A DNA stretch of 64,000 nucleotides from Octopus vulgaris (Eukaryota): positions 24,862,001 to 24,926,000 of the forward strand of contig OX597821.1 of assembly GCA_951406725.2 (NCBI GenBank), in the 5' to 3' direction. The notes under the pieces were generated by a model, which was not told the DNA's origin, ran no database searches, and was given only the letters and a program-made list of their open reading frames with translations. Positions within the stretch are counted from its first letter, which is position 1; every line of letters starts with the position of its first letter. Position numbers and translations under genes: made by a program. This document shows positions 1 through 64,000 of the stretch, piece by piece.

Positions 1-1299
1 GTTCGGTATTACATGTCAAAAGTGAAAGATCTACATTGTAATGTGATTATTGTTTCACCTTTAATTCTAATGCAATAACACGGAGATCATCTTATTTCTG
101 TTATATTTATGAGACTTTCAGAACAACAGCAAACGCATTCGGCAGCACATCAAAAGAAGGGAGATGAGACTTTTTCCAAGATCAGCCAACACACGCTGCA
201 AATACATCAAATGGAGTCTCAAAACAGAAGAGAGATGAGACTGTCTTAAGATCAGAAAATGTATGCTGAGGCACGTCAATGCATGGAGTCTCAAAGCGAA
301 GCATGATGAGACTTTCCCAAGATCAGCAAACACATGCTGCAGCACATCAATTGTGGTCTCAAAACAGAAGCGAGATGAGACTGTCTTAAGATCAGCAAAG
401 GCACCCTGCAGCACGTCAAATGAAGTCTCAAGAGATAAGGGAGATGAGACTTTACCAAGAGAAACAAATGCGTGCTGCAGCACTTAATGTTGAATCATTA
501 AAAGAATGTTTTAATATTTAGACACAGGTCCAATAGAACAGCTCTCAGAATCAGACTGTGTACAAATTCTTTCTCCACAACTCCTGGAGCTGCTTTCAGA
601 TATGATCTATTCCATTCTTATAAAAATGACAATTTTGTTCAAATTGTCGTTTCTGCAAAGCTTTAAAATTTCCAAATGAAACTAATGGCATGTGCTACTC
701 AAGTGGTAAGGTAAGATTGAGCTCCTCTTCAACCTCTTATAGATTTTCTGGATGGCACTTCCATCCAGTCAAAGGATTTTCTGAACAATACCAGACAATA
801 CAACCTTGCATCTCAAATGACATCATTTGGTGCATCTATGGAAATAGTTGAACATGGATTTATGCTAACATTCAAAGTTCAAGGGCAAGTCTATCACCTC
901 ATTGTTTCCCTGTTACCCACGAATGAACAACCACAGTTCCTCCAAATTTACTTTGTGTGACGTAGGACAACAAACCTGAAGGAGGTATCAAAACTTCTGA
1001 TAATGGATCGTGTTAGACACAGTGCCGAATGCTGCCAAAGAAAGTATATGCACTGACAGCTTTGCAGTGCATTCAAAAATCACATAACCCCCACCTCAAA
1101 TTTTCCATGACAGGTTATGGCTTGGAATACTCCAAACGGACACATGACATGTCGCTCAGTTGAATTAGCCTATAATTTACTCCACAAATATTTTGTTGTT
1201 AATGCTGCACTTTTCCATATCAAGTGTTTCAAAAAACTATAATGTATATATACAAACTAGGCCATTTTAATCCTTAGCAATGCCGGGTATCTCTGCTAG
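1..1299 (+). mobile_element. Internally deleted, degenerate Helitron (5' part outside window)
   Basis: About 110-485 holds tandem charged repeats (..REMRLSQDQQTHAAA..). About 650-960 translates with frameshifts to CKALKFPNETNGMC..SGKV..QYNLASQMTSFGA..FKVQGQVYHLIVSLLP..PQFLQIYF, typical of the Helitron N-terminal region. It ends in GCAATGCCGGGTATCTCTG-CTAG (1296-1299) followed by T. Confidence 0.8.
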
Positions 1300-1310
1300 T
1301 ATATATATAT

Positions 1311-1700
1311 TTCTCTCTTACTTGTTTAATTCATTAGACTGCAGCCATGTTGGAGCATCACTTGAATTTTTAGTCGAATGTATCAACACTAGTACTTATT
1401 TTTTAAACCTGATATTTATTCTTTCTCTTTTGTCAGACCACTAAATTATGGGGATGCAATCACACCAACACCAGCTGTCAAGTGGTGGGTGAGGGGACAA
1501 ACACAGAAAGACACACACACACATATATATCCCATGCTAGCATGGAAAGCAGACGTTAAATGATGATGATGATGATATATGACATACTTCTTTCAGTTTC
1601 TGTCTACCAAATCCACTCACAAGGGTTTGGTCAGCCCAAAACACTTGCCCAAAGTACCATGCAGAGGGACTGAACCCAGAACCATGTAGTTGGGAAGCAC
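1311..1700 (-). mobile_element. tRNA-derived SINE (Octopus OK/OR-like), interrupted by a short RTE-tail fragment at ~1530-1577
   Basis: Reverse complement shows the head GGTTCTGGGTTCAGTCCC..CTTTGGGCAAGTG and the tail ..ATGCTCCAACATGGCTGCAGTC..AAACAAGTAA. Similar to copies at 2567, 27855 and 29113. Confidence 0.7.
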
Positions 1701-1794
1701 AAAACTTATTTTTCAGTCTCTTTTCAAATAATAATAATAATATGTATGTATTATTCATTACAAATCTTTAGGACTTAGACATCATTATTCATCT

Positions 1795-2290
1795 CTCCAT
1801 CAGGTGCAACATGCAAGAGAAAAGACTTCACTGGTATGGCCATGTAATGTGTATGAATGAAGACAGTTGCATCAAGAGGTACAAATCTCTAATTATAGAG
1901 GGAGCTTGGAGAAGAGGTAGACCCAGGAAGAAATGGGACAAAGTGGTGAGAAAGGATCTACGGATGGATCTCTTGAGGGGATGACGGAGGACCGAGACTC
2001 TTTGTGGTTTGCTGTACTTGGCATGTCAAGCTAAGTAAAAGCATGGTTGCCCTTGCATACAGCTCATCCCCTACAACCCTCACCAGCTGAGCATCCCTAA
2101 TCTTACAGGCTCATAGATGCTGGTGCCACATAAAAAGCACCTAGTACACTCTGTAAAGTGGTTGTCATTAGGGAGCGCATCCAGCCATGATAGACATGGA
2201 GCCTGAACAGCCCGTCAGCTGGTCAGCTCCTGTCAAACTGTCCAGCTCATGCCTGCGTGGAAAACAGACATTAAATGATGATGATGATGA
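1795..2290 (+). mobile_element. RTE-clade LINE 3' fragment with 3' UTR and (GAT)n tail
   Basis: Translates to KRLHWYGHVMCMNEDSCIKR..EGAWRRGRPRKKWDKVVRKDL and ends in CATTAAATGATGATGATG. Confidence 0.75.
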
Positions 2291-2566
2291 ATCATAGATA
2301 ACATGCACTGTAAAACCTCCAACTTGCTGTTATTTGAAATCTCTGTGTGAGACTCTGAACAGCTTGTATAAAACAAAGCAACAACAATGAAAATAATAAT
2401 AATATTGGATAGTATTTTAAAAATTTGCTGTGTACTTAACCACTCCAATCCCTGTTATCAGGAAAAGAATAGATGTTGAGGTAATGATGATGATTGCCTC
2501 CTTTAGTATTTTTCATTTTTGTTATTCTTTCTTCAAAATTTCTTTCAATTAAAAAACTGTATCATA

Positions 2567-2948
2567 TTCTTTTACTTGTTTCAGTCATTTGACTGCAGCC
2601 ACGAATTGACCCCAAGACTTATTCCTTGTAAGCCTCTATTCTGTCAATCTCCTTTGCTAAACTGCTAAGTTACAGGGACATAAATACACCGATATCAGTT
2701 GTCAAACGATGGTGGTGGGACAAATACACACACACACAAATATTTGCATATGCACATATATATATGTGTGTGTGTATGTATATATATATATGACATGCTT
2801 CTTTCAGTTTCCATCTACCAAATCCACTCCCAAGGCTTTGATTGGCCCAAGACTATAGTAGAAGACACATGCCCAGGGTGCCATGCAGTGGGACTGAGCC
2901 TGGAACCATATGGTTGGGAAGCAAGCTTCTTACCACACAGTCACACCT
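2567..2948 (-). mobile_element. tRNA-derived SINE with internal (TA/CA)n
   Basis: Same family as 1311 and 29113. Head on the minus strand reads GTGTGACTGTGTGGTAAGAAGCTTGCTTCCCAACC. Confidence 0.75.
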
Positions 2949-3829
2949 AAATTTATGAGCAAGTAGTTTTATACCTATAATTTTGAAATATGTGTCATCC
3001 TAAAATAAATGTCTTACAGGAATCCACCTCCCTCTCATTAAATATTCTGAAATCTTTTGAAACTCTTAACTTTTGCACAACTTGTGATTGAGACTTGGTT
3101 AAATTGAGTGATAACATAGTGGCTCTCTTTTGTGTCTAAGGAAGATCTTCACTTAATTCTAAATGTTTTTTCTTTCATACACTTGAAGCCTGTCCGCCAT
3201 CAGATTCTTATAGCAAGTCAAGTCAAAACAATTTTTGACCTGACATATTCTGATCTGAGATTTATACTAGAGTGTCTTTCTCTAAAACTCCTTGAGGAAC
3301 TTAACACTTCTTAATTTTACCAAACCACTTCTGAGAGTGGTGGTAACTTTTTACCTTCACACAATTTCAAGTTTTGTGCAGTGCACATTATAAGAATAAA
3401 GCTTTTAGCCATGAATACACAGGACCTGAACTACCAACCTCTCAGTTGTTTGTCTAATATCCTTTCCACTTGGCTATTTGTACTCTCAACAATAAATATA
3501 AATCAGTAGATAATTCCAGAGAACAAATAAAGTAAGAAATTTCTTAAAATCTAATAATATCATTTATTAAAATGCAAAATATATTTGTAAGTTCTACATT
3601 CTTGTAACATTCATTAGTGTGTGTATGTTGTTGTTGTTTTCAATATGTGAATATTAAAGTTCTCAGTATATACTTGAGCTAAAATATTTAGAGTTGTGTG
3701 CATGTGAGGAACTCTCTATGAGAATCTATACCCTCATTTTTCATATACATATCTGAAAATATCAGTGATTATGACAACAAGCTTAGCTTTTTCTTTTTAC
3801 TTCTGTGCATTCCAGTTGACAAAGGGACT

Positions 3830-4590
3830 GCAGTGGGTGGTAAGATGATGCTGTCAAACTTATCCAAACCTACCCAGCATAGAAAAAGTGAACATAAAAA
3901 TGTGGATGATGATGTTAGTGGATTCAAGTCTAATGTGGAGCATGAGACACAACATACAAGGATGGGCTGAAAAGTTCTTAGGTCTTTTGGTACCTGATCA
4001 AAAACACACTGGGCAGACCCATCACAGGAAAATCTGATGTTGTTTGAGGCTGGTTTCCTTGAGCGTTTTCTAACCAAAGTTGTATGTTGGCTTCATCATT
4101 TTGAGCCAGAGACAAAGAGACAATTCATGCAATTGAAACACTCCTCCTCACCTGTTCCAAAGAAAGCTAAGGTTGTTTCATCTGCAGGGAAGATGGCCTC
4201 AGTTTTCTGGGATGCTGAAAGCATTGTTGGCTATCTTCAGAAGGATCACACCATCAATGGAGCATGCTATACCAACTTGTTAAGGCAGTTATGAAAGGTT
4301 GTCAAGACCAAACACCCAGAAAAACTCATGAAAAGGGTCTTGTTTCATCAGGACAATGCTCCAGCTCACAAGTCCTTGGTTTTGGTCCCATCTGATTATC
4401 CTCTGTTCTCCAGTGCTGTTGATGACTTTTTTTTTTACCAACAGGATGAAAGCTTCTTTACTAATGGGATCCAAGCACTGCAACTCTGATGGAAGGAGTA
4501 TGTGGACTGCAGGGAGGTCTATGTTGAAAAATAAACCTCACTTGGTCACATTCTAAGTATATCTTGGTCAGCCTATGAGCTTTTCAGCCA
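3830..4590 (+). mobile_element. Degenerate mariner transposon
   Basis: ORF 4037-4294 has WLHHFEPETKRQFMQLKHSSSPVPKKAK..SAGKMASVFWD. LFHQDNAPAH follows after a frameshift, then a TIR-like end near 4566-4590. Confidence 0.8.
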
Positions 4591-5139
4591 AAACTTATAT
4601 ATAAAAATGCAAGTTGCTATCTGTAACAATTCTTAGAATAGTCATGGATTGTCAAAGAATGACAGCTGGTGATCATCTCCACCATGAAGCAAAATCACTG
4701 AAAATACAATCACACTCCCATCTCTGGTTTTATTTTACCTAGCTAAATGTTGGAACAGAAGTCATTCATATCACCTATTATCTTCAAATCAGAGCAACAA
4801 GTTGATAAATAATGCCAACTCTATTTTCAAAAGTTCAGCAAAAAAAAACAACTCATTTAGAAATTCGGCAACAATGGAAAAACCATTGAAAAATTTCCAC
4901 TGTCTGGTGATTGTGAAGGCAATTTAAGGTGCTGCCTATCATTATCAATGAGGAAGAAAACTGCCCACAATAGAAAACAAGGCACACACTTGCTTAATTA
5001 TACTCGTTTTTTTTTCTTCTGTGCTAAACAACTATTGCACTCAAATAGATTCAAAAAGTGCCAAAATATTGTCTTAATATTCCACAGGATTTTTCTTCAT
5101 CATTAGTTTAGCATTCCCTTTATCATGCATGCATAGATC

Positions 5140-5500
5140 AGTCAGAATTTGTTCAGGTAGTTTTCTATGGCCAAATGCCTTTCTCATTACCAACCCTCAA
5201 CTGTTTCCAAGTAAGATAATTATTTCATGGTAGGACAGAAGACTGGAAATGAGGGACACTGACATTCATTTATAACTATCATGTAATGTCAAGACAAAGA
5301 AACAAACTCTCACACATAGATAAATATATAATAGGCTTCTTCCATTTTTTTTTTCCATCTACCAAATCCATTCTCAAGGCTTTGGTTGACCCAGGGCTTC
5401 TGTAGAAGTCACTTACCCAAGGTACTACATAGTAGAATTTGAATCTATGTGCTTGGGAAGTAAATTTCTTAACCATGTAGCCATATTTGTGCCTATCCAT
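5140..5500 (-). mobile_element. Degenerate tRNA-derived SINE
   Basis: CCATCTACCAAATCCATTCTCAAGGCTTTGG..CACTTACCCAAGGT matches the other SINE copies. Confidence 0.6.
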
Positions 5501-6943
5501 GCCTACTAACCTAAATGTACTGGATCTATGCAACAACCTCAAGAAAGCAAAATAGCTTCAACATGAATGGTAACATTGAATTTTTGTTGTGCTAACTCCA
5601 ATAACAATAGTGAATGCTAAAAAGAGTGAGAAATTGAAATAAAAAAAATCATTTGAATATGTATATTCACAAAAAATTTCAGTATTTCTTCTTTGTAGTA
5701 TTGCTTTCTACACATCTAAAATTGTTCGTCATCTTTTAAATTTCATCTTTTAAATCTCAAAATATTCTAATTGTCCCGTGTCGTTTGTATAAAATATCTC
5801 ATAACCTACTGAAACACCAGTGGAGACTCTAGTTATGTCTTCTTAGAATAATACAAATAGACAACTGTGGTTTCTCATTGCTTTTTCTTGATCAATGGCA
5901 AAAATTTACATTTTTCATACAGAACCCTTTTTGATTTAGAAGCAAATTGTACCTTAATACAACAGTACCCATTTAATTAGGTACATATCTTGAAGTATTT
6001 AGTTGCTTCATTTTTGTATTTAAGCATTAGTTGACAAAAATTCTATGACTAATTTTATATTTAGGAATTGCTTGTTGTTTATTTAACTATTAAAATGTTA
6101 AAATGCACATTTTTTGCAACTGAAGATTATTCAGTTATATATTTAATATCAATTAATTCCAAGCAAATATCATTTTTAATCAAAAATTGCAAGACAACAC
6201 ACTGCCTTTTTTGACAGTAATGTCTGTTTTTCTTCCAACATCAGTTCAATTATATATATAAAGCTCAGCTGCTAATCATTAAATATAAATAAGTCATAAA
6301 ATAACTATAAAGGTAATTATTAGCTCTCTATAGAAAATATTTTTTATGTAGTTATTGCTTTATTATTTCTATTCTACTGAAATATTTCCTGAAAGCAATG
6401 ATTAGCAAGTGGATTAGCGACTGTTAGGCAGTGAAGTTCCCACACTGTTCACACCCCACAACTTGACAGATGTCTGTGATTTTATTATTATATTATTGCA
6501 GCTAGGTTATCTGATAAAGAACTTTTAATACAGACTAATTTGTCAAAGTCTCTTGCTAGGTTTTATGACTCCCTACAGCAATATATATCAGTGTTCTGAT
6601 TAACTTAAATGGCACAACACTTGGGAATGAAACTCATGTTCATTTATTTCTCCACAATGTCTTTTTACTGATAGTTTTATAATCTGTGACAAAGTGATTC
6701 TTTTATTGAGGGTAAAAAGTAATTCTCATATAAAGATGAAAGCAATATTGTTAGACATTGGAATCAATTTCTTTTAAAAGGTTATAAAATACAGTTTTTA
6801 AACATTATAGGTGTAATAAAAATTTTGCGTCACGCATGTCTTTTGGCATATGTATCTATTTATATATATATGCATCTATGCACATAGATGTGCATGTGTG
6901 TGTGTGTATAAATATATGTGGGTGTGTGTTTATATTTATATAT

Positions 6944-7392
6944 ATCCTGTTATCCTTTATTCTAATAAGGTGTCCAGTCCAACGTAACCAGTGCTTGTGC
7001 ACCATCGCCTCAATACTCAATAAATCAGCTGTCCTCAAGACCTGTGTGTCTGAAGTTTTTAAGGTCCAGCCAACATTCAGTATCTGTCGCAGATATCTCT
7101 GATGAAAGCGTTCAAGGACCCTTACATGGCATTTGTAAAGGGTCCATGTCTCACATGAGTAAAGGAGCGATTTCAGTACACAGCAATTTTTGTTTGTGTT
7201 TTGATGCCATGCTGGGACCAGACATGAGACTGAAGAGTCCAGAAGGAATCAGTTACTCTCTGCAGGATCCCTAAGCAGATGCTGTATGGGGAACTTGTGA
7301 ATTGAAAGACACCCTGGCAGAAACCAAGGCTGCAATTTAAGGAGTGTGTCAAGTTCTCATTAAAGGCTTGTGATATGCAGGGGACTGACTAG
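6944..7392. mobile_element. RTE (BovB-like) LINE fragment with 5' inversion (6944-7265 minus, 7263-7392 plus)
   Basis: Both parts align by eye to the same-family copy at ~14970-15410. The minus part ends ..WLRWTGHLIRIKDNRI and the plus part resumes RIPKQMLYGEL.. Confidence 0.8.
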
Positions 7393-7800
7393 CATGGGTT
7401 GGATGGTTCGACCGGGGTCTGGGAAGCCAGGAGGCTGCACCAGGCTCCAGTCTGATCTGGCAGTTTTTCTACAGCTGGATGCCCTTCCTAACACCAACCA
7501 CTCCGTGAGTGTAGTGGGTGCTTTTTACGTGCCACTGGCACAGGGGCCAGAGGAGGCTGGCAACAGTCATGATTGGTTGGTGCCTTTTACATTCCACTGG
7601 CATGGAAGCCAGTCATGGTGGCACTGGCATCAGTCACATTCGGATGGTGCCTTTTATGTGCTACCAGCACGGATATCACAACTACAATTTCCATGTGATT
7701 TTCATTTTGGTGTTGATGTACTTGACTCAATAGGTGTCCTCAAGCACAGCAGGTCACCCTACGATCCAAGGTACTTTTGAATGGGCTTGGGCTGGTTATA
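7389..7800 (-). mobile_element. RTE LINE 3' UTR fragment
   Basis: Reverse complement of the UTR at 9330-9897 (CTACAGCTGGATGCCCTTCCTAACACCAACCACTCC..). Confidence 0.7.
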
Positions 7801-7809
7801 CGACACAGG

Positions 7810-9897
7810 CAGTGTTGGCTATAGCCTAGTCACCCGTATAGTCAACCAGGTGATACATGAAGGAGTCGTACCCAATGACTGGTGTAGCAGCTCCATAGTC
7901 AACTGCTACAAAGGTAAAGGTAAAGGTGATGCATTAGATACAAATAATTACAGTGGTATCAAACTAGTGAAAGTCACAGAGAGGGTTGTAGCCCAACTAA
8001 TTAGCAAGAGGGTCAGTCTAGACAAGACAGAGTTTGGGTTTGGACAGGGAAAAGTACCACTGATGCTATATTTCTGGTAAGACAGCTGCAGGTGAAATTC
8101 CTAGCCAAAGATAAACCTCTGTACCTGGCTTTCGTTGACATGGAGAAAGCCTTTGACAGGGTCCCCTTATCCCTTATCTGGTGGTCAATGAGAAAACCAG
8201 GGATAGATGAATGGTTAGTGAGGGCCGAGCAAGCCATGTTCAGGGACGCTGTCAGCAAGGTGAGGGTTGGCAACGAGTACAGTAAAGAATTCAGGGTAGA
8301 GGTAAGGGTCCACCAAGGTTCAGTCCTCAGCCCTCTCCTATTTATCAAAGTCCTCCAGGCAATAACAGAGGAATTCAAAACAGGATGCCCCTGGGAGCTC
8401 CTCTATGTGGATGATCGTGCTCTAATTGCTGAGTTACTATCAGAACTAGAGGAAAAGTTTCAGGTGTGGAAGTAAGGATTAGAGTCAACCTAGCTAAAAC
8501 CAAAGTCTTAATAAGTAGGAAGGCAGACAAACTACAAATCCCTTCAGCTAGATGATCCTGCTCAATCTGTAGAAAAAGCATAGGTAGAAACTCTATAAGA
8601 TGTACCCAGTGTAAGCAATGGACACAAAAGAGCTGCAGCAATCTCAAAGGAAGGCTAACTGGGAAGATAGTTTTTGTATGTGGCAGATGCTCAGGAGCAA
8701 TAAACACTGAAAATGCGCAGAGACCAACTTCCGCCATATTCCAGGGAGAAAAACTACAAGTAGTTGACAGCTTTCGTTACCTTGGTAACCAAGTCAGTAG
8801 CCAGGATGGATGCTCTGAAAGTGTAGATGCTAGAATAAGAATAGCCTGGGCAAAGTTCTGAGAGCTCTGCTGGTGACAAAGGGCCTCTCGCTCAGAGTAA
8901 AAGATAGACTGTATGACGCATGTGTATGAACAGCCATGGTACATGGCAGTGAAACATGGGCTGTGACTTCTGAGGACGTGCGTAAGCCTGCAAGGAATGA
9001 AGCCAGTATGCTCCGCTGGATGTGTAATGTCAGTGTGCATACACGACAGAGTGTAAGTGCCTTGAGAGAAAAGTTGGACCTAAAAAACAGCTGTGGTGTA
9101 CAAGAGAGATGACTGCGCTGGTATTGTCGTGGTGAGAATGGATGAGAACAGCTGTGTGAAAAAGTGTCACACCCCAACGGTTGAGGGAACCTGTGGAAGA
9201 GGTAGACCCAGGAAGACATGGGATGAGGTGGTGAAGCATGACCTTCGAACATTAGGCCTCACCGAGGCAATGACTAGTGACCAAGACCTTTGGAAATATA
9301 CTGTGCTTGAGAAGACCCGGCAAGCCAAATGAGACAATAACCCATGGCCAATGCCAGTGGTGTAACCAGCCCACTTATGCATACCTTTCTTTCTTTGGAC
9401 ACTAAACTTGGTTTGTGAAGACTTGTTGAGGCAAGTGAAATCGAAATCAAATTCGCTGACGTAGCCGATGACAGCACCGTCTGACTAGTATCCATGCTAG
9501 TGGAATGTTAAGAGCACCATCCAAGTGTGATTTCTTCCAGGGCCACTGACTGGCTCCCGTGCCAGCGGCACGTAAAAAGCACCATTCGAGTGTAATCATT
9601 ATCAGCATCACCTTACTGGCACTTGTGCCAGTGGCATGTGAAAAACAACATTCAAGCAAGGTCATTGCCTGTGCAGGTGGCATGTAAAAAAACACCATTC
9701 AAGCCAGTACCGCCTGACTGGCACATAAAAGCACCCACAACACTCTCAGATTGGTTGATGTCATGAAGAGCATCCAGCTATAGAAACTCTGCTAGATCAG
9801 ATTGGAGCCTAGTGCAGCCATCTGGCTTGCCAGTCCTCAGTCAAACCATCCAACCCATACCAGCATGGGAAGCGGATGTTAAACAATGATGATGATC
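7810..9897 (+). mobile_element. 5'-truncated RTE-clade LINE (frameshifted RT, C-terminal region, modular 3' UTR, (GAT)n tail)
   Basis: RT motifs VPNDWCSSSIVNCYKGKG, AFVDMEKAFDRV, VHQGSVLSPLLF and LYVDD. C-terminus GRGRPRKTWDEVVKHDL. Multiple stops and frameshifts. Confidence 0.92.
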
Positions 9898-10060
9898 GTC
9901 GTTTAACGTCCGTTCTCCATGCTAGCATGGGTTGGACGGTTTGACCGGGGTTCTGGGAAGCCAGAAGGCTGCACCAGGCTCCAGTCTAATCTGGCAATGT
10001 TTCTACAGCTGGATGCCCTTCCTAACGCCAACCACTCCGTGAGTGTAGTGGGTGCTTTTA
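9895..10060 (-). mobile_element. RTE 3'-tail fragment, tail-to-tail with the preceding LINE
   Basis: Inverted copy of 9726-9895. Confidence 0.8.
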
Positions 10061-10133
10061 TATGTATATATATATATATTTGTATGTATATATATATGTG
10101 TTGGGGGAGTATGTGTGTGTATGTATATATATA

Positions 10134-10947
10134 CAGGGGTTGGACAAAATAATGGAAACACCTAGCATCATAATTTTGAAATATCTATAAAACCATCAAA
10201 AGCTTGTTTATATGTTTTGCTAAAATTGCTGTTTCTTTTCAGATATCATCAGAAAAAGGTAATTAAAATCACAGATCTATCAGATTTTCAAAGAGGTCAA
10301 ATTGTTGGTGCTCTTACGGTAGGCCCTAGCGTAACGGAAAGAGTCGAAATATTTGGTGTATCAAGAAGTACTGTCTCGGAAGTAATGACAGCCTTTGAGA
10401 AAGAGGGAAAAGCCTCCTCCTCAAAACAAAACTCCGGAAGAAAACCAAAACTTTCAGATAGGGACCATTGGATTCTTATGCGAATTGTTAGAAAGGATCA
10501 CAAAAGTATGGCAGAATTAATAGTCAAGACTATTTCAACATTTTATCTGATCAAATTCATCCTATGGTTGCAGAACTGTTTCTGGAAGGAAACACAAACT
10601 TTCAGGATGAAAATGCACCAATTCACACAGCTAAAGTTGTTACTGAATAGAACAAGGAACATTCTAGTGAAGTTGAACATCTTATCTGGCCACCACAGTC
10701 CCCAGGTCTCAATATTATTGAACATTTATGGTGCATTTTAGAAAAACAAGTAAGGAGTCGATATCCTCCACCATCGTCACTGCAATAACAACTGAAGAAT
10801 GGAGAAAAATTCCTTTGGAAACAATTCAAACTTTGTATGAGTCCATACCTCGTAGAATTCAAGCTGTAATTACTGCTAAAGGCGGTCCTACCCCATATTA
10901 AAATTAATTTGTTTGAAATTTTAGGATGTTTCCATTATTTTGTCCAA

Positions 10948-10949
<2 letters not shown>
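10134..10949 (+). mobile_element. Internally deleted Tc1-family transposon
   Basis: TA + TIR CAGGGGTTGGACAAAATAATGGAAACA and the inverted TGTTTCCATTATTTTGTCCAACC. HTH region DLSDFQRGQIVGA..GVSRSTVS..SGRKPKLSDRD and DDE remnant QDENAPIHTAK..WPPQSPGLNIIEHLW. Confidence 0.92.

Positions 10950-10950
<1 letters not shown>

Positions 10951-11008
<58 letters not shown>
10951..11008. repeat. (TA)n microsatellite
   Basis: Pure TA run. Confidence 0.95.
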
Positions 11009-11012
<4 letters not shown>

Positions 11013-11140
11013 GCATCCAGCTGTAGAAACTCTGCCAAATCAGATTGCAGCCGGGTGTAGCCATCTGGTTCGCCAGTCCTCTGTCAAATCGTCCAACCCA
11101 TGCAAGCATGGAAAGTGGACGTTAAGCGATGATGATGATC
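11009..11140 (+). mobile_element. RTE 3'-tail fragment
   Basis: AAGGGCATCCAGCTGTAGAAACTCTGCC..GCATGGAAAGTGGACGTTAAGCGATGATGATG. Confidence 0.75.
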
Positions 11141-11249
11141 AATAAATATATATATATATGTATGTATATATACACATATATATATACACAGCGGTGGTGC
11201 CCCAGCATGGCTGCGGCATTCGGGCTAAAACATTTTTAAGGATTTAAGA

Positions 11250-11298
<49 letters not shown>

Positions 11299-11311
11299 TA
11301 TATATATATAT

Positions 11312-12934
11312 GACGAATTTCCAGCGATCCTTCTCAAATCATGCAAACGAGCCCTTGCAAAACTGCTACAGCTTCTTTTTCAGAGCTTTCTTGCAAGTGG
11401 TAAGCTCCCAGTCAAATTGAAAGAGGGGGTAATATGCCCTATCCATAAGGGAGGTAGCAGAGCAGATGCTAAAAATTATAGGCCTATCTCTCTGACCTCA
11501 CACATCAGCAAAGTCATGGAATGAATAGTCCGTAAGAAACTAATCATGTTCCTTGAAGAAAATGACTTGCTGTCTGACACCCAGCATGGATTTTGACCAG
11601 GTAGAAGCTGCCTAACACAGCTCCTGCAACACTATGACTGGGTGTTAAAACAGCTACTAAATGGCTCAAATGTGGATGTAATATATCTCGACTTTGCAAA
11701 AGCCTTTGATAAAGTCGACCATGGTATGATCTGTCACAAACTGCGTGGTCTCGACATAGGCGGAAAACTTGGAGAGTGGCTGCACAACTTCCTAAAAGAC
11801 AGAAGACAGGCAGTTGTGAGTAATGGAGCTACCTCCAAGGAAACACAAATAACAAGCGGTGTCCCACAGGGCACTGTCTTGGGGCCACTGCTGTTCATAG
11901 TGGCCCTTTCAGACATGCCTTAAGTTGCTACGATGGCCACCCTTGCTAGCTATGCAGATGACAAAAGTCTCCCACACAATACAAAACCCTGAAAATGTTG
12001 CGCATCTGCAACAGGAGTTGGACACAATATCAGGTGGGCTGAGGACAACAATATGCAGTTTAATGCAGGTAAGTTCCAGGCCCTGCGCTACCGGCACACA
12101 AAGGTAAACGACATGCAGACTGGATACACTGGCCCAGGAAGAATTGCAATCCCTGAGTCAAAATCAGTGTGTGACCTGGGCATTGACGTGAGCAATGATG
12201 CATCTTTCCAAGTGCATATTACTAATCTGGTGATAAAATGCAGACGGCTAGCTGGATGGATTCTCCGAACTTTCAGAACAAGAGAGAAGGAGACACTGAT
12301 GGTCCTATGGAAAACATTCGTCCTCAGCCACTTGGACTACTGCTCCCAACTATGGTCACCACACAATATAAAACTAACAGCAGAACTCGAAGCAATTCAG
12401 AGAAGCTACACAAAGAAGATCGTCTCAATGCAAAATATCAGCTACTGGGAAAGACTGAAAGTATTAAACCTCTTCTCCCTAGAGCGGAGGCAGGAGAGAT
12501 ATGCGGTGATATACATCTGGAAAATCCTGGAAGGTCTTGTCCCAAACTTTGGCATTCAAAGTTACCCCAACCGCAGAACGGGGCGCCACTGCATGGTGCC
12601 AAAGATTCCAACATCACCATCAAAATACAGGTCCAGATACTGCAACAGCTTGGGTTTCAGAGGACCACAGCTCTTTAACATCCTCCCTAAATGCCTGAGA
12701 GACTTACATGGTGTGGATGTGGGTTTCTTTAAAACTAAACTGGATCTCTTCTTGTCGGGAGTCCCAGATGAACCTACCTCATGACAGGAGACACAGATGC
12801 GGGCAGCAGCATCGAACTCCCTTGTTGATCAAGTGCCACGTATCAGAGGTGGATTCACATATTAGTGTAGCTCATTCAGCGGTGGTGCCCCAGCATGGCC
12901 GCGGCCTTCGGGCTATAACATTTTTAAGGATTTA

Positions 12935-12935
<1 letters not shown>
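11312..12935 (+). mobile_element. 5'-truncated CR1-like LINE (RT plus C-terminus), a few stops and frameshifts
   Basis: NYRPISLTSHISK, VDVIYLDFAKAFDKVDH, SGVPQGTVLGPLLF, YADD, HLDYCSQLWSP, LFSLERRQER. The 3' end GCGGTGGTGCCCCAGCATGGCCGC..AAGGATTTAA is also present as a separate fragment at 11189-11248. Confidence 0.9.
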
Positions 12936-13012
<77 letters not shown>

Positions 13013-13135
13013 TTACATATATATATGTATACATATATATATATATTTACATATATAAATATATATATTTACATATGTATATATATATATTTACATATAT
13101 ATATATATATTTACATATATATATACATATATATG
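12936..13135. repeat. Compound (CA)n/(TA)n microsatellite
   Basis: Seen directly. Confidence 0.9.
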
Positions 13136-13880
13136 TGTAGTGGGTGCTTTTTACATGCCACCGGCATGAGGGATAGTCAGGCAGTTCTGGCAACGACCAC
13201 GCTCAAAGGTGTTTTTACATGCTACCTGCACGGGAGCCTGTCTGGCGGCACTAGCAACAACCACACTTGAATATTGTTTTTCACGTGCCACTGGCATATG
13301 TGCTACACTGGTAACAATCATGCTTGAATGGTGCTTTTCATGTGTCACCAGCACAAGATCCAATCCATGACCCTCGCAGTGATCACGCTTGGATATGCTT
13401 CTTTTAAGGTTTCACTGGCACGAGTGCCAATCAGGTGGTACTGTCATCGGCCACGTCAGCAATTTTGATTTGTTTACACTTGCCTCAATAGGTCTTCACT
13501 AGCAAAGTTCATTGTCCAATGAATCAGGAGTACTCAGAAATGGGCTGGTTACATTCACTGGCATAGGCCTTGGGCTATAGTCTCACTTGGCTTGTCGGGT
13601 CTTCTCAAGCACAGAATATCTCCAAAGATCCCAATCACTTGTCATTGCCTCAGTAAGGCCCAATATTCAAAGGTCATGCTTCACCACCTCATCCCTCATT
13701 CATTCGCAACACATGATCATACCAGCACAGTCATCTCTCTTGCACACCACATGTGATGCTTCTTAAATCCAACTTTTCTCGCAGGGCACTTACACTCTGT
13801 TGTGTATGTGCACTGACATTACACATCCAGCGAAGCATACTGGCTTCATTCTTTTCAAGCTTACGCATGTCCTCAGCATA
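13136..13880 (-). mobile_element. RTE LINE 3' fragment (same family as 7810-9897)
   Basis: Reverse complement matches ~8970-9700 (AAGCCAGTATGCTTCGCTGGATGTGTAATGTCAGTG..). Confidence 0.8.
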
Positions 13881-13971
13881 AAAAGACATAAAAATAAACA
13901 AGCTTTTGACGGTTTTATAGATATTTCAAAATTATGATGGTAGGTGTTTCCATTATTTTGTCCAACTCCTG
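13881..13971 (-). mobile_element. Terminal fragment of the same Tc1 family as 10134
   Basis: GTGTTTCCATTATTTTGTCCAACTCCTG followed by TA; reverse complement of 10134-10220. Confidence 0.85.
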
Positions 13972-14069
13972 TATATATTGAATCTTGGTAGGGCACCTGG
14001 AAGGAATGGAATTTGTATTGAGGTCTTGTGAATTGGTGGTGATTACATCATACAGTCCCTTCATGAACT

Positions 14070-15625
14070 TATTAGTTTGGAGGGATGGTGCAATGCCTAA
14101 AGACTGGAAGGATGCAATTATTCTTCCCCTCTATAAAGGAAATGGAGCCAGAATAATGTGTGATAACTACAGAGGTATTGCTCTACTATCAGCTGCTGGT
14201 AAGGTTCTGGCAAATATTCTATACCGCCTGAATGGGAGTCTTATAAATGATGTCCTTTCTGAATCTCAATGTGGCTTCCGATCTGGTAAAGGACAATGGA
14301 TATGATTTTCACAGCAAGACAGATGCAGGAGAAGTGCTATGAGCTGAATATGGATCTTGTCCAGGTATTCATTGATTTAACCAAGGCCTTTGATACTGTG
14401 AATAGGACCTTGCTATGGAAAATATATAGCAAACTTTATATTTATAATTAAATTATTTCATGATGGAATGGAAGCTTGGATCAATGTTGGTGGTGGCATG
14501 GCAGGACCCATTCCTGTAGAGAATGGTATCAAGCAGGGTGACATCCTTGCCTCAACTCACTTTTCTTTGTACTTTTCTGCTGCTTTTGCGAAGTTTAGCT
14601 CTCTGAGAATATCAAGTATCGATTTTCTGGCCACCTCTTTAATCTGCACCAATTTGCTGCAAATTCGAAAATTTTCCAGTCTCTTATTCGTGACCTCCTT
14701 AGTGCAGATGGCTGTGACTTGGTCACTCATACAGTGGATGACATGCAAATACTTATGAATCATATTTCTGCTTCTTGCAAGGCACTTGAACTCAGCATCA
14801 GCATTAGCCTGGATAAGACTGTTGTAATGTTCTCAGCCTGCACCAGGGAATCCATATGTGGAACCAGCTATCTTAGCTGAAGGAACAATACTGAAAGTGG
14901 TAGACAAGTTTGTCAACCTGGGCAGCACACTCAGCCGTTCTTACTCCCTGGATGATGAAATATCCTTCAGACTACAGAGAGCAACTGATTCCTTCCAGTC
15001 TCTTCAGTCTCATGTCTAGTCCCAGCATGGCATCACAAGGCAAACAAAAATTAATGTGTACCGTGCATTTGTTCTGACATCACTCATGGATCTTTTACAA
15101 ACATCATGTAAAGGTCCTTGAACACTTTCATCAGAGATGTCTCAGACACATTCTGAATGTTGGCTGGACCTTAAAAACTCCAGACACACAGGTCCTGAGG
15201 AAAGCTGATACCTTGAGTATTGAGGTGATGGTGCACTAGCACCAGTTACGTTGGACTGGACACCTTATTAGAATGAAGGCTAGCAAGATCCCTAAACATA
15301 TGCAATATGGATAACTTGTTAGTGGAAAGAAACTTCAGCAGAAACCAAGGCTGTGATTTAAGGATTGTGTCAAGTCCTCATTAAAGGCCTGTGATATGCA
15401 GGAGACCGAATGGGAGAGCAATGCCTGTCATCGCCACAGATGGAGGAAGCTGGTTAAGGAGCTGGGGTCGACACCTTTGAAAAAGCCCATATTCTGCATG
15501 AAAAATTTAAGTGTACTGCTAGAAAGTGCACAGCTAGTGTTGTGAATGGGGAGAGCTTGGTTTGCAATGTTTGCAGTCATGTATACTTGCCAAGAGCAGG
15601 GCTCATTAGCCATCAGCAGAGCCAC
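14070..15625 (+). mobile_element. Degenerate RTE (BovB-like) LINE
   Basis: MPKDWKDAIILPLYKG..CDNYRGIALLSAAGKVLA..SESQCGFRSG; FIDLTKAFDTV; NGIKQGDILA; LRWTGHLIRM; C-terminal CxxC..H zinc-finger remnant. Confidence 0.88.
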
Positions 15626-15627
15626 AA

Positions 15628-16163
15628 ATCATCATCATCATCATCATTCAACGTCCGCTTTCCATGCTGGCATGGGTTGGACAATTTTGACTGAGCGCTG
15701 GTGAACCAGATAGCTGCACCAGGCTCCAATCTTGATCTGAATGAGTTTCTACGGCTGGATGCCCCTCCTAACTCCAACCACTCCGAGAGTGTAGTGGACG
15801 CTTTTTACGTGCCACCGGCAAGGGGGCCAATCTGGCAGTACTGGTAATGACCTCGCTCAAATCTTTTTACACATGCCACCCGCACAGATGCCTGTAAGGC
15901 GATGTTGGTAATGATCACACTCAAATGGTGCCCTTTTACCTGCCACTGGCACGGAAGCCAGTTGGCTCCTCTGGCAACGATCACACTCATATGGTGCTCT
16001 TGGCACCCTACTAGCACGGGCACAAGTGCCAGTAAGGTGACGCTGGTAATGATCACACTCGAATGGTGCCCTTTTATGTGCCACTGGCACGGAAGCCGTT
16101 TAGCTGCTCTGTCAAACGATCACACTCATATGGTGCTCTTTGCACCCCACTAGCACGGATGCC
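15628..16163 (-). mobile_element. RTE 3' UTR fragment with an internal ~125-bp tandem duplication
   Basis: (ATC)n at 15628. The unit GTAATGATCACACTC..ATGGTGCCCTTTTA..GCCACTGGCACGGAAGCC..GATCACACTCATATGGTGCTCTT occurs twice (~15890-16020, ~16020-16160). Confidence 0.8.
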
Positions 16164-16333
16164 GAGAGCACAATGGTCTTCATTAGTCACAAGTGGACAG
16201 CCATTATATATATCTGCTTTATAAAATAGTTCATACTTTAGTATGAATCGAAACAGCTGTTAGAGATCATATTTATTTTTGCAGTTAATAAATATACTTA
16301 TTAATTTATGTATCTCCATTTTTTTATTTGTCT

Positions 16334-16375
<42 letters not shown>

Positions 16376-16859
16376 CGTGTGTGTGTGTGTATATATATAT
16401 TATTTATACACACACACACACATATGTATGTATGTGTGTATGTGGGTGTATGTATGTATGTGTGTGTGTGTATATATATATGCGCATATACATATGTATA
16501 TATATGTATCACCATCATTTAATGACCATTGTCCATGCTGGCATGGGATGGACAGTTTGACCAGAGCCGGGAAGCTGCACCAGACCCCAGTCTGGTTTGA
16601 TATGGTTTCTATGGCAAGATTCCTTATCTAATGCCAACTACTTTACATGGTGTGCTGGGTGCTTTTACATGGACCTGTACAGTCACTTTTCATGGCCTTG
16701 CATAAGTGCTTTTATTTGGCACTGCACAAGCACTTTACATAGCACCACTACGAATGCTTTACACCACCAGAGAGACCTGTCTTAACACTTCTTCTGTGAA
16801 GTATGGATCCTCCTGAGTGCAGCAAAGCATCAAGCCTCTCAATCCAATGCTGTTACTGA

Positions 16860-17960
16860 CAAATAGAAAAGACAGCAAACAAATACATCAAAGTAGCAAG
16901 AAAGGAGATATAGACCAAAATGAAAAGCACCCGCTGCAGCCACATCATGATAGTAGCAATAATAGTGATATAGCTAACATGACAACAGTATGAGAAAATA
17001 AAGTCAGACCTGCCACATATACAACTAAATCTAATAAATCAAAATGCCCATTGTTGAACCTTACGAATCTTGTATAAATGTACCATACATACAAGAGAAG
17101 GACTGTGTTTACATTAGGGCAGCTGCTGATTCAGTCAAGAATCATTATTGCAACCATGTCGCCAGCTTCAAGGAAGTCAACAAGAAGCATTCAACATCTT
17201 TGGCTGATTTTGTGTGGTGACTTAAGAAAATTAAAATTAAATATAATCTAACTCCATAATAAGGTATGCACAACCATATATTCTTTCCAGGAGATGCAGA
17301 CTCTGCTCCAAGGAATCCCTGTCTATTTTGTAGACCAATGAGAAGATTATTATAGAATTTCTGAAAGATTCTCAATATACCTGCTTATAAATGCAATTTC
17401 GCACAATGCAGTGGGAATGAATTTGAGTAACCGCTAGCCAAATTTATAATCATAATTCACCTTAAGGTATGGATGAATTAAATTTAACTCTAGCCTGCCC
17501 ATTCTTATAAACACTAAGTAGCTATTTGATTCACTGTGAGTGTATGTGTGCCAAATCACACATTTGTATATGCTTGTCTCTTCATAGATGTTTGTACAGG
17601 TAAGTGTACGTGCGCTACAACCTAAATGAGGGTGTTTATACATTCATATCTGTTAACGGTTATATTTAATAGTTTTTTTTTCTGTATTGTGTATTCGTTT
17701 CATTTTGCATCTGTTATTTATTATTGATCTATAAAAATGAAGCTGTATCCCTTAATTTTCTGCTTTCCTATGCACACAAACCAAGAAGATATCTTGCGGA
17801 ACAGTCGTTACTTTAATGAGATACATCTTGTAATCACCTGAAGAGACACATCTACAACGACAGATACTCCTAAACCAGTTGTTAAGTATCCCACCCATTA
17901 GGAATCAATGCTAGATGGGTTGAAACACTTATAGTGCTTGATAAACATTCTTGTATCTTC
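16860..17960 (+). mobile_element. Penelope-like element 3' remnant (GIY-YIG endonuclease plus 3' pseudo-LTR)
   Basis: About 17040-17330 translates with frameshifts to KCPL..NLVYKCTI..VYIRAAADSVKNHYCNHVASFK..KHSTSLADFVW*LK..PY..RCRLCSKE, the PLE GIY-YIG pattern. Confidence 0.75.
17832..17939 (+). ncRNA. Degenerate type I hammerhead ribozyme-like motif
   Basis: Stem I AATCAC/GTGCTT, core CTGAAGA (17838-44), stem II GACACATCTA/TAGATGGGTT, GAAA (17922-25), candidate cleavage triplet ATA (17931-33). It lies at the 3' end of a PLE, where such ribozymes are known. Confidence 0.45.
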
Positions 17961-18011
17961 CATCCTTCTCATTAATCAAATATATATATTTACATGTATA
18001 TGTGTGTGTAG

Positions 18012-18061
<50 letters not shown>

Positions 18062-18789
18062 ACACACACACACACACACATATATATGGTTGATTGTAAA
18101 CTTGTGCAATGTATAAACTTAGTAGATTTTTAAAATTAGTTGCTTTATTTGGCTGCAGTCAGTTTGACGATCTCTGGCTTAGGGTCTCTCTCAGGATAAG
18201 TTTAACTTTTGTTTTTACATCAGCATGTTGAATATAAATATTCTGAAGAGTCCTGCAACAGTTTTGAGTATTTTATTTGTCATTGCAAGGGTTCTATACA
18301 TCTTTCTAATTAAACTCTTGTAACAAGTTGAGGTAACACTGAATATTGTATGTTTATGTAGATACATAAGTAAGGATATATTTGATTGATGGCTCTATTC
18401 CCTTGAGTCAAACACTTGCTAATAAAGCACATGTTAGTTATCCAATACCTCTACTCTAGATTCTTTCTGTGTCTGAGTCACTGAGACCTAATTATTCCAA
18501 ATGTAGTACTGTTCTAATGATATATGAACCATTAATCTTGTATTTGGAAAATCAACATTAAGTTAGTTCACCCAACTCTAATCCTCTTTCTTCATGATTT
18601 AGGAAATTACAAATGCAGAATATTAATAGGTATTCTGTATGAACATTTCTCTTACAAGGGAGTAAATTTTACGTCAAATGACTTGGAAAAGCATTTTGGC
18701 TGACATCTTGTAAACTGGTTAAACTAAAAATAATTGGCTGTAAAATGTTAAGACTTTCATATTATGGTGGTTATCTGATAGATATTTAA

Positions 18790-18998
18790 CCCTTCTTCTG
18801 TCAAAGGTAATGTTTATTTGTTTATATTGTGTTTTGAGTTTATCATACATTATCTGGTAGCTTTGAGATTTTGATGATGTGAATATTTATTTTTAGAATG
18901 ACATTGTAGGGTATATGGCAGAGACCAGATCTGGCTGGTTTGAACATAGAACAAGTAGAATATTTTGGCCAGATATGGCCACTTTGAATGCTAAAGGG
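18790..18998. mobile_element. piggyBac-type MITE
   Basis: TTAA-CCCTT..AAGGG-TTAA termini with a TTAA duplication on both sides. Confidence 0.65.
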
Positions 18999-20820
18999 TT
19001 AAAGCAATTATATCTTTCATTGTTTTTATTATTATGAGCCTTATTACTTACGAGACATTTTTCTTTCCTAAAACCATTTACGTACATAAATTATGTTAAT
19101 ATGTCTTTTATATTGTTGTCTCTTGTAATCTGCAAAAAATAGACTACTTTTTAGTTTTCATTCAGTTGATGCCCTTTTTTTTTTCTTTTTAAGTAGTATT
19201 TATTTCGATAAATATTAAATTGTAAAATATGAATATAGGGCCTAATTGTCTTTCAATAATTTAACACTTTAGTTCGCTCTTAAACTATACGTTCTACCTG
19301 CTTCATGTACTGTATGTAAATCAGGACCGCTATACTTAATTATCTCCCCTACATTCCGTCTGTTCAAACCGATCTAATTCAGCTAACGCTTTGCCTACCG
19401 TGGGAATCACTGGTGACTCACCATGCTACCAACTTTATATACCGTGAGAGTCACCAGTGACTCCCAATGCTGTTGTTTTGTGGAGGGGGTTCTATTACTT
19501 TGACTCAAACTACATTATTCGAAATTTAGGAAATGTACAGAACATGTTTCATTGTATTTCTTTGATGGTTTTCAGTTTGTATCAACAGAAGCTGAGATAG
19601 GAACTGACAAGAAGGGTACAAGTCACTGTCATCTCCATCATTGGAGTACTACTCTCTATAAAATAATTTTTGTAACGAAGAACTCATTAAGGCATATATA
19701 ATATAATCTGAAGGAAAAAATCATAAATAAATGAAAACGAATCCATAGATGGAGGTATAATGAAAGTTTTAACACTTTTTAACATGTGTCACCAGTGACA
19801 CTCATGGTACAGAGTGAATAAAATATTTTTGTACCATGGGAGACTCTGGTGATACCCATGCTATGAATCAATATGGCAGTTCAAAAATCATACTAGAACA
19901 TATATATGATTACAAAATTTAAAAACAATTTATTTCCTCATCTTCATTATCATCATCATTTGACGTCCACTTTTTCATGCTTGCTTGGGTCAGACAATAT
20001 TTGTTGAGGCAAATTTTCTATGGCCAGATGCTTTTCCTGATATCATCCCTCACTATTTCCACAAAGCAATAATTTATGTGAAGACAAGAGTACATGTTAA
20101 ACATACACATACAGTTACATATATATATATATATATACACACACATACACACAACATATATTTGTATGTATATATATATATATATATATACGTGTGTGTC
20201 TCTATACACACACACATAGATATATATATATGTGTGTATATACAACAACAGCTTTCTTTCTATTTCCATTTATCAAATCCACTCACAAGTGGATTTGGTT
20301 AGCTCAGGGCTATAGTTGACACTTGTCTAAGATGCTACACAGTTGGACTGACCCTGGGACTACTTCTTATAATGTACTAAAGGGATTAAATTCAATAATT
20401 ATTAACACTGCTGTATCACTAAATACTGGATCTTTGGACACACTCCTGACAATAATACCTGTTAATGCCCTGTCCATGTCCTTGTATCTCTATTGTTATA
20501 CAATGTTTTTATCATTTCCCATTTTAAATACAATATAAAAATATCACAAGTGAAAAGTTTCATCTGTTATCCTAAAAGTGTAATCTTCCAAGAGTTATCC
20601 TTTTAATCTGTACCTTTTATCTTTTTCTTGTTTCAGTCATTGAACTGTAACTATGCTGGGGCACTGCTTTGAAAGGTTTTAGTCAAATGAAGACTCTGTT
20701 ATTTTTATTTTTTTAATTATACTATTTACTCTATCGGTCTCTTATGTCAAACAGCTATGGGGCTATAAACAAACCAACACTGGTTATCAAGTGTTAGTGA
20801 GTGACAAACACAAAAATATA

Positions 20821-20859
<39 letters not shown>

Positions 20860-20946
20860 AGATATATATATATATATATATATGTATTATCTTTTACCTG
20901 TTTCAGCCATTAGATTTTAGCCATGCTGGGGTACCACCTATATATA

Positions 20947-21180
20947 CAGGGTTAGCCAAAAGTCACTTGACAGTAAGTCAAAACCATTTAATTCCAAGAT
21001 TTATCTATGTTTAACAACTGAATGAATTTGATAAAAGTATCTGAATATGAAACATCATGAAAATCATTCAGACTGAAGTCCTTCTTGAGCGACACCATTT
21101 TCCCAAATGAATAAATAAAATTGAATATTAAGTGTCTATGGAATTTTTATTTACTATCAGGTGACTTTTGACCAACACTA
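20947..21180. mobile_element. Tc1/mariner-type MITE
   Basis: ~30-bp imperfect TIRs CAGGGTTAGCCAAAAGTCACTTGACAGTAA / TTACTATCAGGTGACTTTTGACCAACACTA in a TA context. Confidence 0.75.
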
Positions 21181-21185
21181 TATAT

Positions 21186-21796
21186 ATATATGAAAAAGAA
21201 GAAAATGGAGAAATTGACATATAGACATCAATTTATTGAAAACAAATCCAATTTTGAACAATATCAAACTCATAGAATCTACAATTGTTTCCATACCCAG
21301 TCAATTTAATTCAAATTAGAAATTTAAATGAAAGATTCATATTGGATTATAACTTATTGAACATTTTGTCATGGTCAGAACTTGATGGAAAAATGAACTA
21401 CATTCCAATGTGTTGATACATCATTGGTAGACTCAGCATTAAATTCAGATACGTGCGCTTGTGCATCCTAATGTATTTTTTAAAAAAAACCATTACTTGT
21501 GTAAATGCAACTTTGTTTTAATTGGTGCTCATCTGAATTTAATGCTGAGTCTACCAATCATATATCAACACATTGGTATGTAGTTCTTTTTTTTCTATCA
21601 AGTTCTGACCCTGACGAACTGTTCAATTAATTATAATTCAATATGAATCTTCAATTTAATTTTTCTAATTTGAATGGATTGGACATGGAAACAATTGTAG
21701 ATTCTATAAGTTTGATATTGTTTGAAATTGGATTTGTTTACAATAAATTGATACCTATATGTCAATTTCTCCATCTCCTTCTTTTTCTTATACATA
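21186..21796. repeat. Foldback element: ~270-bp imperfect inverted arms with a ~70-bp spacer
   Basis: 21186-21456 is the reverse complement of 21526-21796 (e.g. ATTGGTAGACTCAGCATTAAATTCAGAT / ATCTGAATTTAATGCTGAGTCTACCAAT). Confidence 0.9.
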
Positions 21797-21914
21797 AATG
21801 GTAATATATCCATCAATGTGAAGTTAATACCTTTTAGTATTTCACTGATACACTGGATAAAACCAGGGAACTTGGATGTTGACATCCTTTTAAGAGGTAT
21901 TTATATCCTTGAAA

Positions 21915-22283
21915 AGTGGAGGCGCAATGGTAGCGGACTCGCGGTTGTAGGATCGCGGTTTCAATTCCCAGACCGGGCATTGTGAGTGTTTATTGAGCGA
22001 AAACACCTAAAGCTCCACGAGGCTCCGGCAGGGATGATGGTGATCCCTGTTGTACTCTTTCACCACAACTTTCTCTCACTCTTACTTCCTGTTTCTGTTG
22101 TACCTGTATTTCAAAGGGCCGGCCTTGTCACTCTGTGTCACATTGAATATCCCCGAGAACTACGTTAAGGGTACACGTGTCTGTGGAGTGCTCAGCCACT
22201 TACACGTTAATTTCACGAGCAGGCTGTTCCATTGATCGGATCAACCGGAACCCTCGTCGTCGTAACCGACGGAGTGCTTCCAA
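21915..22283 (+). mobile_element. Well-preserved tRNA(Arg)-like SINE (OR-type) with a 12-bp TSD
   Basis: tRNA-like head GGAGGCGCAATGG..GGACTCGCGG..GGTTTCAATTCCC, CpG-rich body. TSD ATATCCTTGAAA at 21903-21914 and 22284-22295. Confidence 0.85.
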
Positions 22284-22479
22284 ATATCCTTGAAATAATT
22301 AACGTACATACATACAGACAGACTATATGTTTGGGAAGCAAACATTTTACCACACAGCCATACCTATACTTTCATTCTGTTTACAAATGTCTTATTTTAT
22401 TTAATACGATGTATTTTACATTTTTATATCAATTAGTTATTACAAACATGACTCTGATCTTAAGTTTTCACACCAATAC

Positions 22480-22860
22480 CTGCTCAGTGAAGGTGGTATG
22501 AATCCAGCCAACTCTGAAGAGCATATGCCATATTAGTAGTGCCACAAATGGCTAAAAAAACAGATAGTGTGCTGGAGTATATCTGTGAATGACTTTATTC
22601 CAAGCAGCCCTTTTCTGGGTACATTCTAGAATGTCTGTGTGTAGCAACAACACCATCCTAAATAATATTCCATTGTGGGCCTCACTTGAGCTTTGTAGAG
22701 TGTGGTTAATTGTTGGAGTTGAAGTATCTCCTGGTCCTGAAGAGAATGGCTTGTCATTGGGATATGGTCCTAACTATGTTAAAGATATGCTTTTTCAGTG
22801 GAGATCCTCAGCGATATTGAGACCCAACATTTGGAGCAATTGTGAAAGCTCTATTTGAGC
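22480..22860 (-). mobile_element. Old L2/Daphne-like LINE fragment
   Basis: Minus strand reads LQMLGLNIAEDLH..LFRTRRYF..TLYKAQVRPTMEY..ILECTQKRA. Confidence 0.65.
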
Positions 22861-23356
22861 ACTACAGTATTTTACACATTTTACCAATAAGTTTCATGTT
22901 CAGTTCCACAGCACATGTCTTCAGGAGAGTTTTGGGTCAACTAAAGTCATGTTAGAGATATTTGGTTGGTAAACTGTCAGAAGGATTATTATTATTTTTG
23001 AGCAGTAGACATTTTTTGGATCCTGGTTTATCAGTACCACCTGTCCCTTGGGTAAGTTTATCACAGTCCATTCTGTTAGAAACATTCGTGCTAGATCTCC
23101 ACTCTAATAATAATATCGATCATTCTTCATCTCAGATTTTCAGTCAGAAGTAGCTAGGATGATGAAATCATTTAAAAAATTTTTGTTGAACCTCAGAAAA
23201 AAACTTTAAAATTAATGTTTTCTCAGTTATATTATACACTCTTGGAATTCAACTGCTTATATATATATATATATGTATATATATATTGTCCTTACATCAT
23301 AAATCTGAAACAGAAGCACACTCTAAGTTATAGAGCAGCAGAGTATTTAGATAAAG

Positions 23357-23542
23357 ATAGTTATGACCAGTCTATTGAGTCATCCCAAGTTTCTTGTCCA
23401 TAAAGCACTTAGCTTTACAGCGTCCCTCCATTTTGAAGAGAGGTAATAGGCCATTGCCCATTAGAGTCTGATGAGACGCTGTAAAGCCAGGCGCTTTATG
23501 AACGAGAAACTCAGAATAACCCTATAAACTAGCCATAACTAT
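23357..23542 (-). repeat. 68-bp-arm hairpin with a 50-nt loop
   Basis: Arms 23357-23424 and 23475-23542 align without gaps, with 14 differences. Confidence 0.85.
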
Positions 23543-25084
23543 TTTTTTTTGTCCATATAACCATTTAGTTCATTATACTTTCTAACTAGACAGTGGTTTT
23601 CTAATTCTAATTTCAAATCTGGAACTATTTAGATATTTCCTCATAGACATACTTACTATGCAAAATTAATTCAAAATACATTTGTAGTTCTTAATCTTAT
23701 ATTTTCTAATATCAAATGTTTTGTGATGAATACCATTATGCATCTTATTTAATTGTGTCTAGAAACTGGTTGATTGATTAAATTTTGTGTAATGAAAGAT
23801 ATGTATACCATTGCACTTATTGCCTTCAGGTGAAGGTTACATACATTCAATTTCAAATTTATAAATATCTAAAAATTTAAAGTAATATATAGAATATAAT
23901 TTAGCACAATCAGTTATTAAACAATTTTGATATAAAGTAAACATACATTGAAGTGAGATTTATTTTGTTCCTAAATTATGTTAGATTTAAAATTTAGAAT
24001 TTCAGTCTGTTTATTGTCTTGTATTTCCAAGTTAAAACAAAAAAATATGCTAATTTGTATATTTGTCCCTCTCATAATTTGTGAATCTCTTAGATTTTAT
24101 TGTTCAGTTTCCAGTGTTTAATTTTTCTTTGATTAATTTAAATTGTGTTTGCCACAACACCTGCAAATATAAACTCTAGTTAAGCTTGGTTTCACACAAC
24201 CGACTTTAAGTATAATAAGCAACATGATATTCTATTCTAAATCTATAACCTCATTTGCAGTCTTTTAGATACGTTTTCATCATAAATGTTACACCCAAAT
24301 GAAGGCTATCTATTTCAGTTTATTTCCTTAATGATATTAATCTTATTTTACCATTAATTGTCTGATATTTTTGATCTAACACTAATGTTTGCAATTATAG
24401 TGTATTTTTATTTTTACTGTTGTCATCTCCATTTTAACTTCCATCAGATTTTTTTTAATAGTTTCTTGCATTTGATATCTTTTACAGCACACATGTTGGA
24501 AAACTTTATAATTGAAAATTAATACAAAATAAGTATATATTACTTGGTTTGCCAGGCTTCTAAAGCATATATTTATAAAGATTTTTGTAATATTACCTAA
24601 ATTCAAAAGTATTTTATGTACAGGATGACATAGTTTTATTGCTGCTAAATGCTTTGTCTGCCACTCATCTATAAAAGCACCTTAATGCAAAACATAGACA
24701 TGAGAGACTAGTAGAAGATAAGACAATATAATATACAACTAAGGGCTTCTTTGCAGCTAGTTCAGTTAGTTGATTTTGCTTTTTATTTTTTCAAAGTCAG
24801 TAAAATGCACTTGAGTTAATTTTATTAAATAAACACATAGCTTAAAGATTTGACTCCTCTTACTTATAATGGCAGATAAAGTGAAATGAAATAGCTACAT
24901 CTGGGAACTTGACTACAATACAATTTCAGTCTATTGGTAACTTTACATCTTCACTCTGCTTCTTATTGTCTCTATGAAATAAAGAATTGATTGATTTACG
25001 GCATGACAGATCAGGATTAATAAATATCACTTAGCATTTTATTCGATGCCAGCTCACTGCTTTAATAATAGTAATAATCATTTC

Positions 25085-25330
25085 TACTATGGGCACAAGG
25101 CCTGAAATTTTGTTGGGAATTTTGTTGTTGCTTACATTGATCCCAGTGCTCAACTGGTACTTAATTTATTGACCCTGAAAGGATGTAAAGCACATTCAAC
25201 ATTTGCAGAATTTGAACTCAGAACAATGCAAACATAGAAAATGAATGTTAAATGATGAATATAAGGAGTTGGAAGAATTACCGCAAAGTATTTTGTCCTG
25301 GTTGCTAACAATTCTGCCTGTTTGTCACTT
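25085..25330 (-). mobile_element. Nin/Deu-domain SINE
   Basis: CTGGTACTTAATTTATTGACCCTGAAAGGATG is the reverse of the CATCCTTTCGGGGTCGATAAAATAAGTACCAG core. Confidence 0.7.
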
Positions 25331-25389
25331 TAATAATAATTAATCATTGCAACCCTGGTTGCACGTTCCTGACAAAGTCTCTTCACAAT

Positions 25390-25790
25390 TCATGATTTTC
25401 CATTTCTCTCAGAAACTGCACCTTATAGAGGTTTGTATCATATGAGACTTAATCAATGAATGTTCAAGCAAGTCATCCTCTACCTCATCTCCCATGAGTT
25501 GGTTCCCATAATAGCTTGTGTATAACTTCCTGCTTACTTCTCCAGCAATGTCCTGCAAATTATTACTGTCTTTGAACAATTTTAGTTATCTTGGGCAAGT
25601 TTCCATATAAACTTTCATTTGTAATATGTTGATGCCAGTTTATGTTTTACAGAACCCGAATCATTTTAATGTATGCACCATCTAGTTTCTTCTCAAATGC
25701 TTGTGTCAGGGTCCATGTATCTGATCCATACAGCAACCTCCACTTTTGCACAACAAATGTTTTTGGTTGCTTCTGCATTATGGACCAGTT
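25390..25790 (-). mobile_element. RTE-X-like LINE C-terminal fragment
   Basis: LLYGSDTWTLTQAFEKKLDGAYIKMIRVL..NINWHQHITNESLYGNLP..FAGHCWRS..LLWEPTHG. Confidence 0.75.
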
Positions 25791-26283
25791 TGAACTTGTA
25801 ACATATGAGTTCCTGAATGTGACTATGTTGCACATTCATCTGTGTGGTTTTCAAATCACATACAGAGTGAAGCAATAAACATGTCAACTACCATGTTACT
25901 ACCAACTTCAGTGTGTACCTTCCATTGCTTGAACTGCCTCTGTCATGTGATATACAAGCCACAAACTAGCATATATGTAAAAACTGTAACATTTTAACTC
26001 ACCTCAACTTATAAAAACTAGAGTTGATGGCATCGATTTACTATTCTCCATTCAAAACTATTGGTCTTGTCCCTCAATCAGAAACATTACTATTATTATT
26101 GAGTGGAAGAGCAATGCATGCCATCAAAGTGATACTGGGGTATAAATATACAAAGCCCAATATACCAGCACAAATCATGTACATGATAACAGATAACACT
26201 TCCAATCAGTTAAGATCAGAAGCCATAAGAGCCACTGCTTGATACTGCATCAGGGCATTATCATTTTCATTACTATTATTTAA

Positions 26284-26850
26284 GGTGGTGAGCTGGCAGA
26301 ATCATTAGCCCCGTTGGATGAAATGCTTAGCAGTAATTCATCTGTTGCTACATTCTGAATTCAAATTCCACCGAGGTTGAGTTTGCCTTTCATCATTTTC
26401 GGGGTTGATAAATTAAGTATCAGTTGAGTACTGGGGGGTGGGGGAAAATGTAATCGACTTAACCTCCCCTAAAACTTCAGGCCTTGTACCTTTAGTAGAA
26501 AGGATTGTTATTATTTATTGTCAATGTAAGCAACTAACCATGCCCAACAAATTTTCAGGCCTTGTGCCCATAGTAGAAAGGATTATTATTATTATTATGA
26601 ATTATATTAGCCTTTGTGACCAATAAAAGAATTTATTATTATTAAGAAGGAAGTGAACTGGTAGAATCATTAACATGCCACACAATATGCTTAGTGGCAT
26701 TTTGCCTGTCTTTATATCCAGAATTCAAATTTTGCTGAGGTTGATATTGCCTTTCATCCTTTTTGGGATTGATAAAATAAGTACCGGATGAGTGCTGGGT
26801 TCAATGTAATCAACTAGCTCCTCCCCCAACATTTCAGGTCTTGTGCCTAA
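26284..26850 (+). mobile_element. Two tandem Nin/Deu-domain SINEs (~26284-26505, ~26650-26850)
   Basis: Heads GGTGGTGAGCTGGCAGAATCATTAGC; cores TTGCCTTTCATC..GGGGTTGATAAATTAAGTA. Confidence 0.8.
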
Positions 26851-27034
26851 GTTTCCCAAACATAGAAAATTTTCTGTGTTTGGGTAGCTGGATACGTTCA
26901 TCAAAAAAGGACATTTAGATTAGAATTACCAAAGCCTAAGCTGCAATGAACAAAAATGGAAAAGATATGTAAGTTAGATCAACCTAGAAAAATCAAAATA
27001 CTCTTCAGAATATCAGTTGAGTTAGCAACTAAAT

Positions 27035-27633
27035 ATGTGGTTCAAAAAATATCGCTGATGTTGCAAGAACCTTGATGACCAGGCAAGGTCAGATGTGCCT
27101 AAAACCATGGATTCTGAGGCTGTGCTTCAAGCTATAGAAGCAAATCTGGTGAGTAGCACTTGGAGAGTATTAGATGAGCTTAGCATCTCGTGGTTGTATG
27201 CCAGTGTGCATCGAAAATACCTGGCATTGGTTAACAGAAAGCGAACTCTTCTGCAGCAAGACAATGCAAGACCTCATATTGCTTGAACAACACAGAACAA
27301 ACTCTAGGAACTTGAGGAAATCACCAAGCATATAGTCCAGACCAAACTATCTTGGATTTTACTTGTTCCAGTTCATGGCTCACTTCCTGTGCTTGCAATG
27401 CTTCATCAACTAAGAGGAGGTGGAAGTTCTTTAAAAGACCAGAACTGATAGAAGGAGTTCCTTGTTTTAAAAGATAAGAACTGGTAGAAGCGTAGGATCA
27501 AAGAACTGACAGAAAGGAAACTTCAGACAGTATAGCACAATGGCCTCTCCTTGAATGCTAGCCTGATTTTGTTAAATCTTGACAAATAAAGCAAGTAAGT
27601 TACCAAGTATTGAAAAACTTGACTCAACACAAT
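27035..27633 (+). mobile_element. Degenerate, deleted mariner
   Basis: RTLLQQDNARPHIA and AYSPD motifs. The terminus AAAACTTGACTCAACACAATA is shared with the 51010-51721 copy. Confidence 0.75.
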
Positions 27634-27854
27634 ACTACATTTTATCAACCTTGAAAGGATGAAAAATCAAAATTGACCTCAGTGGGATTCAAACTTAGAA
27701 AGTGAAGAGCCTGAACATTTCCCCTGATGGTTCTCTCAGCTTGCTGTCTTTTAAAAATACCTTATCATGATCTCTCTCATTCTCTTTTTCCTACTTTCTT
27801 TTTTAGTAACATGTCTCTGATAGGAGACACACATGTACACACACAACAATAACT

Positions 27855-27997
27855 TCCACTAACCAAATTCAGTTACAAGGCTTTGATCAGTCCAAGGCTG
27901 TTGCAGAAGACACTTGCCCAAGGTTCCACACAGTGGGACTGAACCCGAGACCATGTGGATAGGAAGGAATCTTTCTAATCACATAGCCATGCCTGTG
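27855..27997 (-). mobile_element. tRNA-derived SINE head
   Basis: ACACTTGCCCAAGG..GTGGGACTGAACCC..CACATAGCCATGCCTG. Confidence 0.7.
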
Positions 27998-29112
27998 CAT
28001 AGCTTGTAATGATAATGTAGTGTCTGTTAGGAAGATACATGGGATTTATATACTATTGATTGCTCTAAGTGGCCATGCAGATTACATAGAGAGAGGAAAT
28101 TAGTGTTGTAATACTCATTCACAAATGAAAATGACCTCAACAAGGTTCTGAAACCAGGCATGGGCTTCACTCACTGACTGTTCACCTTTAATCTATGGCT
28201 TTCTTCAAAAGGAAATGTGCAAGATTCAGTTTTCTAGTGTAGCAGAGTCAATTAAAGTGTTTCTAGTTTATTCTTATTAATTATTTTACTTTATATCTGT
28301 AAGCTGACCTTGGTAGGATTTAAACATAGACATACAACATAACAAACTAAAGATAACACACCATATATCTGAGTTGTGTGTCAGCTGCATCAAGTCACAA
28401 GCTATTTATACTAGTGATGATGATTCAGTATCAGGAACAGTACATTATGAAAGTGCCATTCGATTTCATAAGGTTTCAAAGTTTTCATTGCATAACGACC
28501 TAGTCATTGGTGCAGTTTTACTGCAATACAGTGTGTAAGTGACCAGGATGCAAATGTATAATGAATATGTTTACACTTCATAAAATGAATTAAAAGTGAA
28601 TATAGCAGTTTTGCATGTGATTAAACGGCTGTAATGATTATTCCCTTTTGTAATTACTTGTGTCAATGCATTGTCTCAGATCAAGTAACTTAAAAGACAA
28701 CTTTAATTTCGAAATTTTGAAAGTATAGTATTTAGTTTCAATCTAATTTTAAATCCAGTTAGAATCAACTTTACTTTTAATCTCACTAACATTTCCAGTC
28801 ATGTATTGGGATTGATTTTAGTGGCTATACGTTGCTCTTTAACAAATTTCTTGAGCTAAAGTAAGAAATTATTAATAATGATGATAATAGACCTTCAATG
28901 ACTTGATAGGTTGTTAATGTTAACCATTATTTTCCATGAGAGATGGTGTCCTAGAATTATTTAATTAGTTGTTCATTTGCTCTCACTTTGGCAAGTTATG
29001 ATGAGGCTATACTCATGATATTCAATCAAGCCAAGATACATCTGGAGATATCTTCCATACAAGCTAGAAGATGTAAAAAAATATTATTCATTAACATTTT
29101 TTTTCTCAACAT

Positions 29113-29612
<500 letters not shown>

Positions 29613-31289
29613 ATTAAAAAAACGTTTATCTTCCATTAGCTTTTTAATGTTTTGTGCTTTAAAGATACTTTCTCCCACTTCAGTATTGTAATCTTTGATT
29701 ACTAAAATCTCAGAATCAACATCAATCATTTTGATTAATGTGAGTTAACATGTTAGCAGGTGGAACTGTGTACCTTACTTAAGGCTTGTGATAAAACATT
29801 TGCTTTCTACATATAAGCTAAGAATCTGTTTCACTACACCCTTGGTTATTCTCATTTTTACACAACACATACACACACACTCTCTCTCATTCACTCTCTC
29901 TCTCTCTCTCTCTCTCTCCCAGTATTTTAGTACCCATCCAGAAACAAAAGCAAATCACCATCATCATCGTCGTTTAACATCTGCCTTCCATGCTGGAATG
30001 AGCGGGATGGTTTGACAAGAGCTGGCCAGGCAGAAGCCTGCACCAGACTTCTGTAACTGCTTTGCCCTTCCTGACACCAACCACTCAGTAGAGTGGACTT
30101 AATGCTTTTTATGTGGCACAAGCACAGATGAAATCTGTTTTGGCAAGGTTTTTACAGCTGGATGCCCTTCCAAATGCCAACCACCTTACAGTGTGGACAG
30201 GGTCACAAGAACTTGCAAGACAAAAAAAATAAAAAGGAAAAATTAATTTCAACAGCAAACATTAGCATCATCCTTCACTGTGTGGTACCTTGAGCAAGTG
30301 TCTTTTCCTGTAGCCCTGAGCCACCAAAAGTCCGTCATATATCTATCTATGTTTCTGTGCATTAGTGTGCTTGTGACTCCTTGTCTTGACATCATACAAG
30401 TGAAGTCTCACGAAAACATGTCCAGACATGGTGAAATATTATATCACCTGGAAACAGGTAAGGATTGGTGACAAGACATCCATCTGACCATAGAAAATTT
30501 GCTTCTGTGAATTTTTTTCTGATCCATGCAAATATGGAAAAGTGGAAATTAGAACAACAGTAATGATGACACTTTTGTCTGCCTTTTTCTTCTTTCTTCT
30601 TCCTATCAATACCCCTACAATTAATCATCATAGTTCTTAAGATGTATGTGAAATATATAAAAGAAGACTTAAACATTCTATAAATGTTTATATTTTTGTC
30701 TTAATTCCTACTATATTTTCACCATTTGTGGTTGCTTAGATGTCATAACCAAATCTCCTTGAAATCACACTCAGTTTAAAAAAGTTATTTGCATAATTTT
30801 ATGATGTATCTCAGGCAACAAGGTTAAAGTAGATGATGAGATGCTGAAATGTTTCTGGCTTTAAGGGTCTCACAAAAGGCCTGGTGGAGGCTCAGATTTC
30901 TAAGTTCTTTTACAGGGCTTAGAAAAACTGAAGGACCACTGAAACAAGTATGTGAATCTAAAACCTGTGAGGGGTATATGCTGAATAAAATCATAATTAT
31001 CTGGTCCTCCTCTATTTTCTTTTGCCCAAAACCAGAAACTTTTCAGCACCCCCTCTTTGTAAGATAACAGGATAATGCCATTAGTAGGAGAGATTAGGAA
31101 AGACAATAAAAGACAATAAGAGGCAGTAAAGTATAAGAATGTATAAGGAGGTTGACAGATAGATTGATTGATTACCCTACATTTGGTATGTAACCTAGAG
31201 CAAGTCTTCTTGCTGGGTGTTATAGTTTATTTCTTATGAACACTTCTGAATCAAAGATTCCTTATTTCCTTAATGTTAACAAGTGCCAG

Positions 31290-32520
31290 AAGCAATAAAT
31301 GTGTTTCCAGGCATCTGCCATGCAACAGTGGTTCAAGTTGGGTGTTTTTCTCCTAATGAAGTGTGCCTCTGTAATCCTAAGTCTGATAGCATCTATCCTC
31401 CCTCTCTAGTGTCTAGGTAGAAAAATCTCCTTCACAGTGTAGGTTGTGTCAGAATAAAACACTGGGTGGTATGAACTTGTAGAAATGCTCTTTCACTCCA
31501 TGGTAAAGGTGTCTGTTAGTTGATCCTATGTATGTCATACCATAGGAACGTCATCTGATTTACCCTATTTGATTTTAATCACAGCCAGACACCGTCCATT
31601 GGCTGGATCATTCTGACTGGGTATTGATTTAGGGAGCATGCATTCGATGTGTCATTGGTGGTGGTGATATGTGAGTGATAGTTTCTGAGTGTGACCCTGT
31701 CTCATGATTCTAACAGGGACGTCAGATCTGACACTGTTTTTTAATTTATTTTCAATCATTTTTCCCTAATATAACAAGTCAATGTAGACCCAGTGTTTAT
31801 TCTTTCCCCATTTCTTCCTTCAGTCATTCTCTTTGTATATATTGATAAGTTTGCCACGTCTTTGGTCATTTAAGGCTCCAATCTCAACAATGCCAGTCCA
31901 GTCATTACATTGCTGGTTCTGTTGTTGTTTCTGATGTTGTTGTCACCAGCTTATTGGTCATTCTTGGCACTAGCTCTGCTGCTATACATCTGTACATTAT
32001 TGGTGACTGTCATTGATGTGGATTTTGTTCTGTTTGGCCTCATGGACAGGTCCCTTGTGGTATGCATGTGCTTGTATGTTTACCATGTCCCACACCTTTT
32101 CAACGAAACGTTGCTTGTATACCCTTAGAGACAACATTTTAACAAAATCTATTCATGCTGAGTTCTCTATCAGGTAGCAGGTTGAATTCAATAATGGCCA
32201 CATTGTGTTTCAATGTTTTTGGATACACCAAATCTGAGTGGAGGAAGATGATTCTTTTCGTCTTTTTCCCAAGGAATCAGATTTTATCTGCCCTGAGGCA
32301 AAGGCAACGTTGAAGTCCAAAAGGCTTAGTGGGCCATTCATGGCTGGGTATTCAATGTTAAATTTGATGTTGTAGTGGGTGCTGTTGAGGATATCAAGGA
32401 TCCTAGTCACTTCATCTCTGGAATGGGTTAGTATAAATGCATCATCAATGTATCTCCAGTATGACATTGTGTGCTATCCTGCATAGAAGGCTTTGCATTC
32501 CAAGTTGTCGGAGTCTTGAT
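31290..32520 (-). mobile_element. Degenerate Penelope-like element (RT C-terminal part plus GIY-YIG)
   Basis: ORF 32210-32467 has YWRYIDDAFI..LNSTHYNIKFNIE..LSLLDF (PLE RT). Near 31300-31550: MTYIGSTNRHL and RITEAHFIRRKTPNLN (GIY-YIG). Confidence 0.8.
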
Positions 32521-32801
32521 TTATATTGTATGGTATCTGATATACCTGTATTTGTCTATGTTGTATAAATACTTTCCACTGGCTTCTCTGAGTTATTTCT
32601 CTCAGCTCATTTTTGTTTAAATTATGCAAATTACTTGGATCATAAATGTATTCTACTCTTGTTTCATCTGTATTAATTTAAGTCCCTTGGCTACAGGAAA
32701 TAATTCAGAGAATTGTCATACTAATGACAGCTATTGAGCCAGAAAAAAAGATGTCCATACAATAAGGCAGTTCCTTTCCTTAATGGTATATCAACTTTGG
32801 G

Positions 32802-33040
32802 GAGGCAGCGAACATGGCAGAAATGTTAGCACACTGGATGAAATGCTTAGCGGTATTTTGTCTGCCGCTACGTTCTGAGTTCAAATTCCACCGAGGTCGA
32901 CTTTGCCTTTCATCCTTTCGGGGTCGATTAAATAATTACCAGTTACACACTGGAGTCGATGTAATTGACTTAATCCGTTTGTATGTCCTTGTTTGTTCCA
33001 TCTGTGTTTAGCCCCTTGTGGGTAGTAAAGAAATAGGTAC
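32802..33040 (+). mobile_element. Near full-length Nin/Deu-domain SINE with a 12-bp TSD
   Basis: Core GTCGACTTTGCCTTTCATCCTTTCGGGGTCGAT. TSD ATCAACTTTGGG at 32790-32801 and 33041-33052. Confidence 0.88.
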
Positions 33041-36000
33041 ATCAACTTTGGGTAATTCTTGAATTGAAAAATTTCACCCACTTCTCATTTGGAATTGGTC
33101 TTAATTGCCATTTGGTAATTATGACACTTCTTCTTGAGGTGGAGATAATTTGATAAATTGAGAATTTATGCGGTATGGTATTTGATTTTTCTGTGTTTGT
33201 CTTATGTTTTTAAAAAAAGTATATGTTGGGTAATGTGATCCAAGGTTCTCTACACATTGGAAAAAGGTATGATGGTCATGGTTGGAATGTCTTTGATCAA
33301 TTGTCTATATAATCAAAGTTGCACTGGAGGTAAACAACAGCAGCCATTTGTATATTTTCAAAATAGTAATATTGAGTTGTTTTGCTCAATTAAAAAAAAA
33401 ACAAAAAAAAAAACAGTGTTGTCTTATGAAAGATATTTTCATCAAGGTTTTGTTCGTATTATCACTTTATTATATATCAACTTTCTTACATAATAATATA
33501 ACAAATTATTATTATTATGATAACAATGACAGTAATTTCCTGCAATTATTTTTCTTTACAGTGATAAGTAGCTGCTTTTTACTGTGGGGGCTTACAGCTG
33601 ACGTTTATAAAAGCCTCCGGTCATTCCCCTCAAAATTCTACTTGTAAAATTGCCTCCATCATATCCAACAAGCAAATGTTGTTTACAACTTTTCTTTACT
33701 TTTATATTTTTATATTCTATAAGATAGACAAGCAATTGAGACATATCATTAGAGAAACAATGAGCTAAACACAGTTTCTTTTATCAAATACTCTAGATAT
33801 ATTTCCTATTCTTCAACAATAGCCTAATGATGGACTGGTACGATATAAAGCCATTCAAGTTGTCTCAACTCTTTTTGCCAATTTTCACAACCTGGCACTT
33901 CTTTCTAACTGCTGTTTTGTTTAAGATTGTTAATGGCTGAATGTATCGAGAGCTCTATGAGTGGGCCTTTCCCCACCCTTCAACCAGTTTTATCCATTCC
34001 TGAATTTGCATATCAGATGTAAGTTAACAATCAGTGTTTAATGCATTGAGAGTCACCACCAATCAGGATGTGGATCTTCTCGTCTCTTATTGACTGTCAT
34101 CATTTCATTCACTCACAACAAGAATCAAACAACGATCAACACTTGCTGTTGTTGTCTGATAATACCCCCTACACACTTATCGTCCTCCAGTCTTTCCTCT
34201 CTTACCTCTTCATTTCTTTCCCTACTCTCCTGCATATCCAAATATTTTTTTATCAGTGTTTTTACCATTTTTCTCATTCATATTGTTTTGACCTCACTTC
34301 TCAAAAAATTGACAAAAACACTTTTCTTTTTCAATTTTTTTCCTTTCTTTTTCTTTTTTTATATAATTTAAAAGCTGTGTTTGATTCATCTCTACTTAGA
34401 ATTGAAATTCAGGTGGGTAGATTTTGATGCTGTAATCTACCGTGATGATGTAGCTCTAAGGCATTGCTTTTAATGTATTCTGCAGCTGCAACTGCTGCTT
34501 AAAGCAGCTGCAAGAATAATATGCATCTATAACCATTCAGGCTTTCGAAAAAGGTTTCACTTGGCCCTTCGAATGGGTCATGCAAGAATCTACTGTTTAG
34601 TCTTGTGTAACCAACTTGAACAAATGCTACGTTTCCTTATTAAGCCCAATTAAACTGCCAGTTCTGTTAGCCAAGAAAGAGTAAGCTATTTACTTTCTCT
34701 AGCTCTACTGGAATAAAGTGTTACTAGCTACTATTGTCATAGCTCTTGTACAGATCCTTCTCAGAATCGTTTGAGTGCTCGCCACTGATTAATTGTAACA
34801 ATCTTAACAAGATGGGAACTGCAAGTGCAGACACAAAAGAATTATTAATATAGCATGCCTGTCCTTCACTACAAATAGACCAGCATGTGTCTATAGGTTT
34901 TAATTCTGAAAAAACACTCTTCACTCTTTTGACACTGTCTGCACTATAGTTTAACCCTCTTAATTCTATTCTAAGTAAATTATATTTTCTTTCACTTTTC
35001 AAAAAAAAAATTGGCTGCATTATTGTTGATATTTTATCAGGTTCTGCTAAGATGTGCAGCTGTTGTGCAGTGTTTGCTAAATTCCAATCATAAACTGTTT
35101 AGATATGAAGAATGTCAAGTTCTTATTTGCATATTAAATACTTGACTAAGTTTGAGCTGCAGTTTTCCTACCATACATACATGCACATGCACACTTGCAC
35201 ACATTTATTGACAATTTTGGTGATTTCATTATATAATTCTTTATATAATAAAATAGTTTATTGTTATGAATTTACTTTATAATTGTTCCTTTGTTAATTT
35301 TCTTTGGTTCAATTATTTGTTGAAACTTATAAACCAGATCATATCTAAGTTTTCATTTTTGTAAAACCATATTTTCGATCTCCGCTTTACAGATATTCTT
35401 TCTTGTTTGGAATGAATTTTCCATTGTATCTGTTTAGAGTACTATAAGTTTAACTCCTTTTCTTTTAATTTTCTGTAATAATTATATTCAAATTTTAAAG
35501 CTGTGAATCTATTCTAGTTATTAGAAACTATAAGTCTTTTTACCTATAATAAGTAGGATTTTTAGAAAGTATTTATTTTCAAAGTTTTTCTGCTAAATAT
35601 AATTAAATTACAAACATTTTGTCTAGTTGCATATATTTTTTCTTTTAACTTAGCTAATTGTCCTAAATTAATTGTTTATGTAAAATAACTGGAAAATTTA
35701 TAAGTTAATTTGGTTCTTAAATTAATTAAAATAACTTCAGTTACTTTATTTTTATCTCCCAGTTTTTAAGATACTGAGCAGTTAGTTTCAGTAAAGATAT
35801 TAGATTCACCTTGACAAAACAAGTAAAAAAGTATTGAAAAAGTTAAGCATTTAATAAATTCAGTATTCATTACTGTTTTCATTTTAGCTATTGGATTTAA
35901 CTATCAAATATCTAGTTTAAATCTAGTTTATAAATCTTTCATTTTATGGAATTTTATCCTACATTTTAGTAGAGTATATTCATTATCTTTCATTATCTAT

Positions 36001-36085
36001 GTAGCAGTATCTTTAACAATCTGTAATTAAATACCTGGTCTATATATATATGTCTCTGTGTGTGTGTCTCTCTCTCATATATAGA

Positions 36086-36143
<58 letters not shown>

Positions 36144-39100
36144 GATATTTGCATGAATAAATTTATAGCATCCAGAAAATATGTATATGAGGGAGTTATG
36201 ATTCAAGATGAGGAAGGCATTTGTTGATATGTGGTGTAACCTTTGTGTTTTGTATCTTACATGTGCTCAATGCTCTTCTGTATTTCTTTCATTATGACAT
36301 AATTGGAAACATTTTCATTCATAATAAAATGTAAGAATTTCATTTCTAAATAATCGAATGAAAGTAAACTTTCTCAAGTGTTGTATATGCGTTGTCATTT
36401 ATCTTTTGAAAGAATACTATCTGAGGAATAATAAACTTGTATATAATCCTGCCAGTTCAAAGTAATTTTTGATTTGATTGTGCAGATACCATATTAAAAT
36501 TTAGTCCAAGATGACTGACTGTTTAAACTTAATTAAACATCGTATGATTAACAAAATTTCTTGAATTGATTATTGGTATTCATCATTTTCCAACATTAAA
36601 TTCTAACTATCTGTTCTGGAGGTAAGCTATTTAAAAATAGTGTTGTAGCTTTTTTTCTTTTAAAACATTTCAAAATTAGCTTGGTGGGGCAAGAATTCTG
36701 TTTAAGGGAGCTAAATCAGAGAACTGTTTTATAGTTATCTCCCTTCTACTCTAAAATTGATGATTCATAGTTTATTGTAATGTCTAGTTTATTTTGCTAT
36801 TCACTGGAGGACTCTAGTTCTTAACCATCTCTTAATGATATCGACTATATCTATATTTTTGGAACATGATCAAATTTTGAAAAGGATCGCTCTAAGGATT
36901 TAATCTAAATCTTATAGCAATATCTTAAATGACTTTAAGGATTGGTCTTTTCAGCAATGTTACTCATTATAGAACATCAGAATTTATGAAGTTAAAAGAA
37001 CTCTAGAACAATTTCAGCATTTAATTAACAAGATTACTTTAAAGTTATTGCCTTTCAACAATTAAATGGATTAACATTGTTACTTAAACATAACTAAAGT
37101 AAGTGAAAATGAAGTTAACAAGTAAAGATGTATTTATCAAAGATTTTGTATTAAAATTATCTGAAATTTTAAAGTACCTAGCCAAAGCTTAAGTAATATT
37201 TCATTTCATATATATCACTAACTAAACGTTCACATCAATAAAATAGAAGATTCTTCATAAAAATTTGTGATTTGAACTATTACTCCTAAATTTGAATCTT
37301 AACTGTAAATTTGACTTTGCTTAATATTTCAGTAAAACAATGGTTTATTAACTTTAAAATGGCAATAAACACATTCAGAATTCAAAACGTAAAAGTTCCA
37401 AGCATAGAACTTTAGCCTACCGTTTAACTTATGAGATGTTCTACTAATGAATTACAATTAAGGAATATCTTGCTATCCAGACAAAGAAAAATCTCAGCAA
37501 AGGATGTAAATATTATTTATATGACATGTCTGTAATAACAGTGCATTTTGATAAATATTTCATACAATTTAAAGATTATAATATTTGATATGAAAAAACT
37601 ACTTTTATTTCCATACCATCTGAAATATTGCAACATACTATCACACAATAAAGTTTATAACTAAGGAGAAATATTTCAATAAAGAGAAAAAATTTGCAAA
37701 ACTGTGAGTAGACGAGTCATTATCCACATTAAATGTTTAGTTTATTCAAGTGTATTTAGTAGTTACTTGAAATTTTAACTCTTTTTTTTTTTTGATATTT
37801 TATTTTATCATTTATTCAAATCTTATTGAATATCTGAATTGCTATACATATAATTTCGTAGCTGTCTCAAAACTAAACTCATATCCCCAGTGAGAAATAT
37901 AAAGAAAAAAATATCTTGGTTTTCAAAGCTATTTTATTTATTATTTTCAATAAGATGTTTTAATGTTACAAATGTTCGTCATTTTCAGTAAGCAGATTAT
38001 TTTATCAATACATGCTAAACTAATTCCACAGAGGAAGCACTTTCAACTAAAAACAGAATATGAAATTTTCTGTTAGAACAAGAATATCTTTGAAAATACT
38101 TTCCTTGTTTATCAATATACTACATGATTAGATATAATTCTAGAAGATTATGTTCTTACATATTATTCAACCAATTTTAGTAAATAAGTGACTGTATTTT
38201 CAGATGCTTTACAAAAAAATGACATTTTTTCTGATATTTACTTGATTTTTTTTTTTTTTTTTTTTTTACTATAACTCTCAAATGGCTCAAGTCATCCGGT
38301 GAGAAGGTTTCATAACTGAATCTTGATTTCTGTGCACTGGAGTTATATCTGATTCATTTCGATTTGTTGTTAGATCATGCATGATAAATTTTTCTATTAT
38401 CTTATATTAAGTCTTTGAGTAAGTAGTTGTCCAAGTTATTTGTCAAGCTGTAATTTTCCCTCCCTCTCATACTTTCTCTTTGTTTCTGTTAGTTTTGTTT
38501 AGGGCCTTAAATTGTTTCTCTGTTTACCCCCTGTGACCAGCTTATCGTGTCAAAACTGAACTACCAGATATCCAGCGCACAGTATGTTAGGCCACCAGCT
38601 GCCGTTGTAAGGATCCTCAGAGCCAGTTTTCATCCATTTCACTTCAATTGGTTATTGTGCATTTTACCAGTTAAGAATTACCCGCCCACTCAATGCCTAG
38701 ATTGTGGCTATAAGTGAAGATAATTATATGTTACAAGGAAACTTGATCTTCCCATTACAGACTTAGTTCAGAAATGTTCAGTCTGCTGCTCTTTAGTATA
38801 GACCATATACTCTTAGTCTTCTAAAAGATGCATTCCATAAAATTTATATCTTTCTCAAGTTCATACAACTTGGAGATTTTAAAAGCCTTTACTAGTAATC
38901 ATATAATTAAATATAAGTCTAAAAATAAACTAATAAAAACAATTTTTTTTTTATATTTGTCAAAAGTTTGATATATTTCTTATCATTTGCTTCGGCAATC
39001 AAGGTATTTTCATATATCTACCCTCTCTCGTACATAAGTAAGAATTGCAATGAAGACATTCAAAAGACCCAAGTTTGAAAATGGACTACAAAGCACTCCT

Positions 39101-40099
39101 AATTTATCTTTTTCTCTTCTAAATTTAAAAACAATTGAAATATATACTTTCTTTACAATGACTTTCATAGAAGTTAAAAATCTTTCTCCAGTCTACTTTC
39201 CAGTATGTTTAAATAAACCTGGCCTTGACTCATCCCACTTGTCATCTACCCCTTTCCTCATGCTATCATATTAAATAAGTTGATAGATATTCTTTGTGAT
39301 AGCCTTTTTTTAGCCCTACTTTTTTCTCTCCCCCACCTTTCTCTCTACTATAACTTTTCTTCTTACATTCACCGGGTTTGTTAAAGTAGCTGGATTTTTT
39401 TTATTTACTTTGAAGCACTATTATTTATCCTGATTTAGAATGCAGTCAACGCAAGATACAGTCACACCAAATCTTTAACTGTAAGTTAGGTAGTATTGTG
39501 AATAGATTTAGAATGAATAACTTATGAGGTAAAACTATAAAATCATAAATTGATGTGATGTGATTAAACAAAGTGATTCTAAAAGTAAAATTCTTTTTAT
39601 TGTATCAGCTAAATTATAACCTTTGATGATTTAATTTTTCACACAAACTCTAATCAGCAAAAGAGACACATATACACACATGCACACACACACACATACA
39701 TACACACACACACATCAGTACATTTTTAGGTAAGTGCTAGTTATTCATTTAGGCTCAAAATAAATCTCTGAGCTTTGGCTGCTTCATTTTATGCAGTTTC
39801 ATCAACTATATGATTATTAAGTTATCACTGATTATTTAAAATCAAGCCAACTAATTTCAAGAATGTTAATGCTATTTCAAGTATCTCTCAATCATTTTCA
39901 AGTTCAGCATATTTGTAAAATGCTTGGACAAATAATATATAATTTATATATATATATATATAATAGTTTATTTTTAAGAATAGTTTAGCAATAGTGAGTA
40001 GCTTATTTTTGTTGAAAAAGAAATCAAATTGCATGATGTTATCTATAAAAATAATTAAAGCAATAACATTTGAGTGAGTTATATGAACATTTAACCAAT

Positions 40100-40450
40100 C
40101 AACAACTGGCTTTTAGTAATGTATAATAGATCAAATTGAATATGTTTAGCAAATCATGGTTTCCAACGAAAGATGAGTTCTATGGAAATATCTCCAATAT
40201 ATCATTGATCATTCAAGAGCAGAAGACAAGATATACTACTCATTGCTATCGAAGCAATGATGAATTAGTGAATAAGCTCCTTCTGTAAATCCCAAGCCAT
40301 ATGAATTCTCATATTAGATGACCCAGAATGATGTACATTGATCAAATCTCTTGCAATGTCAACTTACAAACAGTAAGCCTCAGAAATGTCATGGGAGACA
40401 GGAACACTTGCAGAGACGGTGTGGTTTTGATCTAAGGAACCCATCCGAAG
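40100..40450 (+). mobile_element. Old RTE-X-like LINE 3' fragment
   Basis: HCYRSNDELVNKLLL..PRMMYIDQI..LRNVMGDRN. Confidence 0.5.
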
Positions 40451-40804
40451 CAATAAATAGATGTTTAGCTGATAGATGTCTTGACAAAATTTTCATATTT
40501 TATTTTTAATCAATGAGTGAACTTTTCTTGTGACAACCAGTAAAATAGTGAGTGTGATTTAATCATTTCTGTGTCTTTACCAATCTCAATACAAAATATG
40601 GTCTTGAATCTTGATGAAAACAAATCAGTTGTCAATAAACTTACTTAGGCTATTCAGCAGTGATAACTGATAAGAGTAGTTCTAACAATAACCATCCTTT
40701 GGAGACAGTACCAGATAACTGGAAACTTACCTAACAGAGAGCTGATTATGTTGTTAAACTTTACAAATCATTTTTCTTTTTCTTCCTTTTCCAGCACAGC
40801 AGCA

Positions 40805-40903
40805 ATGGAGGAGTCAGCAGACCTTGTCTTCAACTCTCAGAATATAATGAGTTTCAAATCTTCAGAGTATGACATCAATGACTTTTTAGAAAGTTTTAAT
40901 CAG
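40805..40903 (+). CDS. SYCP2: SYCP2-like gene, putative first coding exon (MEESADLVFNSQNIMSFKSSEYDINDFLESFNQ)
   Basis: Strong polypyrimidine acceptor (..TTTTCCAG 40794), ATG at 40805, donor CAG|GTAAAG at phase 0 matching the next exon. Homology is weak, so membership in the gene is inferred from position and phase. Confidence 0.55.
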
Positions 40904-41261
40904 GTAAAGACTGTTATACATTTTGTAGAATTTTTCATGCAACCAGTGTTTTGTTCCCCCCACCTCCAATCAGTCAATAGCTGAATCTTTGTCCCTGTGA
41001 TACTATTGGATGTATCATGGTAATGTAATGAGTTTATCGTTTATATAGTGCTTATATCATCATCAAAATTTTAAATGTTCTTTTACTCCATACTGACGTT
41101 GGTTGGATGTGTCTACAGTACAGTATATGACCATAAGCACAAGCATAACCATCAACTACCAATATCTGTTTGTGTAGGTTTTTGTTGGCTGCTACTTGGT
41201 AGACAAACTCTCTCTCCCCCCTCTCTCTCTTACTCTCTCTCTGACATGTGTGTGTATATCC

Positions 41262-43007
41262 GGTAATGGAAGTCACAGAGAGGTTCATAGCCCAACTAAT
41301 TAGGAAGAGAGTTTGGTTTTGTGCCAGGGAGAAGCACCACTGATGCTATATTCCTGGTAATGCAGCTACAGGAGAAGTACCAAGCCAAAAATAAGCCCCT
41401 GCACTTGGCTTTTGTTGATGTGGAGAAAGCCTTTGACAGAGTCCCCTGCTCCCTTATCTGGTGGTCAATGTGGAAACTAAGGATAGATGAGTGGTTGGTG
41501 AGAGCTGTACAAGCCATGTACAGGGATGCTGTCAGTAAGGTGAGGGTCAGCAATGAGTATAGCAATGAATTCAGGGTACAAGAAGAAGTTTACCTAGGAT
41601 CAGTCCTCAGCCTCCTCTTGTTCATCATAGTCCTTCATGTAATAATGGAGAAATTTAAGTTGGGCTGCCCCTGGGAGCTCCTCTATGCTGATGACCTTGT
41701 TATTATAGCTGATTCACTACCAGAACTAGAGAAGAAATTCCAGATGTGGAAGCAAGATCTAGAATCAAAGGGCCTTGGTGTGTATTTAACACAAACCAAA
41801 GTCTTAGTAAGTAGGAAAGCGAATAAGTCACAAATCCTTTTAGGTAGATAACCCTACTCAGTATGTAGAAAAACCATAGGTAGAAACTCCATAAGCTGTA
41901 CTTGGTACAAGTTATGGACACATAAGAGGTGCAACAATATTGGAGGAAGGTTAACAAGAAAAATTGTCTTTGTGTGGCAGATGCACAGGTACAATAAACA
42001 CTAGAAATGTAAAGAAAATAGACTCCATCAAATGCCAGAGGGGATACCTATAAGAAGTAGTTGATAGCTTTCATTATCTAGGTGACCAAGTCAGCAGTGG
42101 AGATTGATGCTCCAAGACTGTAGCTGCTAGAATAAGAATAGGCTGAGCAAAGTTCAGAGAGTTTCTATGTTTGTTAGTAACAAAGGGCCTCTCTCTCAGA
42201 ATAAAAGGCAGGCTGTATGTTGCCTGTGTGTGAACAGCCATGCTCCATGGCAGTGAAATGTGGGCTGTGAAAGAAATGAAGCTAGTATGCTTTGCTGGAT
42301 GTGCAATGTCAGTGTGCATAAGCAACAGAGCGTGACTTGAGAAAAAAACTGGGCATAAGAGGCATCAGGTGTGATGTACAAGAGAGATGAATGTGCTGGT
42401 ATGGTCATGTGATGCATATGGATAAGAACAGATGTGCAAAGAAGTGCTGATCTTTAACTGTGGAGGGAACCTGTGGAAGAGGTAGACCCAAGAAGATGTA
42501 AGATGAGGTGGTCAAGCATGATCTTTGAATGTTGGGCCTAATGGAGGCGATGATGAATGACTGCGACATTTGGTGATATGCTGTGCTTGAAGAGCTGTGG
42601 CTATAAGAGTTGTGTCATGTAAATGGCGCCTGTGAAATCGTAATCATGACCATTGCTTGTAGCATGATCTTCAAATGGTGGCCCTCACAGAGACGATGAC
42701 AAGTGACCAAGACCTTGACAATATGTTGTGCTTGAGAAGACTCATCAAACCAAGTGAAACTGTAGTCATGGCTATTGCCAGTATCATATAAATGGCACCC
42801 ATGAAATTCTAGTTGTGGCCATTGCTGGTGCATGTAAAAAGCACCCATTATACTCTTCAAGTGGTTGGCGGTAGAAAGGGCATCCAGCAGTAGAAACCAT
42901 GCCAAATCACACTGAAACCTTGTGCAGCTCTCCAGCTTACTAGTTCCAGTTAAACCATCTAACCCATGCCAGTATGGAAAGCAAACATTAGATGATGATG
43001 ATGATGA
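41262..43007 (+). mobile_element. 5'-truncated RTE LINE (family of 7810-9897) in an SYCP2 intron
   Basis: PGRSTTDAIF..AFVDVEKAFDRV..GSVLSLLLF..LYADDL; ends in (GAT)n. Confidence 0.92.
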
Positions 43008-45404
43008 TTCACACGAAGGATGAGTATAAGTAAAACTCTTACATTGCTTTCATTTTTTTACCTGTTAGTTAAACTTACCCATTCAATAAATAGAGTTTAG
43101 TGTAATAAGTACAAAAGCAAAATATGATGGACTAAAACCTTTGAAGATGGTGCCTCAGTATGCTTCAGTCCAGTAGTAGAAATCGGTAAAAGTGTAAACA
43201 GAGTATTCTTCTTGATCATGTCATTTCATCTGTGGGGGTCAACATCTTGAGATCTACTTTGAAAATGCCCAGTCAACAATGCAGAGAAGTGTAAACTTGT
43301 TTTTGTATTCCCACCAGTTCTGGAATATTCTCAAAAGCAACAACATGAGAATATGAATATTTCTTTGTATTATGTTTGTATATTAACAGTATCAGGGCAA
43401 GTCAACTAATATGACATGCTACAGATTACCTAGCTACGAGGAATAGGTATATCATATCAGCCTTGATTGGGTACAGATATATCATCTAAGACATTCTAAT
43501 TGTAACACCTGCTCTTATTTACATTGAAGTGAACTGATATATCTTTTTTTAAAGATAGATGGGTGTAATTTGAGAACAATCTATCTGCTAACAAATTGAG
43601 CGACTCCATAGAGGCTTTCTCATAAAATTAATAAATTCCACAATGTTCTACATCTGAAAATGTTACCTATCTAAAAGATAGAGATTATCTTTTGCCTGTT
43701 TACTTTCTCCAGGGCCTTTAGAGATGTATTTACAGTTATTTCATAATACAAACAAATGTTCATGTTGTTGCTTTTGAGAATATTCCAGAACTTATGCTCT
43801 CAAAACCAATGTATAGTATATTTCCCTTTACAAGTTTTACATTGAGCTGGTTTTCATTTCATTTGATATGAATGCATGTTCTTGGTTTGTCATTCCAGAG
43901 AAAATAGGCATTTAATGACAATCAGTTTTATTTTTGCCATTCAGTGTTTGTGAACTTCTATAAATAATAGCTGTTGCTTATAACTTTACTTTGTGTAAAT
44001 TGATGAGTCAACTTCAGGGTCTTTGTATGCCATCAGTTACCAGCATCTGTCAATTACTTGAGAACCATACATCTTTAGTTTATGATTTCAGCCAACTATA
44101 ATAGATTGAGATGGAATTCTGTCATGATCGAGTTACCAGTGCCTAAATGAGAGACAGACAGAAAAGCCTTGATATTTATATAAAAAATTTTATTGGTGTG
44201 AACATGCTGTCTTTAAGATAGCATGTTTTGCATTGATTCGATATCATTGTGACATATATTCTTATAGTGTATATTCATAAGTATGCATATGGCATGCATG
44301 TGAGAAGAATACTGGCAAGACATACAACATGGATGAAGGTCAAACCTCAGTAATGGAAAACATAAAGAAGAGCAATAAGATGAAATGCAATTATGTTAGA
44401 AAGAATGGGCATTTATAAAGTAATGAAAAATTACAGCTTAAATGCTGCCAATTAATTTACATATATATATATATACATGCACACACACACATTGATGCAT
44501 TTTTAATGCAGTTAGTATTTATTACTAAATTCATTATCATCATATACTTTTATACTGTCTTTGTATATGTATAGTGAAAAACTATGCCCAACTCATATCA
44601 TTGTCACCCTTTTGATGCAAACCAAACGAAAGAAGTATATTGTTTGTTTGTATATAACATGCAGTCATATAATCAAACATTGTTATACAAAATGAAAGTG
44701 AAGTGAAGCAAGCCAATATGTAGATATTTAATAGCAATGTAAACTTAGTATTGTTAAAGCTATGAAATATTAATTCTTGGAAGAATGCCTGCAAAAAATG
44801 CAAAATTTAAAGCTTCAATATGAAATATTGCAAAGTAGTTGTTAATAGAACATACATTTAATATTAAAAAATAACAATCAACAAATGAAGAATATTAACT
44901 GAATAAAAAGAAAGTGGAACATAAGTTGTAATAATATAAATGAATCCTACTACCAAAAAGTTTTCAACACAAAATTTGTCAATAACTAAAACAGGCTTAA
45001 AACAAAATATTATTGGTATTAAAGAAGCAAGAAGAAAGCACAGTTAATGATAATAAATATGTAAGTAAAAAGCAATGAAAATTTTTTAATGGCTTATATC
45101 ACACACAATTAGCAAATGAAGTTGTAGAGATATTTGAGCCTGCAGTGTTTTTCCTAGTAGAAATTTAAATGAGAAGTTACTTTTGTTTGCAATTGTGCAT
45201 AAACTGTAGTCTTGACATGAACACTTCACTCTGGTGGGGGACAATATAAAAGAGGCCACAGCATATCATTGCGCATGCATTACCAAAAATAATGTGCATT
45301 TTAAAAAAATAATATTGAAGATACAATTGCTCACTCAACATTAATAATGCTTTCATATCTTATATTACAGATGCATGTTAGAAGTACATATTTATTATTT
45401 TCAG

Positions 45405-45539
45405 GGAATTTTCCAGAAAACATTGCAGTATCAGACATGTTTAAAGCAGCTAACTCATGTATTTTCCTGGTTACTGGGTGAACTAGAAGAAAACCCTTCT
45501 GTTATTCCAGATTTGATATCACAAGGAATTCTTGATCTG
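45405..45539 (+). CDS. SYCP2: SYCP2-like exon (GIFQK..LISQGILDL); 3' boundary non-canonical
   Basis: Acceptor TTTTCAG at phase 0. LISQGILDL resembles vertebrate SYCP2 MIKQGLIQK (recalled). Followed by ATAAGT rather than GTAAGT. Confidence 0.65.
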
Positions 45540-47086
45540 ATAAGTCATAAAACTTTTTTTCTTATTAAATAACATATTTTCAAAAACTTCTGTAACTTTG
45601 TCCTGTGTGTTGTTCATTCTCTTTCCGATGAGCCTTTGCAGCGTAAATGAAGTGAATTTTATTCAAGAGTCAATCAAAATCTGCTTGTAAACTTGGTTTG
45701 CTAAGGAATTACAGCATTAATGGAAAATTAGTTAACAAACTTAGTTGTGATTTGAAATAAAATTTTAGCTACTCCATGTACTGGCAAGTTATCTATTATT
45801 TTCTTTCTGACTCTTATTAAGAGATTATTTTATTGGAGTAAAATTTTATTTTTATTAGATGCTGATTAAATATGGGATCTAGACTTGTGAAAAAAAGACA
45901 CTGGTCAAATAATTTAATCTCTTCAACTTCATATTTACTATAAGTTATATGTTTTCCTTATATTTTCATATAGAGAGTCACTATTGATCTAGCAATCCTA
46001 TTTGATTCTCTTTCTGCTTTCTTTCTATCATCTCCAGAACTACAACTCTTTATCTATATTTTCTGTACAGCCGTCAATCTATGTCAACATCACCACTTTG
46101 GGACAGTCTGCAAACTCACCAAACACTTACTAGGACTAAATACTGATTTACAACTCAGTATCTAAGATTTAGAAAACTTAAGAAATTTTTTTCATTTATC
46201 ACATTAAGATAAATAGAAGTATTAATTATTGAAGTATACAACCATGAATGATAAATTGTACAAATTTGAGAGAAAATGACTAGATATAAAGACAAGGAAC
46301 TCATATATTATTACTGTCCAAAAAGAAAGATAGAAAAAACCAAATTTCTTGGTTGACCAAGCTAGAATACAGAGGGATTGACTTAACCCTCCTTTGTTAG
46401 ACAAATCTCTAAAACATGCAAGTATATGAAATGGAGTGAAGGTCATATGTGAATAGAAAGGAAAATAGTAGAGGAATTAATAACAGTAATATAAGATAAA
46501 ATTTTATAACATTTATCTATTGTCAGTAGCAGCTATTAAACATCCTTCTTTCTTTATAAGCATGTTAGATATTGCTACATACAATACAGTATGTCTCTGT
46601 ATATTTTGTTCATTTATCATCTTACCTGTGTAAAACAATGCTTTTCCATCTACTCTGATTATTTTATCTCTTCTTTTCTTCACTCTGTAGTAGAGGAGCC
46701 TTCCAACAGCAAATCTTGACTTCGTTTAAAAACATTTTTTTTTATCAAAAATTTATTATCTGATTACATTACTTACTTGATTATCATCTCATATTACATT
46801 GTCATATTTTTTTCATTTATTAATTAATATTTCTCTTGCATACATTAACTAATATCATATCTCCTACATACATTATCCAAAATGCTAAATGTTTATTTAT
46901 TATTTCAATAATTTTGTGTATATATCACATATGGTCCTCTATGTTCATTGTATGTTTCATTCATGCATCTTATACACACCTCATATACTTCTTAAATGAG
47001 AAATTATTTGTTGTCTGCCATTGGTTCATGAGCAGTTCATTATATAACATAAATAAAAAGAAGCTACTTTATCTAAACCATACCAA

Positions 47087-47752
47087 AAGATGGCTTCTAG
47101 AAGTAATGTTTCATTATTGTTTATATTGTCTCCAGTCATGTGAAAGTTTGATCAAAACATATCCCTATAATCTTCTTTACTCTTTAAAATGAGTGAACCT
47201 AAACAAATTGATATTGTATAAATTGTGACTAAGAAGTAAACCACTTTCAAACTGAGTTTGCAATCCCATTTTCAATAGATATCACAAAAAATTGCCACTT
47301 TTCCACAGACAGAAGGATTGCCTGTTCATAAGTATTATGATTACATAGAATATACAAGCATTTGATGATTGAGTTTGTTTTCTTTCATTATTATATTTTG
47401 TTTGATATTCATGGCACTTTGGATGGAAAAGATTGTGTATATTGAGATAGTTAAGTATTGCTGGATTGTTTTGTTTTATATATATATATATATATCAATC
47501 ATCAAATGCTTGTATATTCTATGTAATCATAATACTTATGAACAGGCAATTTTTTGTGATATCTATTGAAAATGGGATTGCAAACTCAGTTTGAAAGTGG
47601 TTTACTTCTTAGTCACAATTTATACAATATCAATTTGTTTAGGTTCACTCATTTTAAAGAGTAAAGAAGAGTAGGGATATGTTTTGATCAAACTTTCACA
47701 TGACTGGAGACAATATAAACAATAATGACACATTACTTCTAGAAGCCATCTT
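47087..47752. repeat. Near-perfect inverted duplication (47087-47372 vs 47495-47752)
   Basis: Long runs of exact reverse complementarity. The right arm lacks a ~27-bp segment bounded by ATTGCC repeats and is flanked by (TA)n. Confidence 0.93.
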
Positions 47753-47761
47753 CTATTATAC

Positions 47762-47794
<33 letters not shown>

Positions 47795-47824
47795 TGATGC
47801 TCTTCATATTACTGTCAAAGCAAA

Positions 47825-48052
47825 GGTGGTGAGCTGTCAGAATCATTAGCATACCGGACAGAATGCTTAGCAGCATTTTTTCCACTAAGTGTATTGTCTG
47901 GCTTTACATTCTGCATTCAAATTCCATCAATGTTGACATGGCCTTTCATCTATTTGGGGGTCATCAAAATAAATACTAGTTGAACACTAAATTGATGCAA
48001 TCAACTAAAACCCATCCTTTAAAATTGCTGGCCTTGTGCCAAAATTTGAAAC
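47825..48052 (+). mobile_element. Nin/Deu-domain SINE
   Basis: GGTGGTGAGCTGTCAGAATCATTAGC..GCCTTTCATCTATTTGGGGGTC. Confidence 0.75.
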
Positions 48053-48259
48053 AATAGTACTGTCAACACAACTGTGAAGTAAGAGGAGAATTAGCTTTCT
48101 GGTAATAGGGTTTTAACAGTGACTGTAATAAGATTGTGAAATCATGCCTGTGTGATCAACCATTCAGTACCTTAACTTTAGTTTTAACTACGTATCGTAA
48201 AGAAAGAAATTGTTAATCCTCAATGTCAATGCATAATAATGTTTTTATTTCAATTTTAA

Positions 48260-48358
48260 TGTTCAGATTTTATTACAATTTTTGTTGAACTGTCTGAGGA
48301 GCAAAAGCTGAACCCTTTGTCTTTGCCAGTATTTGAACTTACTTTGGAGATTGTAATT
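48260..48358 (+). CDS. SYCP2: SYCP2-like exon (CSDFITIFVELSEEQKLNPLSLPVFELTLEIVI); 5' boundary uncertain (48260 after AA, or 48267 after AG)
   Basis: Open frame ending at a perfect donor ATT|GTAAGT at phase 0, matching the next exon. T-rich tract upstream. Confidence 0.6.
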
Positions 48359-49914
48359 GTAAGTATTTTTGGAGTGAATTTTATTTGTATCAGCCAGTTA
48401 TTGACACTTGAAATATACCGTATAATTCTGTTAAAAGAATTTCATTTTGTTTATTTGATTATAGTGAATTACTTTTAAACAGTATGTATATATGTAACAC
48501 TTTTGTAGTTTGTGCATATATGTTCACTGTGTTGGCAACTTTTTATATCGGGCCTTGTTTTACATGCTACAGAAATGTAATCAAAACTCTGGCAAGATTT
48601 GAACTCACTGAACATTTCATAATTCATTCATCTTTCTACCCACTTCATACATACTGGACATTTTGTTCAAGGAATATATTTTAAGAATTTAAGGAATAGA
48701 TGGCACTTTTAAAGAATATTTAGACAATATTACAATTTTTCTCTGTGGATTATGGCATAACTTATTATAATTTATTATGTGTAGGTTTGTTCAAACATCA
48801 GGTAACAAATTCTGACCAACTGAGTCACCAATGTTTGGACATTAATGGATTGTCTATAGGGATAACCACAAAAATGAGTTATGTAAAATTGTTCTTTTTT
48901 ATTTCCTATATATCAACAAAAATTAGTCCTCTTCCAATCTCATTGGTAAACTAACTATGATAATTATGCAGCACTTGATTTATGGCTACAAATTTCTGCA
49001 TATAACATAACAGATCTTAATTTATATCAGTCATGACAAGTTTACTTACGTGTATTTGTGAGAATACTTAATTTTGTGTTTTACAAAATCAATCATCTAA
49101 TGTCTCACAGAAATGTATATACAAATTTTCTTGTGTTGCAATTCAATAGTATTTTACAATTGTGTGCAAGCAGATAAATGGTTATCAGTGAAGAGAAAAA
49201 TCAGATAATATGCATAGATTTAAACTGGTAGAAATTATTCTGTTGAGGCTAGACCAAGGCTAACATTTCACTGGGAGAGGGAGAGAGAGAAAGAGGAAGC
49301 CAGTAGTTTATTTCTCTTCAAATACCACAATGTGACTAAATGGATTATCAGTTTCTACTTGGCTAAAATAACAGTAAACTATTTCTTTTACATGAAGCCA
49401 CTATATATATATAAAATTTTGAAGATTGTTTGAGGTTAAAACTCAAATTTATAAAAATACATAATGAGGAACTAGATTTTTGCAATTTCAAATCCCTTTA
49501 GGGTCTTAATAGGTCAGTTACACTTTTAACATACCCCCTGAGTCGAAAATCAAATGTTTTGTTGATATTGTCAGATCATGCATACATTTTATTATGCTCA
49601 TTATAGAATGTCTATTCACATAAAATTTACTTTCAAAAAGCTATAACATATATTGTATAAGCTGAAGTGAGTCTGAAGGGACAGAAAATTACGATAGTTT
49701 TTTCCTTGCCACATGTTATTATGATTCATTGAGATATTTGACACTTCTTTGCTGAAGTTTTTTTTTTTTTTATGTTTGAAAAATATGCTTTTACTTTGTA
49801 AAAGCTTATTTTTCATTTAGGGAAGGGCTAACAAGGAAAATTAAAGGACATATTTGCCAGGAATGTTACTAGAAGTGAAGCCTAAGATTCAGTCTCCAGT
49901 GATGCATCGGAGAT

Positions 49915-50053
49915 GGTGATGATAGTAGTAGTAGTGGTGGTGGTGGCAGCAGTGGTGGTGGTGGTGGTGGTGGTGACAGCAGTAGTGGTGGTGGTGGTGG
50001 TTACAACAGTAGTGGTGGTGGTGGTGGTTACAACAGTAGTGGTGGTGGTGGTG

Positions 50054-50085
<32 letters not shown>
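49915..50085. repeat. Compound (GTG/GTA/GCA)n trinucleotide microsatellite
   Basis: Seen directly. Confidence 0.9.
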
Positions 50086-50322
50086 TGGAACAACATCAAT
50101 AATATAATGATGGTGCTAATGTGTTAATGTGTATATATGTAATTGAAGCCGCCTTCCTATCACCCTCCGTAAGTAAGCCAAAACTCACATTGTCTCTCTG
50201 AAGGTAAACAATGAACTAACAAGCCTGTTACTTCAGCTATCCACTCTGGGGATACCTAAGAGAAACTGTAAGAAAAACAGAAAGGGGAGGAAGAAGTGTT
50301 CATTGGCAGATACATTTGTTAA

Positions 50323-50543
50323 CCCTTTCGTTACCAACATGGCTGAAACCGGCTCTGGCTTTGTAGTACAAATGTCTTGTTTTCATAAGTTCTGAATTAA
50401 AATCTTCCACCAAACCTTAGTCACAATTTACGTTCCTAACACTAACTTAATGATAACCAAGTTATTTTACTAAATTCTTTGTTATATTTAAAATAATTGA
50501 AAAAAACACAGAGCATCTCAAAATAAATACGGTAATGAAAGGG
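50323..50543. mobile_element. piggyBac-type MITE
   Basis: TTAA-CCCTTTCGTTACC .. GGTAATGAAAGGG terminal inverted repeats; the right TTAA is absent. Confidence 0.7.
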
Positions 50544-51009
50544 AGAGAGTTGACATATGGGCTGGCTACTCAACTTGCTGAAAATAGCAATCAAAACTCT
50601 AATAAATCCTACTCTATAGTTTTAAATAAATGCTATATTGAACAATTGTTCTTGATATACAGTTTTATTTAACTACAACTTATCTGGGAAAACAACAACA
50701 AAGCTTACTTCAAACCAAGAAAGCAAGGTCTTTGTGTGGATGCTTGACCTGCTAGAAAGAGTTGGCAAATTCCTACAAATCATACTCTACTGTCTTAAAT
50801 TAGTGAAGAAAACATTAGAAAACAGTCTATATGTACAAACAGATAAGGACTCTAGGATTTGATTTTCTGCTAGTAATAATAATATCAAAGTTTTGCAATA
50901 TTTTGGTAACTTATTTGCTTTATTCATCAAGTTACAACAAAAGCAGTCTAGCATTCAAAGTAGAGGCCATTGTGTTATATCATCTGAAGTCACCTTTCTG
51001 CCAGTTCTT

Positions 51010-51721
51010 TGATCCCACGTTGATGCCAGCTGTCATTTAAAGAAAGAACTCTTACTAAAGCTTTCACCTCCACTTGGTTGACGAAATGTTGCAAGTACAG
51101 GAAATGAACCATGGATTGGAGCAAGTAATAATCTGAGGGAGGTATTTTTCCACAACCATAACATGCATAAGGGCCTACTTCTGGAACCTGTCACCAAACA
51201 TGGGTGTTTTGAACTCAAGGTGATGCTTTGTGTTTGGTGGAATTACAAGGAGATAATTCACTATGGTCAAACTATTGATACTCCAAACAGGTGAAGCAGA
51301 TTTATGCTCCTGCAGGGAAAAAATACCCAGCATTGGTTAACAGAAAGCAATAAGACAAGTAATAAGATAAGCAGTAAGACAACACAAGACCTCACATCAC
51401 TCAAATGACACAGAATAAAATCTAGGAACATGAGGGAATTGAACTGATGCTATACCCAGCATATAGTCCGGAAGTATCTCCCTCAGATTATTACTTGTTC
51501 CAATTTGTGGTTCACTTCTTGTGCTTGTGACACTTAGTCAATCGAGTGGGAGTGAAAACTTCAGTGGACAAGAAATGGGATCAAAGAATTGGCAGAAAGG
51601 TGGCTTCAGATGGTGCAATATGATGGCCTCTACTTTGAATGCTAGGCTGCTTTTGTTGTTACTTGATGAATAAAGCAAATAGGTTACCAAAATATTGCAA
51701 AACTTTTGACTCAACACAATA
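51010..51721 (+). mobile_element. Degenerate mariner (family of 27035)
   Basis: KVMLCVWWNYKEIIHY, YPAYSPEVSPSDYYLF; terminus AAAACTTTTGACTCAACACAATA. Confidence 0.8.
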
Positions 51722-52148
51722 ACTCTTATTAATTTATGTTTTAATACTAGAAACTCTGCACAACTAAGAATGATTACATGTCATAATAGATTATCATATA
51801 AAAAGTTAAGCAATTAAATAATAATCTATTATTGAAGTATCATATTTGTTCATTAGCAGTGGCATTATATGTTCTCTATTCCATGATAGCATGGGTTGGA
51901 TGGTTTTTCTGAGGCAGTGTTTTTCAGCTGGATGCCCTTGTCACCACACTTTTAAGTCACATCTTATGACATGCAAGGATGTGGTGTAGCTATTTTGCCA
52001 AGATTTACATAGCATTATTTTCAATATTATCAATGTATACTGATGCTTTATGAGTTCAAAACTTGTGAGAGTCTACTTTGTCTTTATCCTGGTTGATAGA
52101 ATAAGTACCAGTATTATTTCCTTCCTTTACAAGAAAAAATATAATTGT

Positions 52149-52449
52149 TAGAGTGGTTGTATACTGTCAACTTAACGTGACAGTCCCGTATGGGAATTAC
52201 ACCACTGCTGTTTAGCCCTAGGAAGCATCAAACGCTTCCTGTCGTCTTTGACATATTTTCTGTGTCCTTATATTTGTGAAGGGGAGGCAAGCACCCCTAC
52301 CAGCCAAGATTCACACCTTCACAAATATAAGGACACAGAAAATGTGTCAAAGCCAACAGGAAGCATTCAATGCTTCCTAGGGCTAAACAGCGGTGGTGTA
52401 ATTCCCATACGGGACTGTCACGTTAAGTTGACAGTATACAACCACTCTA
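52149..52449. mobile_element. Palindromic MITE/foldback element (~134-bp arms, 33-nt loop)
   Basis: 52149-52282 is an almost exact reverse complement of 52316-52449. TA at both ends. Confidence 0.88.
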
Positions 52450-52787
52450 TCGCTCCATCACCGCTCATGTCTCTTTGAGACATTTAGAAATTTAATATTT
52501 CTGATTAATATAATTGTTATTATGTTTTTATTACAACAATTTGTATACTAAATTTAATAAATTATGAATAGCTGATGATAGAATTCTGTTCTCAGTATTT
52601 TGTACTAATTAGTTGTTTGTTATTGTGTGTATGTATGTACATACATAGACAGTATTTAGTCAGTTGATGAAAATTCTGTGATTCTGAATGAAAGTGCCCA
52701 AAGATATCATATACAATACACACACACATACAAATGCAATGTTTCTATGTATGCATGCATGCATATATATATATATATATATATTTA

Positions 52788-53300
52788 TCATCATCATCAT
52801 CGTTTAACGTCCGCTTTCCATGCTAGCATGAGTTGGACGATTTGACTGAGGACTGGCAAACCAGATGGCTGCACCAAGCTCCAATCTTGATCTGGCAGAG
52901 TTTCTACAGCTGGATGCCCTTCCTAACACCAACCACTCCGAGAGTGTAGTGGGTGCTTTTACGTGCCACCGGCACAAGAGCCAGTCAAGTGGTACTGGCA
53001 ACAGCCACGCCCAAATGGTGTTTTATTTTTTTTTTATGTGCCACCTGCACACGGTCACAAGTGCCACTAAGGTGACACTGGTAACAATCATGCTCGAATG
53101 GTGCTTTTTACGTGCCACTAGCACGGATGTCAGTTAGCCACTCTGGTAACAATCACACTCGGATGGTGCTCTTAGTGCTCCACTAGCACGGATGCCAATC
53201 ATCGAATTTGATTTCGATTTCACTTGCCTCAACAGGTCTTCGCAAGCAGTGTCCAATGAAGGGAAGGTACGCACAAGTGGGCTGGTTACACCCCTGGCAT
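52788..53300 (-). mobile_element. RTE 3' UTR fragment
   Basis: (ATC)n, then the reverse complement of ~9350-9890. Confidence 0.85.
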
Positions 53301-53514
53301 ATGCATGCTTACATAGAAACATTGTTTTAAGTTTTGACACATAATACCAAATAACAGATGTGTGTTTGTGAATATATATAAAACCAAATACATTCACACA
53401 TAATTTGAAATTATTTCTTGCATTAATTAAATTATATATTATATATCAACATTGATTATATCATCATCTGTATTATTTTATTGTGTGAAAGATAACTGGG
53501 TTTTACATTTTCAG

Positions 53515-53539
53515 GTTATTGCTAATACAAGTGCTGAAA
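53515..53539 (+). CDS. SYCP2: SYCP2-like 25-nt micro-exon (VIANTSAE)
   Basis: TTTTCAG|GTT..GAA A|GTAAGC, phase 0 to 1. Resembles vertebrate VIHDVSDEG (recalled). Confidence 0.75.
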
Positions 53540-54289
53540 GTAAGCATATAACTGTAAAGATGTATGATGTAAAAACATTACCACATCATACATTTCATAC
53601 AGCCAATCAGAAATATAAGCTGACTATTTGCTCCCAAATGTTCTAATGTTAGAAATATAAAACTTATCAAAGCTACATTTACTCTAAAATAAAAGATATC
53701 TGCAATAATAATTTTTCCGGGGTGTTAAACCTCAGCTTTATAAAGGAAAAGAAAATTTTATTTATTTTTGTGTATTTAATCTATATCAGTGTACCATTGT
53801 CTATATAATCTATCCTGTTTACCATAAACTAGTTCAAAATCTTTTCATTTACTGCTTAATAAAAGCAAATCTCAGCTTATATGTTTCAGTTTGTTGCTTG
53901 GAAATATTTTCTTATTAGATTTTATTTTAATACTTATTGAACCTGTTTGATTATGAAAATGATTTTCTTTAATTTGCTAAGAATTTTTGAAGGAAACCAT
54001 ACCTGTGTTGCTAGAATTTTTTTTTTTACTAAATTAATAGCATTGACATATTAGTCATTTTCTTTTCTTGTTTAAAATCACTTTTATTTTATCTTTCTTT
54101 TCTGAATTAATTTGTTTAATACTAATATTTCTTCATTCATATTTCCATGTTTCATTTCTCATTTCCAACCTGAATTTTTGTGATTATTTTACCTGTATTT
54201 GTCAAAAAACAACAACAACAATAATAATAATAATAATTTCTGAAATAAATAGCCAAATCTTTGTTTATTATAGTACTTAGTGTTTGTAG

Positions 54290-54630
54290 AGAATATCACA
54301 CTTGATAAGTTCTCAGGCAATGATTTCTTTCTGCCCAGCATGATGTCCAGTTTGAACATTCCAAACATCCACAAGAATGCCTGTCATCAATGTGAAAAGA
54401 AACTTGCTTCAGCCTGTCAGCCATTTCTCACCAGCACCCTGGGTCCCCAGTACTGACACATCGGCTACCCTGGATGTGATAGCATGGATGAATAAATGCT
54501 GTATAATATAGTTTCTTGCCTGGTTTCCTCAGTTTCCCGGTTCAGCAGAGCAACTACCCTCTTCCTTTTGCAGCGTATTAGTTGAGAGGAGCACCTCCCC
54601 CACCAATCACCAGCTAGGGGTTAAAGAAGA
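54290..54630 (-). mobile_element. LINE 5' fragment (start of APE endonuclease)
   Basis: Minus strand reads WNVQTGHHAGQKEIIA*ELIKCDIL, like the WNVRT..E.IAREL motif. Confidence 0.55.
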
Positions 54631-54933
54631 TTAAAAAAAAGAAAAAGAGGGTATCTGTTTGAACATCTTTACTTTAATGTGGAACAACTAAAGCCAATGA
54701 GGGAAATATGTAGAAAATTGTAAATTCAAATAAAATTGATAAAAATGCATGACAGTAGCTGAAATGTTTTTATTCACATTCTCTTCTGATGGATAAATTA
54801 ATTTAGTTGTACATATGATATGGGGCTTTATTTACATCATAGTCTTAGTTCCTCCTGCTCACCTACCCAGAGCATTAGGTGATGGGAGATCTCTACTCAG
54901 TACAGTTGCCAGCCTCGTAAACATCACAGATTT

Positions 54934-56905
54934 GTAAGAACTATATCCATTTCACAAGAATAAAATTGATGGACCAATAAAAAAATGCTTGCCAAAAGAT
55001 AACAAACCCTGAAACTGTTCTCTCTCTTCCTTGTAGTGTATTACTAAGAACTTGACATATGCCTCACCACCACAAGACAAGCTTTGACTGGTCTCTTGTA
55101 GGCATGCATAGTATATGGTTGAACATCTACCTTGATCACACAGCAATGATATATCATAGATTATTACTCAGCCTACCACTTTTCATGACTTCTTCATTTG
55201 TGATGAAATCATTCCAAGAAATTCTCAATATGGTCCTAAAGCAATGCCTGGTGAAGACATCTGTACTCCTATAGATTTTGCTGTTTTTTTTCTATGTCTT
55301 GCATTGTTCTCAGAACATAAAGACAGATGAAATACCACTAAGCGTTTTGCCTCACATGCTAAAGATTCTACCAGCTTGCCACCTTAAATATATTATTATT
55401 ATTATTGAGCACAAATCTGTAAAAGGAAATAGACACCAGTCTGCTATAAATGTAGAAGGAAACCTCCATTTCTTACATAGAAAATAACTTTTCAAACGAA
55501 TCTGTTCTGTTACATAGAAAATGCTTTCGTTAGAAAAAACACTTACCCATTTACAGCTACTTTTCAACCTGAGCAATGCTGGAGTTTCTCATTTTCAAAG
55601 TAATCTACTGTTAATAGTTTGTTATTCATGCATTTTGTATTCAGTTGGAAAGTGTCTTGTGAATAATTTTATAATTGATAAGATCATCAATGCCAGATTT
55701 AAAGTTATACTATGGTAACATCTGTATTTATATTCAGGATCATTTGCTGGACACTGAAGCATCACAGTATTTCTTATTTGATGTTCTTTTAGTCACCCAA
55801 AATGACCTCAAATGAAAAATATAGTACTGGCAAAATGAATAACTAATCTCTATTACATGCATTGAGTTTTCTGTTCCTCTTTCATTTAAAATACTCCAAT
55901 GTAATACTGTTTTTGATGGCTTATAAGATACCTCTGGATTTTGACAGACTCTAGACTTTTGCTAGACTTACTATCAAAGATGGCTTTCAAAATACAATTT
56001 TTGTTTCAATATTTGATTTAGACCAAAATTCTTGCAATTTAATTTTATCTCTATGTTGTATTTAAATTTCTTATTTCATGTATGGTACTTGCACTTTTTA
56101 CAATCTTTTCTAATGAGTTGTAGAGCACATAAGCACTATATAAGTTCATTCACTATTATTATTATTATTATTATTATTATATCCTTACTTAGTTTTAAAA
56201 TATTTGTGTATATCAAATAACAAGAAAAGCTAATGCCAAATGATCCTATGTTTATATTTCATATGAAGTAAATGCATTATTTAAACTATCCTGGTTTGTT
56301 GTTGGAATTAAAATTAATAATTTATTGCATATCTTAAAATAATTGTTCAACTTGTAATAGACTAACAAAAAGTTATATCGATACTGGATTGTGATTATGA
56401 GTTTGTTTTCTTGCAGTAAGACGTACCCTTGTTTTAAAGTTTACTGAACTTTTGATGGAATGTATTTTAAAAGGCTGTTTGCCTTTTTTAATTCGTCTAC
56501 AGGTAATTCATTATTTCTGAAATAAGAACACAAACTTTCTCATTAACTGCTTGCTTCTTCACCTTGTTATCTTTCAGTATTAAGTCGTTGTTTCAGTGTT
56601 TGTGTAATTAAAAAAAAAAAAAAAAAACATTCCAATAACTCTATATATTAACACATATATAAGTCCATTGTCCTTACTATTTTGATGTTGAAATATGCAA
56701 AACGCCTTTTCTATAAAGGATTCATTTGTTACTGCAGCTGTAAACAGCACAAATTAGTAAGAACTATCTCTCCTTCACAAAAATAAAATTGATGGACCAA
56801 TAAAAAAAAAAAACTGTTTACAAAGGATAACAAACCCTGAAAGTGTTCTCTCTCTTCCTTTTATTGTATTACAAAGAACTTGACATATGCCCCACTACCA
56901 CAAGA
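54934..56905 (+). repeat. ~145-bp diverged direct repeat pair (54934-55077, 56757-56905)
   Basis: Shared ATAAAATTGATGGACCAATAAAAAA..GATAACAAACCCTGAAA..TGTTCTCTCTCTTCCTT..AAGAACTTGACATATGCC. Confidence 0.85.
55697..55782 (+). CDS. SYCP2: SYCP2-like exon ((N)LKLYYGNICIYIQDHLLDTEASQYFLFD), weak splice sites
   Basis: CCAG|AT..GAT|GTTCTT, phase 1 to 0 as the neighbours require. LLDT resembles vertebrate VIDS (recalled). An alternative candidate is 55645-55703. Confidence 0.45.
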
Positions 56906-58914
56906 TATGTTCAGCAATTGACTGTTTTAAACTTATAGCTTATTTTAGCATTTTAAAGTTTTAGTATTAAAGATTAAGTTTAATATGTCTACAGTATTTA
57001 GATTAGTGTTTCACTAGGATGTTGAGCCTCACAGAGTAGGTGACAAAGAACCAAGATGATTGACAATTCATTGTGCTCGAAAGGCTCATTCATCTTAGCA
57101 AAAAATGAGGTCTTAAAAGTATATCATTTATGTATATGTCCCTGCACCCAATCTGTCTATGATCTAGCCTCTCCCCAACAACTCATCTTCCTAACACCCA
57201 TCCCACTATCACTTTTCTAACTATGGTACTATTTACTCAACTGCTGGAATTATATGAGAGCAGAACTGTTCATATTTCATCTCCCTTTCGTGCTACCAGT
57301 TATCCCTTTCCTTGGGATCACTTCCTTTTGTCACCCATCCCATATTCCTAATATCAACCTTTACTATTGCACTCCATTTTTTCCTGCATAGCCTCTCATA
57401 TCTGCTGTCAATGACCCCTTTCACACCTTTGTTTATCACTCACTATTTCCAACCTTACACACCTCTGACCTCTCTCTATCACTTCACATCATCTCCAAAT
57501 TGCTCATTTATCTATGGTTTAATGATATTGTTACCCTCCACTCCCCCCACCTTATTTGTATTAACCCATTCTTATTTCCTTCATCTTCCCCCACCAAGTG
57601 TGATAGCCACCATTGACCATGCCTCTACTCATGTTCACCATTTACTGCATTCACAACTATCTCCATCACTAACCATCTGTCATTCTCCTTTCATATTTGC
57701 ATGAACTTACCAGCCAGCCCAACCTTTCCGATCTACTTCTTTTCTTATAATCACCTTCTTTCAGCATGAAGATAACACCCTGACACCTCATCACTATGGG
57801 TTTTTTTTTCTTTTTTTCCAACTGTGGCAGCCATGTATCTCCTCTACAGCAAGAAACTTGTTCCTGTTCCTATGTCATATTTTAGCCTCTTAACACCTAG
57901 CATAAAGCCACCTCCCTCACGATTATATCCCTACTCTGTTGAGCTGTCTTCTTATCTTGCAATTTATTTAGTGACCTTGATAGTGCCAGTACCACAAAAA
58001 AGCACTGGTACACATTGTAAAGTGGTTGGCATTAGGAAGAGCATCCAGCCATAGAAACAATGCCAAACCAGACATCATCTTCTTCAACCATCCAACCTTT
58101 GCCAGCATGGAAGACAGACATTAAGTAATGATAAACCTACAAAGAGTGATCTTGTCTTTTTACCTTTCCAAAGTGGAAGAGCAATAAAATAAATATCAGT
58201 AATTATAATGAGACTAATTTAATTGACTCCACTCTTCCACTACAGAATTAGCTTCACTTTCGAATAATGGTAGCAATTCTTGAAGAGCAAGCTCCAGCTC
58301 CGGTGAACTGAGTTACATACAACCCATGGCAAAATAAATAAAACTGTTATGTGGTTTTAAATCAAAATTAAAATCATTTGTCTTTTTCACTTGTATCAGA
58401 GAATATTCTGCAAAAAGCACAACTAATTACATCTTATTTTGCCTTTCTCTTAAATATCATACTTTAATATCAAACCACGATTCATTTCCTTGAAGCAGCT
58501 GGTTTATCCTTACCATGTTAACAAAATTATGGAAAACTCTGAATGTCATAAATTACATCTGTATCTTTCATTTTTCATAGTTACAGTTCAGATCCCTCCA
58601 AGGACCACTAGATTCGATGAAGTAAAATACTAGTTTACCATTGGTGAAAATGAGTCGTTATACTCGACATCTCCCTTCCCACAAAATTTAACGTTTTGTA
58701 TTTATTCAAAGATCATTATAGAGGGGAAACAACTCACCCAATTTTCAGATTGTTTCCCTTTCTCGATTTTACTGAATAAAGTAGGTAGTTGATCTAGCTA
58801 AAATAGATTAATAAAATTTCCTCAACATGTACACTTAGCCCGGTTTTATTCCATATATGAAAAGTTAATCTTATATGCTATTGTTCTTAGTTCGTTTTTT
58901 TTTCCTTCTTGTCA

Positions 58915-59250
58915 ATATATGGACATGCTTACAAAGTCAGAAAACGGCACAGCTCCCATGACTTTTGGAAACATTTTTTCACGCTAAGAGTTGCTGAAGC
59001 ATGGAACAGACTGCCGGCATCAGTTGTTAGTTATCGGAGCACTGCATCCTTCAAAACTTCCATGCTTCCTGAGATTCACCAACACTACACCTTATTTTCT
59101 CCCCTCCATACACATGCAAACATGTATCTGACTCATACACTGTTCGCTTTCCAGGTATTTGTACATTACTGCATATGCTTTATACGCACTTTTGACAAGT
59201 TGTGGTGCACCTGAGCACTGTATACAATAATTTCATTATTATTATTATTA
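58915..59250 (+). mobile_element. CR1-like LINE 3' end with (ATT)n tail
   Basis: GHAYKVRKRH..KHFFTLRVAEAWNRLPASVV..ASFK. Confidence 0.85.
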
Positions 59251-60098
59251 TATAACATTGAAGCTGTTACATGAGAAATGTACTGTTAATCTTGACAGTT
59301 CTCAAATTTATATTGGGTAAGAAACATTTCAGCACTGAACTATAGATAGTCGTTTCTGGAATGCCTTTGATCTTACCTTGGCTTGGCCGATTTGAGGCTT
59401 AAGCGACACTAACTTATTTATTATTTGATGGCCTCAAATATACAGTTAAATATCTTAGTCATAGACAAAGTGAAACACTCATAAGATATGAAAATATCAA
59501 TCCTTCCACCAAATAGCTAAACTTATCAGTTTAATCATTTGTGACCATCACTACTGAATCACAGGCATCTGACCAATGTAAGAATAATCTTTATACATAT
59601 CAAAGCCATTATGAATTGAAATAACCTTTTGGTAGGCTTAGAATGCTCATTTCAATCAGAACAACATAGAGTTATGCTTTTTGGTTATAATATAGACATG
59701 TAGAAATAGCCAAAGTACTATATACTTTATAATGAACTCAACACTAGCTACCAATAAGCTAATGCAATGCATTCTTGTCAGAACTTTAAGTGCCAAAATA
59801 GGTTTTCATAAAGCATTTCATCTGACCCTTTTATAGTTCTGCCAATCTATCATTCTAGATTGGAACTTTTTTGTATTGTCCCTGAAAGGATGAAAGACAA
59901 AATTGATTTTGGTAGGATTTGAACTCATTTAGAACAGATACTATGAGGCATTCTATTCAACACCCAAACAATTCCACCCAATTATCACTTTTTGAGTAAA
60001 AAATTTAACAGCTTAACTATGTTGACACCATATTTATTCAATATAAATATAAATTCATATCAAAATATCTTTCTTATGAGTAGTACATTATATTATAG

Positions 60099-60187
60099 GC
60101 TCTCAAGTATTCAAATCTATTATTTGAGCACTGTCCTTCTTCTGTTAAAGAAACTCTGAATTTAAAACCACAACATCAAAATAATTT
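60099..60187 (+). CDS. SYCP2: SYCP2-like exon (ALKYSNLLFEHCPSSVKETLNLKPQHQNN-L)
   Basis: TATAG|GCT..TT|GTAAGT, phase 0 to 2. Resembles IIKKMNAMLDKMPQDARKIL (recalled). Confidence 0.8.
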
Positions 60188-61502
60188 GTAAGTATTTCAT
60201 TAGATAGCCATTTTAAAATGTCTTTTTATTTGATTCTTATGTTTCTGAATTCTGTGTGTGTGTGTATGTAGGGTGAGGATTAGATTACCTGACTGAATAA
60301 GATTAAACTTGTCCTTAATTATATCCCAGCTGTATAGTAACGATTAAAATTATAGCAGCCACTGAACTAATGTTGTCTTCCTGATATTTTTCATTAGGTA
60401 TATTAACACTAAGATAACTACATAATTGAAATGTTCAAACAATCTTGGAAATTTTTCATCATTATCAAAATAATAATCATTCCTAAGTGTTTCATAAAAT
60501 TACCTATTAAGGGGTTATGTTTGATTTTATCAAAGCCACTATTTTACATGTACTTAATGTAAAAGATGTGAGCATATTTTGTTATTGCTAGCCTGCCATA
60601 CTTGCTTCTATTTGTTAGGGCTCATACACACAGTTAAACATACATGCATGCAGCCATATACACACTCACACACACACACATATGCAAATATTATGGTTTT
60701 CATTCAATCCAGCCTTGTTTGGCCTCTACACACTTGTTCACACTGCAGTTCAATGGGTTAAAAATTACATTTATGGCAGAGAGCAGCCTAACTGCTTTGA
60801 GTAATTATGTATAGCAATGTAGCAGAAACCAACTAAGTATTTTGACTTTTGATTATTTATAACTATAGTCAAACTAAAAAGCTATCCACAACTCTCTGGA
60901 GCCTGCCAAAGCCTCTACACAGATCTTTTGATTTGACTGTGTGAGTGTTGTTACTATGGTGAGGGCAATGTCAATCTGCGTCATAACTTAGCATGTTGAC
61001 TCTCAATCACACAGAAACATGCATGTTATCAAATGTACAAGTCATTATTCTATATTTGCGTCATCGTTTCTGTTTTTACCTGTGATTATTTAAAACTGAA
61101 TATTTTGCAAAGCATGAAGTTAGATGCTTTAAACTGTATTTCTAACTTATTAAAAACTTTGTAGCTGTCTGTATGCCAAGATCAATTTCTTCAACTTGAC
61201 AGGAAGAAAAAATGTATTTGTTGGTTTAAATACACACAACCTACTTTTCAAGTTATTTATTCACACTAAACAGTGGACTCTGTCATCATTATAAAATGTT
61301 GGTTCTATAAACATATTCTACTGTCTATCATATTCTTGTTAAATATAAAAAATGAAAGCAACTGCCAATTCTGTCACTTACTACACCCATTCTAATATGA
61401 TAATTTCATAATGTTTTCCAATTATAGCTGGTTTCATAATATATTTTTCTGTTTTTTTGTGTTGTTTTTTTTAATATTTTGTTAAATCTATTTTACTTTC
61501 AG

Positions 61503-61537
61503 AAAAAGTATCATCAAGCTGATAACAACTATTGGTG
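61503..61537 (+). CDS. SYCP2: SYCP2-like 35-nt exon (KSIIKLITTIG)
   Basis: TTTCAG|A..GGT G|GTAAGG, phase 2 to 1. Precedes the GDY motif. Confidence 0.85.
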
Positions 61538-61811
61538 GTAAGGGAAATATTAGTAACTTTATAAATAGAGAACAGATGGTATTGTTTTAGTGAGTGCATA
61601 TGTGAGAGATTGAAGTAGAGAACAGCATTTAAAGTGAAATTTTTCACCTGATCAGGTTAATTAAACATTGATTGGGTTAACTAAAACTAAAATCATTTTC
61701 TAAAACTAAAATCATTTTCAAATTTAAAACAAATGAATAGAATATTGTTTATCAACTATATTGAATATATGTGATGATGATGTGATATGAAAATATTTTT
61801 TTTTCTTTTAG

Positions 61812-61951
61812 ATTATGAATTCCAGGTGGCCATTGTTGAATACACATTTCGATCCATTTCTAAGAAATTCCGCTCACAAGAACTGTCTAATTTGTCTGAT
61901 CCCAATATATTCTCTTTCATCAATTCTATCAAAGATGAAACTTTCGAAAGT
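61812..61951 (+). CDS. SYCP2: SYCP2-like exon (DYEFQVAIVEYTFR..SIKDETFES)
   Basis: Canonical AG/GT. Matches the SYCP2/SYCP2L motif GDYDLQVGITEALCR..RIKDSEFET (recalled). Confidence 0.9.
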
Positions 61952-62824
61952 GTAAATATATTTATATGTACTATGATATTTCTCCACTTATAGGTTCAAT
62001 AAGTAGCTATAAATTCATTTTGACACAATTTCGTCTGTAACTAATCCCTTAAATTAATCCCAGCTTACTTAGGATGTTAAAACAACAAAATTTCACATTT
62101 TCATGTCAAAATTTCTTTAAATTGATCAGCATTTATTCAAGTAGAATATCCATCATTGTTTCTTCTTTTTTTTTTCTGCCACCTTGATATCAGCAACAAA
62201 TCTCCAAAATGCCTTTTTGTATTTTACTAGAAATAACAGCCAAATTCCCTTTAAACCACAAACTGCCATGTCTTTTGAAATAAAAATAAAAATAGGAAGG
62301 ATGCAATGGATTATGTAGTCTCGGTTATAAAGCCTGAAAAAAGTCAGGATGACCATAGCTGGAACACTTTGATCATAAGTCTGCTTCATCAGGACTGACT
62401 AAACAACAATATCATCATTACTACTACCACCAATAACAACAAAAAAAAAAACAATAGCTTTTTTCCTTTGGGTTGTGGACTTAATACATAGCCCAGTTTA
62501 GCACCAGCATTTAGTCCTTGGGTGCTTCTAATGGAGATCACTTTGTTGCAAACATTCAGACCAAGACTACAGTTTGAGAACAAGTCCCTCCTTTTCTCCC
62601 ACTAACTTTCAAAGACTCTGAAAAATAGAGCCATGGGATTGTGGACAATGTCCTTCCGTCTTTGACAAAATGGTAAAAATAGTTATTGGTATTGTTTCAT
62701 TTCAGTTATATCTTCGTAAAGATTTTTTATTAAAGTAACTGATTTTTCCTCTTGTTCTTGAATACTTAAACTAGGATTAATTATGAAAAGTGAATATTTA
62801 TAAATTTGTTTTTAATTTTTACAG

Positions 62825-62877
62825 GATTGCAGAAAATGTTTAAATGCCTTTAACAGTAACCAAGGAATATATCAGAG
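62825..62877 (+). CDS. SYCP2: SYCP2-like exon (DCRKCLNAFNSNQGIYQ-R/S); gene continues past the window
   Basis: TTTACAG|GAT..AG|GTATGA. Matches DCRIFLNLVNGMLGDKRR (recalled). Confidence 0.88.
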
Positions 62878-63619
62878 GTATGATTAAATAAAAAAAGTTT
62901 ATCATATATCAGCAGCTTAAACTGCACCATCACATCTATGCCTAACTATAAAATAACATGTTGTATCAATAATTTACCAACTATCATATACATAAAGCAG
63001 AATCTGAAAGCTAAACAAGGTATAGTAATTGAGTAATTTACCACTTGTGATTAGAATTTAGTTATTAGACAAAATGAAAATAAAATCCTTATTAGCATCA
63101 AGCATCCCTTGCTAAATGGGTACTGTACTAAATCAATTATGCCAAATCAGTTCCACCCAAGCATAACTAACTCCACTTTCTGGTGATGGTCTGTGTCAAC
63201 AACAATTATTTTGTAGTCTATTTCATGGAAGAGTGTGGTAAGTTCAGTTGTTGTTAAGAGTAAAGTATCTGATGTTTCAAGCCCTTTCATTTCATTTGAG
63301 TGCAGAAGAGAAAATAGTGCTGTTTTGTATTTATCTATAACACCACTTTTCCTTCTGCACTTAGTTGAAGCACAAGCCTGAAACTTTAGATTTTTCACTC
63401 CTTATAATGATTAAAAGTATCAAACTTATCCATGAATTGTCCTATAAGAGTATTATATTATCTTCACTTTTAACCTTTTCTTCTAATATTTCAATATTCA
63501 TTGTTATATTCTTGCTTTGTCATGTAGATTACAGACATGTATATATTCAACTTCTTAGTGCAATCAGAGCTGCCTGTGCTCTCTATGTAACTCTAAATCT
63601 TTTCTAATTGTTACATTTT

Positions 63620-64000
63620 GAAATGGCTTGGATTAATCCACTTTCTCATATGTACCTGTGATCAGTGGTTACCTGATAGATCACATTATTGCAGCATGTA
63701 CTGATATAATTCTCTGGCCCACAATTTATCAACCCTGTGATGATGGTGTACGCCAGGGTTCAGTTTTTGTTCCCCACATTCTTCTTCCTAAACATCAACA
63801 ACCTTATTGCTATCATGTCCATCAATACCCACTTTTATACAGGTAATACAATTCTTCATTCCTTCTTAACCTACAGCACCCAAGTGGTATCAGCATGCAA
63901 ACTATACTACCTCAAGCGACCTTAGAAATATCTCTAATGGGTTCATTCCAATTTAACACATTCAACAACAAAAAATACTATCACTGCATATAACAAGAAA
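63620..64000 (+). mobile_element. Old L2/Daphne-like LINE RT fragment
   Basis: DGVRQGSVF..PTFFFLNINNL..HFYTGNTILH resembles GVPQGSVLSPTLFLLFINDL..YADD. Confidence 0.6.

Follow-up and report, generated by a model that had tools for sequence, protein, structure and literature searches.

How is an intron removed that begins with AT, ends with AA and interrupts the reading frame of a meiotic gene? The question is raised by the SYCP2 homolog of Octopus vulgaris, part of which lies on the + strand of the window analysed here, a stretch of 64,000 nucleotides within which all positions are given. Between residues L78 and C79 of this homolog the coding sequence is broken, in phase 0, by an AT-AA intron of 2720 nt (45540..48259, + strand), a placement that draws on the sequence itself, the ends of RNA contigs, RefSeq proteins and an alignment of homologs. 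The preliminary description of the locus had noted that the exon ending in QGILDL is followed at 45540 by ATAAGT, a donor of U2-like appearance except for the A at +1 and unlike the U12 type, and that the next exon in phase 0 starts at 48260, after TTTTAA. The sequence is as described: the donor side reads CTG followed by ATAAGTCA, with the intron running from 45540, and the 3' end of the intron reads TTTCAATTTTAA, with TTTTAA ending at 48259. The position of the AT-AA junction is unambiguous, no sliding to left or right being possible. Two explanations had been offered for it, an ancient non-canonical intron and a gate in which both ends are converted by A-to-I editing.

A single SYCP2 locus was found in the 2.8-Gb genome, in which the window lies on contig C8, and a search for a second copy returned none. 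Nine exons fall in the window, all on the + strand, and their joining through the AT-AA junction reproduces 254 of 254 residues of the RefSeq protein of O. sinensis (P0007), which makes an additional exon inside the intron unnecessary. The coding part of the start-codon exon (40805..40903; MEES...FNQ, with the start used by P0002 and P0007) was placed by tblastn and by the exon join to P0007. The exon before the non-canonical intron (45405..45539, 135 nt, phase 0) is the counterpart of human exon 5 and encodes the 45 residues GIFQ...QGILDL, its translation being 100% identical to an O. vulgaris protein with an SYCP2 domain (P0002), while the exon after it (48260..48358, 99 nt), the counterpart of human exon 6, encodes CSDF...LEIVI, is followed by GTAAGT and agrees with P0007 and with P0003 of O. 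bimaculoides. Exon joins also placed exons of 25 nt (53515..53539), 86 nt (56417..56502), 89 nt (60099..60187), 35 nt (61503..61537), 140 nt with a DYEFQV motif (61812..61951) and 54 nt (62825..62878), beyond which SYCP2 runs on past the window. The remaining seven of the eight SYCP2 introns in the window are GT-AG. The identity of the gene is borne out by an Spt16M-like domain (PF18584) in P0007, which scores 56.1 bits against a cut-off of 26.5, and by a match of the Argonauta protein P0001 to mouse SYCP2 (5IWZ, 5e-25); the Armadillo-repeat-like domain (PF18581) gave no Pfam match in octopus, though the region aligns with mouse and the exon boundaries are kept. Other features of the locus include an O. 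bimaculoides isoform (X3, P0010) in which the 25-nt and 86-nt downstream exons are skipped in frame, a decayed LINE-like reverse transcriptase fragment in the intron upstream (41300-43010, with an open frame at 41300-41848 and an LYADD motif) and a MITE-like region at 52176-52450, whose long inverted ends can be made out by eye at about 52150-52250 and 52370-52450.

The preliminary description had proposed a search for the junction in RNA, and the positions at which contigs end bear it out. Four contig runs were compared over 43600-48700, none of them recorded as RNA, three being RNA by our guess (X1, X5 and X13) and one unlabelled (X17), and their evidence on the AT-AA junction consists of the positions of contig ends and not of letters read across the joint. 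Exon contigs stop precisely at 45539 in two of the four runs (X1 record 2, from organism A, and X17 record 15, from organism C), the first four aligned letters of the exon contig (45401-45404, TCAG) fitting the end of the upstream exon, and the unspliced contigs of both runs begin at the 30-mer 45510-45539. On the far side, in one of the four runs, a contig of 2888 nt (X1 record 5) aligns to 48260-48358 from its letter 31 on, after the 30 letters by which neighbouring contigs should overlap. If, as we take it, the contigs were built from 31-mer graphs, such ends are what a graph yields that forks at 45539, one path retaining the intron and the other spliced. In the donor bin of X1, 738 depth-letters are left unaccounted for by the listed pieces, and the 30 leading letters of record 5 would supply 699 of them. 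No contig of X17 covers the exon 48260-48358, the X5 contig stops at 45525 and the exons are uncovered in X13; such gaps (in X13, in X5 and, for the second exon, in X17) are uninformative, as the record filter drops contigs. The depth of the unspliced contigs, 7.75 against 23.3 for the exon in X1 and 8.08 against 31.4 in X17, is about a quarter of that of the exon, though contigs are a weak measure of level. Contigs of X17 run along the AT-AA intron but hardly touch the stretches of neighbouring introns that were compared. These depths hint at slow splicing with partial intron retention, in contigs that cannot measure levels.

Protein models divide over the same junction. The join LCSD is that of RefSeq, whose proteins read LCSDF in O. 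sinensis (P0007) and LCSDC in O. bimaculoides (P0003, P0010 and P0011), and RefSeq gene models as a rule rest on RNA alignments. Among the Logan-derived proteins of cluster P0014, five of the 15 that reach the junction read YL-FSEF, which has the length of CSDF and not that of INF. The join LIN appears in the GenBank proteins of O. vulgaris (P0002 and P0009, LINF) and in Argonauta (P0001, LINC). That an intron occupies 45540-48259 is confirmed by the evidence from contigs and proteins.

The intron has a counterpart in human. A variant, c.298-3dup, has been described at human SYCP2 intron 5, which the accessible part of that report labels U12-type (PMC11353295); its name places the exon boundary at c.297/298, that is, between codons 99 and 100 and in phase 0. 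In a MAFFT alignment of the 87 homologs with full N-termini, out of 162 collected, and with human numbering taken to equal that of mouse, octopus L78/C79 aligns to mouse K99/M100 in the same phase (QG-ILDL/C against QG-LVQK/M), and the following boundary, octopus I111/V112, falls on mouse M134/V135. In the accessible part of PMC8280824, a "major (U2-type) AT-AC intron" taken as a control is SYCP2 intron 5; the exon-5 primer encodes, by eye, VLGQAG, residues that in mouse (P0060) stand just before the junction. The SYCP2 and SYCP2L introns are both classed there as AT_AC/U2, and depletion of CENATAC drew no response from any of 85 major AT-AC or related introns. For the human SYCP2 and SYCP2L introns the rows seen give PSI values of 0.14-0.23.

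A metagenome scan yielded seven loci, of which only one (L041, 1-1583) reaches the orthologous acceptor and none the donor. L041 is animal DNA that carries an SYCP2 homolog; among named matches its best is to the annelid Owenia, the best match overall being unnamed, and judged from that named match it is probably an annelid locus. Its exons measure 96, 25, 86, 89, 35 and 143 nt, against 99, 25, 86, 89, 35 and 140 nt in octopus, and five of its acceptors are AG. The orthologous acceptor consists of a branch-like word CTGAT, a pyrimidine tract and CAC followed by ATG, with the AC at 79-80; the contig starts after the donor, an in-frame AG lies 36 nt upstream of the AC acceptor, and there is no counterpart of a CAG found in octopus just downstream of the junction, where it may play a part in recruiting U2AF. 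At a further locus (L036:621-1242) an intronless-looking SYCP2-like match carries a stop and a frameshift and is perhaps a pseudogene or retrocopy.

Predicted protein homologs show irregularities at the same junction. Among the 162 predicted proteins, 74 could be classified at the junction: a K-M join is present in 31 of the 74 and nine start at the exon-6 Met, while the residue before that Met, where it is not K, is H or Y in 10 of 11 cases, which fits read-through of YAC, and in six homologs I follows K at the junction, which fits ATA. In two of the eight proteins reading "K then I" (P0017 and P0018) the match lies at another position, and these were not counted as support. Many vertebrate-like gene models begin or slip at the orthologous junction. 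In the mussels, P0005 (Mytilus edulis) is without the exon preceding this junction that is present in P0004 (M. trossulus), which may be another annotation slip at a non-canonical donor.

The ancient non-canonical intron of the preliminary description is supported by human SYCP2 intron 5, which agrees with it in position and phase, and by the AC acceptor of L041, and the comparison of terminal dinucleotides that it had called for gives AT-AC for the human orthologous intron and AC for the L041 acceptor. As judged from these sequences, the A-type state of the intron likely predates the split of protostomes and deuterostomes, a parallel origin being possible, and in the lineage leading to octopus AC likely gave way to AA.

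The splice sites of the octopus intron resemble those of the major class. ATAAGT (45540..45545, + strand) has A at +1 and matches the U2-type donor at five of five positions from +2 to +6, and it forms 7 of 11 Watson-Crick pairs with the genome's own U1, to which the seven GT donors of the gene form 6-8. The 5' end of U1 is the standard 12-mer in all of the best 30 of 42 matches in the genome, and among these no compensating or dedicated U1 variant was evident; more than 20 matches form a tandem U1 snRNA gene cluster at G000:C18, ~48.97-49.21 Mb. At the other end of the intron an AG-free zone with a U-rich tract (48207..48259, + strand) runs into the 3' splice site TAA, the region being free of AG from -54, with the nearest upstream AG at -55, and 57% T between -30 and -3, similar to the other acceptors of the gene. 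Candidate branch-point motifs (48169..48224, + strand) are ACCTTAAC at -91 and TCCTCAAT at -43. ATAAGT by itself is a common word, present 36 times on the + strand of the window, and it is RNA and orthology rather than the motif that carry the case. The last dinucleotide is AA and not the AC of the strict AT-AC II class, and owing to this end the octopus intron is a variant of that class and not a strict member.

Could a canonical join, or another spliceosome, account for the same exons? The preliminary description had found a single canonical solution, a donor at 45478 joined to 48267, but enumeration over the scanned range finds four GT-AG joins that keep the frame. The join 45477^48267, which removes 23 aa, is ruled out by the contigs, which continue through to 45539. 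Another of the four pairs a GT donor four nucleotides inside the intron (45544..45545, + strand; ATAA/GTCATA) with the AG of a CAG inside the downstream exon (48264..48266, + strand). If this were the true or main splice, the AT-AA intron would be an annotation artefact; the join keeps the frame, leaves a protein one residue shorter (LINF) and is used by the O. vulgaris models P0002 and P0009 and, judged from its protein, by that of Argonauta (P0001). Yet it predicts a contig branch at 45543 and a restart at 48267, where 45539 and 48260 were found, and of the seven letters that tell it from the AT-AA join one matches. Its donor is weak, with two of five matches at +2 to +6 and 5 of 11 pairs with U1, though duplex energies with U1 are near equal (-2.5 for the AT donor, -2.4 for the decoy) and do not separate the two. 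The RefSeq models of two Octopus species read LCSD, and the orthologous introns of human and L041 are non-canonical. We therefore regard this join as an extremely unlikely main splice, a minor real use of it being possible. A mixed join had been excluded on the frame in the preliminary description, and a reading of the sequence agrees: the AT donor joined to CAG 48264-66 leads to TGA at 48309-11. Removal by the minor (U12) spliceosome, of which AT-AA is a known subtype, has several points in its favour. Five U11 matches above the cut-off are present in the octopus genome, and the U12 branch consensus TCCTTAAC has a copy with one mismatch at -91 and one with two mismatches at -43, the two candidate motifs named above. 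U12 branch points usually lie 10-20 nt from the 3' end; the near-perfect motif at -91 is too far from it, and among the best three matches none lies nearer than -43. The donor matches the U12 consensus (RTATCCTT, +2 to +8) at two of seven positions, inside the range of two to four of seven seen for the GT donors of the gene. AT-AA is listed as a U12 subtype in Table 2 of PMC1557818 and in the ABHD18 and PIGB rows of the PMC8280824 supplement, as far as these are accessible, and the U12 label given to the human intron in PMC11353295 points the same way, but in PMC8280824 that ortholog is classed U2 and loss of CENATAC is without effect. Splicing of the octopus intron by the minor spliceosome is in our judgement about as improbable as the decoy.

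In the editing explanation, conversion of A45540, of A48259 or of both to inosine would give IU...AI or AU...AI ends, and only edited pre-mRNA would be spliced. In human introns of the GT-AA and AT-AG kinds editing does create U2-like splice sites (PMC4176328, Table 2), the AA end is editable, unlike the AC of human and L041, and ADAR likely acts on the SYCP2 pre-mRNA: the unspliced contig of X17 carries A>G at 40 of 76 changed places, against five G>A. The cluster of these changes (47105-47161) lies some 1.5 kb from the donor in the left arm (47070..47372, + strand) of an inverted duplication, the right arm of which (47495..47769, + strand) is skipped by a contig of organism A (X1 record 4) in the contig alignment. 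The arms are identical at 256 of 258 positions, both carry A where the cluster falls, and in X1, whose contig is without the right arm, no G is present at the eight cluster positions listed. As read from contig differences, the cluster looks like A-to-I hyper-editing of a young, lineage-specific hairpin. The splice sites give another picture. No A>G at 45540 appears among the differences listed for the unspliced contigs, and 48259 is outside contig cover. No stable duplex over either site was found within 44000-49500: for 31 nt around each site the best duplex with a partner in that range has -17.3 kcal/mol at 45540 and -15.3 at 48259, values that 37 and 52, respectively, of the 60 control windows equal or exceed in stability, whereas the edited sites have -43 to -51 kcal/mol, and the local folds, with z of -0.74 and -0.04, do not improve on shuffles. 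The second arm of the hairpin is absent in organism A, where the junction pattern is nevertheless present; the orthologous intron functions elsewhere with AT...AC ends, and A-to-I change cannot make AC into AG; and the accessible table of PMC4176328 holds only single-end cases, all alternatively spliced. The proposal that both ends are edited thus gained no support, and we consider editing-gated splicing very unlikely; we say the same of an octopus exchange of AC for an editable AA by which ADAR editing would set the output of full-length SYCP2 and so gate meiosis. An editing gate is unnecessary to explain the intron. It might instead be supposed that the final A of the intron stems from an error of assembly or from a private allele and that the true intron is AT-AC as in human. 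The AC of human and L041 fits such a supposition, as does the reading of AA at 48258-48259 in a single assembly, the present one; against it, single-base errors should be rare in an assembly of 227 contigs and 2.8 Gb, and the data examined show no sign of error at 48259. This is the least probable of the readings considered. With regard to the hairpin itself, the inverted duplication is likely a young ADAR substrate and could affect the nuclear retention of intron-containing RNA, and 47805..48055 is a high-copy interspersed repeat, apparently SINE-like and without assigned strand, with a summed contig depth of 10,000-25,000 in all four runs.

We conclude that the octopus intron is very probably an ancient A-type intron of the major class in which AC has switched to AA and which is spliced as it stands by the U2 spliceosome. 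Its donor, CTG/ATAAGT, would be read by U1 and then by U6 through the perfect match at +2 to +6, and the 3' end would be set by a branch point and the U-rich tract. The second step would pair the A at +1 with the last base of the intron, A-C being the usual partnership and A-A a weaker one that is presumably tolerated, and TAA at 48257-59 would be favoured over the CAG 7 nt downstream, the use of which leads to the stop at 48309. Splicing would probably be slow, some transcripts keeping the intron. On this scheme the ancestor of protostomes and deuterostomes, at the latest, would already have had the A-type intron, the change from AC to AA coming in the octopus lineage. Precedents for the terminal pair are few. 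According to the accessible part of PMC8283771, A-C can stand in for the G-G pair of terminal bases, and splicing is weakly supported by A-A (Scadden and Smith 1995, as cited there), a pair known mainly from mutants and described as a poor fit to the cryo-EM geometry; the table of that paper seemingly holds no human A-A intron of the major type, and AT_AA occupies one of the 49 rows seen of the U2 A-type list of PMC8280824, as a predicted model. The combination of an A-type donor with an AA end is therefore very rare.

In the literature within our coverage, which leaves out subscription journals, no account of the orthologous SYCP2 intron outside human was found, and the supplement of PMC11347168 gave no match to SYCP2. 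Compared by sequence, the octopus intron appears to act as one of the U2-type AT-AC II kind, of which it is a positional ortholog, and it departs from that kind in the AA end. Through it a U2-type AT-AC intron of human would be known from molluscs and probably from annelids as well, and would join TAF2 as the second case of such depth, in a host gene that is meiotic, dosage-sensitive and tied to male infertility in the part of PMC11353295 seen. The octopus intron would also offer a test substrate from nature, a major-spliceosome intron on which the frame depends and whose terminal pair is A-A, and it explains a recurrent annotation error, the models of O. vulgaris and Argonauta having taken the decoy GT-AG.

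Comparison with known systems, the published ones as given in the accessible parts of the papers cited, places the octopus intron closest to the AT-AC introns of human SYCP2 (intron 5) and SYCP2L, with which it shares the gene family, the codon boundary, phase 0, the A at +1 and a non-AG end. Partial retention is also common to them, with PSI values in human and in octopus an unspliced depth of about a quarter of the exon's, a weak measure. It differs from human SYCP2 intron 5 in ending with AA and not AC, in belonging to a protostome, in its length (2720 against ~760 nt), in the adjacent in-frame GT-AG decoy and in the lineage-specific edited hairpin inside it. With the U2-type ("type II") AT-AC introns of SCN4A/SCN5A and TAF2 (PMC1557818) it has in common a U2-like donor with A at +1, and the TAF2 intron is conserved between human and Drosophila, across protostomes and deuterostomes as in SYCP2; its terminal pair is A-A where theirs is A-C, and PMC1557818 has AT-AA among U12-type introns only. 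The U12-type AT-AA introns of RASGRP4, MSH3, ABHD18 and PIGB (PMC1557818 Table 3 and PMC8280824 supplement) have the same terminal dinucleotides, and a switch between AC and AA in orthologs is on record in MSH3, AT-AA in human and AT-AC in mouse (PMC1557818), but in introns of this type the U12 branch point is close and the donor is ATATCCTT, where octopus has ATAAGT. The editing-created sites of ADARB1 (GT-AA), NRK and C14orf37 (AT-AG) in Table 2 of PMC4176328 likewise present a terminal A in an animal that edits its RNA; in those introns a single end is non-canonical, the splicing is alternative and A>G is seen at the site itself, whereas in octopus both ends are non-canonical, the junction is essential to the frame and the search for a duplex partner found none.
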